A DNA stretch of 64,000 nucleotides, taken from NCBI GenBank assembly GCA_041665345.1, contig JBAYJA010000001.1, positions 9,206 to 73,205 of the forward strand, in the 5' to 3' direction. The position numbers and the translations under genes are program-made. Positions 1-64,000 of this stretch are shown one piece after another (positions within the stretch are counted from its first letter, which is position 1; every line of letters begins with the position of its first letter). The DNA is from Patescibacteria group bacterium. GTDB lineage: Bacteria > Patescibacteriota > Patescibacteriia > PEXW01. The notes under the pieces are model-generated. The model was not told where the DNA came from. It made no database searches and was given only the letters and a program-made list of their open reading frames with translations.

Positions 1-20
1 TATACCAAGCCGGCTTAGCG

Positions 21-347
21 GTGATTCGAGAAGTGATCCCTGCTTTACCAGCGATGGAGCGGTATGACTTGAGTGATCAACTTCGACGTGCCGCAAAAGC
101 CGCGCCGCGATTAGTAGCAGAAGGTTACGCAAAAAAGCATCAAAAGTTTGGATTCCAAAAGTATCTCGATGACGCAATGGGTGAGTGCAACGAATGTATT
201 GTGTGCCTCGAACAGGCACGGGATTTATACAAAGTGAGTGATTTGACCTGCAAGGATTTAGTAATGATCTATGACAAAAGTGTACGTCAGTTGTACAGAC
301 TTTCTGTAGCATGGACCCAGTTCAAACTCCGCAGCCGCCAACCCTAA
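21..347 (+). CDS. Four-helix-bundle protein of the 23S-rRNA-intervening-sequence type (TIGR02436-like). The frame stays open to the window edge, so it may be truncated at the 5' end.
   Basis: Motifs RYDLSDQLRRAAKA and VAEGYAKK are typical of this family. The ORF starts with GTG at 21 and there is no upstream stop before position 1. Confidence 0.5.
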   Translation: MIREVIPALPAMERYDLSDQLRRAAKAAPRLVAEGYAKKHQKFGFQKYLDDAMGECNECIVCLEQARDLYKVSDLTCKDLVMIYDKSVRQLYRLSVAWTQFKLRSRQP

Positions 348-465
348 CCCTTTATCCATACCTCTATCTAAAACAAAACCCCCAACCTCACACTGATAAT
401 TACTTTATGAGAAAATTCATTATTTTTCACGACCCCTTTCACCGTTAGCCGAACTTGTATCACAT

Positions 466-2433
466 ATGAAATTCCTCCAATACCTGTGTCTCTGTACCAT
501 CATCTTCCAAGTCACATTTCTGGCTCACGCCTCCCCAGCCCCGCACCTCCTCATCAGCGAAATCCAAATCAGTGGCGCGTCTGGGTTCAGCACGGATGAG
601 TTTGTGGAACTGTACAACCCCACGGATGCGGTGATAACCATCACCGGTTGGCAACTGCTGAAGCGAACAGCAACCGGGACAGTTTTCCCACTCGTGGAGC
701 AATTTGAGGCAGCAACTGTACCAGCGCATGGGTATTTCCTCATTGCACATCCAACCGGGTACACCGGTAGCGTTGTACCGGATGCTCGTTATTCCACAGC
801 TAATTCACTTTCATCTGACAACAGCGTGGAGCTCGTGAACCCACTTGGGATTGTTGATCTGGTTGGGTGGGGGACAGCCACGCATATGGAGACTGCACCA
901 GCGCCAACACCGGGGATCGCAAAGAGCATTGAGCGAAAAGCCCTGAGTACCTCCACCAAGGAAACCATGCGGGTGGACGGTGCAGATTCCTTCCGCGGCA
1001 ATGGTGAGGATACTCAAAATAATAGCTTGGATTTTCTGGGCCGAGATGTGCCGCAACCACAAAGCACTACCAACGAGCTGGAATTTGTGACGGCCCCAGC
1101 GCCGGTTGTGCCGTCCGCTCCGCCACCCAGCTCCTCAAACCAGAATACCAATACTGCTCCACCACCAGCGGCACCAATCGTCGCTGCGCCAATCACCGTA
1201 CCCACGCACGAGGTGCTCATCTCCGAACTCCTGCCTGACCCCAAAGGTATAGATCTCCCCGGGGAGTGGATTGAAATCTACAACCGAAGCACCAGCGTTG
1301 TCCCACTGGCCGGTTGGATTTTGGCTGATGCTTCAAAAACCACCTACACGTTTCCCACAAAAGAGTTGAAGCCAGGAAGTTGGCTAGTGGTGCCGCGTAC
1401 CGACAGTGGTATTGCCTTGAATAACACTGGTGGTGAAACCGTGACACTCACGGCACCTGATGGTATGGTCACCTCCACCGTCAAATGGACGGGCGTGGCT
1501 CTTGAAGCGCAGGCGTACGCGTTGGTGGGCGAGGCTTGGATGTGGACCGGGAAAGCTACGCCGGGCGCGGCGAATGTTTTTGCTGATACGAATCAAGCGC
1601 CGCGGGTGGCAATTCGGGAAGTGGAGGCCGAAGTGTGGGTTGGGACAGAGGTAAAATTCACTGCCGACGTGAGTGATCCAGATGGGGATGATGTGGAGTC
1701 CAGCTGGCAATTTAGCGATGGCGGGAAAGCCACCGGCGCCAAAGTAACCCACGTGTTTCCAAAGTCCGGGATTTTCAGCGTGACGGTGACCGCAAAAGAC
1801 ACCAAGGGGAAGGTGGCAACGGCAAAGGTGCAGGTGAAAGTGCGGGACTACCAGCGGAGCGCGGACATACGGATTGTGCGGCTGTTGCCCAATCCCACAG
1901 ACGGGGAAGAGTGGGTGGAAATTGAGAACACTGGGACCAAAGCTGTTGATCTGACGGGCTGGGTGCTGCGTTCAAGCACGCGGCAGCTGAAGTTGCAGCT
2001 GCTGGTGGCCCCCAAGGCGGTGCTGAAGCTCACAGCCGATGACTTACCTTTTGCCTTGCGCAACGATGGCGGCACCCTGGAACTTGTGGATCCGGATGCA
2101 AAGGTGGTCAGCGTTGCTACATACCCCAAAGCCAAACCCGGGGAAGTGCTCACTCGGAATGCGGACGGCGCCTTTGCGTTGGAAGCTGCCGCTACATCCC
2201 CGCTGAATACGGGGATCAACGCAAACCAAGCCGCCACTCCGCGGGTAGCAGGGGAGAGTACGAATGGAAACGTCAATGGTAAACCGGTAAACCTTTCTGG
2301 CGCATCACCGAAAGGTGGCGTTCCGTCCTGGGTCTGGGCAGTCATTGCTGGGGTTGGTGGGGCAGCCTGGCTTGGGTATGAGCTTGTGCGGCTGTACCAG
2401 CGCCGGAAAAAGAGCAAAACCCAGGTTGGTTGA
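466..2433 (+). CDS. Surface protein with three lamin-tail domains and one PKD domain, an N-terminal signal peptide and a C-terminal transmembrane anchor.
   Basis: Repeated LTD signature (ISEI..SG....EFVELYN......TGW.L, three copies). PKD-like segment FTADVSDPDGDDVESSWQFSDGG...HVFPKSGIFSVTVTAKD. Hydrophobic N-terminus, and a C-terminal VWAVIAGVGGAAWLGY followed by RRKK. Confidence 0.65.
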   Translation: MKFLQYLCLCTIIFQVTFLAHASPAPHLLISEIQISGASGFSTDEFVELYNPTDAVITITGWQLLKRTATGTVFPLVEQFEAATVPAHGYFLIAHPTGYTGSVVPDARYSTANSLSSDNSVELVNPLGIVDLVGWGTATHMETAPAPTPGIAKSIERKALSTSTKETMRVDGADSFRGNGEDTQNNSLDFLGRDVPQPQSTTNELEFVTAPAPVVPSAPPPSSSNQNTNTAPPPAAPIVAAPITVPTHEVLISELLPDPKGIDLPGEWIEIYNRSTSVVPLAGWILADASKTTYTFPTKELKPGSWLVVPRTDSGIALNNTGGETVTLTAPDGMVTSTVKWTGVALEAQAYALVGEAWMWTGKATPGAANVFADTNQAPRVAIREVEAEVWVGTEVKFTADVSDPDGDDVESSWQFSDGGKATGAKVTHVFPKSGIFSVTVTAKDTKGKVATAKVQVKVRDYQRSADIRIVRLLPNPTDGEEWVEIENTGTKAVDLTGWVLRSSTRQLKLQLLVAPKAVLKLTADDLPFALRNDGGTLELVDPDAKVVSVATYPKAKPGEVLTRNADGAFALEAAATSPLNTGINANQAATPRVAGESTNGNVNGKPVNLSGASPKGGVPSWVWAVIAGVGGAAWLGYELVRLYQRRKKSKTQVG

Positions 2434-2476
2434 CCAAGTGATTCCTTCCTTCTATCATACTTTTACCCCTTATCTT

Positions 2477-2728
2477 ATGTCCCAAGAGAAGCAACCCATC
2501 ACCCTTGAAGATCTCGCCCGCATGATCAAGATGGAGTTTGACCATAATGGCGAAGAGTTTACTGGTATTCGTCAGCAATTTCATGATCTACATGGTGAAA
2601 TTCAGGAGCTGAAGGACGGTCAGCATGCAATACTGGTTCGATTGGATAATGTTGCCTATCGTTTTGAAGTTACTGAACTGGAGCGCCGGGTGGGTATTTT
2701 GGAAAAGCGAGCCGGCCTCCGGGCGTAG
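2477..2728 (+). CDS. Small hypothetical protein, probably coiled-coil. Start refined to the ATG at 2477, which avoids overlap with the upstream gene.
   Basis: ORF track frame 2315-2728. The internal M gives MSQEKQPITLEDL... and a helical heptad-like sequence. Confidence 0.35.
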   Translation: MSQEKQPITLEDLARMIKMEFDHNGEEFTGIRQQFHDLHGEIQELKDGQHAILVRLDNVAYRFEVTELERRVGILEKRAGLRA

Positions 2729-2767
2729 GTATTTCGGAATCCTTGCGGCATACGGTATAGTTACTGC

Positions 2768-3184
2768 ATGAGCCTTGCTGGATATACCGCGAAGCAAACG
2801 AAGACCAGTCCAATCATTCTGGTGGTGGAGGATGAGCTTTCAGTTGCCACCAGTTTGTCCGAAGCCCTGGAAGACCGCGGCTACCAGGTGGTGAATGCGA
2901 AGGATGGAATTTCCGCGGTTACCACAGCGCGCCAAGTGAAACCCGCGGCGGTGATTTTGGATTTAGGTTTACCCAAGCAGAGCGGGTTGGATGTGCTGGA
3001 CCGCTTCCGCAATGACAAAGCACTCTTTGCGATTCCCGTGATTGTGCTCTCAGAAGTGGAAAGCAGTGTAGTGCTCCAGCGCTGTACAGAATTGGGTATG
3101 TCCTGCTACTTAGCCAAGTCGCACTCCTCCTTACCCAAGGTCTTGGAGAAGCTGGCGAAGATTGTGCCCCCGCCAAAAAAGTAA
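2768..3184 (+). CDS. Standalone response-regulator receiver (CheY-like) domain protein.
   Basis: ILVVEDE...ILDLGLPKQSG...PVIVLS carries the canonical receiver acidic pocket and Asp phospho-acceptor context. No output domain is present. Confidence 0.65.
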   Translation: MSLAGYTAKQTKTSPIILVVEDELSVATSLSEALEDRGYQVVNAKDGISAVTTARQVKPAAVILDLGLPKQSGLDVLDRFRNDKALFAIPVIVLSEVESSVVLQRCTELGMSCYLAKSHSSLPKVLEKLAKIVPPPKK

Positions 3185-3189
3185 TCACC

Positions 3190-3950
3190 ATGCGCCGGTT
3201 TGGCATACTCTGCATCCTCCTCGTTATTGTGGGGTCATTTGGGTTTTCTTTCCTCCGGTACCAGGCGAACCAGGCTGATGCAGATAACTGGTTCAACCTG
3301 CATTGGCGGTCATCATTTGCACAGCACATATGGCTCCAAACGGCTTTTGGTTTGCATCGAGATGGTGACAACCGTGCGGCCTACCTTTCGAACAATCGTC
3401 CAACACTGCACGTCGTTGTGCACGCGTTGCGGGTAAAGCGCTTACCACCCAGACTCAAAATGAACTCGCTTCCGCACTGACGGTAGCAACGCAGAAGTCT
3501 AATGGTGTAACCTTTTCCATTGGGGATGTTGTACCAGCCCAACCCGAAGGTTATTCCCGTGCGCAGATTCGGGCTTTGGCGAGTGTGGAAGGCAACCACG
3601 GAGCCGTGCAGGACGCACCTACCGTGCACGTTTTTCTGCTTAATACTTTTTTTGATTCGCCAACGAACATTGGCATGACTGTACGCGAAGACGGCACTGT
3701 CCTTTTCTTGGACGCTATAGCAGACCTGGCGCGCAATGATCCCTCAACGACAAACGCCTACATCCTCTCCACCCTCCTCCACGAGTTTGGCCACCAGCTA
3801 GGGCTGGAGAATATTACTTCTGCGGACTGCATCATGGCCGCTTCGGTGGAAGAACCCACACCCCTGGAGGGACGTCGCATTGCCACACCCACCGAATATT
3901 GCCAACAGGAATTACAGCTGATAGAGGCAACACGACAGATTGTGAAATAA
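3190..3950 (+). pseudogene. Membrane-anchored zinc metalloprotease (HExxH) interrupted by a +/-1 frameshift. The N-terminal TM segment (3190-3480) and the protease domain (frame open 3369-3950) are in different frames.
   Basis: Frame 1 ORF 3190-3480 has an N-terminal TM helix. Frame 0 is open from 3369 to 3950 with no ATG and contains HEFGHQLGL (an HExxH zincin motif). The two frames overlap at 3369-3480, which is consistent with a frameshift near 3400-3450. Confidence 0.4.
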
Positions 3951-3952
3951 CA

Positions 3953-3979
3953 AAAGCCCCATATGAGAATAGGGGCTTT
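3953..3979. terminator. Bidirectional intrinsic terminator hairpin between convergent genes.
   Basis: AAAGCCCC-loop-GGGGCTTT with T/A runs on both sides. It lies between the stop at 3950 on the plus strand and the stop at 4011 on the minus strand. Confidence 0.5.
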
Positions 3980-4010
3980 AGAATGAAAGGACGAGTGAGC
4001 TTGAGTGTCG

Positions 4011-4478
4011 CTATCGAGCGATAACGTTATCAACTGAGAAACGAGTCGCGCCCACAATATGGGCAAATTTTTTTACGGCTGCTTGCAATCCCTCCGTAAG
4101 TGTTTTGTTGTAGACACGGCATTCAAGTTTTTGCCCCTCTTGAATGCCACGGGAACCCCCGTACACAATAAACTGCAGCCGCGCATGAACCTTTGGAAAA
4201 ATTCCAAAGTGTTTTTCATGCACTGCTACACCCCAGAAAGACCGCAATCCTTCATCATCGACATAAAAATTCGCGGAAGAGCTAAATGGACTAACAAAGC
4301 GGATGATCGCTTTTTTGCCATTTGTGCAAGCAATATGCACGCGTTGCTCTTCGAGGAATCGGTAAAATGCCAAATTTTTCTTTTTGAGTTGTGCAAGATC
4401 AACTCTCGGCTCAATAAACGAGCTGTAGATGAAAAAGATGGAATAAACGAAAGCCGCGAAGAAGAAGATAAAATCCAT
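4011..4478 (-). CDS. Hypothetical protein with an N-terminal transmembrane helix.
   Basis: ORF track 155 aa. Hydrophobic N-terminus FIFFFAAFVYSIFFIY. No recognisable catalytic motif. Confidence 0.4.
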   Translation of the reverse strand: MDFIFFFAAFVYSIFFIYSSFIEPRVDLAQLKKKNLAFYRFLEEQRVHIACTNGKKAIIRFVSPFSSSANFYVDDEGLRSFWGVAVHEKHFGIFPKVHARLQFIVYGGSRGIQEGQKLECRVYNKTLTEGLQAAVKKFAHIVGATRFSVDNVIAR

Positions 4479-4606
4479 ATTTCCTCCTGATGCAATATTT
4501 TAACCACGTATTCTGTTGTAAAAGATGTTCCCCACCTTACTACGTGGGTTCTTGGGTGTCAACCGCAGCGTCGTGCATAGCTTTCTTGTATCTGTAGACA
4601 AAAAAA

Positions 4607-4628
4607 GCTCACTGCACGTGCAGTGAGC
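4607..4628 (-). terminator. Rho-independent terminator for the small zinc-ribbon ORF.
   Basis: Perfect 22-nt palindrome GCTCACTGCACGTGCAGTGAGC preceded on the plus strand by AAAAAAA (4600-4606). On the minus strand this reads as a hairpin followed by a U-tract. Confidence 0.6.
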
Positions 4629-4641
4629 TTGCTCACAGTTA

Positions 4642-4734
4642 CTATTCTGCAACTGCAATCACTGTGCCTCCGCAGCGAGAACATGCCCCATCGATCATGG
4701 GGTGACCACAGTAGTAGCAAAAACTATCTTCCAC
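4642..4734 (-). CDS. Unannotated 30-aa zinc-ribbon mini-protein (CxxC-x8-CxxC).
   Basis: The minus strand reads AAGGAGG-aatt-GTG GAA GAT AGT TTT TGC TAC TAC TGT GGT CAC CCC ATG ATC GAT GGG GCA TGT TCT CGC TGC GGA GGC ACA GTG ATT GCA GTT GCA GAA TAG. Four Cys residues sit in a zinc-ribbon arrangement. A strong RBS precedes it and a terminator follows. It is too short for the ORF track. Confidence 0.4.
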   Translation of the reverse strand: MEDSFCYYCGHPMIDGACSRCGGTVIAVAE

Positions 4735-4840
4735 AATTCCTCCTTGGAAAAGGGTACTATTTTGAATGCCCCCACTTTACCGTAGGCGTTTCATGATGTC
4801 AAACGTTGTCAGTGCAACCTTTCCCAGCTAACCTGTAGGC

Positions 4841-7618
4841 ATGCCCACCCCCACTGTCCTCCTCGTTGACGGCAACGCTATTATCCACCGGAGTTTCCAT
4901 GCCCTACCGCCGCTGACGGCGAAGGATGGCACCATGGTGAACGCCGTGTACGGTTTTGCCACGGCGCTGCTGAAAGCCTTGAAAGACATCAAGCCCACGC
5001 ACGTGGCGGTGGCTTTTGATATGAAGGGGCCCACCTTCCGTGACGCTATGTACGATCAGTACAAAGCTACGCGCGTCCAAGCCGCCCAAGAGCTGTACGA
5101 TCAAATTCCTTTAGCCCATGAGCTCGTGGCGGGTTTTGGTTTTCCCGTTGTGGAAGTCCGAGGCGTGGAAGCGGATGACGTGATTGGCACCCTGAGCCAG
5201 CGCTTGGCAAAGGAGAAGGCAAAGGTTGTTATTCTTACCGGTGATATGGATACGATGCAACTGGTCTCGTCGCACGTCTCGGTCTACAGTCTGCGGAAAG
5301 GTTTGAATGACACCGTGCTGTACACCCCCAAGCAGGTGGTGGAGCGGTACGGTTTTGGACCTGAGCACATCATTGATTACAAAGCGCTACGCGGCGATCC
5401 GTCCGACAACATTCCTGGGGTGAAGGGCGTGGGCGAGAAAACCGCCACGGACCTCATTCTCCGGTTCAAGAATATTGAAGCCATGTACCGGACGTTGGAG
5501 CACACACCACAGCAAGCCGCGGATATGTCGGAGAAGCTCAAGCTGAAGTTGATGCAAGAGAAGGACAATGCGTACCTGAGCAAAAAGTTAGCCACAATTA
5601 AACTAGATGTGTCCATTCCTTTTGATTTGGATAAGGCAAAGATTCACTCAGCTGATGCCACAAAGCTGCACGAACTTTTCGTGCAATGGGGTTTCAAGAG
5701 TTTGGTGGCGAAGATTCCGCAGTTGAGTGGAGAAGGGGAAGCCGTAAGCCTTAAAGCTGTAAGCCGTAGAGACCAAGAGGACGGCGAGGGAAGTCGCCCC
5801 ACACTATTTGGTGAAAAGAGTGATAAACATTCGTACACGCTGGTGGATGATGAGAAAAGTTTCAAGGTATTTTTGGCTGAGTTGGAGCAGCAAAAGAGCT
5901 TTGTCTTTGACACGGAGACCACAAGCTTAAATCCGTACGAAGCAAAACTCCTCGGCATCAGTTTTTCCTGGAAAGCCGGCGCCGCGTCCTATGTTAACGT
6001 GCATAAGCATGCGTCTTGGCTGAAAAAACTCAAACCATTTTTTGCTGATTCGAAAGTAGCGAAGTGGGGTCACAACCTGAAGTACGATTCCCAAATTTTG
6101 GAACTGGCGGGGCAGGTGGTCACGCCCTTGTCCTTTGATTCGATGCTAGCTAGCTACTTGCTCAATTCCAGTTCCCGGAGCCATAACCTGGATACCTTGG
6201 CCTTTGCAGAGTTTGGGCACCAGATGATTCCCATTGAGGAGCTGATTGGGAAGAAGGGGAAGGACCAGGTGACCATGGAGCACGTGGACGTGGAAAAAAT
6301 CGCGGAGTACTCCGGGGAAGATGCAGACTACACGTACCGGCTGGTCAAGAAGTTCCAACCTCAGCTAAAAGTCGCAAAACTGGAAAAGTTGTTTACCGAT
6401 ATTGAAATGCCGCTCATCCCCGTGCTCAGCCGGATGGAATTGGCTGGGGTGAAGTTGGATACCAAAGTCCTGGCCAAGCTTGGGGCAGAGCTGCACACGT
6501 CTATCCGCCGTTTGGAAAAGCAAATACACGGCTACGCAAAGTCAGACTTCAACATTAGTTCCCCGCTGCAGTTGAAGGTTGTCCTGTTTGAAACGCTGAA
6601 ACTGCCCACGGAAGGCATTAAGAAAACCAAGACCGGCATTTCCACGGCTGTGGATGAATTGGAGAAACTTCAGGGCAAACATCCTATCATTGACGCCATT
6701 ATGGAGTACCGGGAAGTGACCAAGTTGCTGAATACGTACGTCGAAGCGCTGCCTGAGCTGGTCCAGAAGCAAACCGGGCGGGTGCATACGGATTTCAACC
6801 AGACCGTGGCAGCCACGGGCCGGCTCTCCAGCAATAATCCAAACTTGCAGAACATTCCCATTCGTACCGAACTGGGCCGAGAAATCCGCAAGGCCTTCAT
6901 TGCGGAAAAAGGTTTTCAGCTAGTCTCCGTGGACTACTCGCAGATTGAGCTCCGGGTTGTGGCTAGCTTAGCAAAAGAAGAGAAGATGATTGACGCATTC
7001 AAGCATGGGGCAGACATTCACCAAGCCACTGCCGCGGATATCTTTAATATACCGGTGGAGCAAGTGACCAAAGACCAGCGCAGCGCTGCCAAGGAAGTGA
7101 ACTTCGGCGTGCTGTACGGCATGGGCGCCTGGGGCTTGGCGAGCCGCAAGAAGATTAGCCGCGAGCAGGCGCAGGACTTCATTGAGCGATACTTTGCCAG
7201 CCGGCCCAAAGTAGCTAAGTACTTGGAAGAGGTTAAGGAGCAGGCGCGGAAAGTGGGCTACGTGGAAACCTTGTTTGGCCGGCGACGGAATTTGCCTGAA
7301 CTAAACTCTTCCAACGGCCAGATTCGCAGCCAGGCAGAGCGCATTGCTGTGAACTTGCCGGTGCAGGGGACGGCGGCGGATATTCTGAAGTTGGCCATGA
7401 TTGCCTGCGATGCGGGTTTACCCAAAGTCAGTCCCAAGGCTCGCATGATTCTCACCGTGCATGACGAACTGGTGTTCGAAGTGCCGGACAAGGATGTGCA
7501 AAAAGTGTCCGCCTTCGTGAAGAAAACTATGGAAGGAGTGTACGATCTGGCCGCCCCACTCGTGGCTGACGTGAAGGTTGGGGATAATTGGGGGGAGATG
7601 GAGGAGGCTAAGTCGTAG
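4841..7618 (+). CDS. polA: DNA polymerase I (5'-3' exonuclease, 3'-5' exonuclease-like and polymerase domains).
   Basis: N-terminal FEN-like LLVDGNAIIHRSFHALP, a central exonuclease region, and C-terminal PolA motifs RRSAKEVNFGVLYG (motif B) and VHDELVFE (motif C). Confidence 0.95.
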   Translation: MPTPTVLLVDGNAIIHRSFHALPPLTAKDGTMVNAVYGFATALLKALKDIKPTHVAVAFDMKGPTFRDAMYDQYKATRVQAAQELYDQIPLAHELVAGFGFPVVEVRGVEADDVIGTLSQRLAKEKAKVVILTGDMDTMQLVSSHVSVYSLRKGLNDTVLYTPKQVVERYGFGPEHIIDYKALRGDPSDNIPGVKGVGEKTATDLILRFKNIEAMYRTLEHTPQQAADMSEKLKLKLMQEKDNAYLSKKLATIKLDVSIPFDLDKAKIHSADATKLHELFVQWGFKSLVAKIPQLSGEGEAVSLKAVSRRDQEDGEGSRPTLFGEKSDKHSYTLVDDEKSFKVFLAELEQQKSFVFDTETTSLNPYEAKLLGISFSWKAGAASYVNVHKHASWLKKLKPFFADSKVAKWGHNLKYDSQILELAGQVVTPLSFDSMLASYLLNSSSRSHNLDTLAFAEFGHQMIPIEELIGKKGKDQVTMEHVDVEKIAEYSGEDADYTYRLVKKFQPQLKVAKLEKLFTDIEMPLIPVLSRMELAGVKLDTKVLAKLGAELHTSIRRLEKQIHGYAKSDFNISSPLQLKVVLFETLKLPTEGIKKTKTGISTAVDELEKLQGKHPIIDAIMEYREVTKLLNTYVEALPELVQKQTGRVHTDFNQTVAATGRLSSNNPNLQNIPIRTELGREIRKAFIAEKGFQLVSVDYSQIELRVVASLAKEEKMIDAFKHGADIHQATAADIFNIPVEQVTKDQRSAAKEVNFGVLYGMGAWGLASRKKISREQAQDFIERYFASRPKVAKYLEEVKEQARKVGYVETLFGRRRNLPELNSSNGQIRSQAERIAVNLPVQGTAADILKLAMIACDAGLPKVSPKARMILTVHDELVFEVPDKDVQKVSAFVKKTMEGVYDLAAPLVADVKVGDNWGEMEEAKS

Positions 7619-7721
7619 GTAGCTCACCAATGTGGCAGAGCACAGCAAGCTGTGCACCTACATTGAATGCAATAAAGGCGAACTGGGTAGCTTCCTCTGG
7701 TTGACTAAATTCTTTGAAGTA

Positions 7722-8354
7722 CTACACTTTCCCTTTACTCGTATTCGCTGACCGGATTTCTTTGTTCGTCACTTTACCATTAACATCCAGGGCGTAGCAG
7801 TGCACTTCGCCGGTACCAATTTCCAGGTCGCAGACCTCATCTTCGGTCATACCTTCAACGTGCTTGGCAAGTGCGCGCAGGGAATTCCCGTGCGCGACGA
7901 TGAGTACGTTGTGCCCAGCCGCGAGTTCCGGGGCAATGTACTCGTCAAAGTACTTTGCCACCCGATCGTACACATCCTTGAGGGTTTCACCCTCAGGAAT
8001 TTTCACGTCCCAGCCGCGCCGAATGTTTTTGAATTGCTCGTCTCCGACTTCCTCCTTGACCTGCCATTTATTCTTACCGGTGTAGATGCCGTAGTGCCGT
8101 TCTTTCAAGGCATGGTGGGAGGTGTGCGGCACATGTTCGATACCCAAAGTTTTCTTCACCTCATGCAGGGTTTGGTGCGCACGGCGTAGATCTGACACGT
8201 GAATCCGGTGAATGACAATATCACGCATGGCTTCCGCAGCGGCACGCGCTTCATCACGTCCCTCTGCAATTAAATCAATATCCGTGTGCCCGGTCCACAA
8301 ACCTTTGGCATTCCATTCAGATTTTCCATGACGGAGGAGAATGAGGTGTGGCAT
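7722..8354 (-). CDS. gpmA: 2,3-bisphosphoglycerate-dependent phosphoglycerate mutase (histidine phosphatase superfamily).
   Basis: N-terminal LILLRHGKSEWN (RHG catalytic motif), and 210 aa, which is typical of dPGM. Confidence 0.8.
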   Translation of the reverse strand: MPHLILLRHGKSEWNAKGLWTGHTDIDLIAEGRDEARAAAEAMRDIVIHRIHVSDLRRAHQTLHEVKKTLGIEHVPHTSHHALKERHYGIYTGKNKWQVKEEVGDEQFKNIRRGWDVKIPEGETLKDVYDRVAKYFDEYIAPELAAGHNVLIVAHGNSLRALAKHVEGMTEDEVCDLEIGTGEVHCYALDVNGKVTNKEIRSANTSKGKV

Positions 8355-8454
8355 AGGAAGTAATCTTTTCGTTGGCAGTACAGTATTGCATAGGAGGGCA
8401 AAAATGCAATCGTCGCAATGTACGTATTATTGGTTAGATCAAAAAAAAGATAGG

Positions 8455-8483
8455 TTGACATCTCATCCATCTGGTGCTAGAGT
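8455..8483 (+). promoter_or_regulatory. Sigma70-like promoter upstream of the 8507 gene.
   Basis: TTGACA, a 17-nt spacer, then TAGAGT. Confidence 0.3.
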
Positions 8484-8506
8484 GATTTGAAATTACACAA
8501 AAAGTT

Positions 8507-9019
8507 TTGGAGGACAGAAAAATGCGAAGATGGATTGCCGTCGTGGTTCTTCTGATCGTCGCGGGGATCACCGTAGGTATCTCCTTTTACAAACCAAACC
8601 CGTTTACGCAGGCGTATGGGACACTCACATTCCCACCTGGAGTGGAAGTTCCCGACACGGAGAAGGCATTTTTTTTGGTTATTGATACGCTACCTAGTCG
8701 ATATTGTGCGGAGCAACAGAGCGTCTTCATTTTACCCTTGGGAGCTTTCATAACCGATATCATTTCTATGTCCCCCAGGTCTGACCCGCCGGCTATTTCT
8801 TGGGCGCAACGAGTAGAAGTGTCTCGGTACCCTGAGGTTCTTCTACCCAGAAATATCGTTTCCCTCATACAGGTGCCTATTATTTCTCGGGTCCAAGAAG
8901 AAGCACTTTTTCAAGGAACGGTGACTTGGTTTATCCAAGCAACCCCGTCGTACAAGGCAGTCCTGATGGCTCTCCATCGCTCGAAGGATTACGAACAAGC
9001 CCTTTCCGCCGACCTGTAA
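8507..9019 (+). CDS. Hypothetical membrane-anchored protein. An alternative start lies at 8522.
   Basis: N-terminal TM helix RRWIAVVVLLIVAGITVGI. No known motif. Confidence 0.4.
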   Translation: MEDRKMRRWIAVVVLLIVAGITVGISFYKPNPFTQAYGTLTFPPGVEVPDTEKAFFLVIDTLPSRYCAEQQSVFILPLGAFITDIISMSPRSDPPAISWAQRVEVSRYPEVLLPRNIVSLIQVPIISRVQEEALFQGTVTWFIQATPSYKAVLMALHRSKDYEQALSADL

Positions 9020-9122
9020 AAAGGTCGGCTTTTGGTAATAAAAAAGGCGAACTGGGTAAGCACTTTTTTGTAATCAATTGACTTGCAAGGCATAGAGCAG
9101 GCTGGTAGGATGCAGCTGCTCT

Positions 9123-9851
9123 TTGAAAGGAGGAAACATGAGCTGGAATCGACCAGCAGAAATAGTGCTCATTCGACATGGGGAATCGTTACGAAATTTG
9201 CTTATGGAAGGGAAGGCCTGCATTCCTAATGAGACTGCGAGGCGGGGACTGGAGGGCTACCATGACCACACTATCCCGCTCACGGCACGTGGGGAAGTGC
9301 AGGCGCGTGATGCTGGACCGAAGATCATTGCGGACATTGGACTGCCAGATTGTGTGTACCACTCTGGGTATGTACGCGCCAAGCGAACGTTGGAGGGCAT
9401 GCTCGAGCATCTCCCTGAGGAGGTTCGATCCAAAATTCGGATCTACTGGAAGTTCGAACTTCGCGAACGAAGTTCCGGCGCACGTTGGCTGATGACGCAG
9501 GAGGAGTATGACAAACACTTCCCCTGGGCTGAAGCTCAGTATCGTACTATTGGGCCGTTTCTCTTTCAACCACCTGGTGGTGGGGAGAGTATCGCCGATT
9601 TGGTTTGCGGGCGCGTCCATAGCGCCGTTGATACGATTTTTCGAGATCGGCCTGGTCAACGCGTGTGGTTGGTGTGCCACGGCCAAGTCATGCGAGCCGC
9701 GCGCGTCCTCTTTGAGCGGACGCCGCTGGAAGCACTTGATGCAGTCATGGCAAGCCATGCACCGAACCTCGGCCTCATCCGCTACGTCTACGAGGAGGGG
9801 AGTGAGACGCCCACGCGTACACACCTCTACAGCACGTACACTGATCTTTAA
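9123..9851 (+). CDS. Histidine phosphatase (phosphoglycerate mutase-like) family protein.
   Basis: EIVLIRHGESLRN contains the RHG motif and the family's N-terminal architecture. Confidence 0.65.
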   Translation: MKGGNMSWNRPAEIVLIRHGESLRNLLMEGKACIPNETARRGLEGYHDHTIPLTARGEVQARDAGPKIIADIGLPDCVYHSGYVRAKRTLEGMLEHLPEEVRSKIRIYWKFELRERSSGARWLMTQEEYDKHFPWAEAQYRTIGPFLFQPPGGGESIADLVCGRVHSAVDTIFRDRPGQRVWLVCHGQVMRAARVLFERTPLEALDAVMASHAPNLGLIRYVYEEGSETPTRTHLYSTYTDL

Positions 9852-9862
9852 GTTCGTTCTAT

Positions 9863-9897
9863 GGGGCGAGTCGTTATGCGATTCGCCCCCTTTTTTT
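9863..9897 (+). terminator. Intrinsic terminator for the 9123-9851 gene.
   Basis: GGGGCGAGTCG-ttat-GCGATTCGCCCC followed by TTTTTTTT. Confidence 0.6.
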
Positions 9898-9904
9898 GTC
9901 GAAA

Positions 9905-9933
9905 GAAAAAAGGCGAACCGGGGTGGGTTCGCC
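9905..9933 (-). terminator. Intrinsic terminator for the minus-strand gene 9944-10549.
   Basis: GGCGAACC-ggggtg-GGTTCGCC preceded by an A-run on the plus strand, which gives a U-tract on the minus strand. Confidence 0.5.
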
Positions 9934-9943
9934 TGACCATGAT

Positions 9944-10549
9944 TCATGCGTGAAGCATGTTCAAAAGCGTATCATTGAAGGAAACTGCCTGATTGATCAC
10001 GGCCTCGCTTAGACGATAGATCTTCAGTACCTTGCCCTGTAAGTCGTTCAATCCAAAGTCAATGCAGATGTGCGCAACTGAGAAATTCTCAGGGATAGAA
10101 GACTCTTTAACGTTTTGTGGATTTGGTAGCTGTAGATGTTTGTAAATGCCTGCAACAATGTGAGTGGCAAATGACTGAGTGCGTTCGCGTCCATCCACTG
10201 GTATTTGAATGACCGCTTCTTCTGTTTGCTCTTTCGAAGTTTGATGAATGCAGTGAAGCCAGTACACCTTCGGGCTAAAATAGGTGTTGTCCAAGAAATT
10301 CTGGCAGAAATCAGTGTAAGCCCAATGTTTCAGGCGGAGGTCTCGCACCTGAATTTGTGCTGCACTTGGATTAAATTTTCCACGTTGGTCCGCAGCTATG
10401 ACAAACCACAGCCACGGAAAATCACGGATTAATTCATTTACATTCGAAGCATAATACATGTTTCCTCCTGCGCGTCCGCGCTTTGATCCGTCCGGATCTG
10501 GAAGGGGTTGTTTGGTTTTTGCCCAGCTATCTAGCGAGGCAGTTGTCAA
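9944..10549 (-). CDS. Hypothetical protein.
   Basis: ORF track 201 aa. No recognisable motif. Confidence 0.35.
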   Translation of the reverse strand: MTTASLDSWAKTKQPLPDPDGSKRGRAGGNMYYASNVNELIRDFPWLWFVIAADQRGKFNPSAAQIQVRDLRLKHWAYTDFCQNFLDNTYFSPKVYWLHCIHQTSKEQTEEAVIQIPVDGRERTQSFATHIVAGIYKHLQLPNPQNVKESSIPENFSVAHICIDFGLNDLQGKVLKIYRLSEAVINQAVSFNDTLLNMLHA

Positions 10550-10703
10550 AGAATAGTCTAGGTTAGTTTACAGCTCAGTATTTGTCAATGATTGAGAGCA
10601 TTGTTTTTCCATTGCGCGGGCACAGAGACCCGCGCTAGGTTCTTTTGTTGGTCATTCGATCTTTCGGCTTTACGGCGTACGGCTCTACGGCTATCCTTCC
10701 CCC

Positions 10704-11720
10704 ATGGACCTCCTGATTCTTCACGGCGATGACACGTTTTCCTCCCGCCAGCGGCTGCGTACCCTGGTGGCTGGCTTTCAGAAGAAGTACGACCCCACGG
10801 GTGGGAACATTGTTCGGTTTTCCCCGCCGTTTGAGCTGGGGCAGATGCGGAACGCCATTGCTCAAGTGGGGATGTTCGCCAAGAAGCGGCTGGTGGTGTT
10901 GAACGATTTCTTACGCACAGCATCAGTCGCGGACAGCACGCAGTTCAACTCGTGGTTTGCAGACCCCACCGCGTTCCCAGATGCCGTGGTGATTTGCTGG
11001 GAGGGGAAAGATTTGGGAAAGCCCACGGTTCCCAAAAAACCAGCAAAACCCAAGAAGGCTACAGCGAAGAAAGCTCCCCCCAAGGCGCCAACGAAAGTCA
11101 GTTGGCCAGAGCACGCCAAGGTGGAACTCTTCTTACCCTTGGCTGAAGCGCAACTGGCTGGGTGGATTCGGAAAGAAGTGCAGCGCTTGGGTGGGCTCAT
11201 TGAGCCCAATGCAGTGCATTTGCTCATGGCCAATGTTGGGGCTGACCTGTGGCGCTTGTCGAACATCATCGCCCAGTTGGTAGCCGCCGCTGGGAAGGCA
11301 CCCATTGACGTGCACCTTATCAACCAGTGGACCCAAGCTCCGCATGATGACAACATGTTTCACTTTACGGATGCGCTGGCAGCCCGGAACTTACCAGCTG
11401 CACTCAAGCTCATGCACGGGCAAATCCTTTTGGGTGTGCATCCGCTCGTCCTGCACGCCATGCTGGTGCGGCAAATCCGGATTCTGCTGATGGTCGCAGA
11501 CTGCGTGGAACGGGGGAGTGCTCCAGGCGCCATTGCCGAAGAAACTGACCTTCACCCATTCGTGGCACAGAAAGCCGTGGCCGCGGTTCGGCAATTCCCC
11601 AAAGGCCGGTTAGCACAGCTCTTCCAAGACGTAGTGCAGCTGGAAGTCGACATGAAAACCGGGAAGGTAGACCCAGAAATTGGTCTGACACACTTTTTGA
11701 CCAAAGTCTGCGCGGGGTAG
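10704..11720 (+). CDS. holA: DNA polymerase III delta subunit, with a lysine/proline-rich insertion.
   Basis: N-terminal LLILHGDDTFSSRQRL and the overall helical C-terminal domain are typical of HolA. There is a PKKPAKPKKATAKKAPPKAP insert. Confidence 0.6.
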   Translation: MDLLILHGDDTFSSRQRLRTLVAGFQKKYDPTGGNIVRFSPPFELGQMRNAIAQVGMFAKKRLVVLNDFLRTASVADSTQFNSWFADPTAFPDAVVICWEGKDLGKPTVPKKPAKPKKATAKKAPPKAPTKVSWPEHAKVELFLPLAEAQLAGWIRKEVQRLGGLIEPNAVHLLMANVGADLWRLSNIIAQLVAAAGKAPIDVHLINQWTQAPHDDNMFHFTDALAARNLPAALKLMHGQILLGVHPLVLHAMLVRQIRILLMVADCVERGSAPGAIAEETDLHPFVAQKAVAAVRQFPKGRLAQLFQDVVQLEVDMKTGKVDPEIGLTHFLTKVCAG

Positions 11721-11788
11721 AGAGATTTCCTTGCATACCACAAACGCACCTTGGAGAAGGTGCGTTTGGAATAGATAAAACAACGTAA

Positions 11789-12049
11789 TTACTTCGCTTT
11801 GTTCAGCGCTTTCATCAACCGGGACTTCTTGCGGCTGGCGGTGTTCTTCTTGATCACACCTTTGCGAGCCGCCTTGTCCAAGAGCTGAATTGCCGCCAGG
11901 ACGCTGGCTTTGGATTCAGCGGTTTTGCCCGTAATAGATTTACGTGCAGACTGGACGGCCTGTTTGGTGGTGCGTTTCACGTTGAGGTTCCGGGCGCCCC
12001 GGGAAATGGTCTGGCGGACGTGCTTGGCTGACGCTTTCTTGATTGGCAT
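11789..12049 (-). CDS. rpsT: 30S ribosomal protein S20.
   Basis: MPIKKASAKHVRQTISRGARNLNVKRTTKQAVQ... matches the S20 N-terminus. Start refined to the internal ATG at 12049. Confidence 0.85.
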   Translation of the reverse strand: MPIKKASAKHVRQTISRGARNLNVKRTTKQAVQSARKSITGKTAESKASVLAAIQLLDKAARKGVIKKNTASRKKSRLMKALNKAK

Positions 12050-12206
12050 ACGAAAGTAAAGTGTAAACGTTGAGGTGACTTTTACGCTACCATGGACAAA
12101 AGCCGGGTGCAAGTCTCCGGCTCAGGAAGGCCTTGCTGGCTCGCATCTGCGGCGTATACTTACAGCATAGTTTACCCCCCGTTCTTTTACCCCAAACAGG
12201 AGGCTG

Positions 12207-12476
12207 GTGATGACAGGAAGTTCTCACCCCACAGTCGCGGAGCGTACATTCGCAGACAAATTCATCACTTGCATAGACTGCAAGGAAGAGTTTGCCTTCA
12301 CCGTATCTGCTCAGGAGTACTTTGCCGAAAAAGGTTTCACAGGAGACCCAAAACGATGCCGCACGTGTTACGCTGCGTACAAACAGCAACACCCGAAGGG
12401 AAGCAGCAAAACAATGAAGGGACCATTCACTGTCCCGCCAGGAGGTGAGCACCTTCTGAACCTCGACTTTGAGTAG
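12207..12476 (+). CDS. Zinc-ribbon protein of the zf-trcl type, with two CxxC motifs.
   Basis: CIDCKEEFAFTVSAQEYFAEKGFTGDPKRCRTCY matches the probable zinc-binding zf-trcl pattern (CxxC...F..EKGF...P.RC..C). Confidence 0.5.
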   Translation: MMTGSSHPTVAERTFADKFITCIDCKEEFAFTVSAQEYFAEKGFTGDPKRCRTCYAAYKQQHPKGSSKTMKGPFTVPPGGEHLLNLDFE

Positions 12477-12633
12477 AAGCCTTCCCCACAGCCTTTTGCC
12501 GAGCATTGAAACCCCGCCTTACCGTGGGGTTTTTCTTATAGCTCAACAGCTTTGACGCAAGAAAACCACAGTGGTAAGCTGGCCGCTCAGAAACAGAAAA
12601 AAAGTAAATTTACAATAGAACAAAGGAGAATAC

Positions 12634-14124
12634 ATGTGTGGCATCCTCTACTTACATGACCCATCAAAAAAGATCCCCGGTTTGGTCATGGCGAAACGTG
12701 CGTTTATGGCCTTGGCCATGCAGCAGCACCGTGGATACCAAGGGGGCGGCGTTGGGTATGTTGCTGGTGTTCAGGGTGATCGGAAGCGGGTTTGGCTGGA
12801 TAAATTTTTTGGTCCTGTGTCATCACAGTACGATACGCATGGCGCAAAAAAAAGTCCGCCTGAACCGTTCTGCGATGGACTTGGGAAGATGGTGCATCGG
12901 AATCCCTATAAAGTCATTGGACATGGGCGTTATGCAACCGCCGGACCAGCAGATGACCTCATTCACTACCAACCAAACTTCGTTGAGGATATCATCGACG
13001 GTCGGGTTATTTATGCGGCGAATGGTGACATCCCTCGTTTGGACTTCTACCGTGAAGCCCTAGAAGAAGTTGCTGACGACGTGCCTTCGCAGAATGATGG
13101 CGACTTTACGCTTCGTCAGATTGCGTACTACCGTCGTAAGGAAGGCTTGTCTTGGGTAGCAGCAATGCAACGTTTTATGCAAGAGATTCCGGGCGCATAC
13201 TCGGGCATTTTGATGACGAAGAAGCGGACATTTTTCATGCGGGATCCGCATGGCATTCGACCTTTCCTCGTCGGTCGTACAGAAGATGGCATGATCGTTG
13301 CCGCCTCCGAGTCTTGCGTTTTTCCCATTCTCAAAGCTTCACTTATCTTCGAAGTAGAACGGGGTTCGATTGTAGAAATTACCGATGATGGCACAATGAC
13401 AGTCCATGCTTATCCCGGGGTACTTCCAAAGCATTCAGCTCATTGCGTTGTCTGCCTCGCGTACTTTGCACGCCCAGATAGCCACGTTTTCATTGACGGT
13501 AAGAACCCTGCTGATGTTCACCAGAAAGGATCGTACGCGTATAGATTTGGAGTGGAGCTTGCAGTTGAACATCCAGTAAAAGCAGACTTTGTTGCATCTA
13601 TTCGAAATTCTGGTGATCTAGCCACGAAGGGCTACTCAAAAAGATCTGGCCTACCAGATAAAGAGTTACTCATTCGGAATTTTTCCATTCCCCGCACCTT
13701 CCTAGCTTCAGAGCAGGAAGAGCGAGAATTTATGGTGATGCTCAAGTTTGGCTTAATGACGGACATGTTTCGGGATGCGGACATGCGTCGGGTTTGCCTG
13801 ATTGATGACACGATAATCCGTGCCACTACCATGCGCGGGATTGTCTCATTACTTCGTGCTGGAGGCGCAGAAGAAGTGCACATTCGGACCGCTTTTCCGC
13901 CAATCACGAATCCTTGTTTCATGGGTATTGCCATGCCTACCCGTGCCGAACTTGTTGCTTCCTCACGAACCATTGAAGAAATTAAAGATTTCATTCAAGC
14001 TGACTCCCTGGGGTACCTTTCGATAGATGGCCTCAGTAGAGCTATGGTAGAACGCAATGATAGTTTGCAGAACTATTGCACCGCCTGCTTCACTGGCCAC
14101 TATCCCATTCCAGTAACTGCGTAG
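12634..14124 (+). CDS. purF: Amidophosphoribosyltransferase (glutamine PRPP amidotransferase).
   Basis: N-terminal MCGI (Ntn Cys1), a PRTase motif (the D-rich sequence CLIDDTIIRATT), and C-terminal CxACFTGHYP. Confidence 0.9.
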   Translation: MCGILYLHDPSKKIPGLVMAKRAFMALAMQQHRGYQGGGVGYVAGVQGDRKRVWLDKFFGPVSSQYDTHGAKKSPPEPFCDGLGKMVHRNPYKVIGHGRYATAGPADDLIHYQPNFVEDIIDGRVIYAANGDIPRLDFYREALEEVADDVPSQNDGDFTLRQIAYYRRKEGLSWVAAMQRFMQEIPGAYSGILMTKKRTFFMRDPHGIRPFLVGRTEDGMIVAASESCVFPILKASLIFEVERGSIVEITDDGTMTVHAYPGVLPKHSAHCVVCLAYFARPDSHVFIDGKNPADVHQKGSYAYRFGVELAVEHPVKADFVASIRNSGDLATKGYSKRSGLPDKELLIRNFSIPRTFLASEQEEREFMVMLKFGLMTDMFRDADMRRVCLIDDTIIRATTMRGIVSLLRAGGAEEVHIRTAFPPITNPCFMGIAMPTRAELVASSRTIEEIKDFIQADSLGYLSIDGLSRAMVERNDSLQNYCTACFTGHYPIPVTA

Positions 14125-14218
14125 TACATTTCCACGGCCTCTCCCTTGAGAGGTCGTTTTGTTGCAAAGAAAAACCCGAGATATGGTATCTCGGGTTCGT
14201 ACAAATACTTTCGTCGAG

Positions 14219-14638
14219 TCAATTTTTGTACGTGTACCAGCGTTTGTACATGTCGGCAAATGTTTTGGTAGCCTGTTCCACATTACTCCAATCGTCCTCG
14301 GCGCCATACTTTTCAAAGTAGTCTCGGCTGGCCTTTGCATCACGTTCCACTTCGTAGCACTGGAGTCGCCCGCCGACTGGCATACTCAGCACGCTTGCCG
14401 CCACCAGGGAAGAGAGCACTTCTTCTAGCTCAGCTGAAATCACATGTTTGCCTGAACAATCGAAAGTAATGCCAGCGAACATTTCCGGCCACGTGCCAAC
14501 GAGTTTCCACAGCGCTTCATGCAGATCACGAATGCCAATGCGCTTGGGTCCAGTTTGCTGCTCAGCCCACAGGGTGAGAATGGCCTGAATGTAGTGATAG
14601 GGAAAGAGCTGCTGGTTTGTGGTTTTTTCTGTGGTCAT
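14219..14638 (-). CDS. Hypothetical protein.
   Basis: ORF track 139 aa. No known motif. Confidence 0.3.
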   Translation of the reverse strand: MTTEKTTNQQLFPYHYIQAILTLWAEQQTGPKRIGIRDLHEALWKLVGTWPEMFAGITFDCSGKHVISAELEEVLSSLVAASVLSMPVGGRLQCYEVERDAKASRDYFEKYGAEDDWSNVEQATKTFADMYKRWYTYKN

Positions 14639-14934
14639 GCAACCTCCTCATGGTTTTTTTATTTCTTTCTACTCGAACCCTAGCTAGGGCTGCGCGTCGT
14701 GTCAACGTTTGCCCAAAAAAAAGAAGGCCCGAGCCCCTTTGAGGTATGTGTTTTTGAAGTGAACACAATGTCTCCGGTGCTGCAGGCCAATCCGTGGCTG
14801 ATCGCTCGCGTGGTACTCAAACGTACGATCTTCCTTTTGATAGCTTCAGCCTAGCATGCTTGCAAAACTCCGCAAGTGCCTTGTGAGTTTCAAAAAAATG
14901 CCACCGGTGGGGTTCGGTGGCATATGAGAAGAGC

Positions 14935-15573
14935 TTAGTCTAGTTGTAAATTTGGGAATACGTGCGCAATGAACACGCACACAAGTTTTGGGTCCAGGCG
15001 TTCACCTGCCAGTTTTCGCAACTGCGTGACGGCATCCTTGGGGGTTAATTTCTTTTGGTACGTACGTTGTGAGGTCATGGCGTCAAAGGTGTCAGCTATT
15101 GCCACAATCCGACCGGCGATGGGAATTTCCTTTCCTGCAAGTCCCCGTGGGTAGCCCTGCATGTTGCCAGCGTGATTACCATCCCATGATTCATGGTGGG
15201 AGAAGACACAGTCGTAAATAATTCTTGGGAACTCCACCCCAGATTTTCGAAGGATTTGTTCGCCCTCGTATGGGTGATCTTCAAGATCTCGAATTTGATC
15301 AGTCGTTAGGAATCGATTTGGATTGTCTAAAGTTGTTTCTCCAACGGTGATCTTCCCAATGTCATGTAGCAAGGCGCCAATTCGAATGAACTCGATGTCT
15401 TCTTTCGATAGCTTGAGTTCTAGCTCTCTGTTTGCCGCTAATGCCAATTTGTAGGCAATGACGCTGATTCGCTGCGAATGTCCCTTGGTGTACGGGTGCA
15501 TTCTTTCTAAGGCCGCTACCAGGACTCCTGCAGCAATGAGGATGTGTTCTAAGACGTAGCGTTTCTTTTTCAA
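14935..15573 (-). CDS. HD-GYP domain protein, a putative cyclic-di-GMP phosphodiesterase.
   Basis: HDIGK ... HHESWDGNHAGNMQGYPRGL carry the HD and GYP signatures. Confidence 0.75.
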   Translation of the reverse strand: MKKKRYVLEHILIAAGVLVAALERMHPYTKGHSQRISVIAYKLALAANRELELKLSKEDIEFIRIGALLHDIGKITVGETTLDNPNRFLTTDQIRDLEDHPYEGEQILRKSGVEFPRIIYDCVFSHHESWDGNHAGNMQGYPRGLAGKEIPIAGRIVAIADTFDAMTSQRTYQKKLTPKDAVTQLRKLAGERLDPKLVCVFIAHVFPNLQLD

Positions 15574-15594
15574 AGTTCCTCCTGTGTTATTGTT

Positions 15595-15631
15595 TTCACA
15601 TCAAAGTAGCACCCAGCTGGGGGAGTGTCAA
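15595..15631 (-). promoter_or_regulatory. Conserved promoter, copy 1, with an embedded palindrome. It lies upstream of the HD-GYP gene.
   Basis: The minus strand reads TTGACA-CTCCCCCAGCTGGGTGC-TACTTT. The CCCAGCTGGG palindrome sits in the spacer. It is near-identical to the copy at 16445-16481. Confidence 0.45.
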
Positions 15632-15703
15632 CCCAGCGTTGGTTTTTGGGAAAAAGAAAAACCGCCCCAGGTGGAGCGGCTAAGAGAACTTGGATTTTTG
15701 GGA

Positions 15704-16405
15704 CTAGATGATGCAGGTTAATTTTTGATCCTTCTGTTTCGCAAGTTGTTGAAGGGCTTCATACAGTGGTGTCAGCTGCAAACACTTGTCCGGAAACGAT
15801 TGTTTCGCAACTTTGCCGTTGATCGTAGCAAGTACCGGCTGTAGTTCTTGTGCGCACTCCTGTTCAAAGTCGGCAAAGAATATTTCTGGCTTCCCGTACT
15901 TCCGAAAAAGGTCAGCGGCGTCTCCTTCGTACCAAACACTCACGCTGATAGTTTCTCCATCAGAAGTTTGCAGCCGCAGGTAGGCATGTTTTTGTACGTC
16001 AAACGGGGATTGAATGTCACTTGTCCACGGAGCAGCAATGAGTGCTTCATACCTACCTAAAGTAAAGGCTTTCGCCGGATCACCGTTTGGTAACACAACC
16101 GCACCATCATATGCCGGCATATATACGAATGATGAAATGCTTAGTCCGATGGCGAGTATGAAGCCGCTACATCCAAAAGCTAGTGTGGCAAGTGAATGAG
16201 ATTCGCCCTTGTCCTCTCGGAGGATGAGCCCTACGACTCCAATCAGGACACCAAGGGCCAAAGGAATTGTCGCCACCATATTCGACACTAACGGCCTGGA
16301 GCCTGGTAGCATGATGAGTGCGGCAATGACGAAACAGAGCGCGGCGAAGGTGTACGTTGGCCAGCGACTTGACCGAAAAAATGAAGCAAGATTGGCAAAG
16401 GACAT
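15704..16405 (-). CDS. Membrane protein with three N-terminal TM helices and a soluble C-terminal domain. It is paralogous to the 38394-39023 protein.
   Basis: Start refined to the ATG at 16405, which follows AGGAGG. It shares the YEKYGNPENF / FRKYGKPEIF C-terminal block with the 38394 protein. Confidence 0.5.
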   Translation of the reverse strand: MSFANLASFFRSSRWPTYTFAALCFVIAALIMLPGSRPLVSNMVATIPLALGVLIGVVGLILREDKGESHSLATLAFGCSGFILAIGLSISSFVYMPAYDGAVVLPNGDPAKAFTLGRYEALIAAPWTSDIQSPFDVQKHAYLRLQTSDGETISVSVWYEGDAADLFRKYGKPEIFFADFEQECAQELQPVLATINGKVAKQSFPDKCLQLTPLYEALQQLAKQKDQKLTCII

Positions 16406-16444
16406 ATTTCCTCCTAATGTTGAGTTTTTGGTTTCATTTTTTAC

Positions 16445-16481
16445 TTTCACGTCAAAGTAGCACCCGGCTGGGGGAGTGTCA
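16445..16481 (-). promoter_or_regulatory. Conserved promoter, copy 2, upstream of the membrane-protein gene.
   Basis: TTGACA-CTCCCCCAGCCGGGTGC-TACTTT on the minus strand, with 35 of 37 positions identical to copy 1. Confidence 0.45.
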
Positions 16482-16498
16482 ATCTTGTAAAGCAGACT

Positions 16499-18505
16499 TT
16501 ACCGTCGGCGTTTGCGCGCCTTTATTTTTGTTGGTGGCTGGTTGCCCTTGAGGAGGGTGATTTGATCCCGCAGGTGCGCGGCTTTTTCAAACTGTAAATT
16601 TTGGGCGGCGATTTCCATTTGCTGCTCCAAATCGCGCAGGAGGTGGGGGAGCTCCTCTTTGGGAATGATGCTGGGGTCAAAGTCAGGCCTCTCCGCCTGC
16701 TCTGCCAGTTTCTTTCCGGCCAAGCGAGATTCCTTTATTGCTTTGATGATTGATTGGGGAGTGATGCCATGCGCTTGGTTGTACGCCTCCTGAATTTTGC
16801 GGCGGCGTTCGGTCTCGGCAATGGCGCGCTGCATGGAGCCGGTCATGCGGTCCGCGTACATTATGACTTGGCCTTCCAGGTGTCGCGCAGCGCGACCCAT
16901 GGTTTGCATCAGGGCAGTTTCAGAACGGAGGTAGCCTTCCTTATCTGCATCCAGAATGGCCACCAGGCTCACCTCAGGTAAGTCCAAGCCTTCGCGGAGC
17001 AAGTTAATACCCACGACCACGTCAAATTCACCTGTTCGCAGGCTCCGCAGAATTTCCAAGCGGTCAAAGGTGTCCACGTCTGAGTGCAGGTACTGGACTT
17101 TTATATCCAAGTCTTTCAGGTAATCCGTCAGGTCTTCAGCAATGCGCTTGGTGAGTGTGGTCACCAGCACGCGTTGGTTCTTCTCCGTGCGGAGTTTGAT
17201 TTGCTCCACTAGGTCATCCACCTGATCCTTGGTGGGCTTCACCGTCACTTTGGGATCCAGCAAGCCCGTGGGCCGGATGAGCTGCTCCGCCACCTGCTTG
17301 CTGTGGGTTTTTTCGTACACGGCTGGGGTGGCAGAAACGTAGATGGCTTGGTTGATTTTTTGCTCGAATTCCGGGAAGGTGAGCGGCCGGTTGTCGTAGG
17401 CCGCGGGGAGGCGGAAGCCATAGTCAATCAACGAGGTCTTCCGGGATTTGTCACCTTCGTACATGCCGCCAATTTGCGGCACGGTCATGTGGGACTCGTC
17501 AATGACCAGGAGGAAATCTTTGGGGAAGAAGTCAATGAGCGTGTACGGCGGGGTGCCGGGTTTGCGACCGTCAAAGTACCGCGAGTAGTTTTCAATGCCG
17601 CTGGTGAAACCCGTGGTGCGGATCATCTCAATGTCAAAGCGGGAGCGTTGCTCCATGCGTTCGGCTTCCAGGGGTTTGTCATGCGCCTTGAACCAGGCCA
17701 CGCGCTCTTTGGCGTCACGTTCCATTTGCTTCAGAGCATCCTCGGTGCCGCTGGGATCGGTCACGTACTGCGTCGCAGGGTAAATGTCCACGGTTTCCAT
17801 CATCGATGCATTTTTGCCGGTGAGCGCGTCCACTTCCTCAATCTTCTCCACGGTATCACCAAAGAAGTGCACGCGGATGAGTCGGTCTTCGCTGAAGGTG
17901 GGGAAGATTTCCAGGGTCTCACCCAGGACGCGGAAGGAGCCGCGCCAGAGGTCCATTTGCTTCCGGTCAAACTGCATTTTGATGAGCTTGTCCAAGATTT
18001 TTTTCCGGGGGAGGTTTTGGCCTTGCCGAATAGTGGTCACCCCGCTCTTGTACGACTCGGGTGAACCCAGGCCGTAGATGCAGGACACCGAGGCGACGAT
18101 AATGACATCACGGCGCGAGAGAATGGCCTGGGTGGAGGCGTGGCGGAGCCGGTCAATTTCCTCGTTGATGTTCGTCTCTTTTTCAATGTACGTGTCGGAC
18201 TTGGCAATGTACGCCTCAGGTTGGTAGTAGTCGTAGTAGGAGACGAAGTAGTGCACGGCGTTCTCCGGGAAGAAGTCCGCAAACTCGCTGGCCAGCTGCG
18301 CGGCCAAAGTTTTGTTATGGGAAATGACCAAGGTGGGCCGCTGCACCTGCTGGATGACGTTGGCTATGGTAAAGGTTTTGCCCGAGCCCGTTACACCCAG
18401 CAGGGTTTGGTCGTGGTAGCCTTTTTCCAAGCCAGCAACCAGCTTTTTTATTGCTGCGGGTTGGTCGCCGGTTGGCTTGAAGGGGGAGCGGAGGGTGAAG
18501 GGCAT
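16499..18505 (-). CDS. uvrB: Excinuclease ABC subunit B.
   Basis: MPFTLRSPFKPTGDQP N-terminus, Walker A GVTGSGKT, helicase motifs, and a C-terminal UvrB/UvrC interaction domain. The ORF track start at 18547 extends a few codons upstream. Confidence 0.95.
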   Translation of the reverse strand: MPFTLRSPFKPTGDQPAAIKKLVAGLEKGYHDQTLLGVTGSGKTFTIANVIQQVQRPTLVISHNKTLAAQLASEFADFFPENAVHYFVSYYDYYQPEAYIAKSDTYIEKETNINEEIDRLRHASTQAILSRRDVIIVASVSCIYGLGSPESYKSGVTTIRQGQNLPRKKILDKLIKMQFDRKQMDLWRGSFRVLGETLEIFPTFSEDRLIRVHFFGDTVEKIEEVDALTGKNASMMETVDIYPATQYVTDPSGTEDALKQMERDAKERVAWFKAHDKPLEAERMEQRSRFDIEMIRTTGFTSGIENYSRYFDGRKPGTPPYTLIDFFPKDFLLVIDESHMTVPQIGGMYEGDKSRKTSLIDYGFRLPAAYDNRPLTFPEFEQKINQAIYVSATPAVYEKTHSKQVAEQLIRPTGLLDPKVTVKPTKDQVDDLVEQIKLRTEKNQRVLVTTLTKRIAEDLTDYLKDLDIKVQYLHSDVDTFDRLEILRSLRTGEFDVVVGINLLREGLDLPEVSLVAILDADKEGYLRSETALMQTMGRAARHLEGQVIMYADRMTGSMQRAIAETERRRKIQEAYNQAHGITPQSIIKAIKESRLAGKKLAEQAERPDFDPSIIPKEELPHLLRDLEQQMEIAAQNLQFEKAAHLRDQITLLKGNQPPTKIKARKRRR

Positions 18506-18551
18506 ATGGAGTTCACTGAGTATACCTGTGACCACCCATTGTCTCAAGCAT

Positions 18552-18578
18552 GAAAAAGCCGCTCACATGGGTGAGCGG
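18552..18578 (-). terminator. Intrinsic terminator ending the GHKL operon.
   Basis: GCCGCTCAC-atgg-GTGAGCGGC with a U-tract on the minus strand. Confidence 0.5.
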
Positions 18579-18591
18579 CTTGAAGGTGCAA

Positions 18592-20208
18592 TTACATAAA
18601 CGGAGTAAAGTACTGCAGGAAAGAATTCTCAAAAACCTTCAGAAAGTGTTCTCGGACATTTGCGTTGTCCTCGGAGAGGGCTGTTAATTCTTTCACAATG
18701 TGCAGTTGGACATACTCCTGGAGCGTCTTCGTACCCGCCGTGTCAGCTCGGATCCAATCTTCATGACTAAGATTGAAAATGAGTATTCCACCCTGAATGC
18801 GGGTTCTCCATTTAAAACCCGTTTTCTCGGTAGCTTCCTCGTACGTAACCGTGAGGCCAAATTGACCTTGGATCAAATGGCGCGGTCGCCCACTTGGATG
18901 CTTCACAGAACTGTGTGGAAGTTTCGTGCGTTCTTGCGTCGGCGACGAGTGCTTTCGATCTTGGTTCTGCGTTTTTCGACGTTCCCGAACTTCTGCAATA
19001 GTGGGCAGGGTTCGGAAGCGTTCGGGGGTTCGTTCACCGGCGCTGGCAGCAGTGTGATTACTGGATACCAGACCGACCAATTGATGGAGCCTACCTTGCA
19101 AGCTAAGCTGTGGGTGCTCTTTGAAGAATTTATCCAGCTGTTCAACAGTGCCACGGATAATGTCCGCATACTTTTTGAACCGACTGGTGTCCTTCAGTTC
19201 TTCCAAGTACAGAATCAGCGATTCCTCTTGGTAGGTAAGAATCGCCTCTGCCAGGGCATCATATAGCTCATCTTCAGCCATGCGTGAACGATCACTCACA
19301 AGGTTCCCCCAATTAATTCGGAAGTACCCTTGGAAGTGTCCGCTGCCAAGAATTGCCCGCGCGTCCTTCCATAAACCTCGCATGTTCTGCAGGTCAAAAG
19401 GCCAGTTGTTGCACTCCACAATGAGTTTTGGACTTTTAACCGGCTGGATTGTTGTGTAGAGTTCGATGTCGACATCCCCAAAGGTTGTCTTGATCGTTTC
19501 CACTTTTTGCTTGGTCCCAGGAAACTCTCGGGCTTTTGCCTGTACACGCTGGGGCTCCTCCCGGTTCGCAGAAAAAAGGATTTGAATCACCACATTTCGT
19601 CTCCGAATCGCTGTGGCAAATTTCTCACCCACTGTATCCGCAATTTCCTGGATATCCTGCAGTTCACGTATGGCGCTGGAACTCAGGCCTTTCAGCAGTA
19701 CTCTGGTTGTCGCCTTGAATTTTACGTACTCATGATTAACACCAAAACCCGGCTCCTCATGAACGAAACCCATCTTTGGTGCTTCATTTTCACGAAGCTC
19801 GGATTTCTTCAGCTTCATGGTGAAGTAGCCACTGCCTTTGATTTTCAACGGCCGAGTGGTGAAGTTGTATTCCTCAGCGATGCTTAGGCCGGCCAGTTTT
19901 GCAATACCTTTCTGACCAATTTTGTCTGCACGTCCACGCTTGGTTGACGTACCTACATTTGACCACAGGTTTTGCATTTCCTGAAAGGTCGTCCCATAAC
20001 CATCATCGAAGGCTAGGAGGGTTTCCTTGGCCTTATTGATGCTGATGAGAATTCGAGTGGCTCCTTCATCCACGGCATTCTGCACCAGTTCAACGATGAC
20101 ATCTTCAGCACTCTTGTGCGCATGCGCCAACTCCCAGAGTACATTGCCGGTATGCACATGGATGCCGAAAGTTCCTGTGCGTTGCTGCGGGTTGGTTTTA
20201 GTTACCAT
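18592..20208 (-). CDS. GHKL (Bergerat-fold) ATPase, MORC/HSP90-like HATPase_c_3-type. It is the last gene of a four-gene operon.
   Basis: N-box ELVQNAVDEGATRI, G1 box FDDGYG, G2-like IGQKGIAKLAGLS. It lacks the MutL DQHA endonuclease motif. A 350-aa C-terminal region is unassigned. Confidence 0.6.
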   Translation of the reverse strand: MVTKTNPQQRTGTFGIHVHTGNVLWELAHAHKSAEDVIVELVQNAVDEGATRILISINKAKETLLAFDDGYGTTFQEMQNLWSNVGTSTKRGRADKIGQKGIAKLAGLSIAEEYNFTTRPLKIKGSGYFTMKLKKSELRENEAPKMGFVHEEPGFGVNHEYVKFKATTRVLLKGLSSSAIRELQDIQEIADTVGEKFATAIRRRNVVIQILFSANREEPQRVQAKAREFPGTKQKVETIKTTFGDVDIELYTTIQPVKSPKLIVECNNWPFDLQNMRGLWKDARAILGSGHFQGYFRINWGNLVSDRSRMAEDELYDALAEAILTYQEESLILYLEELKDTSRFKKYADIIRGTVEQLDKFFKEHPQLSLQGRLHQLVGLVSSNHTAASAGERTPERFRTLPTIAEVRERRKTQNQDRKHSSPTQERTKLPHSSVKHPSGRPRHLIQGQFGLTVTYEEATEKTGFKWRTRIQGGILIFNLSHEDWIRADTAGTKTLQEYVQLHIVKELTALSEDNANVREHFLKVFENSFLQYFTPFM

Positions 20209-20725
20209 GCGTTCCTCCTTGGAGCTTTTCTAGTTCTCCATCTTCAAGGAGTTTCTGCAACGTCGTTTCAGAAGAAAGTGCCCGAGTGGCCACAGAAAGT
20301 TGGAAGAGTTGATCCGATCCAACTTTTTTCCGGATGGCAGCCCGAAGGCGCCCAGCCGGTGACGTGACAATTGCAATGAGATCTGGCAGAATTGCCGGAA
20401 TCAGGTGACCCACCCGATCCGCAGCAACATCCATACTATCTATTTTTCCAGGCTGCTCTTCAATCGGTGAAGCTAGGAGTTTCTGCTTCACTTCCTTGGT
20501 TAAGAAACCTTGGAAAAGTTCATGGGGTATGAGCTTGTAGAGCGCATCCCGGTGCACCATTTTTGACGGTACCGTTATCCCATGCCACCAGTCATACACA
20601 GTGGCTCGCGGGAAACCAAAGCGGGCTGCAAATTCTACCAAAGATGAGATCCCTTTACTTTCCGCGAAGTTTCGAAGGAGTTGGCTGCAGAGTGTGACCC
20701 GCTGCTGCTTCGCTGTCTCTTTCAT
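20198..20725 (-). CDS. Hypothetical protein with an N-terminal XRE-like HTH. Its stop overlaps the GHKL gene start by 11 nt.
   Basis: GISSLVEFAARFGFPRATVYDWWHG resembles an HTH. It is translationally coupled to its neighbours. Confidence 0.4.
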   Translation of the reverse strand: MKETAKQQRVTLCSQLLRNFAESKGISSLVEFAARFGFPRATVYDWWHGITVPSKMVHRDALYKLIPHELFQGFLTKEVKQKLLASPIEEQPGKIDSMDVAADRVGHLIPAILPDLIAIVTSPAGRLRAAIRKKVGSDQLFQLSVATRALSSETTLQKLLEDGELEKLQGGTHGN

Positions 20726-20728
20726 GGC

Positions 20729-21589
20729 CTACCCTCTTTTCTTTAATTGATGTTTTTTGCCCCAGCGGTAAAGACGCGAGAGCTGTGACTGATGCACGTT
20801 CTTTCCCGTTAGCTCAAGAATGACTCTCTGGAGGTCTGGCCAGGAGTACGTTTTCTTGAGTTTCAGAATGAGGTTCGCCAACGTCATGCCGCGTTTTTCC
20901 AGAGTGATGTCGTTTGCGTCTTTGAGTTTACCAGTCGCGAAAGGATATGCTGCAGTTTTGGCGACATCCCTTTTGGAATGGTGGCGTTTCGGTGACTGAT
21001 TGGTGTTGTCAACTGGGATGGATAAAAATTTCATCCAGTTGCTGAGGGTGCGTTGTGCATTCTTGCGTTTCAGCAGCTTTGGGTACTTCCGGCTGAGGGC
21101 CAGCGCGGCTTTTCCCTGGGAACCCTTCTTAGCGTACATGTCCGAAATGATTTTTCGGGCAGCAGCTTCGCCACCAACCGCATCGCAAAACGTTTTCAGA
21201 TTGCCAACGAGCGTTTTGGATTCCTTCGATGGTGCAGGCGGCATGGCCTGTGGGGTAGGCGGTTTCTTGGTTTCTCCCCGTGGGGTCACATCTTGAATGG
21301 GCCAGCCAAAGGTGCGGGCGGAGACAACAATCCAAACGGCAAATTGGCGCGCAGCCTCAATGAGCTTGAGCGCCAGCTCGCCAGTAGTGCCTTTGCCCAG
21401 CTGTTCAGTAACAACTCCTGCGTTCAGACTGAGGATAGCTTTCGTTACCACTCTCGATCGATCAGCTTGCGCTAAGAAACCGAGGAGTTGCGGATGCTTT
21501 TTGAGGTATGCCAGCCACTCGTTGTCGGTGAGCTGTTCATTCTTCACCAGGTGAAGTTGCTGCATTAATAGGGTTACATATTCATTCAT
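20729..21589 (-). CDS. Hypothetical protein with a C-terminal HTH-like segment.
   Basis: C-terminal SWPDLQRVILELTGKNVHQSQLSRLYRWGKK resembles transposase/Psq-type HTH domains. There is a 4-nt gap to the next gene. Confidence 0.35.
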   Translation of the reverse strand: MNEYVTLLMQQLHLVKNEQLTDNEWLAYLKKHPQLLGFLAQADRSRVVTKAILSLNAGVVTEQLGKGTTGELALKLIEAARQFAVWIVVSARTFGWPIQDVTPRGETKKPPTPQAMPPAPSKESKTLVGNLKTFCDAVGGEAAARKIISDMYAKKGSQGKAALALSRKYPKLLKRKNAQRTLSNWMKFLSIPVDNTNQSPKRHHSKRDVAKTAAYPFATGKLKDANDITLEKRGMTLANLILKLKKTYSWPDLQRVILELTGKNVHQSQLSRLYRWGKKHQLKKRG

Positions 21590-21600
21590 GATTCATGTCC

Positions 21601-21834
21601 TTACTTCTTTTGGCAGATAGCGTTGAACGCCTCTACACCGTAATCACGTTTAATGGTCGCCAGCCAGCGAGTGGCTTTGGCGAGCGTGGAATCACCGGTA
21701 ATTTGCTTGGCCAGGTCGAATGCGGCCGTAGGGCTGCTCGTCTCCTGCACAATGCGAACAAGATCATCACGTGCGAGCGCAATGCTTGCCCGTGCTGTGA
21801 GCTCGCCTAAAGGGCGAGGTGGATTTCTCCTCAT
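21601..21834 (-). CDS. Small hypothetical protein (77 aa), the first gene of the operon.
   Basis: ORF track. It has a possible HTH-like segment AAFDLAKQITGDSTLAKATRWLA. Its stop is 11 nt upstream of the next start. Confidence 0.35.
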   Translation of the reverse strand: MRRNPPRPLGELTARASIALARDDLVRIVQETSSPTAAFDLAKQITGDSTLAKATRWLATIKRDYGVEAFNAICQKK

Positions 21835-21921
21835 AGCGTGGGTCTCTCTTTCTCCGTTTTGTCAACGGGCTTGGTTTTCCTATGCTGTTCTCGTTTCGTC
21901 TTTGAGAAACAACATCCAGAC

Positions 21922-21950
21922 ACCTTATGGGAAAACTCTGGGGCTGTCAA
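21922..21950 (-). promoter_or_regulatory. Sigma70-like promoter for the four-gene operon. It overlaps a divergent promoter for 22024.
   Basis: The minus strand reads TTGACA-17 nt-TAAGGT. The plus strand has TTGACA-16 nt-TACGCT nearby. Confidence 0.35.
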
Positions 21951-22023
21951 TGTTGCTTGACAAAGTCCATATTTGTGGTACGCTCACGGACTAAAAATAC
22001 AAACTCAAAACCGCGGAGGATGA

Positions 22024-22668
22024 GTGTTCGATCTCACCGCATATTTGCTCCTTCCAGATTGGCAGTTTGTCATCATCATCAATCAGCTCGTAGAGTTGCC
22101 TTTTTGGAGGATTGTCATGAGCCAGATCCTGGGGGTGCCAGATTGGTGCATCGTGTATCCTGCAGTCGTCCTTCATTCTGGTTTGTGGCTCACATTGAAA
22201 ATTAGCCTCGTGCATGGGGTAACCGTCATTGTGCAAAAGCAGAAGGCACGACGCCAGCATCGGCTTGCAGAAAGCCAAATGGTTGGAGTTTGGCCGCCGA
22301 CCTTACCCCGACGCATTTTTCAGATGTCTGGACGCGCACTCAAATACCTCACTCATCAGATGTATGAGGGTGCTCGGCAAATGGCTCATGGGAAAGTCGT
22401 TACGCCAGTTTTTCTGCTCTGGTTGGCAGCGGTGCCATTTATGCAAAAGGTCGGCATAGCCATTGTGGGGATAAGTTGGATCAGATTTGGTTGGCGTGGC
22501 GCTGTCGCACTTTTCTTTGGAACAGTGTTGCAAGTGGTTCCTTTTTGCTTCCTCTATACCCTCTATGGGAAGGAGACCGCAGAACGGTTCATCATGTGGG
22601 CAATGATTTCTCTGGGCATCATCATGCTGTTTGGCTGGTTGCGGAAGAATGGAAGACGTTCCTTATGA
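22024..22668 (+). CDS. Hypothetical multi-pass membrane protein.
   Basis: Several hydrophobic helices, for example VFLLWLAAVPFM and MISLGIIMLFGWL. Confidence 0.4.
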   Translation: MFDLTAYLLLPDWQFVIIINQLVELPFWRIVMSQILGVPDWCIVYPAVVLHSGLWLTLKISLVHGVTVIVQKQKARRQHRLAESQMVGVWPPTLPRRIFQMSGRALKYLTHQMYEGARQMAHGKVVTPVFLLWLAAVPFMQKVGIAIVGISWIRFGWRGAVALFFGTVLQVVPFCFLYTLYGKETAERFIMWAMISLGIIMLFGWLRKNGRRSL

Positions 22669-22698
22669 AAACCGATACTGTCAAAAGTGTCGGTTTTT
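22669..22698 (+). terminator. Intrinsic terminator after the 22024-22668 gene.
   Basis: AAACCGATAC-tgtcaaaa-GTGTCGGTTTTT. Confidence 0.5.
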
Positions 22699-22703
22699 CA
22701 TAC

Positions 22704-22819
22704 TTACGAATAAAGTTACGAATTACGAAAAGAGACTACAAAATTACGAAATACGAATGAGGATTGAGAGGACAGGGAACGAAGAATAAGGAACCAGAAT
22801 GGTGGCGGGAAATTACGAA
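22704..22819. repeat. Array of TTACGAA heptamer repeats (at least five copies) in a 470-bp noncoding region.
   Basis: TTACGAA occurs at 22704, 22716, 22723, 22744 and 22813, with TACGAAT at 22752. It is followed by hairpins at about 23043-23095. Confidence 0.5.
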
Positions 22820-23139
22820 TGGATGGGTAGAGGTATAGAGGCTTGTTAGGTTAAAAGGTGAGGGCGTGGGTTGAAGAAATGGCGCGCCTTCCTTCTATAC
22901 CGTATACCCTAATGAGCATCCATGTCTTTGCCTCACCCGCATTCGTTCCTCAGATCCCATACATCTACTGCCAACTGAGTACTCTAGTCGTAAGATATAA
23001 AAATCCCCAAAGACCTCTAAAGCTTTACCGCTCTACGGCTTACCCCGACGATCCCGCTGCGGGATGTCGGGGCTCCGACCGCAGCGTCGGAGTAGCTCTA
23101 TACCTTTATACCTTCCTACTTCCCCGCTATACTATTCCC

Positions 23140-23718
23140 ATGATCGCTTTTCTTCGTGGCACGGTTGCAAGTATTACAGTGAAATCTATTGTCCTGGATA
23201 TCCATGGCGTGGGGTATCAAGTTTTTGTGACGCCCAAAGTGTTGGGTCAGGTGGAGGTGGGGCAGGAGCAGACCTTCCACACCTACCACAATGTGCGGGA
23301 GGATGGGGAAGAGCTTTACGGCTTTTTGGCCATGGACGAGCGGGATATGTTTGAGCAGCTTCTACGGGTGAACGGGGTAGGCCCCAAGTCAGCCCTGGGC
23401 GTGCTTTCCCGCGCGACTGTTCAAGATATTCTCCAAGCCATTACGAATGAAGAGACTAGTCTGCTCACCAAAGTCTCGGGCATTGGCGCCAAGACGGCGG
23501 AACGTATTGTGCGCGAACTAGCTGGCAAAGTTGCGGCTCCCACGGTCGCAGGGAAAACCTCGGTGCAGTCTGATGACGCAGATACCCTGGCTGCCTTGGA
23601 GCAACTTGGCTACTCCGCGGCGGAAGCGCGGAAAGCCTTGAGCCAAGTTGAGGCTAGCATTACCAAACCCGCCGAGCGCATTCGGGCCGTGCTCCGCAAT
23701 CGAGGGAGCCGCGTATGA
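23140..23718 (+). CDS. ruvA: Holliday junction DNA helicase subunit RuvA.
   Basis: MIAFLRGTV...LDIHGVGYQVFV...NGVGPKSALGVLS...VSGIGAKTAERI, comprising the OB domain plus two HhH motifs. Start refined to the ATG at 23140. Confidence 0.85.
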   Translation: MIAFLRGTVASITVKSIVLDIHGVGYQVFVTPKVLGQVEVGQEQTFHTYHNVREDGEELYGFLAMDERDMFEQLLRVNGVGPKSALGVLSRATVQDILQAITNEETSLLTKVSGIGAKTAERIVRELAGKVAAPTVAGKTSVQSDDADTLAALEQLGYSAAEARKALSQVEASITKPAERIRAVLRNRGSRV

Positions 23719-24731
23719 CCGTGCAGGAATGGACTGACCAACAATCCTGGGAACAGTTTTTGGACACGCAGCCGCACGCGTCGTTCCAGCAGCGGTGGGC
23801 GTGGGGTGCTTTTCGGGAAAAAATTGGCACCGTCGTTTCCCGATACGCCGCAGTAGAGGGCGACAAGCTCATTGGTGTGGTGCAGGTACTAGCAGACCAG
23901 TGGCGCTTTGGTTTGGTGACGCATACGGTGTTCAGTGGGCCAGTGGCTACTACACCAGAGGCATACCAGAAGTTGCTGGCACATGTGGCGGAGGTCGCGC
24001 AGAAACAACGTGTGCTCTTTGCGCACGTAGAATCGCCGGCCTTGCTCAGTGACCATGCAGCGCAGGACACCGCAACCAAACTTGGTTTCCGTCTGGCAAA
24101 GGCCTTGCAGCCCACGGACACCCAACTCCTTGATCTGACCCATGCCGAAGCGCAGCTGCTCCAGGGCATGCATGAGAAAACTCGGTACAACATTCGCTTA
24201 GCGGAGAAACGGGGAGTCCACGTTACGGTGCACGCTGGTGCTACTGCCCGTGATGCCGCGCAGACCTTTGCGGATATCCAAAAGCAAACCACGACGCGAG
24301 ATCGGTTTTCTGCACATGGCGCGGCATACTACCAAGCCATGGTTGAGTATTTACCAACGGGGATGGTGAAAATCTACGTGGCCATGTACGAAGGGCAGCC
24401 GATAGCCGCAAACCTCATTATCCACTCTGGTGATACCGCCACCTACCTGCACGGGGCCTCTGCAGATGCCCATCGGAATGTGATGGCACCGCACCTCCTG
24501 CAATGGCGGCAGATTGTGGACGCTAAACTGGCTGGACTGCACTGGTATGACTTCTTTGGCATTGAGACCCCGGAACGCCCCCGCCAGAGTCGGGCCGGCG
24601 CCAGTTGGGCTGGGATTACCCGCTTCAAACTGGGGTTTGGTGGACAGACTGTGTCCTCCGCCAACGCGGTGGAGTTGCCAGTTCGAAAAGGTTGGTATAG
24701 GATTCTGAACATTCGCCGCTCATTACGCTAA
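23715..24731 (+). CDS. FemAB-family peptidoglycan bridge aminoacyltransferase, FemX-like.
   Basis: N-terminal FLQ..WAWGAF and the overall FemAB two-GNAT-like architecture, at a typical length of 338 aa. Confidence 0.65.
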   Translation: MTVQEWTDQQSWEQFLDTQPHASFQQRWAWGAFREKIGTVVSRYAAVEGDKLIGVVQVLADQWRFGLVTHTVFSGPVATTPEAYQKLLAHVAEVAQKQRVLFAHVESPALLSDHAAQDTATKLGFRLAKALQPTDTQLLDLTHAEAQLLQGMHEKTRYNIRLAEKRGVHVTVHAGATARDAAQTFADIQKQTTTRDRFSAHGAAYYQAMVEYLPTGMVKIYVAMYEGQPIAANLIIHSGDTATYLHGASADAHRNVMAPHLLQWRQIVDAKLAGLHWYDFFGIETPERPRQSRAGASWAGITRFKLGFGGQTVSSANAVELPVRKGWYRILNIRRSLR

Positions 24732-24736
24732 TCCAT

Positions 24737-25006
24737 ATGGAAGGTGAACCCCAACCGGAGCCAGGCTCATTGCTACGGGTTGAACTCAGTGAAGATAATA
24801 AGATTCTTCACAAGCAGTGTTCGTGTGGTGAGGAATTCAGTACTGCCATCCCTCGAAAGTTTTTCAAGCACCCAAATGATACTTCGCTAGAGCTGGCAAA
24901 GAGTGGTGGTGCAATTTCTGGTTTTCCAAGCATCAGCGCAGATGCCCTCCAAGCGCGGATTGAGAAAGTTGAGTGTGGCGTGAAAGAACGCCACCCCGAA
25001 GCCTAA
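24737..25006 (+). CDS. Small hypothetical protein.
   Basis: ORF track only. Confidence 0.3.
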   Translation: MEGEPQPEPGSLLRVELSEDNKILHKQCSCGEEFSTAIPRKFFKHPNDTSLELAKSGGAISGFPSISADALQARIEKVECGVKERHPEA

Positions 25007-25019
25007 TTATTCTTTTTCT

Positions 25020-25742
25020 ATGATCGACACCGTTGTCATTTCCGCCGCGGGGAAAGGCACCCGCATGAAGGAACTTGCCAAAGACAAACCCAAGCACATG
25101 ATTGAAGTGAATGGGAAACCTTTCCTGTGGTACCTCTTGGAAAACCTCCGTGCGGTTGGGTACGAGAAGATTGTGGTGGTGGTTGGCCACCTGAGCCAGC
25201 ACATTGAGCAATTTGCTGAATCGTACCCGCATCCAATTACCATCGTGAATCAGTATGCGGTCATGGGGGAAGACGTGTACGGTACAGCGGTGCCCGTCCT
25301 CGCTGCGGAAAAAGCGGTGAACGGAAAGCCGTTTTGTGCGCTGTACGGTGATAACCTGTACTCAGTTCGTGACCTCAAGTCTATGATCCATGAGGATGGG
25401 TTCTGCTACGTGGGCGGCCTGCCGCATGATGATTGGCAGAAGTACGGCGTGCTCATTCCCGGGGAAAATGATCAGTTGAAGGAAATTATAGAAAAACCTG
25501 ATCACGATGTTGGCTCTACGCTCATTAACACTGGGCTCTTTACCTTCACGCACGACATTTTTGACGCGTGCCGCCGGGTAAAGCCAACGCCGCCGAAGAA
25601 TGAACTGTACCTCACCGATGCGGTCACGGAGCTGGCCAAGGCGGGCAAGTTCCGCATCCAGCGCATCCAAGACTACTGGAAAGACTTTGGCTCACCAGAA
25701 GATGTGGGCACGGTGAGCTCATTCCTCCAACAACGAACATGA
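25020..25742 (+). CDS. Sugar-phosphate nucleotidyltransferase.
   Basis: N-terminal VISAAGKGTRMK carries the G-x-G-T-R nucleotidyltransferase signature. Confidence 0.7.
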   Translation: MIDTVVISAAGKGTRMKELAKDKPKHMIEVNGKPFLWYLLENLRAVGYEKIVVVVGHLSQHIEQFAESYPHPITIVNQYAVMGEDVYGTAVPVLAAEKAVNGKPFCALYGDNLYSVRDLKSMIHEDGFCYVGGLPHDDWQKYGVLIPGENDQLKEIIEKPDHDVGSTLINTGLFTFTHDIFDACRRVKPTPPKNELYLTDAVTELAKAGKFRIQRIQDYWKDFGSPEDVGTVSSFLQQRT

Positions 25743-27187
25743 GTAGCCTCGTTGAATCATTCTCAGGGATCCGTGGCACGTGGGGTGAGAGCTTCACCCC
25801 AGAGGTCTGTCGGCGGTACGGTTACGCCTTTGGCCAAATGCTTCTGGCCAAACATGCTGATGCAAACGTGGTGATTGGCCGAGATACGCGGCCATCCGGA
25901 CCTGGCGTGTTTGCTGCTTTGGTGCAGGGTTTGGCAGCGGCTGGGGTACGGCGGGTCATTGATCTGGGCATTAGCTCCACACCCATGACCGAGCACGGAG
26001 TACGGCACTTCCGCGCAGCTGGTGGAGTTATCCTCACTGCTTCCCACAACCAGCCAGAAGATAATGGCTTGAAGTTTTTGCAAGCCACGGGTGGCATTCT
26101 CTCTGCCGGTGACGCCGCCATCCTCATCCACGAAGCAGGCAGCGAAGAAGTGCTGGCTGTGAGCGAAGCCATGGAGGGCGCCACAGCCTCCGTTGGGTTG
26201 GAAATTATTGATGGTCAGCAAGAAGCCATGGATGCGTACCTCCAGTTTGTGCTGGATTCGTCTGGCTGTACTCCTGCCCACGTCCAAAAGGCAAAAGTGA
26301 AAGTGCTGCTGGATATCAATGGCGGGGCAAACGGCGAAGTTGCACCAGCGTTGGCCAAGAAACTCGGATTAGATGTTGTCGTGAAAGGTCAGGAGCCAGG
26401 AATTTTTTGGCGTTTGGTGGAACCGAAGGCAGAATCCCTTGCGCCCCTTGCTACCGAGTTACACGAGGGTATGTTCGCCTGTGCGTTTGACTGCGATGCT
26501 GACCGCATGGAAATCGTCCTGCCGACTTCAAGCCAATTTGCCTTACAGTATGGCCCATTGGTCTCTGGCCAGTACGTCGTTGGTCTGGTTGTGCAGGCAA
26601 TCCTCAGTATCGATCCAAAGGCAAAGGAGCATCCGGTGATTACCAATGATGCGACGAGTCAGATGGTGAAGCGCATTGCCGAACATGCTGGGACAACGGT
26701 GGAAGAAGTGGAGGTTGGGGAAACGAATGTTGTGTCCATGATGCACGAGCGGGGGAGCAAGGTCGGTGGTGAAGGATCTAATGGTGGCAGCATTGTGGCT
26801 CCTGGGCAGTGCCGTGACGGCTTGCAGGCGCTCGCTGTTATCATTCGGTATCTGGCTGAGCACCAGACAACTTTGGATGAGACTTTACTCCACTTACCAC
26901 ATTTCCACACCGTGGCGGTCAAGGCGCAATGCCTGGGGAGCCAGCAAGCCCGGGCGCGGCAGGGGATGATCGAGCACTATCGCGTCGCGGGCGCGCGGGT
27001 AACGACCACTGGCGGACAGGACGGCGGGGTGAAGGCATGGGTCCACTCTGATGCTTGGGTTTGGTGGCGTGCCTCCAAGACTGAAGCCGGCGTCTTCCGC
27101 ATCATCGCGGACGCCAAAGACCGGCACACCGCAGAGCAGCTGCTGAAAGAAGCTAATGAGGTCTTTGCTCGGGTGAGTAAAGTGTAG
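25739..27187 (+). CDS. Phosphohexomutase, of the phosphoglucosamine mutase / phosphomannomutase family.
   Basis: Active-site TASHNQPEDNG (phosphoserine loop), a four-domain length of 482 aa, and overlap with the upstream nucleotidyltransferase gene suggesting an operon. Confidence 0.8.
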   Translation: MSSLVESFSGIRGTWGESFTPEVCRRYGYAFGQMLLAKHADANVVIGRDTRPSGPGVFAALVQGLAAAGVRRVIDLGISSTPMTEHGVRHFRAAGGVILTASHNQPEDNGLKFLQATGGILSAGDAAILIHEAGSEEVLAVSEAMEGATASVGLEIIDGQQEAMDAYLQFVLDSSGCTPAHVQKAKVKVLLDINGGANGEVAPALAKKLGLDVVVKGQEPGIFWRLVEPKAESLAPLATELHEGMFACAFDCDADRMEIVLPTSSQFALQYGPLVSGQYVVGLVVQAILSIDPKAKEHPVITNDATSQMVKRIAEHAGTTVEEVEVGETNVVSMMHERGSKVGGEGSNGGSIVAPGQCRDGLQALAVIIRYLAEHQTTLDETLLHLPHFHTVAVKAQCLGSQQARARQGMIEHYRVAGARVTTTGGQDGGVKAWVHSDAWVWWRASKTEAGVFRIIADAKDRHTAEQLLKEANEVFARVSKV

Positions 27188-27400
27188 GAGAAGCCATAGG
27201 CCGTAAAGCCATAAAGCCGTAAGCCAATGCAACTACCCAGAGCGGCCTTTCTAGGCCGCGATATTTGGAGCACGTCTCTCCGATAAGGGTTCCTCCCGCA
27301 CTCCAGAGAACGTGTTGGTCCTGGGTAGAACAAGTATCTTCCACACTCCTTCATCTTGCCCCCAAGCGTGTGCCGTGCTACCTTTTTTGCGCATCTGTTT

Positions 27401-27459
27401 GCGCCCGTAGCTCAATGGATAGAGCGTTGGCCTCCCTCCGGGCCGGAGGCCGAAGCCAA
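27401..27459 (+). pseudogene. Fragment of a tRNA-Arg: acceptor 5' strand, D-arm and anticodon arm only, with a 16-nt palindromic insertion in the anticodon loop. No T-arm or 3' acceptor strand is found.
   Basis: GCGCCCG-TA-GCTCAATGGATAGAGC-G-TTGGC-CT[CCCTCCGGGCCGGAGG]CCGAA-GCCAA. Removing the 16-nt insert restores the loop CTCCGAA with anticodon CCG. No complementary CGGGCGC occurs downstream. Confidence 0.45.
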
Positions 27460-27467
27460 AAATTAGT

Positions 27468-27740
27468 ATGTTTTACGTCTATCTTTTACGAAGTAAGAAG
27501 GATCAGTCATACTATATTGGACAAACTGAAGATGTGGATGCAAGACTGCAACGCCATAACAATGGCTATGTTTCTTCAACACGTAGAAGAGTTCCTTGGG
27601 TACTAGTAGGATTTGAGACATACCCAACTCGATCAGCAGCTCGGTGGAGAGAGTTTGAATTGAAAAACTCTTCAGTGAAAAGAAGGGAGTTTATCAAAAA
27701 CGTTCGAATAGGTCCCCATAGCTCAACGGATAGAGCGTAG
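27468..27740 (+). CDS. GIY-YIG nuclease family protein of the YhbQ/COG2827 type. The ORF reads through into the downstream tRNA.
   Basis: YVYLLRSKKDQSYYIGQTEDVDARLQRHNNG closely matches the small standalone GIY-YIG proteins, as far as recalled from E. coli YhbQ. The last 29 nt overlap tRNA-Arg. Confidence 0.7.
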   Translation: MFYVYLLRSKKDQSYYIGQTEDVDARLQRHNNGYVSSTRRRVPWVLVGFETYPTRSAARWREFELKNSSVKRREFIKNVRIGPHSSTDRA

Positions 27741-27786
27741 GCCTCCGAAGCCTGAGATTGAGGTTCAATTCCTCATGGGGACACCA
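27712..27786 (+). tRNA. tRNA-Arg (anticodon CCG) with a genomically encoded CCA.
   Basis: Manual cloverleaf: acceptor GTCCCCA/TGGGGAC, D-arm GCTC-AACGGATA-GAGC, anticodon arm TAGGC-CTCCGAA-GCCTG, T-arm TGAGG-TTCAATT-CCTCA, discriminator A, CCA. Confidence 0.8.
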
Positions 27787-27841
27787 ATGAGCTTTTGTTT
27801 CCACGTTAGATTTCTAGCCTCCGGAAGATTTTTTTGCGTAT

Positions 27842-27870
27842 AAAAAAAGCTGCCGAAGGGATTCGGCAGC
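27842..27870 (-). terminator. Intrinsic terminator for prs.
   Basis: GCTGCCGAA-ggga-TTCGGCAGC with a U-tract on the minus strand. Confidence 0.55.
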
Positions 27871-27877
27871 TAGATGA

Positions 27878-28810
27878 TTAATCGTCAACGAGCATTTCGT
27901 TAAATTGCTTCACAATAAGCGGTGCCAGAGAAAGCTGCTCGATTTTGTCGGTGCGCTTTTCCCACGGCAGGTAAATGGAGTCAGTCGTGTAGATTTTTGA
28001 TATGATCTCCGCCCGATTGAGCGTCTGAATTGCACCTCCGGCCAGCACGCCATGGGTGGCCATGACGATAATATTCTCTCCGCCAACTTTCCGCACCTCT
28101 CGTTCGGTAGCTGCAATCGTGCCGGCAGTGCTGATTTCATCTTCTCGGATAATTGCGGTAATACCCCGCAAGCTGCCTTGGATACCATGTGACTCCGAAA
28201 TATCATGCTCCGGCCGACTTTTGATCAGCGAGATCATTGGAATGCCTAGAGTTTTGGCAAAAGCTTCAGTGGTTTTCGATCTGCCTTTATCCGGACTCAA
28301 AGCCCGAACGTTGCTGAGGTCTCGATCTCTCAGCACATCCACGAAGAGTGGATTTGCATCAATGACCCAGGTGCGCAAACCTGCATCTTGGAAGTACTGA
28401 ACATTCTTTGGTGAATGCGGGTCGCAGAGCATCACGTCGGTTGCACCAGCAGCTGCAAGTAATTTAGCCACGAGCTCCGCAGTAACTGCTTCGCCACCAT
28501 CCTTGTCTCGCTCCTGCCGTCGGAAACCCATGAAGGGCATGACCGCAATGAGTCGCGAAGGATTGTACCGTTTGACAGCACTAACAATCGCAAAGAGATC
28601 AAAGTACGTCTTCGGAGCGTACTCACCAGTCGATTGCACCACCGCACACGGTTGACCCACTATCACAGCAGGGTGGGTAATCTTGTACCATGGCTCAGAA
28701 TCTGCAAACTCTCGTATACCCACCTCACTGAGGGGTTGTCCAAGTAGTTCACAGACTCCTCGTGCCATTTTATGACTCGCTCGACCGCAAAAAATGAGTG
28801 GTTTTACCAT
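27878..28810 (-). CDS. prs: Ribose-phosphate pyrophosphokinase (PRPP synthetase).
   Basis: Two PRTase-type domains, the PRPP-binding loop ISTAGT, and an N-terminal LIFCGRASHKMARGV, at a typical 310 aa. Confidence 0.85.
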   Translation of the reverse strand: MVKPLIFCGRASHKMARGVCELLGQPLSEVGIREFADSEPWYKITHPAVIVGQPCAVVQSTGEYAPKTYFDLFAIVSAVKRYNPSRLIAVMPFMGFRRQERDKDGGEAVTAELVAKLLAAAGATDVMLCDPHSPKNVQYFQDAGLRTWVIDANPLFVDVLRDRDLSNVRALSPDKGRSKTTEAFAKTLGIPMISLIKSRPEHDISESHGIQGSLRGITAIIREDEISTAGTIAATEREVRKVGGENIIVMATHGVLAGGAIQTLNRAEIISKIYTTDSIYLPWEKRTDKIEQLSLAPLIVKQFNEMLVDD

Positions 28811-28881
28811 TACACTTCTCCTATTTGGAATGTACGTTTCTGTGTTAGCCTCTTACCCTAGCTCCTTCGGGCGGAATTCGT

Positions 28882-28909
28882 CAACCACCCCTTGACGCTC
28901 AGCCGCAGG
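28882..28909 (+). promoter_or_regulatory. Sigma70-like promoter for speH. It is followed by a leader of about 200 nt.
   Basis: TTGACG, a 16-nt spacer, then TATACT. Confidence 0.35.
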
Positions 28910-29108
28910 GCTTTATACTTTACTCTCCGTTTCTTAAAAATTCGCTTTAACGCTTGCTGAGTATTCGGCTGATGCGGTGCGATGCTAACTCCGCCCCCTC
29001 GACTTGCCCTCTCGATTGTCCTCGAGGGCTTCGCTCGGGACGGAGAACCCCGAACCTATGAATCAGGGTCCGTTAGGTTCATCAAGCGCAACAAAGGAGG
29101 GCACGCAC

Positions 29109-29549
29109 ATGCCCCACACGTCTGTCGCCGAAGCCCCAGTGGTTGCTGCCACTGCCGAATCGGCAATTCCCTTCGGTTCGCACCTCACCCTGGATGGGTA
29201 CGGGTGCAGTGAGGAGAAGCTCGCAGACATGGACCTCGTGTTTGAGGTTCTGGAACGCTTGCCTGGGCACCTGGGCATGCACAAGATCATTACGCCGTAC
29301 GTGGTGAAGGCCGCCGGCAACGATAAGAAGGATCCGGGTGGCTACTCAGGGTTCGTCATGATTGCGGAGAGTCACATCTCCATTCATACCTTCCCCAAGA
29401 AGCGGTTCGTCTCCATTGATGTGTACACCTGCCAAGGGGATCTGGACACGGCCAAGGCGAAAGCTTTTTTCCAAGAGGCTTTCCAGATTGAAGAGTTTGA
29501 AGAGCATCGGATTACCCGCGGCACGAAGTACGACATCTACCCACTCTAG
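29109..29549 (+). CDS. speH: S-adenosylmethionine decarboxylase proenzyme, a small bacterial pyruvoyl enzyme of the SpeH/SpeD type.
   Basis: ESHISIHTFPE-like autoprocessing motif (ESHISIHTFPK) and LTLDGYGC. Start refined to the ATG at 29109 after AAGGAGG. Confidence 0.8.
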   Translation: MPHTSVAEAPVVAATAESAIPFGSHLTLDGYGCSEEKLADMDLVFEVLERLPGHLGMHKIITPYVVKAAGNDKKDPGGYSGFVMIAESHISIHTFPKKRFVSIDVYTCQGDLDTAKAKAFFQEAFQIEEFEEHRITRGTKYDIYPL

Positions 29550-29644
29550 TCTGAGTCCAATGCAGCTCCTCAATGGAGCTGTTTTTGGTTGCTGAACTGT
29601 GCCAGACGCGGTACGCTGCAGGTAGCGCATTAACCCCCAAACCT

Positions 29645-29881
29645 ATGCCAACCATCCATAATCACACTGTTGACGGCGACACCGAAGCCCTGCGGGCGTT
29701 TCGGCAGCTTGATGAAGACGAAGCAAAGGTACTTTTGGAATATGTAAAACGACATGACGAAGCGGATTTTGAAACCACGGTGAATGGGAAGCGGATGAAC
29801 TTCAAACTCATCCGGGAGTCAGACGGCACGTACCATGTGGAAAATGAAGGGAAGGAAAAGTCTTCCAGTGGTTGGTTTTAA
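29645..29881 (+). CDS. Small hypothetical protein.
   Basis: ORF track frame with the internal ATG at 29645 chosen as start. No motif. Confidence 0.3.
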   Translation: MPTIHNHTVDGDTEALRAFRQLDEDEAKVLLEYVKRHDEADFETTVNGKRMNFKLIRESDGTYHVENEGKEKSSSGWF

Positions 29882-29884
29882 GGT

Positions 29885-30454
29885 ATGATGCAACGCTTTG
29901 GTCCTTGGACGCGACTTTCATCAAAGGTGAAGTATAAGAATTCTTGGATAAGCATCCAAGAAGATAGAGTTATTCAACCGGATGGCAGTAAAGGAGTCTA
30001 TGCGTATCTGAGAAAAGTTCCTGGAATTTTTGTTGTGGCTTTCACTGGTACGGAAGTCTACCTACTCCGCCAATTCCGATACGTCCTAAGGAAGTCTATT
30101 TATGAAATACCAGCAGGCACTGTAAACTCAAAGAATTTTTTGCAGGTTGCAAAACGAGAATTATTTGAGGAAACTGGAATGCATGCAAAGCAGTGGACTC
30201 GCCTCGGGAAGCACTACATTGCCCCTGGGCATGAGTCGACGTGTATTATCACGTATCTAGCTGAAGGGCTTGATGAAAAATCGGTAAGTATTGATGGGCA
30301 AGAAGGCGACGAAAGCATCCAAGCGGTTATGAAAGTGTCGTTACCAAAGCTCTGGAAAATGATCCATGAGGGGAAAATTGAGTGCGGATTAACCTTAGCT
30401 GCATTGAATTACTTTTTTTCCTACCTCCGTGTCGTCAGAAAGCAAAAAATATGA
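29885..30454 (+). CDS. NUDIX hydrolase, ADP-ribose pyrophosphatase-like.
   Basis: Nudix box AGTVNSKNFLQVAKRELFEETGM (G-x5-E-x7-REuxEExGu). Confidence 0.75.
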   Translation: MMQRFGPWTRLSSKVKYKNSWISIQEDRVIQPDGSKGVYAYLRKVPGIFVVAFTGTEVYLLRQFRYVLRKSIYEIPAGTVNSKNFLQVAKRELFEETGMHAKQWTRLGKHYIAPGHESTCIITYLAEGLDEKSVSIDGQEGDESIQAVMKVSLPKLWKMIHEGKIECGLTLAALNYFFSYLRVVRKQKI

Positions 30455-31017
30455 AATTTTTTACCAAACTCCACAAAGACTTAGCTCGCCAACGTCGTTT
30501 GCGGGAGCAAACCTTTGGCATTACTCGCCAAGCGCAGCAAGCAGCCAAGCTCGCTATCTTCGCCGTGCATCGGGACAACCCCAAAGAAGCGGAAGAGTTT
30601 TTGACCCGTGCCCAGAAGCAACTGGCAGGTGTGCAGCATAATTTGCGCAAAGAACCCCGTGCGCTCAACGACGGAAATCTCCTTGCTGCCTTGGAAGAGT
30701 TTGGCGAAGCCTGGCTCACTTTCATGTTCACCCAGAATAAGAAGTTAGCGTTCCCCAAGAAGCCCGTCCTAGCGGCTGATCAGCAAGTTGGAGCGGCAGC
30801 GGATTTTACTGGCGAGTTAGTCCGGCGCGTTGTGCTGGCCGCGACTGATGGAGACCGGAAAACCGTGGACCGGGCATACAAGACTGTCCGGGAAGTGGTT
30901 GACCATCTGGCCAAGGCTGATCTCACCGGCCACCTGCGCCAAAAGTTTGACGAAGCCAAACGGAACCTGAAGCGCCTGGAAGAAATTCGATACGATTTGA
31001 AAGTGCGGGGGAGATAG
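30451..31017 (+). CDS. Hypothetical, predominantly helical protein.
   Basis: Start refined to MKFFTKLHKD at 30451. No catalytic motif recognised. Confidence 0.35.
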   Translation: MKFFTKLHKDLARQRRLREQTFGITRQAQQAAKLAIFAVHRDNPKEAEEFLTRAQKQLAGVQHNLRKEPRALNDGNLLAALEEFGEAWLTFMFTQNKKLAFPKKPVLAADQQVGAAADFTGELVRRVVLAATDGDRKTVDRAYKTVREVVDHLAKADLTGHLRQKFDEAKRNLKRLEEIRYDLKVRGR

Positions 31018-31172
31018 AAGCAGGGGTGGAGGGTTTTGGTGTGGCGGCGAGTATGGATGGAGGGTGTGGATTGAGGGTAAGAGCAAGAAGTCCGTTTTTT
31101 GTCATTGCGAGCTCCAGCAGGAGCGTGGCAATCCCGCAGTAGTATGGGATCAAGTTTTTTTGCCGATAAAAA

Positions 31173-31198
31173 AACCGGACTCCCTGGGGAATCCGGTT
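31173..31198 (-). terminator. Conserved intrinsic terminator, copy T1, downstream of paralog A1.
   Basis: AACCGGATTCCCCAGGGAGTCCGGTT followed by a U-tract on the minus strand. It is identical to T2 and T4. Confidence 0.6.
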
Positions 31199-31208
31199 GT
31201 CGGTGCTA

Positions 31209-32030
31209 TTACTTTACTACTGCCAGGACGAGGTCGCCATCGCGCTCGATGAGCACGCCGTGCGGGTGCTCGGTCCAGGCATCCCACGGACCATCGTAAA
31301 CGATTTTCTCATCAAGGGTTTGAAAGACTTTACCCTCAAGAGTGATGATTTGCCCTCCCTGCGTAACGAACCAAACCGTTGGAGATGTTGTGCTTTTTTG
31401 TAGCACATTGCTCCCGGTCCATTCCCATAGTCCGTCTGTTTCTGCGGTGTAGAAAACGCACGATTTTGATGTGCGCCAGTGCATCAGTCCGCGTTTTTGC
31501 AAACACCCAGGGAAATGCTTTTGCTGCCCAATAATTTTGAGCATTGTACCACATTGCACAATGCAACCAAGATTATTTACTGACCAGGCATCGAATGGTT
31601 CGTTCACAATGACCTGTTCAGTGGATTTGGTTATTCGGACTATCTCATTTCCATATCGAATGTAGATGGTCTTCCTCCATTCCTGCACTTCAAAGGGGTC
31701 AGTTTTACTGACAGCCGCACGGAGTGGATGCAATGTGCCATTGCACTCGAAAATATTTCGAAGATTATTCATGCTTTTGGCAAAGAGTGCCGTCTGTCCG
31801 AATGGGAAGAAGTTTTCACACGTCCCTGTGAAAACCGGATGTTTCACATTGTCATTCCAGAAGATTTCTCTTCCGCATTGCACCAGGACGCCGTGCAATC
31901 CTGGGACATGCGCATCGGATGCTTCACCTTGGTACAGAATAATGCGGTCACCAGTTTTGGCAGCAGCTAATAAATCTTCGTAGGCCACCTCCCTATTTGC
32001 TTGGGGGTGGTATCTTTTGTAAAGATGCAT
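31209..32030 (-). CDS. Paralog-array protein A1, unknown function, with an internal repeat.
   Basis: Start refined to MHLYK at 32030 after AAGGAGG. It shares C-terminal EHPHGVLIERDGDLVL and FWNDN blocks with the 33213 protein. Its own promoter is TTGACG-17-TAAGGT at 32069-32097. Confidence 0.5.
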   Translation of the reverse strand: MHLYKRYHPQANREVAYEDLLAAAKTGDRIILYQGEASDAHVPGLHGVLVQCGREIFWNDNVKHPVFTGTCENFFPFGQTALFAKSMNNLRNIFECNGTLHPLRAAVSKTDPFEVQEWRKTIYIRYGNEIVRITKSTEQVIVNEPFDAWSVNNLGCIVQCGTMLKIIGQQKHFPGCLQKRGLMHWRTSKSCVFYTAETDGLWEWTGSNVLQKSTTSPTVWFVTQGGQIITLEGKVFQTLDEKIVYDGPWDAWTEHPHGVLIERDGDLVLAVVK

Positions 32031-32105
32031 TCTTTTCCTCCTTGGTTTGTTCATCTGGTTTTCCGCTTACCTTACGGAAATGGCGCTCTGTCGTCAAGTA
32101 TAAAA

Positions 32106-32131
32106 AACCGGACTCCCTGGGGAATCCGGTT
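32106..32131 (-). terminator. Conserved intrinsic terminator, copy T2, downstream of paralog B1.
   Basis: Identical 26-mer hairpin plus a U-tract. Confidence 0.6.
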
Positions 32132-32154
32132 ATATGAACGTTCAATACAACGCG

Positions 32155-33090
32155 CTATGGAATAAGTTGGAAGAGCGTATCACCGGCCTCAATAATTAGG
32201 CCGTAATCATTCTCCTCGAACCTTTCACAGGGACCCGCGTATACATAGCGTATCCCGTTATGGATGCCATCTTCACGCTTGCTATAGCGTGATGGCGATG
32301 ACTCGGTGAAAGGAAAACTTTGCATACGGCCTGAAGATGTATCTACAAGCCAGGATGTTTTTTTGCCCTCATGCGTTTGCGTGAAGGCAATTGTGTTCGT
32401 TCCAACAGTGGAAAAGTTATCACACTTGCCTCCAGGTAGGACGCAGCACTTTTTGCCGTTCAGTAGTAAGTCCTGACCCTGGAAGTCCAACACTCCCAGC
32501 GTTATTGCCAACCAATCATCTGTAGCCTCGAAGGTCCCAATTTCTTGGTGGTGGACGGTCAATGAAAATGGCGCTTTTCCAGAAACAATGTGGCGGCAGA
32601 ATGTATTCCCGCGTCGAGTCAGAATTCCATTTGGAAGTGCCTGCCATCCTTCGATAGTCTGGATGAGGTGTGGCACTTCGCCAGGCAGCGCAGGGCTGCC
32701 GTCTTTTCGAAAGTACAAATCACGGTCAGGATCTTGGTCTTCCGGCTCAGTGAGGATGTACTGGCCATTCTGAATGATTTGGCCATGGTCCACCACCACG
32801 AAACCAAAGTCGTTTGTATGCCAGCTGTCACGTGAATACACAGACTGCCGAAAAACATTTCCACGTTCATCCGTGACCATTGCACCATTGAGAAAGTACC
32901 ATACGTCTTTCTCGAAGTCTGTTCCTTCCACAACGACTCCGCCGGGGAATGCTCTCCAGTCCAACCCTGCTTCGCAGTACTCTGCATTCCCATTAGGATG
33001 AACAGGGATGATGTCTCCACTCCTAGCTTCCTGGAGAAGTTCATGGAATGGACCAATCTTTTTCAACGTACAGAGAAATAAATCGTTCAT
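32155..33090 (-). CDS. Paralog-array protein B1, unknown function, with an internal repeat.
   Basis: N-terminal MNDLFLCTLKKIGPFHELL and C-terminal YGLIIEAGDTLFQL are shared with the 34161 protein. It has repeated [DT]W.AFP.G and NG.xV/LC motifs. Its own promoter is TTGACA-17-TAGGGT. Confidence 0.5.
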   Translation of the reverse strand: MNDLFLCTLKKIGPFHELLQEARSGDIIPVHPNGNAEYCEAGLDWRAFPGGVVVEGTDFEKDVWYFLNGAMVTDERGNVFRQSVYSRDSWHTNDFGFVVVDHGQIIQNGQYILTEPEDQDPDRDLYFRKDGSPALPGEVPHLIQTIEGWQALPNGILTRRGNTFCRHIVSGKAPFSLTVHHQEIGTFEATDDWLAITLGVLDFQGQDLLLNGKKCCVLPGGKCDNFSTVGTNTIAFTQTHEGKKTSWLVDTSSGRMQSFPFTESSPSRYSKREDGIHNGIRYVYAGPCERFEENDYGLIIEAGDTLFQLIP

Positions 33091-33164
33091 TTTTTACCTC
33101 CTCAAGGTATTTTTCGTTTTCACCTGACCCTACCAAAGTGGGTATAAGATGTCAACAAGAAAAA

Positions 33165-33191
33165 AACCGGACTCCCTGGGGGAATCCGGTT
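33165..33191 (-). terminator. Conserved intrinsic terminator, copy T3, downstream of paralog A2.
   Basis: Same hairpin with one extra G in the loop. Confidence 0.6.
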
Positions 33192-33212
33192 GTATTCGGT
33201 CAAAATCTGTCA

Positions 33213-34046
33213 TCACCGAATAATAATGAGCAGTGTCTCTTTCCCGCGGTTAATCAGTACGCCCTTAGGATGTTCCCTTGGCACGTCGCCACATTTTGGG
33301 GAAAAACCATTTAGCAGTAATTCGTCATTCCAGAAGAGATTACTGCCAATGAGATACACGTTTCCTCCAGGCAGGAGGGTATAGTTATCAACCGGTGCTT
33401 CATGAATGATTTGAGAACCATTTTTCAAGACGCGGCCGTCCGGCAAAGAAATTCCTATGCCAGAAGAAAAACGTCGCCAATTTTTCATTTCTCCTTCGTA
33501 TAGTGTGGTAGAAAAGTTCAGTATGAGTCGTTTGTACGCACTGTGCAGTATTCCAGGATACTCCACGACAACACCATCTGGATGCAGATCCCAGTCAATG
33601 CGGACATCACGAACCCCCCGGCTGTTAAGAATATCAAGTTCTACATAATCACCCAGTGGCATTTCAGCTATGGGCACCTCATCATTTAGGAGAAATTGGT
33701 TTCCTCGCCGAATGATAATTTCACCCTCGTACGTTACCTTATAGCTATCGTGAAAATGCAAAAAGGGTACGCGTGTGTCATTCATGAAATAGGAATCCCC
33801 AACAGAAGTTAGGCGCCATCCGCCAAAGCTACGCCGTACGAATCCGGGAATAGGCTGACTTTCGTCACCATTGATTGCCCAGTAAAAATTACGTTCTAGG
33901 CCAATGCAGGTGTATACACCCGCATCTGCTGGGTAAGTACAGGCGCGATATTCCTCGTCGAGGAGAATGCAATCAAACGGCTCAGCTTCCTGAATAGCTC
34001 GTGGGATATCGGCCTTTGCATACTTTTGTACTTTTGCAACGAGCAT
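33213..34046 (-). CDS. Paralog-array protein A2.
   Basis: Homologous to the 31209 protein (EHPKGVLINRGKE, FWNDELLLNGF). Its own promoter is TTGACA-16-TACTGT. Confidence 0.5.
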   Translation of the reverse strand: MLVAKVQKYAKADIPRAIQEAEPFDCILLDEEYRACTYPADAGVYTCIGLERNFYWAINGDESQPIPGFVRRSFGGWRLTSVGDSYFMNDTRVPFLHFHDSYKVTYEGEIIIRRGNQFLLNDEVPIAEMPLGDYVELDILNSRGVRDVRIDWDLHPDGVVVEYPGILHSAYKRLILNFSTTLYEGEMKNWRRFSSGIGISLPDGRVLKNGSQIIHEAPVDNYTLLPGGNVYLIGSNLFWNDELLLNGFSPKCGDVPREHPKGVLINRGKETLLIIIR

Positions 34047-34118
34047 TTTTTTCCTTTCATTTTTAGCATTTTTAACTTTTTACAGTATCAAAAGTAGAGA
34101 TCTTGTCAAGTATAAAAA

Positions 34119-34144
34119 AACCGGACTCCCTGGGGAATCCGGTT
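34119..34144 (-). terminator. Conserved intrinsic terminator, copy T4, downstream of paralog B2.
   Basis: Identical 26-mer hairpin plus a U-tract. Confidence 0.6.
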
Positions 34145-34160
34145 GCATTGAATGAGTGGT

Positions 34161-35090
34161 CTATCGATAGTCAACGAGCTGGAAGATCAATCCGTTTGCC
34201 TCGATGATGAGACCGTAGGCATTTGGTTCGAATCGGACGCATGCTCCGTTGAACACTTTCCGATTACTACAGTAAATACCATCCTCGCGTTGGTCGTACA
34301 GTTGGATGTTTGGTGATTGTTTGTAGACATCGATACTTTTCGTTCTTGCGCTAATGTGCCAATACTCTTTGAGTTCATCGTAACGTCGAGTGAAGCATAC
34401 AGCTACGCCACCATCAGTTCGGAAGTCCCTACACTCACCGTCTGGCAGTACGCATAATCTTTCCCCATTCAGGAAAAGACACCCCTCCCGTACGTCAAGG
34501 ACCCCAAGATCCGTGCCTATCCAATCGTGCGTTACTTCGAATTCCCCCAGAACTTTGTGATCAACCTCTAGTTCATTTGGCCAAGTCCCGACGAACGTGT
34601 GTTGGGTAAAAGTACGGCCTTTTCGGGTTATGAAACCATAGGGGAATGCCTGCCATGCCGGAACAATCCTAATTATTTCCGGCCGCTCACTGGTATCTGG
34701 GGTGCCGTCCTTATGCGTTGCAATTTCAGCATCTGGATCGAAATCTTTGCAGATTACCAGGCCGGCATTTTGAAGTAGTAGCCCACCAATGCAGACGTAG
34801 AAGCCATAGTGATTCGTCCCCCAAGAGTCTATAGTGCCATACATTGTTGGCCTATATGGATTTTCAGGTGACTCGCAAACAAGTTCACCGTTTATGTGGA
34901 ACCAACTATCCTGGTCATCATTCTCCTCCACGACGACCACACCATCATTGAAAGCTTTCCATGTCGGCATATCCACGCTATCGAATTTTGGCGTGGGGAA
35001 GACCGTAATCATATCTCCAGGTTTCGCCTGGGAGATAAGCTCATCAAATGATCCAAATTTTTTCAACGTACTCAACAGTAGATTTGTCAT
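34161..35090 (-). CDS. Paralog-array protein B2.
   Basis: Start refined to MTNLLLSTLKKFGSFDELI at 35090 after GGAGGA. Homologous to the 32155 protein. Its own promoter is TTGACG-17-TACTGT. Confidence 0.5.
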   Translation of the reverse strand: MTNLLLSTLKKFGSFDELISQAKPGDMITVFPTPKFDSVDMPTWKAFNDGVVVVEENDDQDSWFHINGELVCESPENPYRPTMYGTIDSWGTNHYGFYVCIGGLLLQNAGLVICKDFDPDAEIATHKDGTPDTSERPEIIRIVPAWQAFPYGFITRKGRTFTQHTFVGTWPNELEVDHKVLGEFEVTHDWIGTDLGVLDVREGCLFLNGERLCVLPDGECRDFRTDGGVAVCFTRRYDELKEYWHISARTKSIDVYKQSPNIQLYDQREDGIYCSNRKVFNGACVRFEPNAYGLIIEANGLIFQLVDYR

Positions 35091-35200
35091 ATTTCCTCCA
35101 TAGCGTTTGTTTTTGATTTTCACGTGACAGTAGAACATTTCTTGAAATGCGTCAAGCATAAACCGTCTCTACTTGTCAGTCGTGCGTTATTTATCGTCCG

Positions 35201-37261
35201 TTGTTTGCTACACTACTCCTACCTATGTCCACTGTGATTCTCCACCGCCGGCCAGCCAAGGACCTTAAAATTGACTACGCCAAAGAGCTAAATGCTGAGC
35301 AATTTGTCGTGGTGGAAAATGGCGATGGACATGTGCTGGTTTTAGCCGGTGCCGGGTCGGGTAAGACGCGGACCATTGTCTACCGCGTGGCCTGGCTCCT
35401 GGAGCATGGCATTAGCCCAGACCGGATTTTGCTGGTCACGTTTACCAACAAAGCCGCTCGGGAAATGCTCACCCGCATTCAAGAGCGCTTGGGCGGCGTT
35501 CCGAGTCCCATTTGGGGTGGGACGTTCCACCACGTGGCCAACCGGATTCTGCGCCGCTACGCCGACCGGGTGGGCCGCACCCCCAGCTTTAGCATTCTGG
35601 ACCAGGAAGACAGCCGGAGTCTGATCAACGCGTGCATTGCAGATTTAAATATTGATACCAAGCAGCGACGCTTTCCCACGGCGAATGTTTTGAAGAACCT
35701 CATTTCCTTTTCGCGAAACACACGGCAGGATATTGCCGACATTGCTGTAGAGAAACTGCCCAACGCGCATGCAATTGTGGACCAAGTGGTCGGCGTGGCT
35801 CGGCGGTACGCCGAGCGGAAGGCGAAGCAGAACCTCATGGACTTCGATGACCTGCTCGTCCTCATGGTGGAGCTTCTGGCCAACCATGCCGATGTCCGCA
35901 CCAAGCTCCAAGAGCAGTTCCAGTACGTCCTGGTAGACGAATTTCAAGATACGAACTCTTTACAAGGCGAGCTAGTGCGCAATCTTGCCAGCAAGCACGG
36001 GAATTTGCTGGTCGTGGGGGATGACAGCCAGAGCATTTACGCCTTCCGCGGCGCAGACATAAGTAATATTTTGCAGTTCCCCAAGACCTTTCCCGAAACC
36101 AAGCAGTTTCGCCTGGAGTCCAATTACCGTTCCACCCCGCAGATCCTCAAATTGGCCAACGCAGTTATCCGGCACAACCTTGAGCAGTTCCCCAAAGAGC
36201 TCCATGCCATGCGCCCAGCCGGGGATTTGCCGCAGCTCATTCCCTGCCGGGATGATGGGCAGGAAGCCACGTTCATTGCTCAGCGCATTTTAGAATTGCA
36301 AACGAACGGCACTGCGTTTCGCGAGATGGCCGTGCTCGTGCGCGCGATTAGCCACACCCAAGCTTTGGAATTTGAGCTCGCCCAGCGGGACATTCCATAC
36401 ATTGTGCGTGGCGGCTTGCGGTTCTTTGAGCGCGCGCACATCAAGGACGTGCTGGCCTACGTGAAGTTCATTGCCAACCCAGCAGATGAAGTTGCGTGGT
36501 TACGCGCCACCACCTTACACGTCGGTGTTGGACCCAAGACCGCGGGAGAACTTTTCAACCGCGTGCAGAGCTTGGGATCGGATACTGATCTGAAGACCAT
36601 CAATTTTGTGTCGTTGGTGGACAAGCGGGGGATGAAGGGGATAGCCATGTTCCAGGCGGTGATTCGGAAGATGTTGGACACCGGAGTCATGGATGAAAAA
36701 AAGGAAAAAGTAGTGTACCTTCCGCAGGAGCTCATTCGTGTTGTGGCAACCGGGGAGTACATTGATTACCTGCGCACGCAGTACCCAGATGCGGATGAGC
36801 GTTTGCAGGACTTGGAACAGCTGGCCTTGTTTGCCAGCAAGTACAAATCCCTTAGCTCATTTCTGTCCGACGTGAGTTTGCAAGAAGCGTTCAGCGTGGG
36901 TGCGGTGAGCAGCGAGAATGATGACGCCATTGTGCTGTCCACCATCCACCAAGCCAAAGGCTTGGAATGGGAAGCAGTTTTTGTCCCTCGTCTGGTGGAA
37001 GGGAGCTTCCCCAATGGACGCGCCACGGAGGAGCGAAACGGCATTGAAGAAGAGCGACGGCTATTCTACGTGGCCACCACGCGGGCCAAGACCCACTTAG
37101 CGTTGTCCTACCCATTGGTCATCAATCCCACGGGCGCCATGCTCCTCACCCGGCCATCACGTTTCTTGGACGAAATTCCATCCAACGCCCTGGATCGGGT
37201 TGAGCTGCAGGAAGAAGGATTGGGGAATTGGGACGGGAGCGAAAGAATCATTCAGATATAA
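35201..37261 (+). CDS. UvrD/PcrA-family ATP-dependent DNA helicase.
   Basis: Walker A VLAGAGSGKTRT, VDEFQDTN, and a C-terminal UvrD_C motif VLSTIHQAKGLEWEAVFV. Confidence 0.85.
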   Translation: MFATLLLPMSTVILHRRPAKDLKIDYAKELNAEQFVVVENGDGHVLVLAGAGSGKTRTIVYRVAWLLEHGISPDRILLVTFTNKAAREMLTRIQERLGGVPSPIWGGTFHHVANRILRRYADRVGRTPSFSILDQEDSRSLINACIADLNIDTKQRRFPTANVLKNLISFSRNTRQDIADIAVEKLPNAHAIVDQVVGVARRYAERKAKQNLMDFDDLLVLMVELLANHADVRTKLQEQFQYVLVDEFQDTNSLQGELVRNLASKHGNLLVVGDDSQSIYAFRGADISNILQFPKTFPETKQFRLESNYRSTPQILKLANAVIRHNLEQFPKELHAMRPAGDLPQLIPCRDDGQEATFIAQRILELQTNGTAFREMAVLVRAISHTQALEFELAQRDIPYIVRGGLRFFERAHIKDVLAYVKFIANPADEVAWLRATTLHVGVGPKTAGELFNRVQSLGSDTDLKTINFVSLVDKRGMKGIAMFQAVIRKMLDTGVMDEKKEKVVYLPQELIRVVATGEYIDYLRTQYPDADERLQDLEQLALFASKYKSLSSFLSDVSLQEAFSVGAVSSENDDAIVLSTIHQAKGLEWEAVFVPRLVEGSFPNGRATEERNGIEEERRLFYVATTRAKTHLALSYPLVINPTGAMLLTRPSRFLDEIPSNALDRVELQEEGLGNWDGSERIIQI

Positions 37262-37278
37262 CACCAAGTTTGATTTGC

Positions 37279-37869
37279 ATGTCCCTCCCCCGGTTCCACG
37301 AAGATAGCTATGGACATTTTGTAACGACGAAGACCTTCCAAAGTCAGCGGCTATTTACTGATCCAAAAAATTGTCAGATGGTCTTAGATAATTTGGAATT
37401 TTACCGTCAGCAATTACACTTCGACGTGTTGGGGTACTGCCTCATGCCAGACCATTTCCATATGATTGTGTGGTGGGATGTGGATGCACACCCAAAGCTG
37501 ACCATTGGGAAAATTATGCAAGGCATCAAGAGCCACTCGGCGAAGGAGATTGTTACCTACCACCAACTGGGTAGGCGAGGTCCCTTGACCTCGCCTGGTG
37601 GAAAACGCCCGGGTCAAGGGACCCGGGCTACCCACCCAGGGGTATATCCCAAGCGTCGAATGAGTGTACAGACCACCCGCATCTGGCAACCCTCCTTCTA
37701 CGACTTTAACATCCATTCCGATAACAAACTCCGCCAGAAGCTCGCCTACATCCACAATAACCCGGTCACCGCAGGGCTTTGTAAAAACCCTGAAGACTGG
37801 CCGTGGTCATCCTACCGGCAGGTAGAGCTGGGTGAGCAAAGCAAAGAGGTTGCAATCACTACCTGGTAA
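37279..37869 (+). mobile_element. IS200/IS605-family Y1 (HUH) transposase of the RAYT/TnpA-REP type, carrying a 20-25-aa in-frame insertion.
   Basis: HUH motif DHFHMIVW, and a C-terminal NPVTAGLCKNPEDWPWSSY holding the catalytic Tyr region typical of RAYTs. An internal insert GRRGPLTSPGGKRPGQGTRAT is encoded by two hairpins. Confidence 0.7.
37573..37628 (+). repeat. Double-hairpin (REP/MITE-like) element inserted in-frame in the transposase gene.
   Basis: AGGCGAGGTC-CCTT-GACCTCGCCT (10-bp stem), then a 9-nt spacer, then GCCCGGGTC-AAGG-GACCCGGGC (9-bp stem). The two loops are complementary (CCTT and AAGG). Confidence 0.55.
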
Positions 37870-37870
37870 C

Positions 37871-37898
37871 AAAAAAAGACCAGCCTTGGTGGCTGGTC
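37871..37898 (-). terminator. Intrinsic terminator of the ACCAGCC family for the 37907 gene.
   Basis: GACCAGCC-ttggt-GGCTGGTC with a U-tract on the minus strand. Confidence 0.55.
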
Positions 37899-37906
37899 AA
37901 ATAGGC

Positions 37907-38311
37907 TTACTGTACGTACGGTCGAGGGTCTTTTAAGAAACGACCGCTCCTACCCACCGCAATGTACTGCGGGATCTGGGAACCCTGTTCGTAATCACGC
38001 CGCTCGGCCAGAATGACGAAATGCAAGGTGTCCATGGAGTAGCGATAGTACGAGGTGTCCAAGTCGTCCTCCGGGTACATTGCTGGCAAATTTTCGTTCC
38101 AGCGACCTTCCCGGCAAAAGTGACTTTCCTGGTTGATCATGAGTTGCAGCAAGGTGCGTTTGGCGATTCCAGCTTGCTTTTCTTGAAGCGCATTCTCATC
38201 GGAACTTGTAGTTATTCCTATGAGGGAGGCGATCATAATGAACGAGATTGTGAACAGCATGATTTTCATTTTGGTCATTCCTGTCATGTTTCCTCCAAAG
38301 TATGATTTCAT
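37907..38311 (-). CDS. Small secreted or membrane-anchored hypothetical protein.
   Basis: N-terminal signal/TM KIMLFTISFIMIASLIGI. Confidence 0.4.
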   Translation of the reverse strand: MKSYFGGNMTGMTKMKIMLFTISFIMIASLIGITTSSDENALQEKQAGIAKRTLLQLMINQESHFCREGRWNENLPAMYPEDDLDTSYYRYSMDTLHFVILAERRDYEQGSQIPQYIAVGRSGRFLKDPRPYVQ

Positions 38312-38359
38312 TTTCGTGTCACCATAGCCATGGTCAGGGGTATTGTCAAGCGCATAACA

Positions 38360-38386
38360 AAAACCAGCCTCATGGGAGACTGGTCA
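38360..38386 (-). terminator. Intrinsic terminator of the ACCAGCC family.
   Basis: ACCAGCCTC-atggga-GACTGGT, an imperfect stem, with flanking A-runs on the plus strand. Confidence 0.4.
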
Positions 38387-38393
38387 AAAAATT

Positions 38394-39023
38394 CTAAGGA
38401 ACAAATCGCTCGGGTTGCAATCCAGGGAGCCGAGACGTTGCTAAACTGATTGCGTCTAGGCTGCGTTGGAGGTGGTCGTACTCTGGATGTACGCCCTTAC
38501 TTTCATCGTAGGCGAGTGAAAATTCGTGTTGCACGCGTGCGGAGAAGTTTTCTGGATTGCCATACTTTTCGTATAGGGAACTTGCTGGGGAGATCGTTTT
38601 CCAGACAATTGCCGATGGAAAGGTATGCGCCATATCCGGGCACGTGGTGGTGATGCTGTCTGGGTACTCTAGGTAGGAGTCTGAAAAGGGACGGAGGAAG
38701 CTTCGTTCGACAATTTTTCCATTGGCATTTTGAACAAGCATCTTTTCCGGTTTCACCTTCAAGCTTATATACGTTCCGAAAACCAAAAAGAAAAGGAACA
38801 TTGTTAGAGCAAAGGCGTGCGCTCGTAAAGGCGCTGGGTTGGAACTGTTTCTTGCTATGAAGCACACCGCACTCCAAATGAGGATTAGTAGACTCGTGAA
38901 GAGCTGAGTATAGCCAGGAGACGTTCGCCCAATCGAAATTGCCCAGCCGCCAATAAGTAGATTTAGTACACATATGACGAGGAACATCCAAATCGCGTAC
39001 CAGGTCATTTTTTTCAGGTTCAT
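38394..39023 (-). CDS. Membrane protein with three TM helices and a soluble domain, paralogous to 15704-16405.
   Basis: It shares LYEKYGNPENFSARVQHEF with LFRKYGKPEIFFADFEQEC of the other copy. An upstream promoter TTGACA-17-TACGGT lies at about 39058-39086. Confidence 0.5.
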   Translation of the reverse strand: MNLKKMTWYAIWMFLVICVLNLLIGGWAISIGRTSPGYTQLFTSLLILIWSAVCFIARNSSNPAPLRAHAFALTMFLFFLVFGTYISLKVKPEKMLVQNANGKIVERSFLRPFSDSYLEYPDSITTTCPDMAHTFPSAIVWKTISPASSLYEKYGNPENFSARVQHEFSLAYDESKGVHPEYDHLQRSLDAISLATSRLPGLQPERFVP

Positions 39024-39141
39024 TTTTCCTCCAAATTTTCAAGGCTCATTCAATTTCAAGACACCGTAACAAAACAACTAGACAGTGTCAATAGCAAAGC
39101 CCCTCCATTCGTCGTCCGTTGTCTGTTGTCCGTTGTTTACT

Positions 39142-39169
39142 AAAAACCAGCCCTCGGCAGAAGGCTGGT
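39142..39169 (-). terminator. Intrinsic terminator of the ACCAGCC family.
   Basis: ACCAGCC-ctcggcaga-aGGCTGGT preceded by AAAAA on the plus strand. Confidence 0.5.
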
Positions 39170-39177
39170 CATAAGTA

Positions 39178-39675
39178 CTACAGGATCTCGTACCACGATT
39201 TCCCAATTTCTCTTTGGTAGATTGTCAGTTTATCCAGGATAAACGTCTCTTGGAAAGGTTCAGTCTGAAGCTCTGTCATTACCCGTTCTAGCTCGGGATT
39301 CGGAATGCCGCGGGCAATGGAAATATGGAAAACAATTTTTTTCCTTTCCAGTGGCTCACGAAGTTGGGACAGGTCTTCCTTCAACACCCGCAGTAATTCC
39401 TCAAGATCCGGGCTGAAAATTTTCAGGCAGGCGACATTCTCTTTTTGGTTCTGGAAAGAACTGTAGCCCTGGATTTTTATCCGAGCCTCCAACAAAGAGC
39501 CTGCTTGATTTAAGACACTCGCCTTTGTGCTAAAGCCAGGCACCTGAAACGGCGGGACAATGGTGATATGCGGTGGCAGCATTTGCTTCCGAAACTGCCA
39601 CCGAGCTTGCATCATCGCAATGCGGCTTTTCAGCGGCTCTGGGACAAGGCCGACAATCAGGTATTCGTAGATCAT
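39178..39675 (-). CDS. thpR: RNA 2',3'-cyclic phosphodiesterase / 2'-5' RNA ligase (2H phosphoesterase, LigT-like).
   Basis: Two H-x-T/S-x motifs (HITIV and HISIA) at the spacing expected for 2H enzymes. Start refined to MIYEYLIVG at 39675. Confidence 0.7.
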   Translation of the reverse strand: MIYEYLIVGLVPEPLKSRIAMMQARWQFRKQMLPPHITIVPPFQVPGFSTKASVLNQAGSLLEARIKIQGYSSFQNQKENVACLKIFSPDLEELLRVLKEDLSQLREPLERKKIVFHISIARGIPNPELERVMTELQTEPFQETFILDKLTIYQREIGKSWYEIL

Positions 39676-39837
39676 GGCGTATTCCTTATGGGAAGAACAT
39701 TTTTCCAATACATTTTTTAGGTAGTGAGCGTAGCAAATGTGCAGTCGGGGGTCAATGGTACGGCCTACACAAAAATATGTATGTGTTTAAATGAAAAAGC
39801 TCAGCTGCGGTGTTGCAACTGAGCTAAGGGTTCAATT

Positions 39838-40656
39838 TTATTCTTGAGCTTGGAATGCCCAGTGCACCCAGGCAATCGGCACATCTGCTTGTTTTGCTAA
39901 TTCTTCAACACTCATATTGAGTTGCAGACGACACTGGTTTGCCTCGCGTATATCACCGTCATCCCAGCGTCGCTGTACTGGTGATTCGGCGTACGCCCGA
40001 CGGAGCGCGTGGACAGCCCCATTTTGCCAGCCTTGCCTCCGGAGTTCTTCCAAGTCCTCGCGACTAGTCCCTAACCAGTGCAGAAAGCCCGGGATCGTGT
40101 CACGCGCAATGAGGTATCCAACTGTACTTTCAACAGAAAAAGAATCTACTCGTTCCAAGGCTCTTTCATAGCTATGCCGTAAATCGTAGAGGAAGCAAGA
40201 ATCTTCCACCATCTGGAGCTGTGTGAGGGTTGGTTCCAGACCGCCAAACAAGCACCCATCTTTCTGCATGGCTTGTCGGAGTCGTTTCGTTAATGCACGC
40301 GCATCGGAGCAAGCCCACTCGTCACTGTAGTCTAAAGTTTTAAGTGTTTGCCACAGCCGCTGTGCGTCGTATGATTCTGACAGGCAAATGAGCGAGTCAA
40401 CGTGCAGTGAGTCAGGACCGAAACTTTCTCCCAGCATAGTGACTTTTAAGAATCGAAGGGAATCCAGAGCCTGCCGACGAATGAGGTCCTCTTGGTAGCT
40501 TTGTTCCATTGATTGCATTCGACTTGTGTATGCCTGAGAAACCTCACGTTTTTTCTGCGCTACCGGATCCATTTTTTGCTTCTCGCAATACACCAGCAGC
40601 GACGACAAAATGACAATGAACAATAGGCGGACAGCCCAATAATGTCTACTCAACAT
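39838..40656 (-). CDS. Hypothetical secreted protein.
   Basis: N-terminal signal peptide VRLLFIVILSSLLVYC. No motif. Confidence 0.4.
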   Translation of the reverse strand: MLSRHYWAVRLLFIVILSSLLVYCEKQKMDPVAQKKREVSQAYTSRMQSMEQSYQEDLIRRQALDSLRFLKVTMLGESFGPDSLHVDSLICLSESYDAQRLWQTLKTLDYSDEWACSDARALTKRLRQAMQKDGCLFGGLEPTLTQLQMVEDSCFLYDLRHSYERALERVDSFSVESTVGYLIARDTIPGFLHWLGTSREDLEELRRQGWQNGAVHALRRAYAESPVQRRWDDGDIREANQCRLQLNMSVEELAKQADVPIAWVHWAFQAQE

Positions 40657-40802
40657 TTCACCCTCCAGTCAATTTTGAATAAGCTTTTTTAAAATTCACC
40701 CAACCTTACCAACCTGCCCTGAGGTTGTCAAATGGAGTGAAAATGTATTTTTTAATCTCCGGGCATGGCAGCTCAGACCCAGGAGGAGTACAATACCTCC
40801 GC

Positions 40803-42077
40803 ATGCCCAAAGACCTCTTTGACCACAAACTGGAAATGGATGTTGCCCAGCACGCTCCGCTGGCGGATCGTTTGCGTCCCAGTAAATTAGACGACTTTGT
40901 TGGCCAGGAGGAAATCGTGGGTGAAGGGAAGCTGCTTCGCAAAGCCATTGCCAACGATGAGCTCTTCTCCATGATTTTTTGGGGACCGCCGGGCAGTGGG
41001 AAAACCACTCTGGCGCGGATCATCGCCCAGCTCACCAAGTCGTACTTTGTGCAAATGTCCGCGGTGACCAGCGGCATTGCGGATTTACGTAAGGTTGTGG
41101 AATATGCCAAAGAGCGTCGCAAGCTACACGGAACCCGCACTATTTTGTTTGTCGATGAAATTCATCGGTGGAACAAAGCCCAGCAAGATGCGTTCTTGCC
41201 ACACGTAGAAGATGGGACAGTGGTTTTGATTGGCGCTACAACCGAGAATCCTTCCTTTGAAATTATTAGTCCGCTCCTCTCCCGAACACGCGTTTTCGTA
41301 ATGAAACGCTTGGGCATTCCCGAGCTTTCAAAAATTGTGAAGCGCGCACTATCCGATAAAGATCGCGGTTTGGGCAAACACAAAGTTGCGATTGCAGCCA
41401 AGGCTTTGGATTTGCTGCTCAGTGCGGGGAATGGCGACGCACGAACTGTACTCAATGCTTTGGAAATCGCAACGAAAGCAGCCAAGGCGGACAGCAAAGG
41501 GAAGAAGCATGTGGGTCTACCGGACATGGAAGACGCACTCCAACATAAAGCGCTGCAGTACGACAAACATGGGGAGGAGCACTACAATGTCATATCCGCG
41601 TTCATCAAATCCATGCGTGGGTCAGATCCAGATGCCGCGCTCTACTGGTTGCACCGCATGGTGGAAGCCGGTGAGGACCCGGAGTTCATTGCTCGGCGCA
41701 TGGTGGTCTTCGCCTCCGAAGACGTTGGCTTGGCTGACCCAAATGCGCTTACCGTGGCCATTAATGTGATGCAGGCCGTAAAGCTGATTGGTTACCCAGA
41801 GTGTCAGATCAACCTTTCTCACGGCTGTGTGTACTTGGCCAACGCGCCAAAAGATAACTCGACGTACAAGGGTATGCTCGCAGCCAAGCAGGACGTGAAG
41901 GAGAGCATGAACGAGCCAGTGCCGCTGCACTTACGTAATGCGGTTACCGATCTGATGAAAGATTTAGATTATGGGAAGGATTACAAGTACTCGCATGACT
42001 TCGCAGCTGAAGAGGGGAAGCAAGACTATTTGCCCAAGAAGTTGAAGGGGAAGAAGTACTGGGAGAAGAAGGTATAG
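40803..42077 (+). CDS. rarA: Replication-associated recombination protein A (AAA+ ATPase). The ORF track's alternative start at 40725 is less likely.
   Basis: PLADRLRP..LDDFVGQ, Walker A GPPGSGKTT, Walker B VLFVDEIHRWNKAQQD, and C-terminal MgsA domains. Confidence 0.85.
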   Translation: MPKDLFDHKLEMDVAQHAPLADRLRPSKLDDFVGQEEIVGEGKLLRKAIANDELFSMIFWGPPGSGKTTLARIIAQLTKSYFVQMSAVTSGIADLRKVVEYAKERRKLHGTRTILFVDEIHRWNKAQQDAFLPHVEDGTVVLIGATTENPSFEIISPLLSRTRVFVMKRLGIPELSKIVKRALSDKDRGLGKHKVAIAAKALDLLLSAGNGDARTVLNALEIATKAAKADSKGKKHVGLPDMEDALQHKALQYDKHGEEHYNVISAFIKSMRGSDPDAALYWLHRMVEAGEDPEFIARRMVVFASEDVGLADPNALTVAINVMQAVKLIGYPECQINLSHGCVYLANAPKDNSTYKGMLAAKQDVKESMNEPVPLHLRNAVTDLMKDLDYGKDYKYSHDFAAEEGKQDYLPKKLKGKKYWEKKV

Positions 42078-42193
42078 AGCCGCCTGCCCACCGAAGCTTC
42101 TGAGCGAAGGAGGGTAAGGCCATAGAGTCGTAAGTAAATACAATGCACCCAAGCAGCACGTTCTCTAACGTGCGGTGTTTGTTCGTTGTTTAC

Positions 42194-42224
42194 AAAAAAA
42201 CCAGCCTCCGGTGAAAGAGGCTGG
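42194..42224 (-). terminator. Intrinsic terminator of the ACCAGCC family.
   Basis: CCAGCCTC-cggtgaaa-GAGGCTGG preceded by AAAAAAA on the plus strand. Confidence 0.55.
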
Positions 42225-42250
42225 CAGATGAACGTGCTGTATCGTTGCAA

Positions 42251-43015
42251 TTAATGGTGACAGTGCTTAGTTTTTGATGTGAATTCCTGCTTTCGTGGGA
42301 ATGGTCGGATATCATCCTTTTCTGCATAGGTGAGGATGCGTTCGATTTCACCCTCTACCTTTTCTGCAGTTGGGAATGAACAAACCTTCCGTGGAACACC
42401 GATAACCGGGAGCTTGTACTGAGCATGTTTCCTCGCCGCCGCCGCAGTCCGCCGCACGCGCGGGACATGGTACCAGGTTGTGACAACCAGGATGCGCCAA
42501 TGGTCAATTATTTGTCGTAAATCATGGGCACCGTTGAACATATACGGGATTTTGTTGAAAGCTTCAAATTGCGTTTTGGTGTTGGCAGCCCCGCGCTTCC
42601 CACAGTCAAGGAGAATAATATTCGTTGCTGGCCAACCGGTCTGAAGTGTCACTTCAACCATCATTGGCAGCTGCTCGGTCTCACCGTTGAGAATGAGTAG
42701 GTAACCCTCTTCTTGAATCACTTTGGCAGTTATTTGCCGATTTGGTTTGCCCGCTTTACGCAGGTAAGACTTTAGGAGTTGATGGAGGAGCCAAACTGTC
42801 CATTCAACTCGGACGATATTTTCCTCCGTCTTTTCTAGCACTCGTTGCTTTGATCCGACTTCCTGCAGTGGCTTTGGCGGAGCAGAAAGCACCATCGCAG
42901 CTTTAACTGTATCAGAGAGAAGATCAAATTCTTCTTCCGTAAGCGCTTGGTTTTCCACAGCTACAAATTCCTCTAGCAGCACTTCCCGCGTCAACACTCG
43001 TTTTGTCAATGACAA
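42251..43015 (-). CDS. DUF218 (YdcF/SanA/ElyC-like) domain protein.
   Basis: VTTWYHVPR resembles the DUF218 VTSxxHMxRA hallmark, and NTKTQFEAF resembles NTxENA. This is a tentative call. Confidence 0.4.
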   Translation of the reverse strand: MSLTKRVLTREVLLEEFVAVENQALTEEEFDLLSDTVKAAMVLSAPPKPLQEVGSKQRVLEKTEENIVRVEWTVWLLHQLLKSYLRKAGKPNRQITAKVIQEEGYLLILNGETEQLPMMVEVTLQTGWPATNIILLDCGKRGAANTKTQFEAFNKIPYMFNGAHDLRQIIDHWRILVVTTWYHVPRVRRTAAAARKHAQYKLPVIGVPRKVCSFPTAEKVEGEIERILTYAEKDDIRPFPRKQEFTSKTKHCHH

Positions 43016-43126
43016 CCTCCTTCTAGGTTTTGCGTTTTTGTTCCAGCCACCGTATCATGTATCTTGTAGTTCGTCAATTGTGTTAGGGGCGGGCTGCATT
43101 AGACATTAAAAAAATATTAGCACAAT

Positions 43127-43156
43127 AAAAAAACCAGCCTCGGTGAGGAGACTGGT
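43127..43156 (-). terminator. Intrinsic terminator of the ACCAGCC family.
   Basis: ACCAGCCTC-ggtgagg-AGACTGGT preceded by AAAAAAA. Confidence 0.45.
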
Positions 43157-43176
43157 ATAAAGGACAAAATATGTAG

Positions 43177-43905
43177 CTATCCGGTGAAGGTCAGAAGACC
43201 CAGTTCCCGGAGCGCAGCGTAGCCAGTATCCCGGCCACCTGCTTCGTTATCGTACGAATTCGCGAGAAAGATCCAGTACTCAGCGAGCGGCATCAGCACA
43301 GGCTGCAGCTGTTCATTGCTATCCAAATGCATGGAGGTAATGATTGGCTCGTCGTTAGGACCGTACGCGGGGGTGCCAAGGAAGGGGAAGAAACGTTCGG
43401 TACTTTTTCGACCACTCAGACCCAAACCATTCGGGCTGGAGAGGGGAGTAACAGACGTGAGTTGCACGCCGGTTTCCTGTTGGGTTTCCCGCAAGGCACA
43501 GTCTGCCATAGACTCGCCTTTCTCTGGTATGCCCGCGGGTGGGGTGAGGGACACCTGCTCGAAACCGTGTTTGAATTCGCCGGTGAGGAGCACGTAGGAT
43601 TCCTCGGGCGCGCGTAAGAGAATAAACGTACACGCCCAGTTCTTCGCTCTGGTTCGGCACCAAAGGTCAGAACCTCCATCCAGCGTGACCACCTCGATTT
43701 TTGGTGCGTAGGCAAGTTGCTTGCGCTGGTTCGGCAGTAGTTCCTCGGGATTGAGCGTTTCTAGGGGCTGGATATTGGTAACCAGCTTCTGCTGAATGCC
43801 AAGGGTTTGCAGCACCTCGTAAACGTTCGTGGCAGTGACGATGGGGAAGCCCCACCGCATTGGGATTGTAGCTGTTTCCACGGGAAGCAGCCTTTCCACT
43901 AGCAC
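43177..43905 (-). CDS. NUDIX-domain protein with an N-terminal unknown domain; paralog 1.
   Basis: Nudix box GIPEKGESMADCALRETQQETGV. The N-terminal FPIVTATNVYEVLQTLGI block is shared with the 43995 protein. Confidence 0.55.
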   Translation of the reverse strand: MLVERLLPVETATIPMRWGFPIVTATNVYEVLQTLGIQQKLVTNIQPLETLNPEELLPNQRKQLAYAPKIEVVTLDGGSDLWCRTRAKNWACTFILLRAPEESYVLLTGEFKHGFEQVSLTPPAGIPEKGESMADCALRETQQETGVQLTSVTPLSSPNGLGLSGRKSTERFFPFLGTPAYGPNDEPIITSMHLDSNEQLQPVLMPLAEYWIFLANSYDNEAGGRDTGYAALRELGLLTFTG

Positions 43906-43994
43906 GGCTAGTGGCTAACAGGTTAGCGATACCTCTCGAGCTCGTGTTCCCCAACCTAGGGCGAGCACAAGAGTTTGTGAAGTGTTCTACGTGC

Positions 43995-44717
43995 TTATGC
44001 GTGGATGGGCAATCGGTTCAGGTACAGCAGCGCGCGGAGGGTTACCCCAACGGCACACTCTTCGTACGCCTGCCCGTTGCGAATGAGCATCAGCCACTCC
44101 GATACGGGCATGACCACTGCCTTAAGGAGGCCACGTGACTCGAGTTTCGATATCTTGCGCACAATGGGCAGCTTGGGAATACCCAGAAATGGGTAGTACC
44201 CCTGTGTCAGCTGTCGCGTGGAGACCCCAACGAGTTGCTGGCTCAGGGGAATGACGCGCTCGAGCTCAATACCTACTTCCTGGCGCAGAGTTCGTACAGC
44301 GCACGCCGCAAATGGGTCATCGCTTGCACAATCATCTGGAGTCGGTACGCCTGAGGGAGGCGAAATGCTCACCGCTTCAATGCCCTGTTTCCACTCACAC
44401 ACCAGGAGTACCAGATCATCAGTGCCATGGGGATTCGGCAATAGGGTGAAAGTGGTTTGCCAATTCCTCCCCGTCGCCCGGAACGCTACGTAGCGTTGTC
44501 CGTTATTCGGTTTGCAGAAGATGACTGCTTGGCTCTTGGGTGCGAATTGACCTAAGTCACGACGTTCGGCTGCCGAAAGATTTCGTTCGGCGTACTCCGG
44601 CAAGGGGATAGGCCCCTCGACGGTTTTCCATGGCACAATGCCGCTCTCCTGCAGAACTTCGTAGACGTTGTTCGCGCAGACGAGTGGGAACCCGTAGGCC
44701 TGTTCTTGGGGTGTCAA
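43995..44717 (-). CDS. NUDIX-like paralog 2 with a degenerate Nudix box.
   Basis: Homologous N-terminus FPLVCANNVYEVLQESGI. The Nudix box has decayed to AVRTLRQEVGIEL (RE to RT, EE to QE). Confidence 0.45.
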   Translation of the reverse strand: MTPQEQAYGFPLVCANNVYEVLQESGIVPWKTVEGPIPLPEYAERNLSAAERRDLGQFAPKSQAVIFCKPNNGQRYVAFRATGRNWQTTFTLLPNPHGTDDLVLLVCEWKQGIEAVSISPPSGVPTPDDCASDDPFAACAVRTLRQEVGIELERVIPLSQQLVGVSTRQLTQGYYPFLGIPKLPIVRKISKLESRGLLKAVVMPVSEWLMLIRNGQAYEECAVGVTLRALLYLNRLPIHA

Positions 44718-44808
44718 GGTATCTCCTTTTGCCTATTCTTTTTTTGCTTTTTTATTCCAATCACCGTATCATATATTTAGCAATTCGTCAACCCATCAGG
44801 AGGGGACT

Positions 44809-45180
44809 ATGCCCAAACACCCAAAGAAAGTCTTTGAAGAAAAAATGACCGTTGGTGACCGGATTGCCGCAATCATTGCGCGGTTTACCGGTAACATGGC
44901 CTTCGTCTGGTGGCATGCGTTTTTGTTCGTCCTGTGGATTGGGTTGAACATTGCAGCAGGTGAGCTGGCTTGGGATCCGTACCCATTTAACTTTCTCACC
45001 ATGGTGGTTTCGTTGGAAGCAATTTTCCTCTCCACCTTTGTTTTGATTGCGCAAAACCGAGAATCACGGAAAAATGAAATTCGGGAACAGCTGGACTACG
45101 AAGTGAACGTCAAAGCGGAAAAAGAAATCCAAGAAATAAAAAAATTACTGCAACTACTCAGCCGTACCAAGCGCAAGTAA
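44809..45180 (+). CDS. DUF1003 family membrane protein.
   Basis: DRIAAIIARFTG...WDPYPF...LEAIFLSTFVLIAQNR matches the DUF1003 signature. Confidence 0.6.
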   Translation: MPKHPKKVFEEKMTVGDRIAAIIARFTGNMAFVWWHAFLFVLWIGLNIAAGELAWDPYPFNFLTMVVSLEAIFLSTFVLIAQNRESRKNEIREQLDYEVNVKAEKEIQEIKKLLQLLSRTKRK

Positions 45181-45233
45181 GGGATAGCGGCGTGGTTGAC
45201 GGCACAGGTTTTTTCTGCTATACTGCATGCAGA

Positions 45234-46520
45234 ATGGAAAAACAAAAAGCCACACGCACAGTGCTGCTGAGCCTGGGACTTCTCGTCGCCGGGTGGTTTT
45301 TGTTTCACGCACCTGCAGCATTTGCTCTGGACACGGCAGGTGTCTACGCACCAAAAGTTGGCGGTAATGTTCTAGATCAACCTATGCTGGTGGCTGGCAT
45401 TGCGCCGGTGAACAGCACGGTGTTCGTTTTTGTTGACGGGAAACTCTTGGGTGCCACCAAGACTGTGAAACCCAAAACGAAGAAAGCCACGACAGCAGCA
45501 TTCTCCTTTACCTATAAGAAGCGGATTGGCGTAGGGAACCACACGTTGCAAACGCAGGTGGTTCGTGGGAAGGAAAAAAGTGATTGGACTCGGCAAACAT
45601 TTATTGTGCCCAAAAACTGGCCCCGCAAACTTGATGGCATGATGGTGGCCACCCAGTACTGGAACCAGTTGCCCTACGGCATCATGATTGAAAATACTCC
45701 GGCGGCACGACCGCAAGCCGGGATGAGCCAAGCATCCGTGGTGTATGAAACCTTGGCCGAAGGCGGCGTCACGCGTTTCCTGGCAATTTTTCCCCAGGCT
45801 GTGCGGCCGAAGTCCGTTGGTCCTGTACGATCCAGCCGTCCGTACTACGTGGACTGGGCTAAAGAATACGACGCAATCTACATGCATGCAGGCGGCAGCC
45901 GAGATGCCTTAAATGAAATTGGCGCATTGAAAGTTCGCTCCTTTGACGGGTTGACGCGCAAGGGTGCGCCATACGTGACGCGGAAGTGCTACGGTGTGCA
46001 CTGCTTGTTTACTGATGCTTCACGTTTGCTCAAGTTGGTACAGAATAACAAGCTTACGAACGTGAATGCAATTTCTACCGGGAGCTTATTCAAGAGTGAT
46101 TTCACCTTCGCGCAGCGGCCCAATCATAAAAAAACTATTTCTATTGATTTCAATGGCCGAACCTACCGGGTGGACTGGACGTACGACCGCAAGACCAACC
46201 GGTACTACCGAAAGAACGGTGGCGTGGTAGCGAAAGATCGGAATACTGGCAAGCAAATCAACGCCGCAAACATTTTGGTGCAAAGGGTACCCAAGGAAAA
46301 AGTGCTTGATCGCAAGGGTCGCATTAGTTTGAAGTTGACTGGGAAGGGTGATGCGACATTATTCCGTGATGGCCAATCCATTGCTATGCGTTGGGAGAAG
46401 AAGAACGCCAGTGCCAAAACGCGGTTCTTCGTCAAGAGTTCAGGGAAGGAAGTGGAATTCAACCGCGGTGCCACGTGGATTGAGGTTGTGCCTGGCACGC
46501 GGAAGGTAACGTATAAGTAG
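45234..46520 (+). CDS. DUF3048 (YerB-like) secreted or lipoprotein-like protein.
   Basis: IENTPAARPQAGMSQASVVYE is the DUF3048 hallmark. It has an N-terminal TM/signal. Start chosen at MEKQK (45234). Confidence 0.6.
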   Translation: MEKQKATRTVLLSLGLLVAGWFLFHAPAAFALDTAGVYAPKVGGNVLDQPMLVAGIAPVNSTVFVFVDGKLLGATKTVKPKTKKATTAAFSFTYKKRIGVGNHTLQTQVVRGKEKSDWTRQTFIVPKNWPRKLDGMMVATQYWNQLPYGIMIENTPAARPQAGMSQASVVYETLAEGGVTRFLAIFPQAVRPKSVGPVRSSRPYYVDWAKEYDAIYMHAGGSRDALNEIGALKVRSFDGLTRKGAPYVTRKCYGVHCLFTDASRLLKLVQNNKLTNVNAISTGSLFKSDFTFAQRPNHKKTISIDFNGRTYRVDWTYDRKTNRYYRKNGGVVAKDRNTGKQINAANILVQRVPKEKVLDRKGRISLKLTGKGDATLFRDGQSIAMRWEKKNASAKTRFFVKSSGKEVEFNRGATWIEVVPGTRKVTYK

Positions 46521-46521
46521 A

Positions 46522-47394
46522 ATGTTTCAGGTGTTTCCAAAATTGAAGGCAGAACTATTTATTTTTTACGCAACACTATCGATAGCGGCAGCGCTTGATT
46601 TTTTACTTATCAAGTACTTGCATGAGGATACCTCTCTCGGACTAGGAGGTATAGGTGAAGTCATGTTTCTGTTCGTCATCATTTGCCTAGAGGTAGTTGG
46701 CTTTTTGCTCCTCTATCGTAAAAAAATCGGTGGATTTGTATTACTTGTAGTCGCAAATTTATTTCGTGCTTTTGGATTATCAGAAGCTATTCGGTTCCTT
46801 GCAACTGGGTCAACGAAAGGGGAAACCTCAGCTGTGCTCGTGGGGCATGTGGGATCGATAGCCGTTTTTATCCTCATTATTTTGCTTGCCTTATTACTGA
46901 GAGATGAAAATGTCAACAAACCGAAAGACAAAAAACCATTGCATATTCCTCAGCGTTTAGCATTTTCTGCATTTAGCCGACTCACACAAAGGTTCATTGT
47001 CTATACAGGGCTTGTCCTACTGATAATCGACTGTATCCAAGTCTGGTCATTTTTCACTTTTGTTGATCCGCCTGGGTGGAACCCGGCTATCATTTTTGTA
47101 GCAGTAATTTTACAAATAGTTGGCGTACTACTTTTCTTTTATATTCAAGCATACATTGGCCTATCCATACTTGCTATCGGGCACTTTTTTCTACTTTTCT
47201 TCCTTGGCACATCAGCAAACCATGTACTTATTGGTGATCAGTACGCGACAACGCCCGTTGTATCAACCTTTTTTAATCTTGTATGGCTAGCAATACTTAT
47301 CATTATTCCTGTTATCGGAAAGAATTTTTCAAATGAAGCAAGAAAGATTGCTGAAAGCAATGCAAAAGATTCTTCCATGATTGCAAATGTATGA
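46522..47394 (+). CDS. Hypothetical polytopic membrane protein.
   Basis: At least six hydrophobic helices. Confidence 0.4.
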   Translation: MFQVFPKLKAELFIFYATLSIAAALDFLLIKYLHEDTSLGLGGIGEVMFLFVIICLEVVGFLLLYRKKIGGFVLLVVANLFRAFGLSEAIRFLATGSTKGETSAVLVGHVGSIAVFILIILLALLLRDENVNKPKDKKPLHIPQRLAFSAFSRLTQRFIVYTGLVLLIIDCIQVWSFFTFVDPPGWNPAIIFVAVILQIVGVLLFFYIQAYIGLSILAIGHFFLLFFLGTSANHVLIGDQYATTPVVSTFFNLVWLAILIIIPVIGKNFSNEARKIAESNAKDSSMIANV

Positions 47395-47798
47395 AAAAAA
47401 TATTTTTCATCATTCTTCCACTTGTTTTCATTCTCTCCGCCTGCACACTTGGAGATAAAGTGACGAATACGGTGAACGAAGTGGAAAATGATACGGGGAC
47501 GCTCGTCAACAAAGCAACCGGCGTGACCGACCTGGCTACCAAAGCCGCAGCAGATTTGGCGTTTGCCAAAGCCCGGGCAACGCAGTTCTACTCATCTCTG
47601 AAAGCGCAGGGCGAAGACCTTACCAATGGCCCTTGTCTTTCTGATAGCCTGACCACCGGCTGGGTAGCAGATGTGGTGCACAATCCGCGGGAAGCAGTGG
47701 ATGATCTGCCTGCAAACCAGTGCCCAAGCTTTGTGAATGGAACTGCAAAGCACTTTGTGGAATTGGATCTCAACGGGAATTTTGTTCGGGCAAAGTAG
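47391..47798 (+). CDS. Hypothetical lipoprotein.
   Basis: Signal peptide with lipobox LSAC at residues 14-17. It overlaps the upstream gene by 4 nt. Confidence 0.5.
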   Translation: MKKIFFIILPLVFILSACTLGDKVTNTVNEVENDTGTLVNKATGVTDLATKAAADLAFAKARATQFYSSLKAQGEDLTNGPCLSDSLTTGWVADVVHNPREAVDDLPANQCPSFVNGTAKHFVELDLNGNFVRAK

Positions 47799-47955
47799 TT
47801 ATCCACAGTCAGACCTGAGCACCTAATAGTTATGAGGTGTTTCTTTGGCATTTTCTCTTGTGCTTACCGATATAGCTGCTATACTAGAGACATGAAAGAT
47901 CCCTTACGGATCAATTAAAAAAACATTGGTCAGTTAACTAGCCCTTTCGATAAAT

Positions 47956-48603
47956 TTGCGCCCAATCACACATGTGATTGGGCTCTTTCTTTGTGCTAGG
48001 GTTATGGATATGACGTACCACCCCTTAACTATGTTGCGCATTGCCCGCTTTGCTTTTGCAGCGTGGCTGCTGGTGGAAATCCTCAGCTGGGCCGGTATTC
48101 TCCCGTTAACCCTGGAATTTACCTGGCTAGGCTTAGTCCTGACCGCATCCCTGGCGTGGCTGGCATTGGAAGTCATTTCTTGGCGACTGCGGAAGGTTGG
48201 CGCGGGTAACCTCTGGGGTTGGACCTTCCTTGCTGCACTCATCAGCCAGTGCACCGATGCCTTGGGGGACATTCTCCGCTTGTACGGTACACAGGCCTGG
48301 TATGATCAGGCTGCACATTTTGTAGGTGGCGCAGTTGTTGCCTTAGTGTTCTACAACATTTTTCACAACTTGCAGGGACACGGGAGCATGCGTTTGCCAC
48401 CAAGCTGGATGTCTGCTTTTTCCATTTTCAGTGCCATGGCCATTGGCTCACTCTACGAATTGGAAGAGTACGGTGAAGACGTGCTGTTCCATAGCAACCG
48501 GCTAGGCAGTGCCTTTGATACAGGGAACGATATGTTCTTTAATACCATTGGTGCTGTTGTGCTGGTCGTCTGTCTGGTGTACTTCCGGCGAAAACGCGTA
48601 TGA
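47956..48603 (+). CDS. Hypothetical membrane protein.
   Basis: Multiple TM helices. Its stop overlaps the Mur ligase start. Confidence 0.4.
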   Translation: MRPITHVIGLFLCARVMDMTYHPLTMLRIARFAFAAWLLVEILSWAGILPLTLEFTWLGLVLTASLAWLALEVISWRLRKVGAGNLWGWTFLAALISQCTDALGDILRLYGTQAWYDQAAHFVGGAVVALVFYNIFHNLQGHGSMRLPPSWMSAFSIFSAMAIGSLYELEEYGEDVLFHSNRLGSAFDTGNDMFFNTIGAVVLVVCLVYFRRKRV

Positions 48604-49931
48604 GAATGCAGATGCTCAAAAACTTTGTTCCCTCACGAGCAGTGATTGTCTACCATAGCCTCATTGCCAGAGTTGCAGCAGTGCGCGCTGGCCGACCGTC
48701 CAGAAAATTGCTGGTCATTGGAGTGACTGGGACGAAAGGGAAGTCCACAACCGTGGCCATGCTGGCGCACACGCTCACCGTGCTTGGGGAGCGAGTGGCT
48801 TTTTCTTCCACTGTGCAGTGGGGGATGCTGGGGAAGACCTGGCCCAACCGAAGCAAGATGACCATGCCGGGTCGGGGCGAGCTCCAGCGGTTCTTGCAAC
48901 GTGCAGTGCGGGCAGGGTGCACGGCCGTGGTGCTGGAAGTTTCTTCCGAGGGTTTGCGCCAAGGCCGGCACCTTGGCATTGCGTTTGATGGCGCGGTATT
49001 TCTCAACCTCACACCCGAGCACATTGAAGCGCATGGCAGTTTTCGAAACTACCGCCATGCCAAAGAGCGCGTCTTCGCCAGCCTGAACCGCTCCTGGCGA
49101 AAAAAGCTTAATGGGAAATCAATTCCCACGGTCATCGCCGCTAATGTAGACGACCCAAACGCCTTTCACTTCCTGCGGCACGCTGCTGATCAGTACGTCG
49201 CGTGGTCTGTGCAGGGGACGGATGTGCGTACCCTGCCACGTCTCCAGGTGATGCAGGCAACCGATGTCATTGCTGATGCGCAGGGTTGTTCATTCCATTG
49301 CGGGGCTGCCGTAGTTCGCTTCCCTTTGCTGGGTATGCACAATGTGAGTAATGCCATGGGAGTTGTCAGCATCCTGCAGGGTTTTGGGTACGATATCAGC
49401 GCAATAGGAAAAGCACTTTCCTCTTTCACTGGTGTGCCTGGCCGTATGGAAGAAGTCCAGCTGAATGCGCCCTTCCGTGTGTTTGTTGATTACGCGCATG
49501 AGCCAGCGAGTTTGCAAGCTGCGTACGCGGCGGCACGACTTTTACAACCGAAGCGATTACTCGTCCTCCTTGGAAGCCAGGGTGGGGGACGAGACGTTGC
49601 GAAGCGGAGTGTGATGGGTGCGCTGGCCGCAGAACATGCTGACGTCGTCGTGGTTACGAATGAAGATCCGTACGATGAGCAACCGGAAAAAATAATTGCC
49701 GATGTTGCTGATGCCGCAGCGTCCGTTGGCAAAGCAATTGTGTACCGCATCACTGATCGTCGAGAAGCAATTCTTCGTATGCTCCAACTAGCAAAACCCG
49801 GTGACGTACTCCTCCTCACGGGCAAAGGTGGGGAAGAAGTGATGGCTGTCGCTGGTGGGAAACTGGTTCCCTGGGATGACCGAAGGGTAATACACGAAGA
49901 GTTTGAGAATCTAGCAAAACGCGCAAATTGA
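48600..49931 (+). CDS. Mur ligase family protein, MurE-like UDP-N-acetylmuramoyl-tripeptide synthetase.
   Basis: ATP-binding IGVTGTKGKSTT, a central Mur ligase domain, and a C-terminal DvvvvTNEDPY...LLTGKGGE typical of MurE. The N-terminal domain is short. Confidence 0.65.
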   Translation: MRMQMLKNFVPSRAVIVYHSLIARVAAVRAGRPSRKLLVIGVTGTKGKSTTVAMLAHTLTVLGERVAFSSTVQWGMLGKTWPNRSKMTMPGRGELQRFLQRAVRAGCTAVVLEVSSEGLRQGRHLGIAFDGAVFLNLTPEHIEAHGSFRNYRHAKERVFASLNRSWRKKLNGKSIPTVIAANVDDPNAFHFLRHAADQYVAWSVQGTDVRTLPRLQVMQATDVIADAQGCSFHCGAAVVRFPLLGMHNVSNAMGVVSILQGFGYDISAIGKALSSFTGVPGRMEEVQLNAPFRVFVDYAHEPASLQAAYAAARLLQPKRLLVLLGSQGGGRDVAKRSVMGALAAEHADVVVVTNEDPYDEQPEKIIADVADAAASVGKAIVYRITDRREAILRMLQLAKPGDVLLLTGKGGEEVMAVAGGKLVPWDDRRVIHEEFENLAKRAN

Positions 49932-50303
49932 ACCTAGGAATCTTCGCAAAGACCCTATAAATACAGGGGAATATCTTTGTCGGAAGTTATCCACACCCTC
50001 GTCCACACCCCCACCCTTGACAAGCAAGGGGTTTTTCTCGTACATTCCATTTATCCACATCTTGCTCTCCCCACACTTTTGTGTTGGGGGTATTGAGCCG
50101 CCCCCCAGATAATGACGGGGCAGAAGAAGCCACCAATGGCGCAATCATAAAAAACGTCGTAACGGATATAGCTTTCCGGAATTCGCATTGAACGGAAAGG
50201 CATTTTTGTAGTCTGCTCCGGCACCGCTTGACGGCCCTTGCATTCTCCGCATCCCTTCCTTCCACTTTTTCGTTTTTTCTTCCCAACGTTTCCCCCCACA
50301 CGT

Positions 50304-53300
50304 ATGTCGAAGAAGCGCCACTACATTCGCCACGAAGGTTCACAGACCCATGCCAACCGGCAGACCTTCACCGACCTCCACGCCGCCATTGCGCTGCCGG
50401 ATCTCATTGAGATTCAGAAGCGGAGTTACCAATGGTTCTTTGAGGAAGGTCTGAAGGAGCTGTTTGATGAAATTTCGCCCATCCGCGATTTCATCGGCCG
50501 GGATTTGGAACTTTCCTTCCAGAGTTACTACCTGGATGAGCCGCGTTTCGACGAGCTCACCGCCAAGGCGAAGAATGTCACCTTTGAATCACCGCTCCGC
50601 GTTTCCACCAAGCTGATTAACAAGAAGACCGGGGAAATTAAAGAGCAGGAAATTTACCTGGGTGACTTTCCGCTGATGACCGAGCGGGGGACGTTCATCA
50701 TTAACGGCATTGAGCGCGTGGTGGTAAGCCAGCTGATTCGTTCCGCCGGTGTGTTCTTCACGTCCGAGTTTATCCGCGGCCGCCGCTACTACGGGGCGAA
50801 GATCATTCCCAACCGTGGCGCCTGGCTGGAATTTGAAACGGATGCCCAGGATGTCATGTGGGTGAAAATTGACCGCAAGCGCAAAGCGCCCGTCACCGCC
50901 CTGCTGCGCGCGTTTGGCTTTGGGATGAACGAAGAGCTTATTGACTTGTTCAAGGATATTGATACGAACCCTGACCATCGCTTCTTGGACGCCACCATTA
51001 CCAAAGATCCCAGTCGCACAGAAGCAGATGGGTTGAAGGAAGTGTACAAGCGCATTCGCCCAGGCGATTTGGCTACCACGGACAACGCCCGGGAACTCAT
51101 TACCAAGATGTTTTTCAGCTTTGACCGGTACGACTTTGGTCGGGTGGGGCGCTACAAGCTGAACCAGCGCTTCAACTTCAACTTTGCGAATGATAAGGAG
51201 CACCGCGTGCTGCAGAAGGATGACCTGGTGGCTATCCTCCGCGAAATCATTCACCTGAACAATACCCAGAAGGATGCGGACGACATTGACCACCTGGGCA
51301 ATCGCCGCGTCCGGGCGATTGGCGAACTCGTCCAGAATAAATTCCGCGTGGGGCTGTCCCGCATGGAGCGTATTATCAAAGATCGCATGTCCACCTTGGA
51401 CATTACGACCATTACCCCAAACCAGCTGATCAATGCGCGGCCGATCATTGGGTCCATTAAAGAATTCTTCATGTCCTCGCAGCTCTCGCAGTTCATGGAC
51501 CAGACCAATCCGCTGGCAGAACTGGAGCACAAGCGTCGGCTCTCCGCCATGGGGCCCGGTGGGTTGTCCCGCGAGCGTGCCGGGTTTGACGTTCGCGACG
51601 TGCACCGCACACACTATGGCCGCATTTGCCCCATTGCCACCCCCGAAGGTCCAAACATTGGTTTGGTCGGCCACCTCTCCAGCTACGCGCGGGTGAATGA
51701 CTTTGGTTTCATTGAAACCCCATTCCGCAAAGTCATTAACACCGTTCCCAATGATGGGAAGGCAGCCGTGGGTGAAATTGCCCGTGAAGCGGTAGAAGGC
51801 ATTGTGAAAGCCGGCGACAAGATTTCTGACACGCAGGCAAAAGCTCTGGCGAAGACCACAGCGGAAACCATTTTGGTGAAAGGCCGGGTAACCAAAGACG
51901 TACAGTACTTGGATGCCTTTACCGAAGAGCGACACGTCACCGCTGCAGCCACCACGCCCATTGGCGAAGATGGCTACTTCCTGACCGAGCGCACGGAAAT
52001 CCGCATGCACGGTGAACCGACCACCGGGTCAACGGACAAGATTGACTACCTGGATGTGGCGCCAAACCAAATTATTTCCATTGCCACTTCCCTCATTCCG
52101 TTCGTGGAGCATGATGACGCGGCTCGCGCCTTGATGGGCACGAACATGCAACGCCAGTCCGTTTCCTTGGTGAAGCCCTCCGCGCCTTTCGTGGGCACCG
52201 GCGTGGAAGCCCGCGCTGCTCAAGACTCCGGTCAGGTGGTGCTGGCCAAGCAGGCAGGTGTGGTGACCGCTGTGGATGCCAACCATGTGGAAGTCCTGGA
52301 AGATGATGGCACGCTTCGCTCGTACCGGTTGGGCAAGTTCGTCCGGTCCAATGCTTCAACTTCCATGAACCAGAAGCCCATTGTGGACAAGCACCAGAAG
52401 GTAGCAGCTGGCGATGTGCTGGCAGACGGTGCAGCCACGGACCGCGGTGAATTGGCCTTGGGGCAGAATATGGTGGTGGCCTTCATTCCGTGGGAAGGTG
52501 GCAACTACGAAGACGCTGTGCTCATTTCCGAGCGCGTGGTGCAGCAGGATCGGTACACCTCCATTCACATTGAAGACTTTGTCATTGACGTGCGCGACAC
52601 CAAGCTGGGGCCTGAAGTGGTAACCCGCGACATTCCCAACATTGGGGAAGAGAAGTTGCGGAACTTGGATGAAGAGGGGATTGTCCGCATTGGCGCGCAA
52701 GTGTCATCCGGTGATATCCTGGTGGGCAAAATTACGCCCAAAGGTGAAACCGAACTCTCTGCAGAAGAGAAGTTGCTTCGCGCCATCTTCGGCGAAAAAG
52801 CCAAAGACGTGAAGGACAGCTCCCTCTACCTGGAGCATGGCGAGCACGGCAAAGTGGTGGACATTAAAATTTTCTCCCGCGAGAAGGGTGACAAGCTCCC
52901 CTCCGGCGTCATTAAGAGCATCCAAGTGTCGGTGGCACAGCTCCGCAAAATCCAGGTGGGTGACAAGATGGCCGGACGGCACGGGAACAAGGGCGTCATT
53001 TCCCGCATCGTGGCCGTGGAAGATATGCCTGCCTTGCCGGATGGCACACCCGTTGACATTATTCTCAACCCGCTGGGTGTGGCCTCTCGTATGAACATTG
53101 GCCAGATTATGGAAGTACACTTGGGGATGGCCGCCAAGACCTTAGGCTACCGCGTGGTCAGCCCGCCCTTGGATGGTGTACCCGAAGATGTCATTCGCCA
53201 GCAGCTGACCAAAGCTGGGTTGCCCACCACCGGCAAAGTCCGTTTAGTGGACGGCCGCACGGGTGAAGAGTTTGAACAAGCCGTGACCGTGGGCGTGATG

Positions 53301-53717
53301 TACATGATGAAGCTCATCCACATGGTGGAAGACAAAATCCACCAGCGTTCCATTGGGCCATACTCCTTGGTGACGCAGCAGCCATTGGGCGGCAAAGCCC
53401 AGTTTGGTGGCCAGCGCTTTGGAGAAATGGAAGTGTGGGCACTGCAAGCCTACGGTGCTGCACACATGCTGCAGGAAATGCTCACCATCAAGTCTGATGA
53501 CGTGGTGGGTCGCAGCAAAGCCTACGAGTCCATTATCAAAGGTGAGCCTATTCAGAAGCTGAACATTCCCGAAGCCTTCAATGTGCTGGTGCGGGAACTC
53601 AAAGGTCTGTGCTTGGACGTGGAACTTCTGGGTGCGCAAACTGCGCCCTTGGAAGAAGCCGTGCCTGTGCTACCTGATCCCACGCTCGTCCCGCCGCCAA
53701 CGTCTCCGGACGCCTAA
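50304..53717 (+). CDS. rpoB: DNA-directed RNA polymerase subunit beta.
   Basis: Start refined to ATG 50304 (MSKKRHYIRHEGS). Conserved rpoB blocks are present throughout, including GDKMAGRHGNKGV and NIGQIMEVHLG. Confidence 0.95.
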   Translation: MSKKRHYIRHEGSQTHANRQTFTDLHAAIALPDLIEIQKRSYQWFFEEGLKELFDEISPIRDFIGRDLELSFQSYYLDEPRFDELTAKAKNVTFESPLRVSTKLINKKTGEIKEQEIYLGDFPLMTERGTFIINGIERVVVSQLIRSAGVFFTSEFIRGRRYYGAKIIPNRGAWLEFETDAQDVMWVKIDRKRKAPVTALLRAFGFGMNEELIDLFKDIDTNPDHRFLDATITKDPSRTEADGLKEVYKRIRPGDLATTDNARELITKMFFSFDRYDFGRVGRYKLNQRFNFNFANDKEHRVLQKDDLVAILREIIHLNNTQKDADDIDHLGNRRVRAIGELVQNKFRVGLSRMERIIKDRMSTLDITTITPNQLINARPIIGSIKEFFMSSQLSQFMDQTNPLAELEHKRRLSAMGPGGLSRERAGFDVRDVHRTHYGRICPIATPEGPNIGLVGHLSSYARVNDFGFIETPFRKVINTVPNDGKAAVGEIAREAVEGIVKAGDKISDTQAKALAKTTAETILVKGRVTKDVQYLDAFTEERHVTAAATTPIGEDGYFLTERTEIRMHGEPTTGSTDKIDYLDVAPNQIISIATSLIPFVEHDDAARALMGTNMQRQSVSLVKPSAPFVGTGVEARAAQDSGQVVLAKQAGVVTAVDANHVEVLEDDGTLRSYRLGKFVRSNASTSMNQKPIVDKHQKVAAGDVLADGAATDRGELALGQNMVVAFIPWEGGNYEDAVLISERVVQQDRYTSIHIEDFVIDVRDTKLGPEVVTRDIPNIGEEKLRNLDEEGIVRIGAQVSSGDILVGKITPKGETELSAEEKLLRAIFGEKAKDVKDSSLYLEHGEHGKVVDIKIFSREKGDKLPSGVIKSIQVSVAQLRKIQVGDKMAGRHGNKGVISRIVAVEDMPALPDGTPVDIILNPLGVASRMNIGQIMEVHLGMAAKTLGYRVVSPPLDGVPEDVIRQQLTKAGLPTTGKVRLVDGRTGEEFEQAVTVGVMYMMKLIHMVEDKIHQRSIGPYSLVTQQPLGGKAQFGGQRFGEMEVWALQAYGAAHMLQEMLTIKSDDVVGRSKAYESIIKGEPIQKLNIPEAFNVLVRELKGLCLDVELLGAQTAPLEEAVPVLPDPTLVPPPTSPDA

Positions 53718-53728
53718 CCGCCACGACC

Positions 53729-56700
53729 ATGCCCGAAGACACACTCACCCTCAAAGATTTTTCCGCCATTCGCCTGCGCTTAGCATCGCCCGATGCGATT
53801 AAGCGTTGGTCGTACGGCGAGGTGACCAAGCCAGAAACCATTAACTACCGCACGCAAAAGCCGGAGAAGTCCGGGCTGTTTGCGGAAGAAATTTTTGGCC
53901 CCACCAAGGACTGGGAATGCTACTGCGGCAAGTACAAGCGCATTCGATACAAAGGTATTGTCTGCGACAAGTGCGGCGTGGAAGTGACGCGCGCCTTAGT
54001 CCGCCGTGAGCGCATGGGTCACATTGAGCTGGCTGCTCCGGTTTCCCACATCTGGTTCCTGCGCGGCGTGCCGTCCAAGATTGGCCTGTGCTTAGACCTG
54101 TCTGTCCAGGATTTGGAAAAGGTCATGTACTTTGCGGCATTTGTGATTACCGCGGTGGACGAACCCCTGCGCGTGGACACGCTGGCGCAAATTGAAGCCG
54201 AACTGGAAACCAAGCGAAAGATGATTGAGAGTGAAGCCCAGCGCGTGGCCGCCGACATTCAAGCCAAGAAAGCCCGGGATCTGGAAGCCGCCAAAGCCAA
54301 TGCTGACAAAATTGCCAAAGCCGAAGCCGCGGCAACGGATGCGCTGGCTGCCAATGCCGCCCGTAAGGCTGAGCGGCAGGATGCCTTGGACAACGCCGCA
54401 ACCGTGGCGAAGAAAGAGCTGCAGACCCTGCACCCCAAGCAGATTATTTCTGAACAGCAGTACCATGATCTGAGCTTGAAGTACGGCCACGTGTTTGAAG
54501 CGGGGATTGGTGCGGAAGCCATTCGGCTCCTGCTCCAGCAAATGCGCTTGGAAGATGTAATTAAAGCCTTGCAGGAAGAGCACGCCACCGGTTCGGAAGC
54601 CAAGCAGCGCAAAGCGATTCGTCGCTTGAAAGTCCTGAAGAGCATGCTGGTGAACCAGCTCCGGCCTGAGTGGATGATTCTCACCTCGCTGCCCGTCATT
54701 CCACCTGACCTGCGCCCAATGGTGCAGCTGGACGGTGGCCGGTTTGCCGCGTCAGATTTGAACGACCTGTACCGTCGCGTCATCAACCGGAACAACCGCC
54801 TGAAGCGCTTGCTGGAACTCAATGCTCCAGAAGTGATTACCCGCAACGAGAAGCGCATGTTGCAAGAAGCAGTGGACGCGCTCATTGATAACGGCGCTCG
54901 CCACGGCAAGACCGTGACTGCAGCCACAGGCCAGAAGCGCCAGCTGAAGTCCATTGCGGACATGCTGAAGGGGAAGCAGGGCCGGTTCCGCCAGAACCTG
55001 CTGGGCAAACGCGTGGACTACTCTGGCCGCTCGGTCATTGTGGTGGGTTCGCATTTGCACTTGCACCAGTGCGGTCTGCCCAAGCGCATGGCCTTGGAGC
55101 TCTTCAAACCTTTTGTTATTGCCCAGCTCATTAAGCGGGAGTACGTGCACAACGTGCGCAGCGCCAACCGCTTCATTGAGAGTGACCGCAGTGAAGTCTG
55201 GGACATTCTGGAAGAAATCACCAAGAACTCCCACGTACTGCTGAACCGCGCACCAACCCTGCACCGCTTGGGTATTCAGGCCTTCCAACCCGTGCTCATC
55301 GAAGGCAAAGCTATCCAGCTTCACCCTATGGTGTGTACGGCGTTCAACGCTGACTTCGACGGTGACCAAATGGCTGTGCACGTGCCGTTGACCGAAGCTG
55401 CGAAGAAGGAAGCTGCTGAGCTCATGCTCTCCACTAAGAACTTGCTGAAACCAGCAACCGGCACGCCGGTGGTCACGCCATCCCAGGACATTGTGCTGGG
55501 CTGCTTCTACCTCACCATGTTGCGCCCGCAGGAGAAACCCAAGAATTTCATGTCTCCGGATGAAGCCTACCTGGCTTTTGGGAATGGGCGCATTCCGCTG
55601 CAGGAAGAGATTCACGTCCGCATGGGTGCTGAGCGCATTGCCACCACCGTCGGCCGGCTCATTTTCAACGGCGTGATGCCCGAAGGTTGGCCGTACGTGA
55701 ACCAGCACTTGGATAAGAAGCGCTTGTCCATCATGGTTGGTGAATTCATTCAGAAGGCAGGCATGGAGCGCACGGTCCGCGTCATTGATGAATTGAAGAA
55801 CCTGGCTTTCACCCACCTGACCAAATCCGGCATTAGCTGGGGCATGGACGATCTCACCATTCCAAAAGAGAAAGCCGAAATTCTGAAGGTTGCGGACGAA
55901 AAAGTATTAGAACTCACACAGCACTACGAAATGGGTTTGCTGACGGATGATGAACGGCATAACCGCATTATTGAAGTGTGGGACCAGGCCAAGGGTCAAA
56001 TTCAGAAAGCCTGTAAGGCAACGTTGGATAGCTTTGGTCCAGTCTTCAGCATGATTGAATCTGGCGCGCGTGGCTCTTGGGGTCAGACCACCCAGATGAT
56101 GGGTATGAAAGGTTTGGTGACCAACCCAGCCGGTGACATTATTGAACTGCCAGTGCGCGGGAGCTTCAAAGAAGGCTTTGACGTGCTGGAGTACTTCATC
56201 TCCACCCACGGTGCGCGTAAGGGTTTGTCTGACACCGCCCTCCGCACGGCCAACGCTGGCTACCTCACCCGTCGTCTCATTGACGTCGCCCAGGACATTG
56301 TCATTGCCGAGGACCAGTGTGAAGACGAGGACGGCATGGTGCTGTACAAGGCTGACTCCGATGTGCTGGGTGAAACCGTGGCACAGCGCGCCTTGGGTCG
56401 CACCAGCTTGCAACGCGTGTCTGATCCGGAAACACGAAAAGTGATTGTGCAGAAGAACGCCTTGATCACTGAAGACATTCTCCCAGTGCTGGAGAAGCTA
56501 GATTTGGCTGAACTCCGCATTCGCTCCGTGCTCACCTGCAAAGCCAAGCGCGGCTTGTGCGCTGCATGCTACGGGTATGACCTGGGGTACAACCGCTTGG
56601 TGGCCAAGGGGATTGCCGTGGGGATCATTGCCGCCCAGTCCATTGGTGAACCTGGCACCCAGCTGACCATGCGGACCTTCCACACTGGGGGTGTAGCCGG

Positions 56701-57592
56701 GCATGACATTACCCAAGGTCTGCCACGCGTGGAAGAACTCTTTGAAGCTCGGCCGGTGAAGAAGCCCGCAATTTTGGCAGGCATCGCCGGAACGCTTTCC
56801 ATTGCCGAGGGTGAAAAAGGTGAAAAGATTTTGCGGATTCATGGTCGCGGTCAAGCTGCAGACACCTACCCACTGAAGCGCGGCTTCAAAGCCGTGGTGG
56901 CGGACGGTGCAACCGTGGAAGCCGGGGCTACCTTGGCAGAATCGAAGGGCAAGGATCCAGTTGTTGCCACGGACGGTGGCATTGTGAAGCTGGGCGGTGC
57001 AACCGTGGTGAACATTCACCGGGAGAAGGACACCGTGGAAGAGAGCGTGGTGCTTCCTGGCGATACGATCCTGGTGAAAGATGGTGACTTGGTGAACCCA
57101 GGCCAGCAACTCACCGAAGGCAGCTTGGACATCCACCAGCTCTTCCGCCTGCAAGGTGAACGCGCGGTGCAGGACTACCTCATTAAGGAAACCCAGTTCA
57201 TCTACTCGTCCCAAGGGCAGAAATTGAATGCCAAGCACATTGAAGTCATTGTGCGGCAAATGTTCTCCCGCGTGGCCGTGGCTGACGCTGGTTCCACCGA
57301 GCTCATTGCCGGGGAAATTATTGAGCGCAACCAGTTTGACGCCGCCAATGTGAAAGCCACGGCGAAGAATAAGACTTTGGCCAAGGGCGAAGTGCTGCTG
57401 TACGGCATCACCAAAGCCTCGCTTTCCATTGATAGCTTCCTCTCCGCCGCGTCCTTCCAAGAAACTGCCCGCGTGCTCATTGACGCCGCAGTTTCCGGGA
57501 AGATTGACAAGCTCCGCGGTCTGAAGGAGAACGTCATCATCGGTAAGCTCATCCCCGCTGGAACCGGGTTCCGGCCGGACGATGTTCGCTAA
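53729..57592 (+). CDS. rpoC: DNA-directed RNA polymerase subunit beta'.
   Basis: Zn finger CYCGKYKRIRYKGIVCDKCGVEV, the catalytic NADFDGDQM, and a trigger-loop region. Confidence 0.95.
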   Translation: MPEDTLTLKDFSAIRLRLASPDAIKRWSYGEVTKPETINYRTQKPEKSGLFAEEIFGPTKDWECYCGKYKRIRYKGIVCDKCGVEVTRALVRRERMGHIELAAPVSHIWFLRGVPSKIGLCLDLSVQDLEKVMYFAAFVITAVDEPLRVDTLAQIEAELETKRKMIESEAQRVAADIQAKKARDLEAAKANADKIAKAEAAATDALAANAARKAERQDALDNAATVAKKELQTLHPKQIISEQQYHDLSLKYGHVFEAGIGAEAIRLLLQQMRLEDVIKALQEEHATGSEAKQRKAIRRLKVLKSMLVNQLRPEWMILTSLPVIPPDLRPMVQLDGGRFAASDLNDLYRRVINRNNRLKRLLELNAPEVITRNEKRMLQEAVDALIDNGARHGKTVTAATGQKRQLKSIADMLKGKQGRFRQNLLGKRVDYSGRSVIVVGSHLHLHQCGLPKRMALELFKPFVIAQLIKREYVHNVRSANRFIESDRSEVWDILEEITKNSHVLLNRAPTLHRLGIQAFQPVLIEGKAIQLHPMVCTAFNADFDGDQMAVHVPLTEAAKKEAAELMLSTKNLLKPATGTPVVTPSQDIVLGCFYLTMLRPQEKPKNFMSPDEAYLAFGNGRIPLQEEIHVRMGAERIATTVGRLIFNGVMPEGWPYVNQHLDKKRLSIMVGEFIQKAGMERTVRVIDELKNLAFTHLTKSGISWGMDDLTIPKEKAEILKVADEKVLELTQHYEMGLLTDDERHNRIIEVWDQAKGQIQKACKATLDSFGPVFSMIESGARGSWGQTTQMMGMKGLVTNPAGDIIELPVRGSFKEGFDVLEYFISTHGARKGLSDTALRTANAGYLTRRLIDVAQDIVIAEDQCEDEDGMVLYKADSDVLGETVAQRALGRTSLQRVSDPETRKVIVQKNALITEDILPVLEKLDLAELRIRSVLTCKAKRGLCAACYGYDLGYNRLVAKGIAVGIIAAQSIGEPGTQLTMRTFHTGGVAGHDITQGLPRVEELFEARPVKKPAILAGIAGTLSIAEGEKGEKILRIHGRGQAADTYPLKRGFKAVVADGATVEAGATLAESKGKDPVVATDGGIVKLGGATVVNIHREKDTVEESVVLPGDTILVKDGDLVNPGQQLTEGSLDIHQLFRLQGERAVQDYLIKETQFIYSSQGQKLNAKHIEVIVRQMFSRVAVADAGSTELIAGEIIERNQFDAANVKATAKNKTLAKGEVLLYGITKASLSIDSFLSAASFQETARVLIDAAVSGKIDKLRGLKENVIIGKLIPAGTGFRPDDVR

Positions 57593-57618
57593 AGCCTATT
57601 CAAAAAAGTAGACTCCCA

Positions 57619-57646
57619 AGCCCCGGCTCTCTAGCCGGGGCTTTTG
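57619..57646 (+). terminator. Intrinsic terminator after rpoC.
   Basis: AGCCCCGGCT-ctct-AGCCGGGGCTTTT. Confidence 0.6.
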
Positions 57647-57850
57647 GATACGACGGAGTTACGCATTTGACAAATCCTGCCCTCGCGCTAAAGTAAGGCA
57701 TTCTTTGACAAACATTTGAGCGGAGCTTGAAGTGCCTGAATGTGGGCATTGCAAACTCTTCTCAAATCATCACATTCACGAGAAGCGTCTCCGGCCACGA
57801 GCAGTGGCAACAAATCTCAGTTTCGGGCTTTCAGCCTGAAAGGAGTGACA

Positions 57851-58732
57851 ATGAGTAAGTATGGAAAGTACAGGGGGAATGACATTGAAGCGGTCTTCAA
57901 CATGCTCGGCGGTGAAGCAGTTGTTGACGCTATGCTGCAAGGTACAAAGCAGGCAAGGATTGAAGATGTCATTCTGACGCTCTTCGATAGGCATGGTCGC
58001 GGCATTCCAAGGGGTCTGCAATCATCGGTCTGCGACGAAAGTCGGTTATTCCATTTGCAGATACCAGGGATGGATTTTGGAAAATTATTGGAACGCCTGA
58101 CCGCTGTGTTCCCGGAAGGTACCGTCTTCTCTACTGTGCAGGAACTTCAAGATGAAGTCCAAGAGATTCTGGCGATCATTACTACTGATCCACAATTGAA
58201 GAATTGCCTAGGTCGTACATGGTTTCCGTTGACTCTACCAAAGATTGAGGCTGGTGATTACGGCACGATATTGGAAACAACTTTTGTCGCCGCGGTTGAG
58301 AAGGCGTACCTCAAGGCATTTCCCGACCGGTCATTCATAAACCATTGCAAGGGCGAGCTTGGTGATCAAGTGAGCATTGTGCATCCAAGTCACAAGTGCT
58401 TGGTGGCAAAAATGCAAAAAGGGCCAGTAGCCGGCATCTTTCTCCCGAATTCTTTGCAGGGGTTTTCCATTCCGGCAGATAGAGAGTTTGCCGATCAGCT
58501 ACCAGAAATTTTCCATCTTGCTGGCGGCTACGATTTCTGCACTGCCATGGCCGGGTACCCTGAGGTTCTTGCTCGGAATTTTTTTGTTCCAGGTTATGAT
58601 ATGGCAGGGGTTAAGTGGCAGTCCGAGGGCTATTCGCTGTATCTCGGAGCCAGCGATGACGGTCTTGGGTTCGGCGGCAAATTTCTGGGCGCCTGTGTTC
58701 AAGACTCGGGTGGGCTATTCATTGCCCGGTAG
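57851..58732 (+). CDS. Hypothetical protein (293 aa) downstream of rpoBC.
   Basis: Start refined to the ATG at 57851 after AGGAGTGACA. No recognisable motif. A leader of about 170 nt follows a TTGACA-16-TAAAGT promoter. Confidence 0.4.
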   Translation: MSKYGKYRGNDIEAVFNMLGGEAVVDAMLQGTKQARIEDVILTLFDRHGRGIPRGLQSSVCDESRLFHLQIPGMDFGKLLERLTAVFPEGTVFSTVQELQDEVQEILAIITTDPQLKNCLGRTWFPLTLPKIEAGDYGTILETTFVAAVEKAYLKAFPDRSFINHCKGELGDQVSIVHPSHKCLVAKMQKGPVAGIFLPNSLQGFSIPADREFADQLPEIFHLAGGYDFCTAMAGYPEVLARNFFVPGYDMAGVKWQSEGYSLYLGASDDGLGFGGKFLGACVQDSGGLFIAR

Positions 58733-58846
58733 AGATTTCTCATTGCACCTTCAATACTCCCAAGGTGGCGTACATCCGTATGCCACCTTTTTTCATACTC
58801 AAAACTCGTCAAAAAGCCAGAAAAATGGTAAACTTCCATTTACGAT

Positions 58847-61156
58847 ATGGCGCAACGACCGAAATCATCAGACCACGCTGCCCGTCCGGATGCGGAGGAG
58901 CAGGAAGCTTTGGCTCCTGTCCGAACCCAGCGGCAAAATAGCGGAACCAGGAATCGTTCTGCCCGGGTGGAGCGGCAGACCCACGCACCCTTGAAGCCAG
59001 AGACGCGGCAAGGAGTGGCAATCACCATTCTCATCGCGGTTGGCGCGCTGAGTGTTCTGAGTCTCTTTGGCATTGCTGGGGGTTTTGGGAAAGGCTTTGA
59101 TAGCATCCTCCGCTGGCTCTTTGGCTGGGCGCGGTTTGCATTCCCGGTGGTCTTGGGTGTGTGGGTCAGCTTTTTGTTCCGGCCACAGAAGTTTTCACTT
59201 CGCCCGGCGAATTACGTTGGGCTGGTCGTGGCGTGGTTTGGGTTTGCCGGTTTGCTGCAGCTCACTATCCCAGTGGTGGAAATGGGGGAGCGAATTGGCG
59301 ACGGCAGCGGTGGCGGGGCTTTTGGTCTGGCACTGGCCTGGCCATTGGTTTCTGCCATGGGGATTTTTGCCAGCGCCATCGTCCTCCTCGCCCTTCTGCT
59401 CGTTGGGCTCTTGGTCATGCTCGATGTGTCTTTGAACACCCTGGCAGAGCGCGGGAATATTTTCCGCCGGCTGCGCTACCAGTGGCTGGCTATGACGCAC
59501 AATCTTCGGGCTGCACAGCGCGTGGAAGAGGTAGCGCCCCCGCCAATGGAAACCGCTGACGAAGATGAAGAAGAGATTCCCCCGGAAGAGGATTTGGGCT
59601 TTTCCTCACGCGACGTTGGTGCAGCGGATGCACCGGCGCCTGCTGAACCCAAGAAACCCCGCGTTCGCCGGCACATCACCTTCCCCATAGATTTGCTTGA
59701 TGCCACGCCCAGCAAGCCCACCAGTGGCGACATTCGGACGAACACAGAGCGCATTCAAAAAACCTTTGCCAACTTTGGCATTGCGGTGGAAATGGGTGAT
59801 GTGAACGTTGGTCCAACCGTCACGCAGTTCACCATGAAGCCCGCTGACGGCGTGAAGCTCACCTCCATTACTTCACTCTCGAACGACTTAGCCCTGGCTT
59901 TGGCCGCTCATCCCATACGCATTGAGGCGCCCATTCCTGGCAAGTCCTTGGTAGGCATTGAAGTGCCAAACCAATCCTCGGCCATTGTCCGCTTGCACGA
60001 TCTCCTGAACTCCAAAGCCTATAGCCAGCGGCAGTCACCGTTGAGCGTCGCTATTGGGAAGAGCGTGAACGGCGATTCGTTCATTGCGGACGTGGATAAG
60101 ATGCCCCACCTACTCATCGCTGGTGCCACGGGGTCTGGAAAATCCGTCTGCATCAACACTGTCCTCCTCTCTTTGCTCTACGCCAACGGACCCGATGACC
60201 TGAAGCTCATCCTGGTTGACCCCAAGCGGGTGGAGCTCACCAACTACAATGGCATTCCGCATCTCCTAACCCCGGTCATTACCGAAGTGCCCAAGACGAT
60301 CAATGCCTTGCGCTGGGTGGTGGGGGAAATGGATCGGCGTTTCCAGTTGCTCTCCACGGTGGGCAAGCGCAACATTCAAGCGTACAATGCGCAAAACCCT
60401 GACCCCCTGCCATATCTGGTGGTGGTCATTGATGAGCTAGCAGACCTTATGGCCGTGGCTGCACGGGAAGTGGAAGCGGCCATCATCCGCCTGGCGCAAA
60501 TGGCCCGCGCCGTGGGTATTCACCTTATCGTGGCGACCCAGCGTCCTTCGGTGGATGTCATCACTGGGTTAATTAAAGCGAACATTACCAACCGCATTGC
60601 CTTCACCGTTGCATCAGCCATTGACTCCCGCACTATTCTGGACTCACCTGGAGCTGAAAAATTACTGGGTCGTGGTGACATGCTCTTCAGCTCGCCAGAG
60701 CTGAGCAAACCCAAGCGTTTGCAAGGTTGCTTTGTGGCGGATGTGGAAATTGAACGGGTGGTGAAAGCGCTGAAAGTGCAAGCGCAACCTGAGTACAATG
60801 CAGATATTGTGGAAAAACCCCATGGTCTCATTGGGGGCAGCAATGGCATGGCCGCACCTGAGGATGAAGCAGACGGGAGCGATGATGAATTACTGGAAGA
60901 AGCGAAGGCGGTTATCATCCGCGCGCAGAAAGCTTCTGCCTCCTTGCTCCAGCGCCGTTTGCGCGTTGGGTATGCCCGCGCTGCCCGCTTGCTGGACTTG
61001 CTGGAAGAGCAGGGTGTGATTGGCCCGGGTGAAGGTGCCAAGCCCCGTGAGGTACGCGTGCAGGCGGATCCCAACGAAGGTATTCCCATTCCAGACAACG
61101 ATCTGGAGGATGACCACGATGTGCTTCCGCCGCAGAATCAGCCACCGGTGGCATGA
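58847..61156 (+). CDS. ftsK: DNA translocase FtsK/SpoIIIE.
   Basis: N-terminal TM helices, a motor domain with Walker A GATGSGKSV and Walker B VVVIDELADL, and a C-terminal gamma domain resembling a winged helix. Confidence 0.9.
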   Translation: MAQRPKSSDHAARPDAEEQEALAPVRTQRQNSGTRNRSARVERQTHAPLKPETRQGVAITILIAVGALSVLSLFGIAGGFGKGFDSILRWLFGWARFAFPVVLGVWVSFLFRPQKFSLRPANYVGLVVAWFGFAGLLQLTIPVVEMGERIGDGSGGGAFGLALAWPLVSAMGIFASAIVLLALLLVGLLVMLDVSLNTLAERGNIFRRLRYQWLAMTHNLRAAQRVEEVAPPPMETADEDEEEIPPEEDLGFSSRDVGAADAPAPAEPKKPRVRRHITFPIDLLDATPSKPTSGDIRTNTERIQKTFANFGIAVEMGDVNVGPTVTQFTMKPADGVKLTSITSLSNDLALALAAHPIRIEAPIPGKSLVGIEVPNQSSAIVRLHDLLNSKAYSQRQSPLSVAIGKSVNGDSFIADVDKMPHLLIAGATGSGKSVCINTVLLSLLYANGPDDLKLILVDPKRVELTNYNGIPHLLTPVITEVPKTINALRWVVGEMDRRFQLLSTVGKRNIQAYNAQNPDPLPYLVVVIDELADLMAVAAREVEAAIIRLAQMARAVGIHLIVATQRPSVDVITGLIKANITNRIAFTVASAIDSRTILDSPGAEKLLGRGDMLFSSPELSKPKRLQGCFVADVEIERVVKALKVQAQPEYNADIVEKPHGLIGGSNGMAAPEDEADGSDDELLEEAKAVIIRAQKASASLLQRRLRVGYARAARLLDLLEEQGVIGPGEGAKPREVRVQADPNEGIPIPDNDLEDDHDVLPPQNQPPVA

Positions 61157-61884
61157 GTGACACGCAGCCGCAAGGGAGCAGTGGGAAGCAGAAATCGTTT
61201 CACCGGCGTGCGTTACCCAATGACACCTTAGGTGAAGCACTCCGCAGCGTCCGGGAGGACGCGGGTTTGAGCGTGGAAGCACTTGGCCAGCAGGCAGGAG
61301 TCCAAGCCAAGTACATTGTGGCTATTGAGGCCGGACGGTACGATCAAACGCCTGGACCTGTGTACCTTCGTGGTTTCTTACGACAGATTGCGGCGGCACT
61401 GGATGTTTCGGTGGAAAGTGTGTTGGCTCGTTTTGAAGCTGAACCGCGCGGGTACGTGCCCACCGCACAGTCTGCAGCCAAAGGCTTTGCCCAGCAACAG
61501 GCCGCCACTGATGCGCAAACGCAGCGTATGCATCCACGGTCTGCCCGTTGGCTCATCGCTGGTGGAATCTTAGTCCTGGCTGTGGTGTACTTTGCCATTT
61601 CTATCCTGGGCATTGTATTGCCCCCACCCCTGACCGTCACTGAGCCAAGTGCAGACATCATTGTGAACTCTCCGCAGGTTACTGTGGTGGGACAGAGCGC
61701 CGCAGAAGTGACCGTGGAAGTGAATGGGAAGCCAGTGTCCGTGGATGCGCGCGGCGGTTTTCGGGAAGCTGTGGATTTGCAGGCCGGGGTGAATACCTTG
61801 ACCATTACCGCCCGAAAAAAGCGCAGCCGTCCGGCCACAGTGACCCGCCGTATTCTCGTCCAGGTTCCGGCTGTGGTACAATAG
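61153..61884 (+). CDS. RodZ-like protein with an XRE-type HTH, a TM segment and a C-terminal domain.
   Basis: LGEALRSVREDAGLSVEALGQQAGVQAKYIVAIEAGRYD...VYLRGFLRQIAAALDV, then the TM segment WLIAGGILVLAVVYFAISILGIVL. Confidence 0.55.
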   Translation: MSDTQPQGSSGKQKSFHRRALPNDTLGEALRSVREDAGLSVEALGQQAGVQAKYIVAIEAGRYDQTPGPVYLRGFLRQIAAALDVSVESVLARFEAEPRGYVPTAQSAAKGFAQQQAATDAQTQRMHPRSARWLIAGGILVLAVVYFAISILGIVLPPPLTVTEPSADIIVNSPQVTVVGQSAAEVTVEVNGKPVSVDARGGFREAVDLQAGVNTLTITARKKRSRPATVTRRILVQVPAVVQ

Positions 61885-61947
61885 GCGAGCTCCGGAAACG
61901 GGGCCTGACAGGGCGAATCTCACCATTTATTGAGTTATTTTTCTCCT

Positions 61948-63003
61948 ATGGCAAAAGCAAAAAACACTACTCCAGCAGCCCCGTCTCTGGATGCCCGGCA
62001 CAAGGCCGCGCAGGAAGCAATTAGCCAGATTCAGGACCGTTTTGGCGAGGGCTCCATTATGACCCTGGCCAAGCAAACCGTGCAGCGTGTGGAAGCCATT
62101 CCCACTGGCTGCTTGTCCTTGGACCTCGCCCTGGGCGTGGGCGGCGTGCCCCGCGGTCGGGTCATTGAAATTTTCGGTCCGGAAGCTTCCGGGAAAACCA
62201 CCCTCACCCTGCACATCATTGCCGAAGTGCAGAAGGAGAAGGGGATTGCCGCATTCGTGGACGCAGAGCATGCTCTGGACCCGGACTACGCACGCAAGGT
62301 TGGTGTGAATGTGGATGAGCTGCTCATCTCCCAGCCAGACAACGGCGAGCAAGCTTTGGAAATTGTGGAAACCCTGGTTCGCAGCAATGGCGTGGACGTC
62401 ATTGTGGTGGACTCGGTGGCGGCGCTCACCCCCAAGGCGGAAATTGAAGGCGAGATGGGGGACAGCCACATGGGTTTGCAAGCCCGGCTCATGAGCCAGG
62501 CCCTGCGGAAGCTCACCGCCATTATTGCCAAGACGAAGACCGTGGTCATCTTCATCAACCAGACCCGCATGAAGATCGGCATCATGTTCGGCAACCCGGA
62601 GACAACTACCGGCGGCATGGCCTTGAAGTTCTACTCCTCGGTACGCATTGACGTGCGCCGCATTGCCCAGCTGAAGAGCGGGGAAGCCATTGTGGGCAAC
62701 CGCGTGAAGTCCAAGATCGTCAAGAACAAAGTTGCTCCGCCCTTCCGCGTGGCCGAGTTTGACATTATGTACGCCGAAGGTATTTCCGCCAGCGGTGACC
62801 TCATTGACCTGGGCCTGGCTCAAGGTGTACTAGAGAAGTCCGGCAACACCGTGAGTTTTGGCGAGCAGAAGCTGGGCGTGGGTCGCGAACAGAGTAAGAC
62901 TTTCCTCCGGGAAAACCCCAAAGTTGCTGCAGACCTCCGCGCCGCAATCCTCAAGCGGGTGAAAGAGAAGGAAGCGGAAGAGAAGGTAGGGAAGCCGAGT
63001 TAA
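61948..63003 (+). CDS. recA: Recombinase A.
   Basis: Walker [10 protein letters not shown], the L1/L2 loop regions, and [23 protein letters not shown]. Start chosen at ATG 61948. Confidence 0.95.
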
Positions 63004-63068
63004 GAACTTTGAAAGAGGAACTGAGAACCAGAAGAGCTCCGCAGGTGCGGGGCTTTTTGGCACTATGC

Positions 63069-63097
63069 TTGACATATTTTCGATTATTTGTTACATT
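63069..63097 (+). promoter_or_regulatory. Sigma70-like promoter for the 63181 gene.
   Basis: TTGACA, a 17-nt spacer, then TACATT. Confidence 0.35.
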
Positions 63098-63180
63098 TCT
63101 TGGTCAAGAAATAGTAGAAATATTTTAACTCAAAATGTGGATCCAACCTTGATCGTTGGATAAGAAATTGGAGGAAAACT

Positions 63181-63807
63181 TTGAAAGATTTGGATCATGC
63201 CATCATCGTGAAGTTAAATGGCAGAGAAACTGACACGTTGGTGACCGAAGCACAAATACGTGAAGCAGGTGAAAAAATTCGTGCTGAGCTTGTAAAATTA
63301 TCCCTGCCAAGCTGGTACATTGAAAAGCTTATTACGATTAATGCAAAAAAGGTTGCTCAAAGCCTCGATGAGGTATTCCAGGGTTGCGTTGGGATGTTTA
63401 ATGAAGTTATCGTCCGAAAGGTGAAGGTAGATCGGAACCGCACTTCAGAACAGGTGTTGGCAGCCACTGGTAAGCGAGTTACGATTGCTGGCAATATGCC
63501 AAATGGCGCAGGAGAAGAAGTTGATGTTTTTTTCTTCCCCATAACTAAAAGTCCTGACAAATATACTATTTATTGGGGTCTGAAGCTACATGGTCTGAAA
63601 GCTGATCCCTATGCAGTAGCTCAAGTCAATATCGACGATCCAGAATTTGCCACCACGCATCCCAATGGAACTCTCTGGGAACGCAATCCAAATAGCGGTA
63701 GCAATTCAGACTGGAGCCACCTACAAGTAACGGCTGAATTCGTTGAAGTCAGCATCAGCTGGCAACGTTGGCACGGTGAATGGTGGATCGGTGGTGTCCT
63801 CGCCTAA
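63181..63807 (+). CDS. Hypothetical protein in a locally AT-rich segment.
   Basis: TTG start after GGAGGA. No motif. The flanks are AT-rich relative to the rest of the window. Confidence 0.35.
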   Translation: MKDLDHAIIVKLNGRETDTLVTEAQIREAGEKIRAELVKLSLPSWYIEKLITINAKKVAQSLDEVFQGCVGMFNEVIVRKVKVDRNRTSEQVLAATGKRVTIAGNMPNGAGEEVDVFFFPITKSPDKYTIYWGLKLHGLKADPYAVAQVNIDDPEFATTHPNGTLWERNPNSGSNSDWSHLQVTAEFVEVSISWQRWHGEWWIGGVLA

Positions 63808-64000
63808 TGCTCATTCAATTTGACGGTAGTAAAGTCCCCGCATCATCACTGGTGCGGGGCTCTTCTGTATCCACGATGTAGATTAACGCGATGCTGAGGT
63901 AACGTGCTTTACGTCTGCATCATCAAGCACGTGCTTTGTATGGAGAACGTCCATGAGCATCTCAATCTTGCGATCTGGTCTGCGGTTCAGTACAACCAGG

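What the first reader, a model, noticed from the sequence alone, without database searches (positions are those of the whole stretch)
18552..21950. Four-gene operon ending in a MORC/HSP90-like GHKL ATPase, with three small HTH-like proteins: candidate uncharacterised system
Four minus-strand genes (21601-21834, 20729-21589, 20198-20725, 18592-20208) are packed with gaps of 11 nt, 4 nt and an 11-nt overlap, which implies translational coupling. They share a single TTGACA-17-TAAGGT promoter and a terminator hairpin. The last gene has a clear Bergerat-fold ATPase: N-box ELVQNAVDEGATRI, G1 FDDGYG and G2 IGQKGIAKLAG. It lacks the MutL endonuclease motif, no mutS is present, and its 350-aa C-terminal half is unassignable. 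The three upstream proteins have no recognisable enzymatic motifs but carry HTH-like segments. The locus sits between core genes uvrB and ruvA. Standalone GHKL ATPases coupled to small partner proteins have been described in anti-phage and other conflict systems, but I cannot place this gene set in any described family.
Basis: partly seen in the sequence, partly recalled or inferred. Interest (0 to 1): 0.75.

Follow-up and report, generated by a model that had tools for sequence, protein, structure and literature searches.

The report
Accessory MORC-like ATPase cassette in CPR bacteria
A 3.4-kb four-gene operon in a Patescibacteria (CPR) genome pairs a MORC/SMCHD1/Hsp90-type ATPase with small DNA-binding-type partners; it is missing from the same site in close relatives, matches no described system, and is therefore a credible new candidate conflict or defence module of these ultra-small bacteria.

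Summary

It is not MutL, not a histidine kinase and not a PADLOC system. An exhaustive search finds a full-length family (88 representatives at E<=1e-30). Every named member comes from Patescibacteria/Parcubacteria MAGs. The invariant core is an Xre-type HTH protein translationally coupled to the ATPase. The 286-aa and 77-aa genes occur only in closer lineages.

The cassette is accessory. Relatives with 78-85% identical UvrB have an empty site or a different cargo at the same spot. Cassette proteins are only 24-41% identical where neighbouring genes are 52-79%. Cassette phylogeny does not follow the locus.

Best reading (about 0.45): a horizontally exchanged, DNA-directed conflict/defence module with an ATP-driven clamp recruited by HTH partners. 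No effector domain was found, and the function is untested.

The parts
21922..21950 (-). Promoter of the cassette: -35 TTGACA (21950-21945), 17-nt spacer, -10 TAAGGT (21927-21922)
   Evidence: Read directly. The same TTGACA-N17-TA[AG]G[GT]T arrangement is conserved at the left end of the insert in L014 and L024. Most other cassettes also have a perfect TTGACA -35 box. The -10 is weak, so the consensus scanner did not list the site.
21944..21963 (-). Inverted repeat TTGTCAA-N6-TTGACAG spanning two back-to-back promoters; candidate operator
   Evidence: The left half-site TTGTCAA is shared with empty-site relatives and reads as the -35 of the divergent membrane-protein/ruvA promoter. The right half is the cassette's own -35. 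The operator role is inference only.
21835..21921 (-). 5' leader containing a short imperfect palindrome (GTTTC...GAAAC)
   Evidence: Clearer palindromes sit at the same position in L014, L024, L006 and L017. Function unknown.
21601..21834 (-). g1: 77-aa basic (pI 10.0) helical protein with the motif A-x-RWLA-x-x-RRDYG. Accessory subunit found only in the closest lineages.
   Evidence: Orthologues at 41-50% identity occur in L005, L006, L014 and L025. It is absent from L009, L013, L016, L017, L019 and L026. No Pfam, PDB, PHROG or PADLOC match.
20729..21589 (-). g2: 286-aa very basic protein (pI 10.3). Conserved N-terminal helical domain (YLxxHPxL ... LAxWLVxAG), a Pro/Lys-rich linker, then two HTH-like modules.
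   Evidence: Alignment A9. Orthologues or paralogues occur in L005, L006, L014, L025, L009 and L013. Only sub-threshold HTH_21/32/33 Pfam hits. No PDB match.
20198..20725 (-). g3: 175-aa Xre-type HTH protein (HTH at about residues 15-50, nt 20576-20683) with a conserved C-terminal helical domain (RALSSE motif). Invariant partner of the ATPase.
   Evidence: The profile matches the Xre HTH of PDB 2kpj at E = 0.007. Pfam HTH_28, HTH_26 and Phage_CI_repr hits are weak. Homologues lie immediately upstream of g4 in all 11 loci examined. The g3 and g4 genes overlap in 9 of the 11.
19684..20208 (-). g4 residues 1-175: GHKL (Bergerat-fold) ATP-binding domain with complete motifs I-IV
   Evidence: Pfam HATPase_c_3 at E = 2e-11. 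The PDB profile search hits MutL at 2.5e-9, and MORC2 and Hsp90 at about 4e-8. Motif conservation is given. The AF2 model has pLDDT above 90 here.
19273..19683 (-). g4 residues 176-312: transducer / S5-like middle domain, with conserved G231, SG290xFxG294 and R307 (candidate phosphate-sensing basic residue)
18883..19272 (-). g4 residues 313-442: a helix of about 50 residues (acidic, pI 4.5), then a poorly conserved, low-confidence, highly basic linker (pI 11.7)
   Evidence: AF2 secondary structure and pLDDT. Charge analysis. Alignment occupancy and conservation.
18592..18882 (-). g4 residues 443-538 plus the stop codon: conserved C-terminal alpha/beta domain (G451, W467, G474, invariant N479, H482) of unknown function
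18553..18581 (-). Intrinsic terminator closing the operon
   Evidence: (-22.3 kcal/mol, z = -6.15). The sequence is identical in four independent assemblies.
18488..21956 (.). Extent of the inserted or accessory segment relative to the empty site of the closest relative, L022 (UvrB 85% identical)
   Evidence: blastn of L022 against the window loses homology between window positions 21957 and 18487. About 100 bp in L022 is replaced by about 3.47 kb here (junction alignments).

Best explanation
The region is a self-contained accessory operon. It has been exchanged horizontally among Patescibacteria (CPR) genomes and sits in a variable hotspot between the ruvA-side membrane-protein gene and uvrB.

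Its conserved core is a two-protein machine. One part is an Xre-type HTH protein (g3). The other is a MORC/SMCHD1/Hsp90-class GHKL ATPase (g4) whose translation is coupled to g3. In the window's lineage two further very basic proteins are added: g2, with HTH-like modules, and g1.

Proposed mechanism (inferred). The HTH partners recognise DNA and also autoregulate the operon through palindromes at the promoter and leader. They recruit g4. Like other GHKL-plus-transducer ATPases, g4 dimerises through its N-terminal domains on binding ATP, with a second contact through the long helix and the C-terminal domain. The resulting clamp entraps or compacts the bound DNA. In this way it would silence or block replication of foreign DNA such as phage, plasmids or other mobile elements. 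It would therefore be a conflict/defence system that works by DNA entrapment or silencing, not through a recognisable nuclease.

Shown: operon structure, fold, intact ATPase motifs, conserved partnership, accessory and mobile distribution.
Inferred: DNA targeting by the partners, clamp action, defence role.
For: Operon. The genes are tightly packed, and g3 and g4 overlap with an internal Shine-Dalgarno sequence. There is one promoter and one strong terminator.

ATPase. The ATP-binding and hydrolysis residues are 94-100% conserved across 89 family members.

Family. The exhaustive profile search finds 88 full-length representatives at E<=1e-30. All named members come from Patescibacteria, Parcubacteria or Vogelbacteria MAGs.

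Partnership. A g3 homologue lies directly upstream of g4 in all 11 loci and overlaps it in 9 of them. g2 is present in 7 loci and g1 in 5.

DNA-binding character. g3 has an Xre HTH. g1 to g3 have pI 9.3-10.3, and the g4 linker has pI 11.7.

Accessory and mobile.
- L022 and L023 (UvrB 85% and 78% identical) have empty sites.
- L024 carries a different cargo at the same site.
- L014 and L023 are 82-85% identical in flanking DNA but differ by a 7.1-kb indel that contains the cassette.
- Window versus L014: UvrB 77%, NTP-transferase 79% and FemAB 52% identical, against g4 33%, g3 31% and g2 24%.
- L014 g4 is closest (55%) to L006 g4, which sits at an unrelated locus.
- One distant member lies among DpdB-like, Cas4-like and IS110-like genes.

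Precedent. Prokaryotic MORC and paraMORC GHKL proteins are components of restriction and defence systems (PMC2292703). GHKL-Shedu is an experimentally validated defence protein (PMC12137116).
Against: - No effector domain (nuclease, methylase, TIR, helicase) is detectable in any of the four proteins.
- There is no hit to any complete PADLOC system.
- No relative was found in IMG/VR or in GenBank phages, so there is no link to phage counter-defence or to phage carriage.
- Most neighbourhoods are housekeeping genes, not defence islands.
- The cassette carries no recombinase, and no direct repeats mark the junctions.
- HTH evidence for g2 is sub-threshold, and g1 has none.
- The physical g3-g4 interaction, DNA binding and clamp action are all inferred.
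- Fast divergence plus presence/absence polymorphism also fits a selfish or addiction module.
Confidence: 0.45

Rival explanations
1. Selfish addiction or abortive module of the toxin-antitoxin type. The Xre-HTH protein g3 would be an antitoxin and autorepressor that neutralises a growth-arresting GHKL ATPase, g4. The cassette would persist and spread because losing it is costly, not because it defends the host.
For: - The two-gene core, an Xre HTH protein overlapping a larger enzyme, has the canonical type II TA layout.
- Two g3 homologues give weak hits to the Xre-MbcA-ParS antitoxin middle domain (E = 0.046).
- Palindromes at the promoter and leader suggest autoregulation.
- The cassette shows presence/absence polymorphism, fast divergence and horizontal transfer.
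- CapK/CapS-like GHKL-regulator pairs have been co-opted into TA systems (PMC13373217).
Against: - GHKL-plus-transducer ATPases of the MORC, MutL or Hsp90 type are not known toxins.
- The 540-aa multi-domain ATPase, with up to three partners, is far larger than typical TA pairs.
- The antitoxin-domain hits are not significant.
- Many TA-like modules are defence systems anyway, so this reading partly overlaps the best explanation.
Confidence: 0.17
2. Accessory DNA-repair, recombination or chromosome-organisation factor. A MutL/topoisomerase/SMCHD1-like DNA clamp, guided by HTH proteins, would work together with neighbouring repair genes.
For: - Repair and recombination genes recur next to the cassette: uvrB and ruvA (window, L005, L014, L025), ruvC-yebC-ruvB (L026), a UvrD/PD-(D/E)xK helicase-nuclease (L013), a PD-(D/E)xK nuclease (L016), gyrA three genes away (L019), and a DEAD helicase and SSB (L006).
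- A distant rhizobial plasmid relative lies beside a DEAD/DEAH helicase.
- The fold is shared with MutL and type II topoisomerase ATPase modules.
Against: - uvrB and ruvA flank the site in relatives that lack the cassette, so that adjacency belongs to the hotspot.
- The cassette is dispensable in close relatives.
- It diverges far faster than repair genes.
- There is no MutL C-terminal domain and no Toprim or nuclease partner.
- Other loci lie between tRNA-synthetase genes or among unrelated genes.
- CPR genomes are dense in housekeeping genes, so adjacency is weak evidence.
Confidence: 0.15
3. Transcription-regulatory module. The GHKL protein would act as a kinase or switch on its HTH partners, in the manner of an anti-sigma factor kinase or the CapK/CapS pair, to control its own or adjacent genes.
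For: - The ATPase is paired with DNA-binding-type proteins.
- Sigma-70-family and sigma-54-activator-like genes lie directly upstream of the cassette in L013 and L005, and a sigma-70 gene occupies the same hotspot in L024.
- CapK/CapS is a precedent for a GHKL protein plus a DNA-binding repressor (PMC13373217).
Against: - There is no HisKA, DHp or STAS domain.
- The suspected similarity between the g2 N-terminal domain and the sigma-factor N-terminal extensions was not supported by hhalign (probability 0.5%).
- The window's cassette ends in a terminator with no downstream operon of its own.
Confidence: 0.06
4. Specialised Hsp90-like chaperone that acts on its co-encoded client or co-chaperone proteins.
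For: The Foldseek top hits are Hsp90, GRP94 and TRAP1 (E about 1e-14, TM about 0.43). NCBIfam gives a weak HSP90-family hit. Phage RIIA and Hsp90-like proteins are structural neighbours.
Against: - The score against the NCBIfam HSP90 model is 24.9 bits against a cut-off of 455.
- There is no Hsp90 C-terminal dimerisation domain.
- The partners are basic and HTH-type, so they look like DNA binders, not clients.
- The accessory, horizontally transferred distribution is atypical for a chaperone.
Confidence: 0.04

Closest known systems
Prokaryotic MORC / paraMORC GHKL ATPases of restriction-modification and defence systems (Iyer, Abhiman & Aravind 2008, PMC2292703)
   Same: - N-terminal GHKL domain with all four ATP motifs, followed by an S5-type transducer domain and a family-specific C-terminal extension.
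- Sporadic, laterally transferred distribution.
- Function predicted to be manipulation of DNA superstructure in a conflict context.
- The nearest sequence models are of this class: BbrUII/HgiDII restriction enzyme N-terminus at 1e-11 and Pfam HATPase_c_3.
   Different: - The operon has no SF-II helicase, methylase or restriction-fold nuclease.
- The partners are instead an Xre-HTH protein and two novel basic proteins.
- I could not find the MORC-specific GhXhhpXXRhl motif by inspection.
- The C-terminal domain matches none of the described paraMORC extensions (RecB-like nuclease, TIR, HxH).
- The family appears restricted to Patescibacteria.
Eukaryotic SMCHD1 and MORC2/MORC3 ATPase modules (PDB 6mw7, 5of9, 5ix1)
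   Different: - Sequence identity is only 12-16%.
- There is no CW, hinge or other chromatin-reader domain.
- Recruitment here would be through separately encoded HTH proteins.
- The host is bacterial and the gene set is an accessory operon.
MutL (DNA mismatch repair)
   Different: - Scores are 12-26 bits against NCBIfam MutL cut-offs of 180-840.
- There is no MutL C-terminal dimerisation or endonuclease domain and no DQHA(X)2E(X)4E motif.
- It is accessory, not core.
- None of the cassettes has a mutS partner.
GHKL-containing defence proteins: Tiamat TmtA (PADLOC) and GHKL-Shedu VcSduA (PMC12137116)
   Same: They have an N-terminal GHKL ATPase of the same broad class. TmtA models match residues 28-102 at E down to 2e-9. 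They are accessory, defence-type genes.
   Different: - TmtA models are 1300-1780 residues long, and only about 75 residues match.
- Shedu is defined by a C-terminal DUF4263 PD-(D/E)xK nuclease, which is absent here.
- Both are single-gene systems without HTH partners.
CapK/CapS regulatory pair (PMC13373217) and Xre-type antitoxin modules (ParS/MbcA)
   Same: The organisational logic is the same: a GHKL-superfamily protein encoded next to a DNA-binding regulator, or an Xre-HTH protein overlapping a larger partner enzyme.
   Different: - The antitoxin-domain hits for g3 are not significant.

Membership tests
GHKL ATPase superfamily (Bergerat fold) | Motifs I-IV: ExxxNxxD, DxGxG, GxxGxG and a conserved Thr | tested here: met
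   Pfam HATPase_c_3 scores 44.5 bits against a cut-off of 25. E40, N44, D47, D68, G70, G72, G98, G101 and T168 are 83-100% conserved in 89 homologues.
GHKL + transducer class (MutL / MORC / Hsp90 / topoisomerase II ATPase modules) | An S5-like second domain packed on the GHKL domain that supplies a basic residue to the active site | tested here: met
   [not shown]
MutL | Score above the curated MutL family thresholds | tested here: not met
   The NCBIfam MutL models give 12-26 bits against cut-offs of 180-840.
MutL | C-terminal dimerisation/endonuclease domain with DQHA(X)2E(X)4E | tested here: not met
   The motif is absent. The C-terminal-domain profile has no PDB match at all. The full-length profile matches MutL only at residues 28-120.
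MutL | Works with MutS; core gene with stable vertical inheritance | tested here: not met
   No mutS lies in or next to any of the 11 cassettes. Close relatives have empty sites. Whether mutS occurs elsewhere in the genome was not tested.
MORC family sensu Iyer et al. 2008 | GhXhhpXXRhl signature in the S5 domain | tested here: inconclusive
   The family consensus SGxFxGxIxxxFCxLxxxRxxF has no G with an R at +8. This was checked by eye only, because no MORC reference alignment was available.
MORC / paraMORC restriction-modification systems | Conserved operon partners: SF-II helicase, DNA methylase, and restriction-fold, HNH or Vsr nuclease | tested here: not met
   g1 to g3 have no such domains. 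Helicases near some loci (uvrB, UvrD-like, DEAD) lie outside the cassette, and uvrB is also present at empty sites.
paraMORC1-5 | Family-specific C-terminal extension (RecB-like E-D-ExK nuclease, TIR, or HxH domain) | tested here: not met
   No PD-(D/E)xK or TIR Pfam hit. The conserved residues of the C-terminal domain are G451, W467, G474, N479 and H482, with no HxH or ExK motif. No paraMORC models were available for a direct test.
Hsp90 / HtpG | Family threshold and a C-terminal dimerisation domain | tested here: not met
   NCBIfam HSP90 scores 24.9 bits against a cut-off of 455. The Foldseek similarity (E about 1e-14, TM about 0.43) covers the N-terminal and middle domains only.
Sensor histidine kinase / anti-sigma kinase (including CapK) | HisKA/DHp domain or a small SpoIIAB-like kinase; STAS or response-regulator partner | tested here: not met
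   [not shown]
Tiamat (TmtA), PADLOC | Full-length match to the 1300-1780-residue TmtA models | tested here: not met
   Only residues 28-102 match, to model positions about 50-140.
Shedu type I-D (GHKL-DUF4263) | C-terminal DUF4263 PD-(D/E)xK nuclease domain | tested here: not met
   No DUF4263 hit in Pfam or PADLOC. The definition is taken from PMC12137116.
BbrUII/HgiDII restriction enzyme (NCBIfam NF050001) | Equivalog threshold of 550 bits | tested here: not met
   44 bits, covering residues 34-181 only.
Xre-family HTH regulators (for g3) | Cro/C1-type helix-turn-helix domain | tested here: inconclusive
   The profile matches PDB 2kpj at E = 0.007 with a convincing alignment. Pfam HTH_28, HTH_26, HTH_31 and Phage_CI_repr hits are all below the gathering thresholds.
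Anti-phage defence system (generic) | Experimentally demonstrated protection against phage | not testable with these tools
   Only indirect evidence is available: accessory distribution at a hotspot, fast divergence and horizontal transfer.

The most novel reading that the evidence does not exclude
The cassette is a nuclease-free immune or silencing system specific to CPR bacteria. Sequence-reading HTH subunits would load a MORC/SMCHD1-like ATP-driven clamp onto invading or integrated foreign DNA and silence it by entrapment or compaction. That would make it a bacterial functional analogue, and possibly an evolutionary relative, of eukaryotic MORC/SMCHD1 transposon silencing.
Probability: 0.2. 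Interest if true: 0.85.

Novelty: new variant of a known kind. Interest (0 to 1): 0.62.

Why it matters
Patescibacteria (CPR) are a large share of bacterial diversity. They have genomes of about 1 Mb and few recognisable defence systems, and almost no genetics is available for them. Here is a family-sized, horizontally exchanged operon (88 or more representative clusters) that no defence or domain database captures beyond a generic ATPase domain. That makes it a concrete, testable candidate for how these organisms handle foreign DNA.

The ATPase is structurally closest to SMCHD1 and the MORCs, which silence transposons in eukaryotes. Its only partners are small proteins of DNA-binding type. 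If it acts without a nuclease, it would extend the MORC and paraMORC story from restriction-system accessories to stand-alone DNA silencing in bacteria. It would also offer a small, tractable model for loading of GHKL clamps.

The work also defines a variable hotspot, between the ruvA-side membrane-protein gene and uvrB, in one CPR clade. That hotspot can be mined for further cargo.

Tried and rejected
- **Word-indexed homology search.** The search with g4 alone and then with the 89-sequence profile returned only 3-4 proteins. The exhaustive profile search was needed to see the family.
- **Collection scans.** Scans of GTDB species representatives and IMG/VR with A1-derived patterns found nothing. 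A final single-protein scan recovered one GTDB MAG.
- **First AF2 run.** With three sequences it was useless (pLDDT 43.8). It was superseded by the 89-sequence run.
- **afdb50 fold library.** Not available.
- **g2 and sigma factors.** The idea that the g2 N-terminal domain (YLxxHPxL) is shared with the N-terminal extensions of the neighbouring sigma-70 proteins in L013 and L024 was rejected by hhalign (probability 0.5%).
- **L003 and L004 context.** The apparent different downstream gene is a gene-calling artefact at contig ends. The DNA is identical to the window.
- **Phage and plasmid records.** No phage hit. The only plasmid hits are distant rhizobial, Burkholderia and Campylobacter ATP-binding proteins covering the N-terminal half (26% identity). 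One of these lies beside a DEAD/DEAH helicase and IS elements.
- **g1.** No signal in Pfam, PDB, PHROGs or PADLOC.
- **Literature.** Searches found no description of this gene set.

Full report

Yes.

In the overlap, an AAGGAGG Shine-Dalgarno sequence for g4 lies inside the end of g3.

Upstream of g1 lies TTGACA (21950-21945), a 17-nt spacer and TAAGGT (21927-21922). The -10 is weak, and the generic scanner did not report the site. However, the same arrangement is conserved in relatives.

Downstream of g4 there is an 11-bp G+C-rich hairpin followed by a U-run at about 18553-18581. Its folding energy is -22.3 kcal/mol with z = -6.15.

Four independent assemblies carry the identical locus. The longest contig is 1.08 Mb, and the source is labelled a Patescibacteria-group MAG.

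**2. What the proteins are**

g4 passes the Pfam threshold for HATPase_c_3. All other library hits cover only the first 70-180 residues. They are MutL, HSP90, the sacsin N-terminal domain, the BbrUII/HgiDII restriction enzyme, PADLOC TmtA and phrog_6203. All fall far below the family thresholds.

The word-indexed protein search found only two homologues. An exhaustive profile search of 1.84 billion representatives showed a real family. It has 1020 hits at E<=1e-3, 372 at E<=1e-10 and 88 at E<=1e-30. Nearly all of the best hits are 510-590 aa long and match end to end.

An AlphaFold model built on an 89-sequence alignment is confident (pLDDT 88.4, pTM 0.80). Its layout is:

| Residues | Element |
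|---|---|
| 1-175 | GHKL domain |
| 176-312 | Transducer domain |
| 314-364 | Long helix |
| about 371-442 | Low-confidence, highly basic linker |
| 443-538 | Compact alpha/beta C-terminal domain |

Foldseek puts the Hsp90s first (about 1e-14) and SMCHD1 at 1e-12. Among viral models the neighbours are RIIA-like and Hsp90-like proteins.

The ATP-binding and hydrolysis residues are 83-100% conserved across the family, so the ATPase is very probably active.

g3 is an Xre-type HTH protein. Its profile matches PDB 2kpj at E = 0.007, and several Pfam HTH hits fall below threshold. It also has a conserved C-terminal helical domain.

g2 has a conserved N-terminal helical domain, a Pro/Lys-rich linker and two HTH-like modules that do not reach significance.

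g1 matches nothing.

All four proteins are basic, with pI 9.2-10.3.

**3. Conservation of the gene set**

I examined eleven loci that carry a g4 homologue.
- The full four-gene cassette occurs in the window, L005, L006, L014 and L025.
- g2-g3-g4 without g1 occurs in L009 and in L013, where extra g2-like paralogues and a sigma-70 gene lie upstream.
- More distant members keep only a g3-like gene directly upstream of g4, alone or with unrelated small ORFs (L016, L017, L019, L026).

In 9 of the 11 loci g3 and g4 overlap. The invariant core is therefore the pair of HTH protein and GHKL ATPase, probably made in fixed stoichiometry. g2 and g1 are lineage-specific additions.

Every member with an organism name is from Patescibacteria, Parcubacteria or Vogelbacteria. 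None was found in IMG/VR or GenBank phages. Only distant N-terminal-half relatives occur on proteobacterial plasmids.

**4. The cassette is accessory and mobile**

This is the main new result. I searched with the window's UvrB to find close relatives and inspected their loci.
- L022 (UvrB 85% identical) and L023 (78%) have the membrane-protein gene directly next to uvrB, separated by only about 100-150 bp. These are empty sites.
- L024 (78%) has a different cargo at the same place: an HNH-repeat protein, a ParB-like protein and a sigma-70-family protein.
- L014, L025 and L005 carry the cassette there.

L014 and L023 are collinear and 82-85% identical in DNA on both sides. They differ by a 7.1-kb segment in L014 that contains the cassette plus two other genes. 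Against L022, the window's extra segment runs from about 18488 to 21956.

The cassette proteins are also much more diverged than their neighbours. Window versus L014:

| Protein | Identity |
|---|---|
| UvrB | 77% |
| NTP-transferase | 79% |
| FemAB | 52% |
| g1 | 41% |
| g4 | 33% |
| g3 | 31% |
| g2 | 24% |

The g4 tree does not follow the locus. L014 g4 is closest (55%) to L006 g4, which lies in an unrelated neighbourhood. The window's g4 is closest (40%) to that of L013, which is also elsewhere.

No recombinase or target-site duplication is visible. Exchange by homologous recombination through the conserved flanking genes is the simplest inference.

One distant locus (L016) sits among DpdB/DndB-like, Cas4-like and IS110-like genes. 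Most other neighbourhoods are housekeeping genes.

**5. How it most likely works**

These points are shown:
- It is a single operon.
- It encodes an intact GHKL-plus-transducer ATPase of the MORC/SMCHD1/MutL/Hsp90 class.
- It has an obligatory HTH partner.
- All its components are basic.
- It is an accessory element with horizontally exchanged distribution.

The mechanism is inferred from the established behaviour of this ATPase class, namely ATP-driven N-terminal dimerisation that closes a clamp around DNA or a client. In this model the HTH proteins select DNA and recruit g4. The same HTH proteins may also autoregulate through the TTGTCAA-N6-TTGACA inverted repeat and the leader palindromes. 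g4 then entraps or compacts the DNA.

Together with the population-genetic signature, the most likely role is a conflict or defence function against phage or other mobile DNA. I give this about 0.45.

The main weaknesses are the lack of any recognisable effector domain, the mostly housekeeping neighbourhoods and the absence of any experiment.

The rivals are:
- a TA-like addiction module in which g3 is the antitoxin (0.17);
- an accessory repair, recombination or chromosome-organisation factor, suggested by recurring ruv, uvr, helicase and nuclease neighbours (0.15). This is undercut because uvrB and ruvA also flank empty sites;
- a regulatory kinase or switch like CapK/CapS (0.06), which the fold contradicts;
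- an Hsp90-like chaperone (0.04).

**6. Comparison with known systems**

In function and architecture, the closest described things are the prokaryotic MORC and paraMORC ATPases of restriction-modification systems (PMC2292703) and, structurally, the eukaryotic SMCHD1 and MORC ATPase modules.

Membership fails for each named family I tested.
- MutL: thresholds are not met, and there is no C-terminal endonuclease domain and no MutS partner.
- Hsp90: the threshold is not met.
- Histidine or anti-sigma kinases: both the fold and the domain content differ.
- Tiamat TmtA: only about 75 residues match.
- GHKL-Shedu: there is no DUF4263 domain.
- BbrUII/HgiDII: 44 bits against a cut-off of 550.
- MORC/paraMORC operons: their defining helicase, methylase and nuclease partners are absent. 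I could not find the MORC S5-domain signature by inspection, and I treat that point as inconclusive.

Literature searches found no description of this gene set.

**7. Verdict**

This is a previously undescribed accessory operon family that appears to be restricted to CPR bacteria. It is built around an HTH protein plus a MORC-like GHKL ATPase and sits in a variable genomic hotspot.

I rate it a new variant of a known kind, namely GHKL/paraMORC-type conflict systems. Interest is 0.62. The most novel reading still open is nuclease-free silencing of foreign DNA by an HTH-loaded MORC-like clamp. I give that reading a probability of 0.2 and an interest of 0.85 if true.

Noticed in passing
window 21957-22023 and 18488-18552; L022:745-896; L023:9903-10000; L024:5261-9930; L014:6242-13348: The intergenic space between the ruvA-side membrane-protein gene and uvrB is a variable hotspot in this CPR clade. 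It is empty in L022 and L023. It holds the GHKL cassette in the window, L014, L025 and L005. In L024 it holds a different cargo: a 374-aa HNH_repeat protein, a 351-aa ParB_N/HTH_ParB protein and a 507-aa sigma-70-family protein.
   Followed up: partly
window 21922-21963; L014:6285-6345; L024:5273-5345: The window, L014 and L024 share the same left-end sequence: TTGTCAA-N6/7-TTGACA-N17-TA[AG]G[GT]T followed by a short palindrome. L024 carries a different cargo, so one promoter and leader module precedes different gene sets. The TTGTCAA half-site also exists at empty sites, where it reads as the -35 of the divergent membrane-protein/ruvA promoter.
   Followed up: partly
L009:1029-1259, 5176-5439, 7722-10333, 12383-13324: Next to the L009 cassette lie two small beta-grasp/ubiquitin-like ORFs, one of which ends in ...GNGRG. 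There are also two SPFH/Band-7-like paralogues and a 313-aa ORF with an HSHP...SAGD motif that resembles JAB/MPN deubiquitinases by eye. This may be a separate ubiquitin-like conjugation or defence cluster. None of these has a PADLOC hit.
   Followed up: partly
L016:5552-6406, 10175-11518, 12113-13276, 13587-15047: A distant cassette (P0026) is flanked by two Cas4-like PD-(D/E)xK proteins, a DpdB/DndB-like protein (PADLOC DpdB at 9e-12) and an IS110-family transposase-like protein. This is the only defence-island-like neighbourhood seen.
   Followed up: partly
L013:5768-8656: In the Parcubacteria locus the g2-like gene is expanded. There are three paralogues of 151, 320 and 205 aa, interleaved with a 433-aa sigma-70-family protein that has a 150-residue N-terminal extension. 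hhalign did not support homology between that extension and the g2 N-terminal domain.
   Followed up: yes
L014:9672-9720 and 13300-13345: A 17-nt direct repeat, TGGCCGGGGTGTTTTTT, forms the 3' half of the terminator after g4. It recurs just upstream of uvrB and brackets the two extra genes of the L014 insert (a 358-aa secreted protein and a 769-aa PEGA/beta-propeller protein). This may be a footprint of a secondary insertion.
   Followed up: no
L005:7275-8216: A sigma-54-activator-type AAA+ protein with an HTH_8 domain (313 aa) and no receiver or sensor domain lies directly upstream of the cassette in L005, preceded by a GH77 amylomaltase. Both are absent from the window's version of the hotspot.
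   Followed up: no
L021 (NZ_CP021826.1 92170-96922): A distant relative on a conjugative Sinorhizobium meliloti plasmid (26% identity over g4 residues 13-304) is a 586-aa 'ATP-binding protein'. It is divergently paired with an 842-aa DEAD/DEAH helicase and flanked by IS91 and IS21 transposases and an integrase. This is the classical MORC/paraMORC-helicase context.
   Followed up: partly
window 14219-14638 (-), 15704-16450 (-), 22024-22668 (+): Several neighbouring window ORFs have no family assignment on record: a 139-aa protein, a 248-aa membrane protein and the 214-aa multi-pass membrane protein that borders the hotspot. The membrane protein is conserved next to ruvA in relatives at 30-40% identity, and its L014 and L023 copies are 87% identical to each other.
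   Followed up: partly

What the first reader, a model, noticed from the sequence alone, without database searches (positions are those of the whole stretch)
27401..27786. tRNA-Arg 5' fragment with a palindromic anticodon-loop insertion, followed by a GIY-YIG nuclease gene that runs into an intact tRNA-Arg(CCG)
At 27401-27459 there is a near-perfect tRNA 5' half (acceptor 5' strand, D-arm and anticodon arm) whose anticodon loop carries a 16-nt insertion. The insert contains the palindrome CCTCCGGGCCGGAGG, and deleting it restores a CCG-anticodon loop. No T-arm or 3' acceptor strand follows. Instead a 90-aa GIY-YIG nuclease gene of the YhbQ/COG2827 type starts 9 nt downstream, and its reading frame continues 29 nt into a complete tRNA-Arg(CCG) with its own acceptor stem. 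This looks like a tRNA gene disrupted and replaced by an insertion carrying a nuclease gene and a fresh tRNA copy, or a nuclease-mediated tRNA-gene conversion event. A CCTCCGGAAG segment just 3' of the intact tRNA (27814-27823) echoes the palindrome.
Basis: seen in the sequence. Interest (0 to 1): 0.65.

Follow-up and report, generated by a model that had tools for sequence, protein, structure and literature searches.

The report
tRNA-replacing GIY-YIG nuclease cassette
A tiny nuclease gene that carries its own arginine tRNA has overwritten this bacterium's original tRNA gene and left a hairpin-capped stump; the same design sits beside many different tRNA genes in several bacterial phyla and I found no description of it.

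Summary
Positions 27401-27459 hold the first 43 nt of a tRNA-Arg(CCG) with a 16-nt palindromic insert in its anticodon loop. A 90-aa GIY-YIG gene (27468-27740) follows and overlaps an intact tRNA-Arg(CCG) (27712-27786) by 29 nt.

Three related genomes with the same gene order have one intact tRNA at this site and no nuclease gene. Its 5' end matches the stump. The intact tRNA in the window is a different allele. So the resident tRNA was truncated and replaced by a nuclease-plus-tRNA insert of about 330 bp.

This is not a one-off. In 160 related loci, 68 have a tRNA starting within 60 nt of the nuclease stop codon (0.5 expected), covering 17 anticodons. Of 56 non-redundant junctions, 46 also carry a remnant of the same tRNA, usually interrupted by GC-rich palindromes. 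Some loci hold stacked remnants or tandem arrays.

The protein is a minimal UPF0213/Slx1-like nuclease under purifying selection. The stump is also conserved, which is unexplained.

The best reading is a selfish, homing-type cassette that targets tRNA genes. Cleavage activity, the target site and the role of the palindrome are untested. I found no published description.

The parts
27365..27379 (+). Terminator-like hairpin with a T run after the upstream phosphomutase (PGM) gene, about 20 nt before the stump. It marks the left edge of the tRNA locus.
   Evidence: pattern scan. This is a consensus match only.
27401..27459 (+). 5' remnant (tRNA positions 1-43) of the resident, native-type tRNA-Arg(CCG). 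It keeps the acceptor 5' strand, the D arm and the whole anticodon stem, and lacks the variable loop, T arm and acceptor 3' strand.
   Evidence: The first 27 nt are identical to the intact syntenic tRNA of L084. It is 34/34 + 9/9 nt identical to the orthologous remnant in L081, although neutral sites are near saturation.
27434..27449 (.). 16-nt GC-rich insert in the anticodon loop. It contains the perfect palindrome CCTCCGGGCCGGAGG (27435-27449). It is the minimal form (CCTCC-GGGCC-GGAGG) of a module family found in pseudo-tRNA loops of related cassettes.
   Evidence: unique in the window, 0 in shuffles. The same 25-nt core CCTCCCTCCGGGCCGGAGGCCGAAG occurs in L087 in a different tRNA allele.
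27468..27740 (+). Gene for a 90-aa single-domain GIY-YIG nuclease of the UPF0213/Slx1-like type. Its last 29 nt, including the TAG stop, lie inside the tRNA gene.
   Evidence: Pfam PF01541 at E 2.6e-14. PDB profile hits are 1zg2 at 1.5e-14 and SLX1 at 2e-7. The AF2 model has pLDDT 91 and its best fold matches are UPF0213 and Slx1. Codon-position identity to the L081 orthologue is 81/81/47%.
27712..27786 (+). Intact tRNA-Arg(CCG) with an encoded CCA. It is a non-native allele (acceptor GTCCCCA/TGGGGAC) that replaces the resident gene.
   Evidence: ARAGORN and Rfam at 68.4 bits. It is 75/75 identical in L081 and differs from the GCGCCCG-type tRNA of relatives without the insert.
27814..27823 (+). 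CCTCCGGAAG, a possible decayed trace of a second, downstream palindrome-bearing anticodon arm. This is uncertain.
   Evidence: Related loci often carry such remnants downstream of the tRNA. L081 has CCCTCCCTCCGG in the equivalent spacer. However, CCTCCGG occurs 10 times in the window.
27848..27871 (-). Terminator-like hairpin of the convergent prs gene. It marks the right edge of the locus.
   Evidence: The gap between PGM and prs is 690 nt here, against 391-463 nt in relatives without the insert.

Best explanation
This locus holds a small selfish cassette: a minimal Slx1/UPF0213-type GIY-YIG nuclease gene fused head-to-tail to its own functional tRNA-Arg(CCG). The cassette has invaded the host's resident tRNA-Arg(CCG) gene.

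**Shown**
- The resident gene was cut down to its first 43 nt.
- Everything from there to the 3' CCA was replaced by spacer, nuclease gene and a different tRNA allele.
- The host keeps the decoding function only through the incoming tRNA, which physically overlaps the nuclease gene.

**Inferred**
- The nuclease breaks a cassette-free tRNA gene.
- The break is repaired by copying the cassette. The only homology needed is the tRNA sequence itself: the stump on one side, and the tRNA or a 3' remnant on the other.
- This would let the cassette enter the same tRNA gene in unrelated genomes and occasionally switch to other tRNAs.
- Repeated invasions would leave stacked remnants, and unequal recombination would leave tandem arrays.
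- The GC-rich palindrome that caps a loop of every remnant travels with the cassette lineage. Its role is open. It may block re-cleavage or recombination of the dead copy, act as a nuclease or cruciform site, or form an RNA leader hairpin.
- Transcription probably runs from the native tRNA promoter through stump, ORF and tRNA.
For: **Insertion and replacement**
- L082, L084 and L085 lack the insert and carry one native-type tRNA at the syntenic site.
- The stump matches that native type, with 27 of 27 nt identical to L084. The intact tRNA is another allele.
- The extra DNA is only about 330 bp, which leaves no room for an integrase.
- The downstream flank of L081 becomes homologous to the native trailer of L084 directly after CACCA.

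**Recurrence**
- 68 of 160 related loci have a same-strand tRNA starting within 60 nt of the ORF stop, against 0.49 expected. Twelve more have a tRNA ending 0-60 nt upstream of the ORF. Seventeen anticodons are involved.
- Of 56 non-redundant junctions, 41 have an upstream remnant of the same tRNA, 12 have a remnant downstream of the tRNA, and 46 have at least one.

**Signs of mobility and turnover**
- Protein clades follow tRNA identity, and the Asp clade spans Bacteroidota, Aminicenantia and WOR-3.
- One palindrome module type occurs at D-loop position 21/22 in Ile, Lys, Val, Asn, Arg and Pro remnants.
- L088 has two stacked remnants with different acceptor strands.
- Identical tandem units occur in L043, L028 and L015.
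- Degenerate ORFs occur in L019, L063 and L033, and an ORF-less relic in L084.
- One copy abuts the RNase P RNA gene (L021).

**A real nuclease gene**
- The GIY/YIG motifs and the Arg, His and Glu residues are conserved.
- The fold is UPF0213/Slx1-like.
- Purifying selection is seen in 16 of 17 locus pairs; the 17th pair is identical.

**Precedent**
- Fungal mitochondrial mobile endonuclease ORFs insert with a foreign replacement gene end and leave the native end behind (PMC3630166).
- T4 SegB is a GIY-YIG homing nuclease inside a tRNA gene cluster (PMC2330249).
Against: - No cleavage activity or target site is known for any UPF0213 protein.
- The protein has no DNA-binding domain, so sequence-specific homing is hard to picture.
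- In L002 and L008 the intact neighbouring tRNA has the same 5' half as its remnant, so it is unclear how it would escape cleavage.
- Window and L081 share the cassette across saturated synonymous divergence, with selection on the ORF and a perfectly conserved stump. This fits a long-resident, functional module as well as or better than a recently homed parasite.
- Homologues are nearly absent from phages, at 4 of 50,697 records.
- No strain-level presence/absence polymorphism was examined. The genomes without the insert are only 56-58% identical in PGM.
- L084 itself carries a scar, so it is not a pristine empty site.
Confidence: 0.6

Rival explanations
1. This is a resident functional module rather than an active parasite. 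The nuclease acts on tRNA, or on structures formed at tRNA genes. The hairpin-capped pseudo-tRNA is a cis-acting or decoy RNA, for example an antitoxin-like mimic that holds the nuclease in check as in type III toxin-antitoxin pairs, or a 5' leader that controls expression.
For: - The stump is 43/43 identical between window and L081, while neutral sites are about 50-57% identical.
- Remnant regions are generally better conserved than third codon positions.
- The ORF is under purifying selection.
- Arrays of 11 anticodon-capped pseudo-tRNAs precede the ORF in L015, which recalls ToxI repeats.
- The module shows covarying stems.
- Dunin-Horkawicz 2006 reports a prokaryotic Slx1-like domain fused to a tRNA Gm18 methyltransferase (PMC1564403).
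Against: - No part of the pseudo-tRNA is kept in common. Different loci retain the 5' part, the 3' part or nearly the whole tRNA, with caps in the D, anticodon, variable or T region.
- All characterised GIY-YIG enzymes I know of cut DNA (my own knowledge).
- PADLOC gives only a motif-level partial hit.
- A decoy model does not by itself explain replacement of the native tRNA allele, stacked remnants, or copies at RNase P RNA and in repeat-flanked loci.
- A test for G-U versus A-C mismatches gave no strand bias, at about 3 events each.
Confidence: 0.2
2. The remnant is a scar of an ordinary integrase-type genomic island or prophage that once integrated at the tRNA gene. The GIY-YIG gene is an unrelated neighbour.
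For: - tRNA genes are classic integration sites, and such events leave partial tRNA copies (general knowledge).
- L084 has a duplicated tRNA 3' end 85 nt after its tRNA.
Against: - Integrase-mediated events duplicate the 3' part of the tRNA, whereas here the 5' part is retained.
- The whole difference from relatives without the insert is about 330 bp, with both flanks syntenic, and no integrase is present.
- The ORF-tRNA junction and the remnant recur together in dozens of unrelated genomes.
Confidence: 0.04
3. A local tandem duplication of the tRNA gene was followed by decay of one copy, and a small gene happens to lie between the copies. No mobility or nuclease action is involved.
For: - In some loci the remnant and the intact tRNA share an identical 5' part (L002, L008, L043).
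- Tandem arrays exist.
Against: - In the window the non-functional copy keeps the ancestral sequence shared with relatives, while the functional copy differs in the acceptor and anticodon stems. In-place decay predicts the opposite.
- The same ORF family sits at the junction in 68 of 160 loci.
- Remnants carry lineage-specific structured palindromes rather than random decay.
Confidence: 0.05
4. This is an interrupted but functional tRNA: a group I intron carrying a homing endonuclease gene, or a split or permuted tRNA whose 5' half is joined to a 3' half at the RNA level.
For: Patescibacteria do carry group I introns in tRNA anticodon loops, some with endonuclease genes (PMC13011429).
Against: - No group I intron or other ribozyme match appears in 27000-28200, even at E up to 10.
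- No sequence can pair with GCGCCCG within 600 nt.
- The anticodon stem closes again right after the 16-nt insert.
- The downstream tRNA is complete on its own.
Confidence: 0.01

Closest known systems
Mobile endonuclease ORFs (mORFs) of fungal mitochondria, e.g. Allomyces macrogynus atp6 and Glomus atp6/atp9/cox2/nad3 hybrids (Paquin et al. 1994, as described in PMC3630166)
   Same: A free-standing endonuclease gene inserts into a conserved host gene and brings a foreign copy of the displaced part, so function is kept. The native part is left beside it as a dead fragment that still matches close relatives.
   Different: The target here is a bacterial chromosomal tRNA gene. The whole tRNA is supplied, not only one end. 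The fragment left behind in this window is the 5' part. The nuclease is a roughly 85-aa Slx1-like domain with no DNA-binding module. The dead copy carries a structured palindrome.
Phage T4 SegB, a GIY-YIG homing endonuclease in the tRNA gene cluster (PMC2330249; see also PMC13096335)
   Same: It is a GIY-YIG nuclease gene embedded among tRNA genes. It cleaves the tRNA region of a competing genome and is inherited together with flanking tRNA sequence.
   Different: [quoted passage not shown] The window protein groups with UPF0213/Slx1, with I-TevI only a marginal match. SegB has no tRNA stump, palindrome cap or overlap of its ORF with a tRNA.
UPF0213 proteins (BH0048, EF2693; the YhbQ family) and eukaryotic Slx1
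   Same: They share sequence and fold: 1zg2 at E 1.5e-14, SLX1 at 2e-7, and top Foldseek hits. The GIY, YIG, Arg, His and Glu positions are conserved.
   Different: The bacterial proteins have no assigned function. Slx1 needs Slx4 and cuts branched DNA. No link to tRNA genes was reported in the 2006 superfamily survey.
GIY-YIG-encoding non-intron insertion sequences in rRNA genes of CPR bacteria (PMC11270868)
   Same: Same bacterial group and same nuclease superfamily. These are also inserts without a ribozyme in structural RNA genes, mostly at tops or bases of stem-loops.
   Different: Those interrupt rRNA genes and carry no replacement copy. Here the ORF lies beside the tRNA, a spare tRNA is supplied, and only the small palindrome sits in the loop.
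Group I introns with homing endonuclease genes in tRNA anticodon loops of Patescibacteria (PMC13011429)
   Same: Same phylum, and the same target region of a tRNA gene.
   Different: There is no intron RNA and no 3' exon. The reported intron endonucleases are of the HNH, LAGLIDADG or PD-(D/E)XK type, not GIY-YIG.
Integrase-type islands and prophages at tRNA genes
   Same: They target tRNA genes, preserve tRNA function and leave partial tRNA copies that can stack up.
   Different: They use a tyrosine integrase and duplicate the tRNA 3' end across many kilobases. Here there is no integrase, the insert is about 330 bp, and a whole new tRNA is supplied.

Membership tests
GIY-YIG nuclease superfamily (Pfam PF01541) | Profile match above the curated cut-off | tested here: met
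   53.7 bits against a cut-off of 22.6, E 2.6e-14, residues 1-69.
GIY-YIG nuclease superfamily (Pfam PF01541) | Conserved catalytic positions: Tyr of the GIY motif, Tyr of the YIG motif, Arg, His and Glu | tested here: met
   Y5, Y16-I17-G18 and R26 are invariant, and H30 and E62 nearly invariant, in 22 homologues. They align to the motifs of UPF0213 structures.
GIY-YIG nuclease superfamily (Pfam PF01541) | Three-stranded sheet flanked by helices | tested here: met
   The AF2 model has pLDDT 91.1 with elements E2-9, E15-20, H23-31, E44-52, H55-67 and H69-78. All top fold hits are GIY-YIG domains.
UPF0213 / prokaryotic Slx1-like minimal nucleases (YhbQ type) | Closest relatives by sequence and fold are UPF0213 and Slx1 rather than I-TevI or UvrC | tested here: met
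   Profile search: 1zg2 at 1.5e-14, 1ywl at 1.5e-12, SLX1 at 2e-7, I-TevI at 3.6e-3, UvrC at 0.3. Foldseek: 1zg2 at 4.8e-5, Slx1 at 1e-3, I-TevI at 0.33.
UPF0213 / prokaryotic Slx1-like minimal nucleases (YhbQ type) | Single domain of about 80-100 aa with no accessory domain | tested here: met
   The protein is 90 aa. Residues 84-90 are encoded by the tRNA overlap and are disordered in the model.
Free-standing homing endonuclease genes (SegB / mitochondrial mORF type) | Presence/absence of the gene at one conserved locus among relatives | tested here: met
   Present in the window and L081. Absent at the syntenic site in L082, L084 and L085. These relatives are distant (PGM 56-58% identical), so this is not a within-species polymorphism.
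Free-standing homing endonuclease genes (SegB / mitochondrial mORF type) | Co-transfer of adjacent target-gene sequence, with a foreign allele next to the nuclease gene and the native piece displaced | tested here: met
   The native-type stump and a non-native intact tRNA are both present. Stacked remnants occur in L088.
Free-standing homing endonuclease genes (SegB / mitochondrial mORF type) | Site-specific cleavage of the allele that lacks the gene | not testable with these tools
   This needs biochemistry. No UPF0213 protein has a defined substrate in the literature I searched.
Free-standing homing endonuclease genes (SegB / mitochondrial mORF type) | A DNA-binding module that gives a long recognition site | tested here: not met
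   Only the catalytic domain is present.
Group I intron with homing endonuclease gene in a tRNA gene | Intron ribozyme core | tested here: not met
   No intron family appears in an Rfam scan of 27000-28200 at E up to 10.
Group I intron with homing endonuclease gene in a tRNA gene | A 3' exon that completes the interrupted tRNA | tested here: not met
   There is no CGGGCGC and no T arm for the stump within 600 nt.
Integrase-type element at a tRNA gene | Integrase gene, and a direct repeat of the tRNA 3' end at the far boundary | tested here: not met
   The inserted DNA is about 330 bp. The retained piece is the 5' part. Both flanks are syntenic with relatives lacking the insert.
Type III toxin-antitoxin (ToxIN-like) | Tandem RNA repeats directly upstream of an endoribonuclease toxin gene | tested here: inconclusive
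   The window has one stump and no array. L015 has 11 pseudo-tRNA repeats before the ORF. The nuclease family differs from known toxins, and PADLOC gives no membership.

The most novel reading that the evidence does not exclude
Minimal Slx1-like GIY-YIG nucleases define an unrecognised class of bacterial mobile element that finds its targets by DNA shape rather than sequence.

- The nuclease would cut the hairpin- or cruciform-forming arms of structural RNA genes: tRNA D, anticodon and T arms, RNase P RNA, and perhaps rRNA.
- The element would insert together with a spare copy of the gene.
- The structured GC-rich palindromes at loop tips would be the footprints or working ends of that reaction.
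- Stacked remnants would then be a readable record of serial tRNA gene replacement.
- The element would hold its place because the only working tRNA overlaps its own gene.
Probability: 0.2. Interest if true: 0.88.

Novelty: new variant of a known kind. Interest (0 to 1): 0.74.

Why it matters
- **A lead on an orphan protein family.** UPF0213/YhbQ-type proteins are very widespread. The window protein alone finds 5,710 cluster representatives at 50% identity. The family has had solved structures since 2005 but no known role. A tight, recurrent link to tRNA genes, with replaced alleles and capped remnants, gives a concrete and testable function.
- **A new route for horizontal tRNA replacement.** If the cassettes home, a tRNA gene could be replaced horizontally using only the tRNA itself as homology. 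That would help explain odd tRNA alleles, tRNA pseudogenes and contig breaks at tRNA genes in metagenome-assembled genomes.
- **Practical annotation issues.** Gene callers extend these ORFs into tRNA-derived sequence: tails such as HSSTDRA, and N-terminal extensions read through remnants. tRNA finders report the capped remnants as tRNAs with undefined anticodons.

Tried and rejected
- **Intron or split tRNA.** The Rfam scan found only the tRNA and sub-threshold noise. No partner for the stump's acceptor strand exists.
- **Known RNA family for the capped remnants.** A gathering-threshold Rfam scan of 18 loci gave only tRNA and one RNase P RNA.
- **RNA hairpin versus DNA palindrome.**
  - A mismatch census over hairpins gave G-T 9 and A-C 6, and was contaminated by real tRNA arms.
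  - On the 31-nt module, about 3 G-U events stood against 3 A-C events. The question is undecided.
  - The stump's RNA fold is no more stable than shuffles (z = 0.21).
- **Long perfect palindrome as the module structure.** It is less well supported (90.1% of cells paired) than an outer stem plus either of two inner hairpins (97.7%).
- **Genome-wide repeat (REP-like) origin of the palindrome.** There is only one copy in the 64-kb window.
- **Phage origin.** Only 4 of 50,697 phage records have a homologue, and the one I inspected is not next to a tRNA.
- **Defence-system membership.** PADLOC gives only a partial, motif-level hit.
- **Promoter for the locus.** No consensus promoter was found on the + strand. 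Promoter rules for this phylum are unknown.
- **Literature.** Eight full-text searches found no description of GIY-YIG/tRNA/pseudo-tRNA cassettes.
Full report
**1.

The sequence at 27401-27459 reads GCGCCCG TA GCTC AATGGAT AGAGC G TTGGC CTCC-CTCCGGGCCGGAGG-CCGAA GCCAA. This is a tRNA from position 1 through the 3' strand of the anticodon stem, with a 23-nt loop in place of 7 nt. Removing 16 nt restores CTCCGAA, the loop of a CCG-anticodon tRNA.

The palindrome CCTCCGGGCCGGAGG (27435-27449) is unique in the window and never arose in shuffles. Nothing after the fragment can form a T arm or pair with GCGCCCG.

An ORF of 90 codons runs from 27468 to 27740. It matches the Pfam GIY-YIG domain at E 2.6e-14. 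It overlaps by 29 nt the only tRNA gene that ARAGORN finds in the 64 kb, tRNA-Arg(CCG) at 27712-27786. Rfam scores that tRNA at 68.4 bits.

The fragment alone scores below the Rfam threshold (16.9 bits), as a half tRNA must. It is nonetheless clearly tRNA-derived. Residues 8-35 match the intact tRNA at 26 of 28 positions (E 3e-6). A gapped alignment scores 54, against at most 24 for shuffles.

**2. What the protein is**

A profile of 22 homologues finds the UPF0213 proteins BH0048 (1zg2, E 1.5e-14) and EF2693 (1ywl), then eukaryotic Slx1 (2e-7). I-TevI (3.6e-3) and UvrC are far weaker.

An AlphaFold model is confident for residues 1-83 (mean pLDDT 91). Its best solved matches are again UPF0213 and Slx1, with I-TevI only marginal. 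The seven C-terminal residues encoded inside the tRNA are disordered in the model.

The GIY and YIG tyrosines and the Arg are invariant, and the His and Glu nearly so. So this is a bare catalytic domain of the Slx1-like branch, which the 2006 superfamily survey called the minimal form (PMC1564403).

The source is a Patescibacteria metagenome-assembled genome.

**3. Relatives without the insert show an insertion and replacement**

I took the upstream phosphomutase gene (PGM, 25739-27187), found its homologues, and fetched their contigs.

- **L082, L084 and L085** (PGM 56-58% identical) share the upstream gene order RuvA-FemAB-x-NTP transferase-PGM. L084 and L085 also have prs on the opposite strand downstream, as in the window. 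Each has one intact tRNA-Arg(CCG) after PGM and no GIY-YIG gene. All three tRNAs begin GCGCCCGTAGCTCA and end CGGGCGCACCA. The first 27 nt in L084 are identical to the window's fragment.
- **L081** (PGM 95% identical) has the window's arrangement: the same stump, a GIY-YIG ORF and an identical tRNA.

The intact tRNA in the window and L081 has the acceptor stem GTCCCCA/TGGGGAC and a different anticodon stem. The non-functional piece therefore keeps the ancestral local sequence, while the functional gene is a different allele. In-place duplication and decay predicts the opposite.

The PGM-prs gap is 690 nt here, against 391-463 nt in L084 and L085. The extra DNA is essentially ORF plus tRNA, with no room for an integrase. 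In L081 the flank right after CACCA is homologous to the native trailer in L084, so the right junction lies at the tRNA's 3' end.

**4. The arrangement is recurrent and widespread**

Scans with an alignment of close homologues returned 80 loci from species-representative genomes (395 confirmed relatives).

- In 68 of these 160 loci a same-strand tRNA gene starts within 60 nt of the ORF's stop codon. The tRNA density elsewhere in the same loci predicts 0.49.
- Twelve more have an intact tRNA ending 0-60 nt before the ORF.
- Seventeen anticodons are involved. The commonest are Arg-CCG, Asp-GTC, Glu-TTC and Ile-TAT.
- Hosts include Patescibacteria, Bacteroidota, Poribacteria, Nitrospirota, Planctomycetota, Omnitrophota and others.
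- Several database proteins end in HSSTDRA-like tails, which are translated D arms.
- In many loci the ORF's stop codon is the tRNA's own TAG at positions 8-10.

**5. Remnants are the rule**

Among 56 non-redundant ORF-to-tRNA junctions:
- 41 have a partial copy of the same tRNA just upstream of the ORF;
- 12 have a partial copy downstream of the tRNA;
- 46 have at least one.

In the mirror arrangement, an intact tRNA is followed by the ORF and then by a nearly full pseudo-copy. Examples are Ser-GGA in Ferruginibacter, and His, Pro, Asp and Gln elsewhere.

The Arg-CCG clade, to which the window belongs, shows three forms:
- stump-ORF-tRNA: window, L081, L002, L003, L007, L086;
- ORF-tRNA-3' remnant: L087, L088, L106, L012;
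- both: L100, L095.

L087's downstream remnant carries exactly the window's loop, CTCC-CTCCGGGCCGGAGG-CCGAA, between different stem sequences. L088 has two successive 3' remnants with different acceptor strands, the outer one of the GCGCCCG type. This reads as a layered record of serial replacement.

Perfect tandem repeats of pseudo-tRNA plus ORF occur in L043 and L028. Eleven identical pseudo-tRNA units occur in L015. Frameshifted or truncated ORFs (L019, L063, L033) and an ORF-less relic in L084 also occur.

**6. The palindromes are structured, lineage-specific modules**

Remnants are almost always interrupted by GC-rich inverted repeats, and the sequence type tracks the protein clade:
- CCTCCGG...CCGGAGG in Patescibacteria;
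- TCCCGAG-NN-CTCGGGA in the Bacteroidota Asp clade;
- TCCCGA...TCGGGA in the Ser clade;
- TTCCGAT...ATCGGAA in Poribacteria;
- other types in the Gln, Glu and Ala clades.

The Patescibacteria module has the form YCTCC-X-TAC-X'-GTA-X-GGAGR, where X' is the reverse complement of X. Four covarying versions were seen: GGCCC/GGGCC, GACCC/GGGTC, GACTC/GAGTC and GGCTC/GAGCC. An outer stem plus either inner hairpin pairs 97.7% of cells, against 90.1% for one long palindrome.

The module sits at fixed tRNA positions:
- D loop 21/22 in Ile, Lys, Val, Asn, Arg and Pro remnants;
- the anticodon loop in Arg-CCG remnants;
- the T loop in L125.

An identical 31-nt version occurs in four unrelated contigs, upstream in two and downstream in two. 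So it is inherited or transferred with the cassette, not created anew each time.

The window carries the minimal form, CCTCC-GGGCC-GGAGG. L081 has a 30-nt version at the same spot, so the module changes length quickly while its flanks do not.

Whether it works as an RNA hairpin, a DNA cruciform or a protein site could not be decided. No Rfam family covers it.

**7. Selection**

Between window and L081, PGM third codon positions are only 57% identical, so neutral sites are near saturation.

- The GIY-YIG ORF shows 81/81/47% identity at codon positions 1/2/3, which indicates purifying selection.
- The tRNA is 75/75 identical.
- The stump is 34/34 nt identical before the insert and 9/9 after it.
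- Among 16 further locus pairs, one is identical. In the other 15 the ORF shows the same codon-position signature. The 75 nt before the ATG are usually 80-92% identical, above third positions.

The stump is therefore not simply rotting. This is the main unexplained fact. It fits repeated re-homing with the stump as a homology arm. It also fits a cis-acting role, and it is the strongest point for the rival below.

**8. Most likely mechanism**

*Shown.* The resident tRNA-Arg(CCG) gene was truncated at about position 43 and replaced by a roughly 330-bp unit: an Slx1-like nuclease gene fused to a different, functional tRNA-Arg(CCG). Such units recur at many tRNA genes and leave remnants, stacks and arrays. 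Protein clades follow tRNA identity, and the Asp clade crosses phyla. One module lineage has colonised at least six tRNA identities.

*Inferred.* The nuclease breaks a cassette-free tRNA gene, and repair copies the cassette using tRNA homology alone. The cassette is hard to lose because the only working tRNA overlaps its ORF and probably depends on the promoter upstream of the stump.

This is the logic of mitochondrial mobile endonuclease ORFs, which bring a foreign gene end and leave the native end behind (PMC3630166). It also echoes T4 SegB in the phage tRNA cluster (PMC2330249).

*Weak points.* No activity is known for the family. The protein has no DNA-binding domain. It is unclear how the intact neighbouring tRNA escapes cleavage. 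Window and L081 indicate long-term vertical retention.

**9. Rivals**

- *Resident functional module.* A tRNA-directed nuclease with a pseudo-tRNA decoy or leader would account for the conserved stump and the arrays. It does not explain allele replacement, stacked remnants, or the lack of any shared retained part among pseudo-tRNAs.
- *Integrase scar, simple duplication and decay, or intron/split tRNA.* These are contradicted by the size of the insert, by which copy is ancestral, and by the absence of a ribozyme or a 3' half.

**10. Novelty**

Eight full-text searches found no description of this arrangement. The nearest reports are:
- GIY-YIG ORFs in non-intron inserts of CPR rRNA genes, mostly at stem-loop tips (PMC11270868);
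- group I introns in Patescibacteria tRNAs, whose endonucleases are not GIY-YIG (PMC13011429).

I rate it a new variant of a known kind: a free-standing, homing-type endonuclease cassette that carries a replacement for the gene it disrupts. The new features are the target class, the minimal Slx1-like nuclease and the structured palindrome caps.

A bolder reading is not excluded. Under it the nuclease finds hairpin-forming arms of RNA genes by shape and the palindromes are its footprints. Two further observations fit. One copy abuts the RNase P RNA gene (L021). A tRNA-less clade has the ORF hugged by 14-23-bp inverted repeats.

Noticed in passing
L015 1724-3330 and L014 2900-4140 (Poribacteria, chromosome-level assemblies): An intact tRNA-Pro(CGG) is followed by 11 identical 107-nt pseudo-tRNA units, and then by the GIY-YIG ORF. 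In each unit the anticodon arm is replaced by TTCCGAT-AG-ATCGGAA. L014 has arrays of units made of the last ~60 nt of the ORF plus a pseudo-tRNA. ARAGORN reports these units as tRNAs with two-base anticodons, and Rfam scores them at 34 bits.
   Followed up: partly
L021 1518-2132 (Saccharibacteria contig): A homologous GIY-YIG ORF runs 33 nt into the 5' end of the RNase P RNA gene (Rfam 173.7 bits). Just upstream of the ORF lies the complement of that gene's first 18 nt, so targets are not limited to tRNA genes.
   Followed up: partly
L022, L040, L048-L052, L066, L069, L070, L073, L077, L079 (ORF at about 3001): A separate protein clade has no adjacent tRNA. The ORF is hugged by 14-23-bp inverted repeats with a shared consensus (ACCCCCACACCAA ... 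TTGGTGTGGGGGT). In L040 and L048 the 3' end of a host recombinase-like gene is duplicated on both sides of the ORF.
   Followed up: partly
L084 4040-4150: This relative without the insert is not pristine. About 85 nt after its tRNA-Arg there is a second copy of the tRNA's last 20 nt (GATTCCCTTCGGGCGCACCA). It is preceded by CCCCGGCCCGGAGGGC, the 3' end of the Patescibacteria palindrome module, and is followed by the native trailer. It looks like an ORF-less relic of an earlier event.
   Followed up: partly
window 25739-27187 versus 27878-28810, compared with L081: Divergence changes sharply across the tRNA locus. The PGM protein is 95% identical between window and L081, but the prs protein on the other side is only 54% identical. 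Between L084 and L085 the figures are 70% for PGM and 24% for prs. Either prs evolves very fast or has been replaced, or the tRNA locus is a recombination boundary.
   Followed up: partly
L082 5026-6651: Just downstream of the tRNA-Arg in this relative lie an HTH gene, a reverse transcriptase (RVT_1) and a bAvd-family gene. These are the parts of a diversity-generating retroelement.
   Followed up: no
window 27712-27740; also L043, L014 and others: The nuclease ORF ends inside the tRNA. Here it ends 29 nt in; in many relatives the stop codon is the tRNA's own TAG at positions 8-10. RNase P cleavage at the tRNA 5' end would then leave an mRNA without a stop codon, which might keep nuclease levels low.
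   Followed up: no
protein database entries P0003, P0017, P0019, P0024 and many: Gene callers often extend these ORFs by 20-70 codons at the N-terminus through the pseudo-tRNA and palindrome, and at the C-terminus into the tRNA. This produces spurious longer 'GIY-YIG proteins'.
   Followed up: no

What the first reader, a model, noticed from the sequence alone, without database searches (positions are those of the whole stretch)
31173..35160. A-B-A-B tandem array of four paralogous genes, each an autonomous transcription unit with near-identical terminators
Proteins 31209-32030 (A1), 32155-33090 (B1), 33213-34046 (A2) and 34161-35090 (B2) are mutually homologous and fall into two subtypes that alternate, consistent with duplication of a two-gene module. 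They share [DT]W.AFP.GVVVE motifs, and each protein carries the motif twice, which indicates an internal duplication. Each gene has its own sigma70-like promoter (TTGACR-16/17-TAnnGT) and strong RBS. Each is followed by the same 26-nt hairpin, AACCGGATTCCCCAGGGAGTCCGGTT plus a U-tract; T3 differs by one extra G. The proteins have no signal peptides and no recognisable catalytic motifs. Tandem arrays of cytoplasmic paralogs with conserved regulatory flanks are typical of immunity-protein or toxin-antidote cassettes and other fast-evolving accessory loci.
Basis: seen in the sequence. Interest (0 to 1): 0.7.

Follow-up and report, generated by a model that had tools for sequence, protein, structure and literature searches.

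The report
Swappable propeller-protein gene cassettes, Patescibacteria
Four neighbouring genes in a tiny uncultured (Patescibacteria) bacterium encode diverged copies of a previously undescribed beta-propeller-type repeat protein, each with its own promoter and the same terminator hairpin, at a locus where close relatives carry one very different copy; function is unknown and no toxin-immunity link was found.

Summary
Four minus-strand genes sit at the stated coordinates. Each is preceded by TTGACR-16/17-TAnnGT plus an RBS, and each is followed by the same 26-nt hairpin and U-tract (three exact copies, one with an extra loop base).

Three related genomes, with flanking proteins 95-98% identical, carry a single gene at this site, in three allele classes (97%, 51% and 39% identity). 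Segment-wise identity is mosaic, with breakpoints in the conserved promoter and tail/terminator ends. Within one allele class dN/dS is 0.10.

I read this as a recombination-driven hypervariable cassette locus encoding soluble binder proteins.

The toxin-immunity idea has no support: the 64 kb window holds no toxin, secretion or integrase gene, the proteins match no known immunity family, and relatives are solitary among housekeeping genes. The function remains inferred.

The parts
31173..31198 (-). Terminator hairpin T1 behind A1, followed by a U-tract (31166-31172)
   Evidence: Exact 26-nt copy. 11-bp stem, -18.9 kcal/mol. Picked up by the terminator scan.
31209..32030 (-). A1, 273 aa: head + degenerate blades + conserved tail. 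This is the only cassette with orthologs in the related genomes.
   Evidence: Head HMM 25.5 bits, repeat HMM 24.1 bits. 36-39% identical to L001, L008 and L009 genes at the same site.
32037..32097 (-). A1 promoter and 5'UTR: -35 TTGACG (32092-32097), 17-nt spacer, -10 TAAGGT (32069-32074), RBS GGAGG (32037-32041)
   Evidence: Orthologous sequence is conserved in L001, L008 and L009.
32106..32131 (-). Terminator hairpin T2 behind B1
32155..33090 (-). B1, 311 aa, family member of B type
   Evidence: 41% identical to B2, E 1e-74. Head HMM 23.5 bits, repeat HMM 16.9 bits. Only itself found among 5.8 billion proteins.
33097..33155 (-). B1 promoter and 5'UTR: -35 TTGACA (33150-33155), 17-nt spacer, -10 TAGGGT (33127-33132), RBS GGAGG (33097-33101)
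33165..33191 (-). Terminator hairpin T3 behind A2 (27 nt, one extra loop base)
   Evidence: -20.2 kcal/mol.
33213..34046 (-). A2, 277 aa: strongest repeat signal, degenerate head
   Evidence: Repeat HMM 49.4 bits; head not significant. Only itself in the 5.8-billion-protein search.
34051..34109 (-). A2 promoter and 5'UTR: -35 TTGACA (34104-34109), 16-nt spacer, -10 TACTGT (34082-34087), weak RBS AGGAA (34051-34055)
34119..34144 (-). Terminator hairpin T4 behind B2
34161..35090 (-). B2, 309 aa, family member of B type
   Evidence: Head HMM 27.6 bits, repeat HMM 12.2 bits.
35095..35155 (-). B2 promoter and 5'UTR: -35 TTGACG (35150-35155), 17-nt spacer, -10 TACTGT (35127-35132), RBS GGAGG (35095-35099). 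Divergent from uvrD (start 35225).
32102..35205 (-). Three-cassette block (B2-A2-B1) that is present in the window but absent from L001, L008 and L009. Its ends lie just upstream of the A1 -35 element and just after the uvrD-proximal sequence GTGTAGCA.

Best explanation
This is a hypervariable cassette locus between the translin-like and UvrD genes of a Patescibacteria (CPR) bacterium.

Each cassette is a monocistronic unit with four parts: a sigma70-type promoter, a short 5'UTR with an RBS, an ORF, and a strong intrinsic terminator.

The ORFs encode soluble, non-enzymatic proteins of a rare family that has not been described. The family architecture has three elements. The first is an N-terminal beta-alpha-beta 'head' (..LL..A.TGD.I.LY.G). 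The second is a variable number of ~31-aa four-stranded blade repeats of beta-propeller type. The third is a C-terminal half-blade 'tail' (HP.GVLIER.G.L.L.VVK). In the window proteins the blades are old and degenerate, with about six per protein, which would make a single-chain propeller.

The gene bodies are exchanged, gained or lost by homologous recombination anchored in the conserved cassette ends (promoter/5'UTR on one side, tail plus terminator on the other). This gives one to four copies per genome and deeply diverged allele classes among otherwise similar genomes. Within an allele class the protein is under purifying selection.

Shown here: the anatomy, family membership, the fold of a regular relative, the copy-number difference, the mosaic histories, and purifying selection within one allele class.

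Inferred: that the proteins act as specific binders whose diversity is maintained by diversifying or frequency-dependent selection in some conflict or recognition process. I put this at about 0.3-0.35. Neutralising a variable protein ligand is the most natural version, but no partner is identified.

Also inferred: that the identity of the four terminator/-35 junctions within this genome reflects gene conversion or junction-mediated recombination, and not function alone.
For: Anatomy.

Family:
- An exhaustive HMMER search of 1.84 billion representatives found 77 hits, E down to 7e-20 outside the locus. They match in multiple stretches and show head, 31-aa repeats and tail.
- HMMs built from relatives alone score all four window proteins above all shuffles: the repeat HMM for all four, and the head HMM for A1, B1 and B2.
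- Within 64 kb only the array genes match.

Fold:
- AF2 of relative P0012 gave pLDDT 80 and pTM 0.70, with four strands per unit.
- The proteins match no Pfam, NCBIfam, PADLOC or PHROG family.

Comparative evidence:
- L001, L008 and L009 are syntenic, and their translin and UvrD proteins are 95-98% identical to the window's. Each has one cassette.
- Cassette identity is 97% (L008/L009), 51% (L001 versus those two) and 39% (window A1 versus all).
- L008-L009 cassette dS is 0.157 against flank dS of 0.51-0.65, with dN/dS 0.10. The L001 versus L008/L009 cassette is synonymous-saturated against a flank dS of about 0.55.
- The 100-nt identity profile is mosaic. For L008-L009 the body is 96-99%, the flanks 83-94% and the spacer 38%. 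For L008-L001 the tail/hairpin is 98%, the body 33-62% and the promoter 90%.
- The last ~100 nt of the CDS plus the hairpin stem are conserved in all four genomes, while the loop varies.
- Array GC3 is 0.42-0.50 against 0.60-0.72 in core neighbours. GC dips across the array.
Against: - The function is not demonstrated, and no binding partner, toxin or effector was found.
- The AF2 model of a window protein itself is poor (pLDDT 43). The propeller fold of A1, B1, A2 and B2 is therefore extrapolated from a relative and from motif spacing.
- For window A1 versus its orthologs, flank dS is already about 0.9-1.15. A fast-evolving true ortholog (omega about 0.3-0.6) therefore cannot be distinguished from allele replacement.
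- By flank dS the window genome is the outgroup of the other three, so gain versus loss of the three extra cassettes cannot be polarised.
- Only four genomes are available.
- Promoter and terminator activity are predictions.
- Related terminator stems shared by unrelated genes also occur elsewhere in this genome. Part of the hairpin similarity may therefore be lineage style.
Confidence: 0.55

Rival explanations
1. Homogeneous polyimmunity locus. The four proteins would be immunity proteins that neutralise polymorphic toxins from kin, competitors or the host bacterium, stockpiled in tandem.
For: The paralogs are tandem, in the same orientation and not interrupted by other genes. Copy number and content differ between related genomes; these are features 1 and 3 of polyimmunity loci in PMC3482391. 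The proteins are soluble and non-enzymatic, consistent with binding proteins. Allele classes are deeply diverged, with purifying selection within a class.
Against: The 64 kb window contains no toxin, Rhs/CDI/T6SS/T7SS/Esx component or toxin cassette. The proteins match no Imm family or any Pfam, NCBIfam or PADLOC model. None of five relatives examined in context is next to a toxin, and all are solitary among housekeeping genes. Each gene has its own promoter and terminator, whereas polyimmunity loci have short spacers and polycistronic transcription. Extended polyimmunity loci have not been reported from CPR.
Confidence: 0.15
2. Lineage-specific repeat proteins with a mundane structural or scaffold role, under weak constraint. 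The array would be a simple tandem expansion. The divergence would reflect relaxed selection plus repeat instability, with no conflict-driven diversification.
For: The proteins are orphan-like. The repeats are degenerate, with no DNA-level periodicity left. Regular relatives still undergo repeat amplification. GC3 is low. For window A1 versus its orthologs, omega of about 0.3-0.6 is compatible with weak constraint. This CPR region also shows other indels and a diverged PRPP synthetase.
Against: Within one allele class omega is 0.10, with 9.5 nonsynonymous against 26.5 synonymous differences. That is clear purifying selection, not relaxed selection. Cassette dS is three to four times lower than the flanks in one genome pair and saturated in another. 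This requires recombination of distinct alleles and cannot come from a uniformly high rate. Head, tail, promoter and terminator are conserved. A ~1 Mb streamlined genome keeps four intact copies.
Confidence: 0.2
3. Mobile hairpin-dependent cassettes. The hairpins would be recombination or transposition sites, either attC-like or REP-like, acted on by the nearby REP-associated tyrosine transposase (RAYT) or by an integron-type integrase.
For: A RAYT gene (37279-37869; NF047646, 106.8 bits against a cutoff of 80) lies 2 kb away, in a segment absent from L008 and L009. Those genomes also lack the three extra cassettes. Each cassette ends in the same hairpin, and the three-cassette block is bounded precisely by hairpin/promoter junctions.
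Against: The hairpin is not dispersed: there are four copies, all in the array, and none flanks the RAYT. Relatives without the RAYT have the same hairpin behind their single cassette. The window has no IntI or other tyrosine or serine recombinase. The element is a perfect 11-bp GC-rich stem plus U-tract. That is a canonical terminator, not a 57-141-nt attC with extrahelical bases. The cassettes carry promoters. Mosaic breakpoints lie in ~100-nt conserved coding and promoter segments, as expected for homologous recombination.
Confidence: 0.04
4. Exported effectors or adhesins for the episymbiotic lifestyle. They would be secreted by a non-classical route that uses the conserved C-terminal tail or the N-terminal head as a signal, and they would be hypervariable because they meet the host cell.
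Against: There is no signal peptide, lipobox or TM segment. No secretion genes are nearby. The conserved termini are explained structurally: the head supplies the last strand of a blade and the tail the first strands, giving propeller closure. They also serve as recombination anchors.
Confidence: 0.06

Closest known systems
Homogeneous polyimmunity loci of polymorphic toxin systems (Zhang et al. 2012, PMC3482391)
   Same: Tandem, co-oriented, distantly related paralogs of one family, not interrupted by other genes. Number and content differ between related genomes. The proteins are small, soluble and non-catalytic.
   Different: The family has no known link to any toxin, and no toxin lies in 64 kb. 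Every gene has its own promoter and terminator, with 115-125-nt spacers, instead of a tight polycistronic layout. The family matches none of the ~90 Imm families. Relatives elsewhere are single genes among housekeeping genes.
Beta-propeller repeat proteins (WD40, TolB, PQQ, lectin propellers; oligomeric few-blade propellers such as Ph1500)
   Different: The blade unit is only ~31 aa, against the usual 40-60. No Pfam propeller or WG-repeat model matches. The family has its own conserved N-terminal head. The window proteins have degenerate, longer-spaced (~45-50 aa) blades, and their own fold is not confidently predicted.
Integron gene-cassette arrays
   Same: A co-oriented array of single-gene cassettes, each ending in a conserved inverted repeat. 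The number of cassettes differs between related genomes.
   Different: There is no integrase or attI. The repeat is a 26-nt perfect GC-rich stem-loop plus U-tract (an intrinsic terminator) and not an attC. The cassettes carry their own promoters. Exchange appears to be by homologous recombination in conserved gene ends.
Hypervariable allelic-replacement loci maintained by recombination in conserved flanks (for example surface-antigen or specificity-subunit loci). This comparison comes from general knowledge and was not tested here.
   Same: The ends are conserved and the middle is deeply diverged. Segment histories are mosaic. The cassette's dS is decoupled from flank dS in both directions. 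There is purifying selection within an allele class.
   Different: The products are cytoplasmic and have no known partner or pathway. The number of cassettes also varies (1 versus 4), and each cassette is an autonomous transcription unit.

Membership tests
Homogeneous polyimmunity locus (PMC3482391) | Tandem, same-orientation paralogs of one family, never interrupted by toxin genes | tested here: met
   Four co-oriented genes with nothing between them.
Homogeneous polyimmunity locus (PMC3482391) | The family is an immunity family, meaning members elsewhere sit next to toxin genes or match a known Imm family | tested here: not met
   No Pfam, NCBIfam or PADLOC match. Five relatives in context have no toxin neighbour. 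No toxin in the 64 kb window.
Homogeneous polyimmunity locus (PMC3482391) | Small intergenic distances implying one polycistronic message | tested here: not met
   Spacers of 115-125 nt, each holding a -19 kcal/mol terminator plus a promoter-like site. Transcription itself was not measured.
Homogeneous polyimmunity locus (PMC3482391) | Number and type of genes differ between related strains | tested here: met
   Four genes here against one in L001, L008 and L009.
Beta-propeller repeat protein | Repeats fold as four-stranded antiparallel blades packed side by side as in propellers | tested here: inconclusive
Beta-propeller repeat protein | Sequence membership in a described propeller or WG-repeat family (WD40, Kelch, PQQ, TolB, PF14903 WG_beta_rep) | tested here: not met
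   hmmscan against Pfam found nothing at E <= 10 for the four proteins and only sub-threshold noise for 10 relatives. The PDB sequence profile search found nothing credible.
Rho-independent (intrinsic) terminator | GC-rich stem-loop immediately followed by a U-tract, just downstream of a stop codon | tested here: met
   11-12 bp stem, 4- or 3-nt loop, 6-7 U, lying 10-22 nt after each stop codon. -18.9 to -20.2 kcal/mol, z about -5.
Rho-independent (intrinsic) terminator | Stem pairing is preserved while the loop varies among orthologs | tested here: met
   L008 has a loop C>A change. L009 has loop CCAG>UUAA plus an A-U>G-U change. All variants fold alike.
Rho-independent (intrinsic) terminator | Transcripts end at the U-tract in vivo | not testable with these tools
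   Needs Term-seq or RNA-seq.
Integron cassette array | IntI tyrosine recombinase and attI adjacent to the array | tested here: not met
   No recombinase domain in any sizeable ORF of the window.
Integron cassette array | attC sites (57-141 nt, imperfect, with R''/L''-L'/R' boxes and extrahelical bases) and promoterless cassettes | tested here: not met
   The element is a 26-nt perfect hairpin plus U-tract, and every cassette has TTGACR-N16/17-TAnnGT.
REP element / RAYT system | A RAYT gene is present | tested here: met
   37279-37869, NF047646 at 106.8 bits against a cutoff of 80.
REP element / RAYT system | The palindrome is dispersed in many intergenic copies and flanks the RAYT gene | tested here: not met
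   Four copies, all in the array, and none near the RAYT. One copy per related locus, including genomes without the RAYT segment. Only 64 kb of about 1.08 Mb was visible.

The most novel reading that the evidence does not exclude
The conserved terminator/-35 junction together with the conserved head and tail coding ends may act as a portable homology module. It would let a population of episymbiotic CPR bacteria capture, stack and swap autonomous binder-gene cassettes without any dedicated recombinase, in effect an integrase-free cassette array. The short-blade propellers it carries would be a new class of intracellular specificity proteins, for example immunity-like neutralisers of host, competitor or phage factors, kept diverse by frequency-dependent selection.
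Probability: 0.12. Interest if true: 0.75.

Novelty: new variant of a known kind. Interest (0 to 1): 0.5.

Why it matters
CPR/Patescibacteria genomes are about 1 Mb and heavily streamlined, and a large share of their genes have no known function.

This locus defines a rare, previously unmodelled repeat family with an unusually short (~31 aa) propeller-type blade.

It is also one of the few places where otherwise similar genomes of this lineage differ sharply, with a clear recombination signature and purifying selection within alleles. That pattern normally marks genes involved in recognition or conflict.

The locus is therefore a concrete, testable entry point for asking what these episymbionts must vary from strain to strain. 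The family may also interest people working on repeat-protein evolution or design. If the proteins turn out to be plain scaffolds, the finding reduces to an orphan-gene expansion.

Tried and rejected
1. Known families. Pfam, NCBIfam, PADLOC and PHROGs gave nothing for the four proteins, and Pfam gave nothing for 10 relatives. WG-repeat and Imm families are rejected.

2. Word-indexed search of 5.8 billion proteins with B1 and A2 returned only the queries themselves. With a di-repeat profile it returned only three short members.

3. PDB by sequence. A marginal hit to the retron Ec83 HNH endonuclease (E 0.003, profile) was not reproduced with a single sequence. I treat it as noise from beta-hairpin motifs.

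4. Foldseek against PDB and BFVD found nothing at E < 1e-3. The afdb50 library was unavailable.

5. AF2 of B1 with the four-sequence alignment gave pLDDT 43 and is not usable.

6. Probing with the hairpin found no copies in the metagenome or viral collections. The family is absent from the phage and plasmid collections by tblastn. The search for related loci failed with the profile and gave one weak locus with P0012.

7. Rfam found no family in the array.

8. The REP/RAYT and integron readings are rejected on distribution and anatomy.

9. My own interim claim that A1 must be an ancient replaced allele because synonymous sites are saturated was weakened. Flank dS between the window and its relatives turned out to be about 1. 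The recombination case now rests on the L001, L008 and L009 comparisons.

10. My interim reading of a compensatory stem change in the L009 hairpin was wrong. The changes lie in the loop, plus one wobble change in the stem.

11. Literature searches found no description of this repeat or locus.

Full report
**1. What is in the sequence**

Four ORFs lie head-to-tail on the minus strand at exactly the coordinates given: A1 31209-32030 (273 aa), B1 32155-33090 (311 aa), A2 33213-34046 (277 aa) and B2 34161-35090 (309 aa).

Each intergenic spacer has the same layout:
- the stop codon, then 10-22 nt;
- the hairpin AACCGGATTCCCCAGGGAGTCCGGTT;
- six or seven T;
- (A)TACTTGACR, the -35 element;
- a spacer of 16/17 nt;
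- TAnnGT, the -10 element;
- a 5'UTR of about 30 nt;
- GGAGG (AGGAA for A2);
- the start codon.

The hairpin is exact three times and carries one extra loop base once. It occurs nowhere else in the 64 kb, with 0 copies expected by chance. It folds as an 11-12 bp stem of -18.9 to -20.2 kcal/mol (z about -5) followed by a U-tract, which is a textbook intrinsic terminator.

The -10 elements match TATAAT at only 3 of 6 positions, so the generic promoter scan did not list them. The A1 promoter and 5'UTR are nevertheless conserved in three other genomes. Apart from this junction block, the cassettes share no DNA similarity, and Rfam finds nothing. The proteins have no hydrophobic N-terminus or TM segment.

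**2. Are the four proteins homologous?**

B1 and B2 clearly are (41% identity, E 1e-74). The other pairs are marginal:
- A1/A2 has BLAST E 0.9 and Smith-Waterman z 6.2.
- A1/B1 and B1/A2 have z about 4.
- A1/B2 and A2/B2 are not significant.
- hhalign E-values are 5e-4 to 5e-3, and the alignments are out of register.
- N-half versus C-half comparisons are not significant.

The decisive evidence came from outside the window. A word-indexed search of 5.8 billion proteins found only the queries themselves. It identified the source as a Patescibacteria-group MAG with a 1.08 Mb contig, locus tags WCV85_00245/00250.

An exhaustive HMMER search of 1.84 billion cluster representatives with the four-protein profile found 77 proteins. 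These show a clean architecture:
- an N-terminal head, consensus KLLRTEIVEGSLQELLKQAKTGDVILLYEGE;
- two to eight copies of a 31-aa unit, consensus FDDWEPHPQGVVIRKGNKLLLNGKKLLYEGE;
- a tail of the form L.LVVIK.

HMMs built only from those relatives score the window proteins far above composition-matched shuffles:

| HMM | A1 | B1 | A2 | B2 | Shuffle maximum |
|---|---|---|---|---|---|
| Repeat unit (bits) | 24.1 | 16.9 | 49.4 | 12.2 | 6.4 |
| Head (bits) | 25.5 | 23.5 | not significant | 27.6 | 5-8 |

All four are therefore members of one family. They contain about five or six degenerate blades spaced 45-50 aa apart, not a simple two-fold internal duplication. Within the window only the array genes match the repeat HMM. 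The window genes retain no DNA-level periodicity. A regular relative still has a 93-bp tandem repeat.

**3. Fold**

AF2 on B1 with the four-sequence alignment was poor (pLDDT 43; all-beta C-terminal half). The regular four-repeat relative P0012 folded with pLDDT 80 and pTM 0.70, with four short strands per 31-aa unit.

No Pfam, NCBIfam, PADLOC or PHROG model matches the window proteins or the relatives. PDB sequence searches gave only noise.

The family is therefore an undescribed, unusually short-bladed propeller-type repeat. The head ends in 'LY.G', which resembles the last strand of a unit. The tail stops after the first strands of a unit. This is the offset expected for ring closure. That last point is inferred from the sequences and the model and was not tested.

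**4. Context**

The neighbours are housekeeping genes: PRPP synthetase, an AdoMet-decarboxylase homolog, NUDIX, translin, UvrD, and further out UvrB, RuvA, FemAB, PolA, RpoB/C, FtsK and Mur ligase. Nowhere in the 64 kb is there a toxin, secretion-system component, integrase or phage gene.

Five relatives examined in their contigs are single genes among unrelated housekeeping genes, with no recurrent neighbour. The family is absent from the phage and plasmid collections.

**5. Comparative genomics of the locus**

Using the hairpin as a probe recovered L001, a contig labelled Gammaproteobacteria that is syntenic with the window and 82-89% identical to it in DNA. The translin and UvrD protein clusters then led to two more related genomes, L008 and L009.

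In all three, a single gene of 268-271 aa occupies the space between translin and UvrD. It has the orthologous promoter and the same hairpin stem. The window therefore carries an extra block, B2-A2-B1 (about 32102-35205), bounded by promoter and terminator junctions.

Protein identity across the four genomes:

| Gene | Identity |
|---|---|
| Translin (all pairs) | 95-98% |
| UvrD (all pairs) | 96-98% |
| Cassette, L008 vs L009 | 97% |
| Cassette, L001 vs L008/L009 | 51% |
| Cassette, window A1 vs all others | 39% |

Nei-Gojobori estimates:
- Flank dS is 0.51-0.65 among L001, L008 and L009, and 0.9-1.15 between the window and the others, with omega 0.02-0.05.
- The L008-L009 cassette has dS 0.157 and omega 0.10. 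It is younger than its flanks and under purifying selection.
- The L001 versus L008/L009 cassette is synonymous-saturated, with dN 0.40. It is much older than its flanks.
- For window A1 versus the others, dN is 0.64 and dS is saturated. Because flank dS is already about 1, that comparison alone cannot separate fast evolution from allele replacement.

A 100-nt identity profile makes the mosaic explicit:

| Genome pair | Segment | Identity |
|---|---|---|
| L008-L009 | cassette body | 96-99% |
| L008-L009 | flanks | 83-94% |
| L008-L009 | spacer | 38% |
| L008-L001 | tail + hairpin | 98% |
| L008-L001 | cassette body | 33-62% |
| L008-L001 | promoter | 90% |

The last ~100 nt of the coding sequence and the hairpin stem are conserved in all four genomes, while the loop varies. 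The array genes have GC3 of 0.42-0.50 against 0.60-0.72 in core neighbours.

By flank dS the window is the outgroup of the other three. Gain versus loss of the three extra cassettes therefore cannot be polarised.

**6. The identical terminators**

Orthologous hairpins differ between genomes in the loop and at one wobble position. The four paralogous copies in the window, whose coding bodies are saturated at synonymous sites, are identical except for one loop insertion.

Selection for a stable stem, a U-tract and a -35 element explains much of this. The lack of any stem or loop drift among such old paralogs suggests, by inference, either gene conversion or that the junction itself serves as the homology used when cassettes are added or lost.

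This genome also has a second, looser family of related terminator stems (ACCAGCC...GGCTGGT) behind four unrelated genes, and it is present in the relatives too. Reuse of terminator stems is therefore partly a trait of the lineage.

A REP-associated tyrosine transposase lies 2 kb away in a window-specific segment. The array hairpin, however, is not dispersed, does not flank that gene, and is present in relatives that lack it. Integron features are absent.

**7. Interpretation**

Shown:
- the cassettes are built as autonomous units;
- the proteins belong to a new propeller-type repeat family;
- the locus varies in copy number and allele class;
- the segments have mosaic recombination histories;
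- selection is purifying within an allele class.

Inferred:
- The proteins are soluble specific binders kept diverse by diversifying or frequency-dependent selection. I put this at about one in three.
- Immunity to toxins is one version of that reading and has no contextual support (about 0.15).
- A mundane, weakly constrained scaffold role remains possible (about 0.2). It fits poorly with omega of 0.10 and with the two-way decoupling of cassette dS from flank dS.

**8. Verdict**

Novelty: a new variant of known kinds, namely a tandem paralog or hypervariable locus and a propeller repeat protein. Interest is moderate (0.5). It would be higher if a ligand or a population-level cassette-swapping system were demonstrated.

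Noticed in passing
window 29885-30454: The NUDIX hydrolase gene (GC3 0.43) is present in the window but absent from the syntenic loci L001 and L008. In those loci the small 78-aa gene (L008 9755-9991; homolog of the window's 102-aa ORF 29573-29881) abuts translin. This is another indel in the same 10-kb region.
   Followed up: partly
window 37262-39177: This segment holds a REP-associated tyrosine transposase (37279-37869; NF047646, 106.8 bits) and two unannotatable minus-strand genes (37907-38311, 38394-39023). It is missing from L008 and L009, where UvrD is followed directly by the LigT-like gene. The RAYT has no obvious flanking REPs.
   Followed up: partly
window 37879-37897, 38363-38384, 39146-39169, 43133-43156: A second family of terminator hairpins with a shared stem (ACCAGCC...GGCTGGT) lies behind four unrelated minus-strand genes. 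It is also present in L008 and L009, so it is a lineage-typical terminator style and does not depend on the RAYT.
   Followed up: partly
window 27878-28810: The PRPP synthetase is only 54% identical in protein to its positional homolog in L001, although adjacent genes are 95-97% identical. GC3 is 0.50. This looks like another replaced gene next to the array region.
   Followed up: no
L001 (CAZBMC010000003.1, whole locus): The contig is deposited as part of an 'uncultured Gammaproteobacteria' MAG. It is syntenic with this Patescibacteria window and 82-89% identical to it in DNA, so it is probably a mis-binned contig.
   Followed up: partly
window 18592-21589: A 538-aa HATPase_c_3 (MORC/GHKL-type) protein is followed by two genes with no family match (20198-20725, 20729-21589). 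This may be a defence-like module.
   Followed up: no
window 466-2433: A 655-aa protein with three Lamin-tail domains and a PKD domain, probably a surface protein.
   Followed up: no
L004 8350-8522: A regular family member (P0015) keeps a 93-bp (31-aa) DNA tandem repeat at 81% identity, so repeat amplification is recent in some relatives. Three beta-repeat-like genes (faint WD40/WG hits) follow it but do not match the family HMM.
   Followed up: partly
window 29004-29549: An AdoMet-decarboxylase (PF02675) homolog with an N-terminal extension. A paper seen in passing (PMC10407285) reports that such homologs can be ornithine or arginine decarboxylases. Its specificity here is unknown.
   Followed up: no
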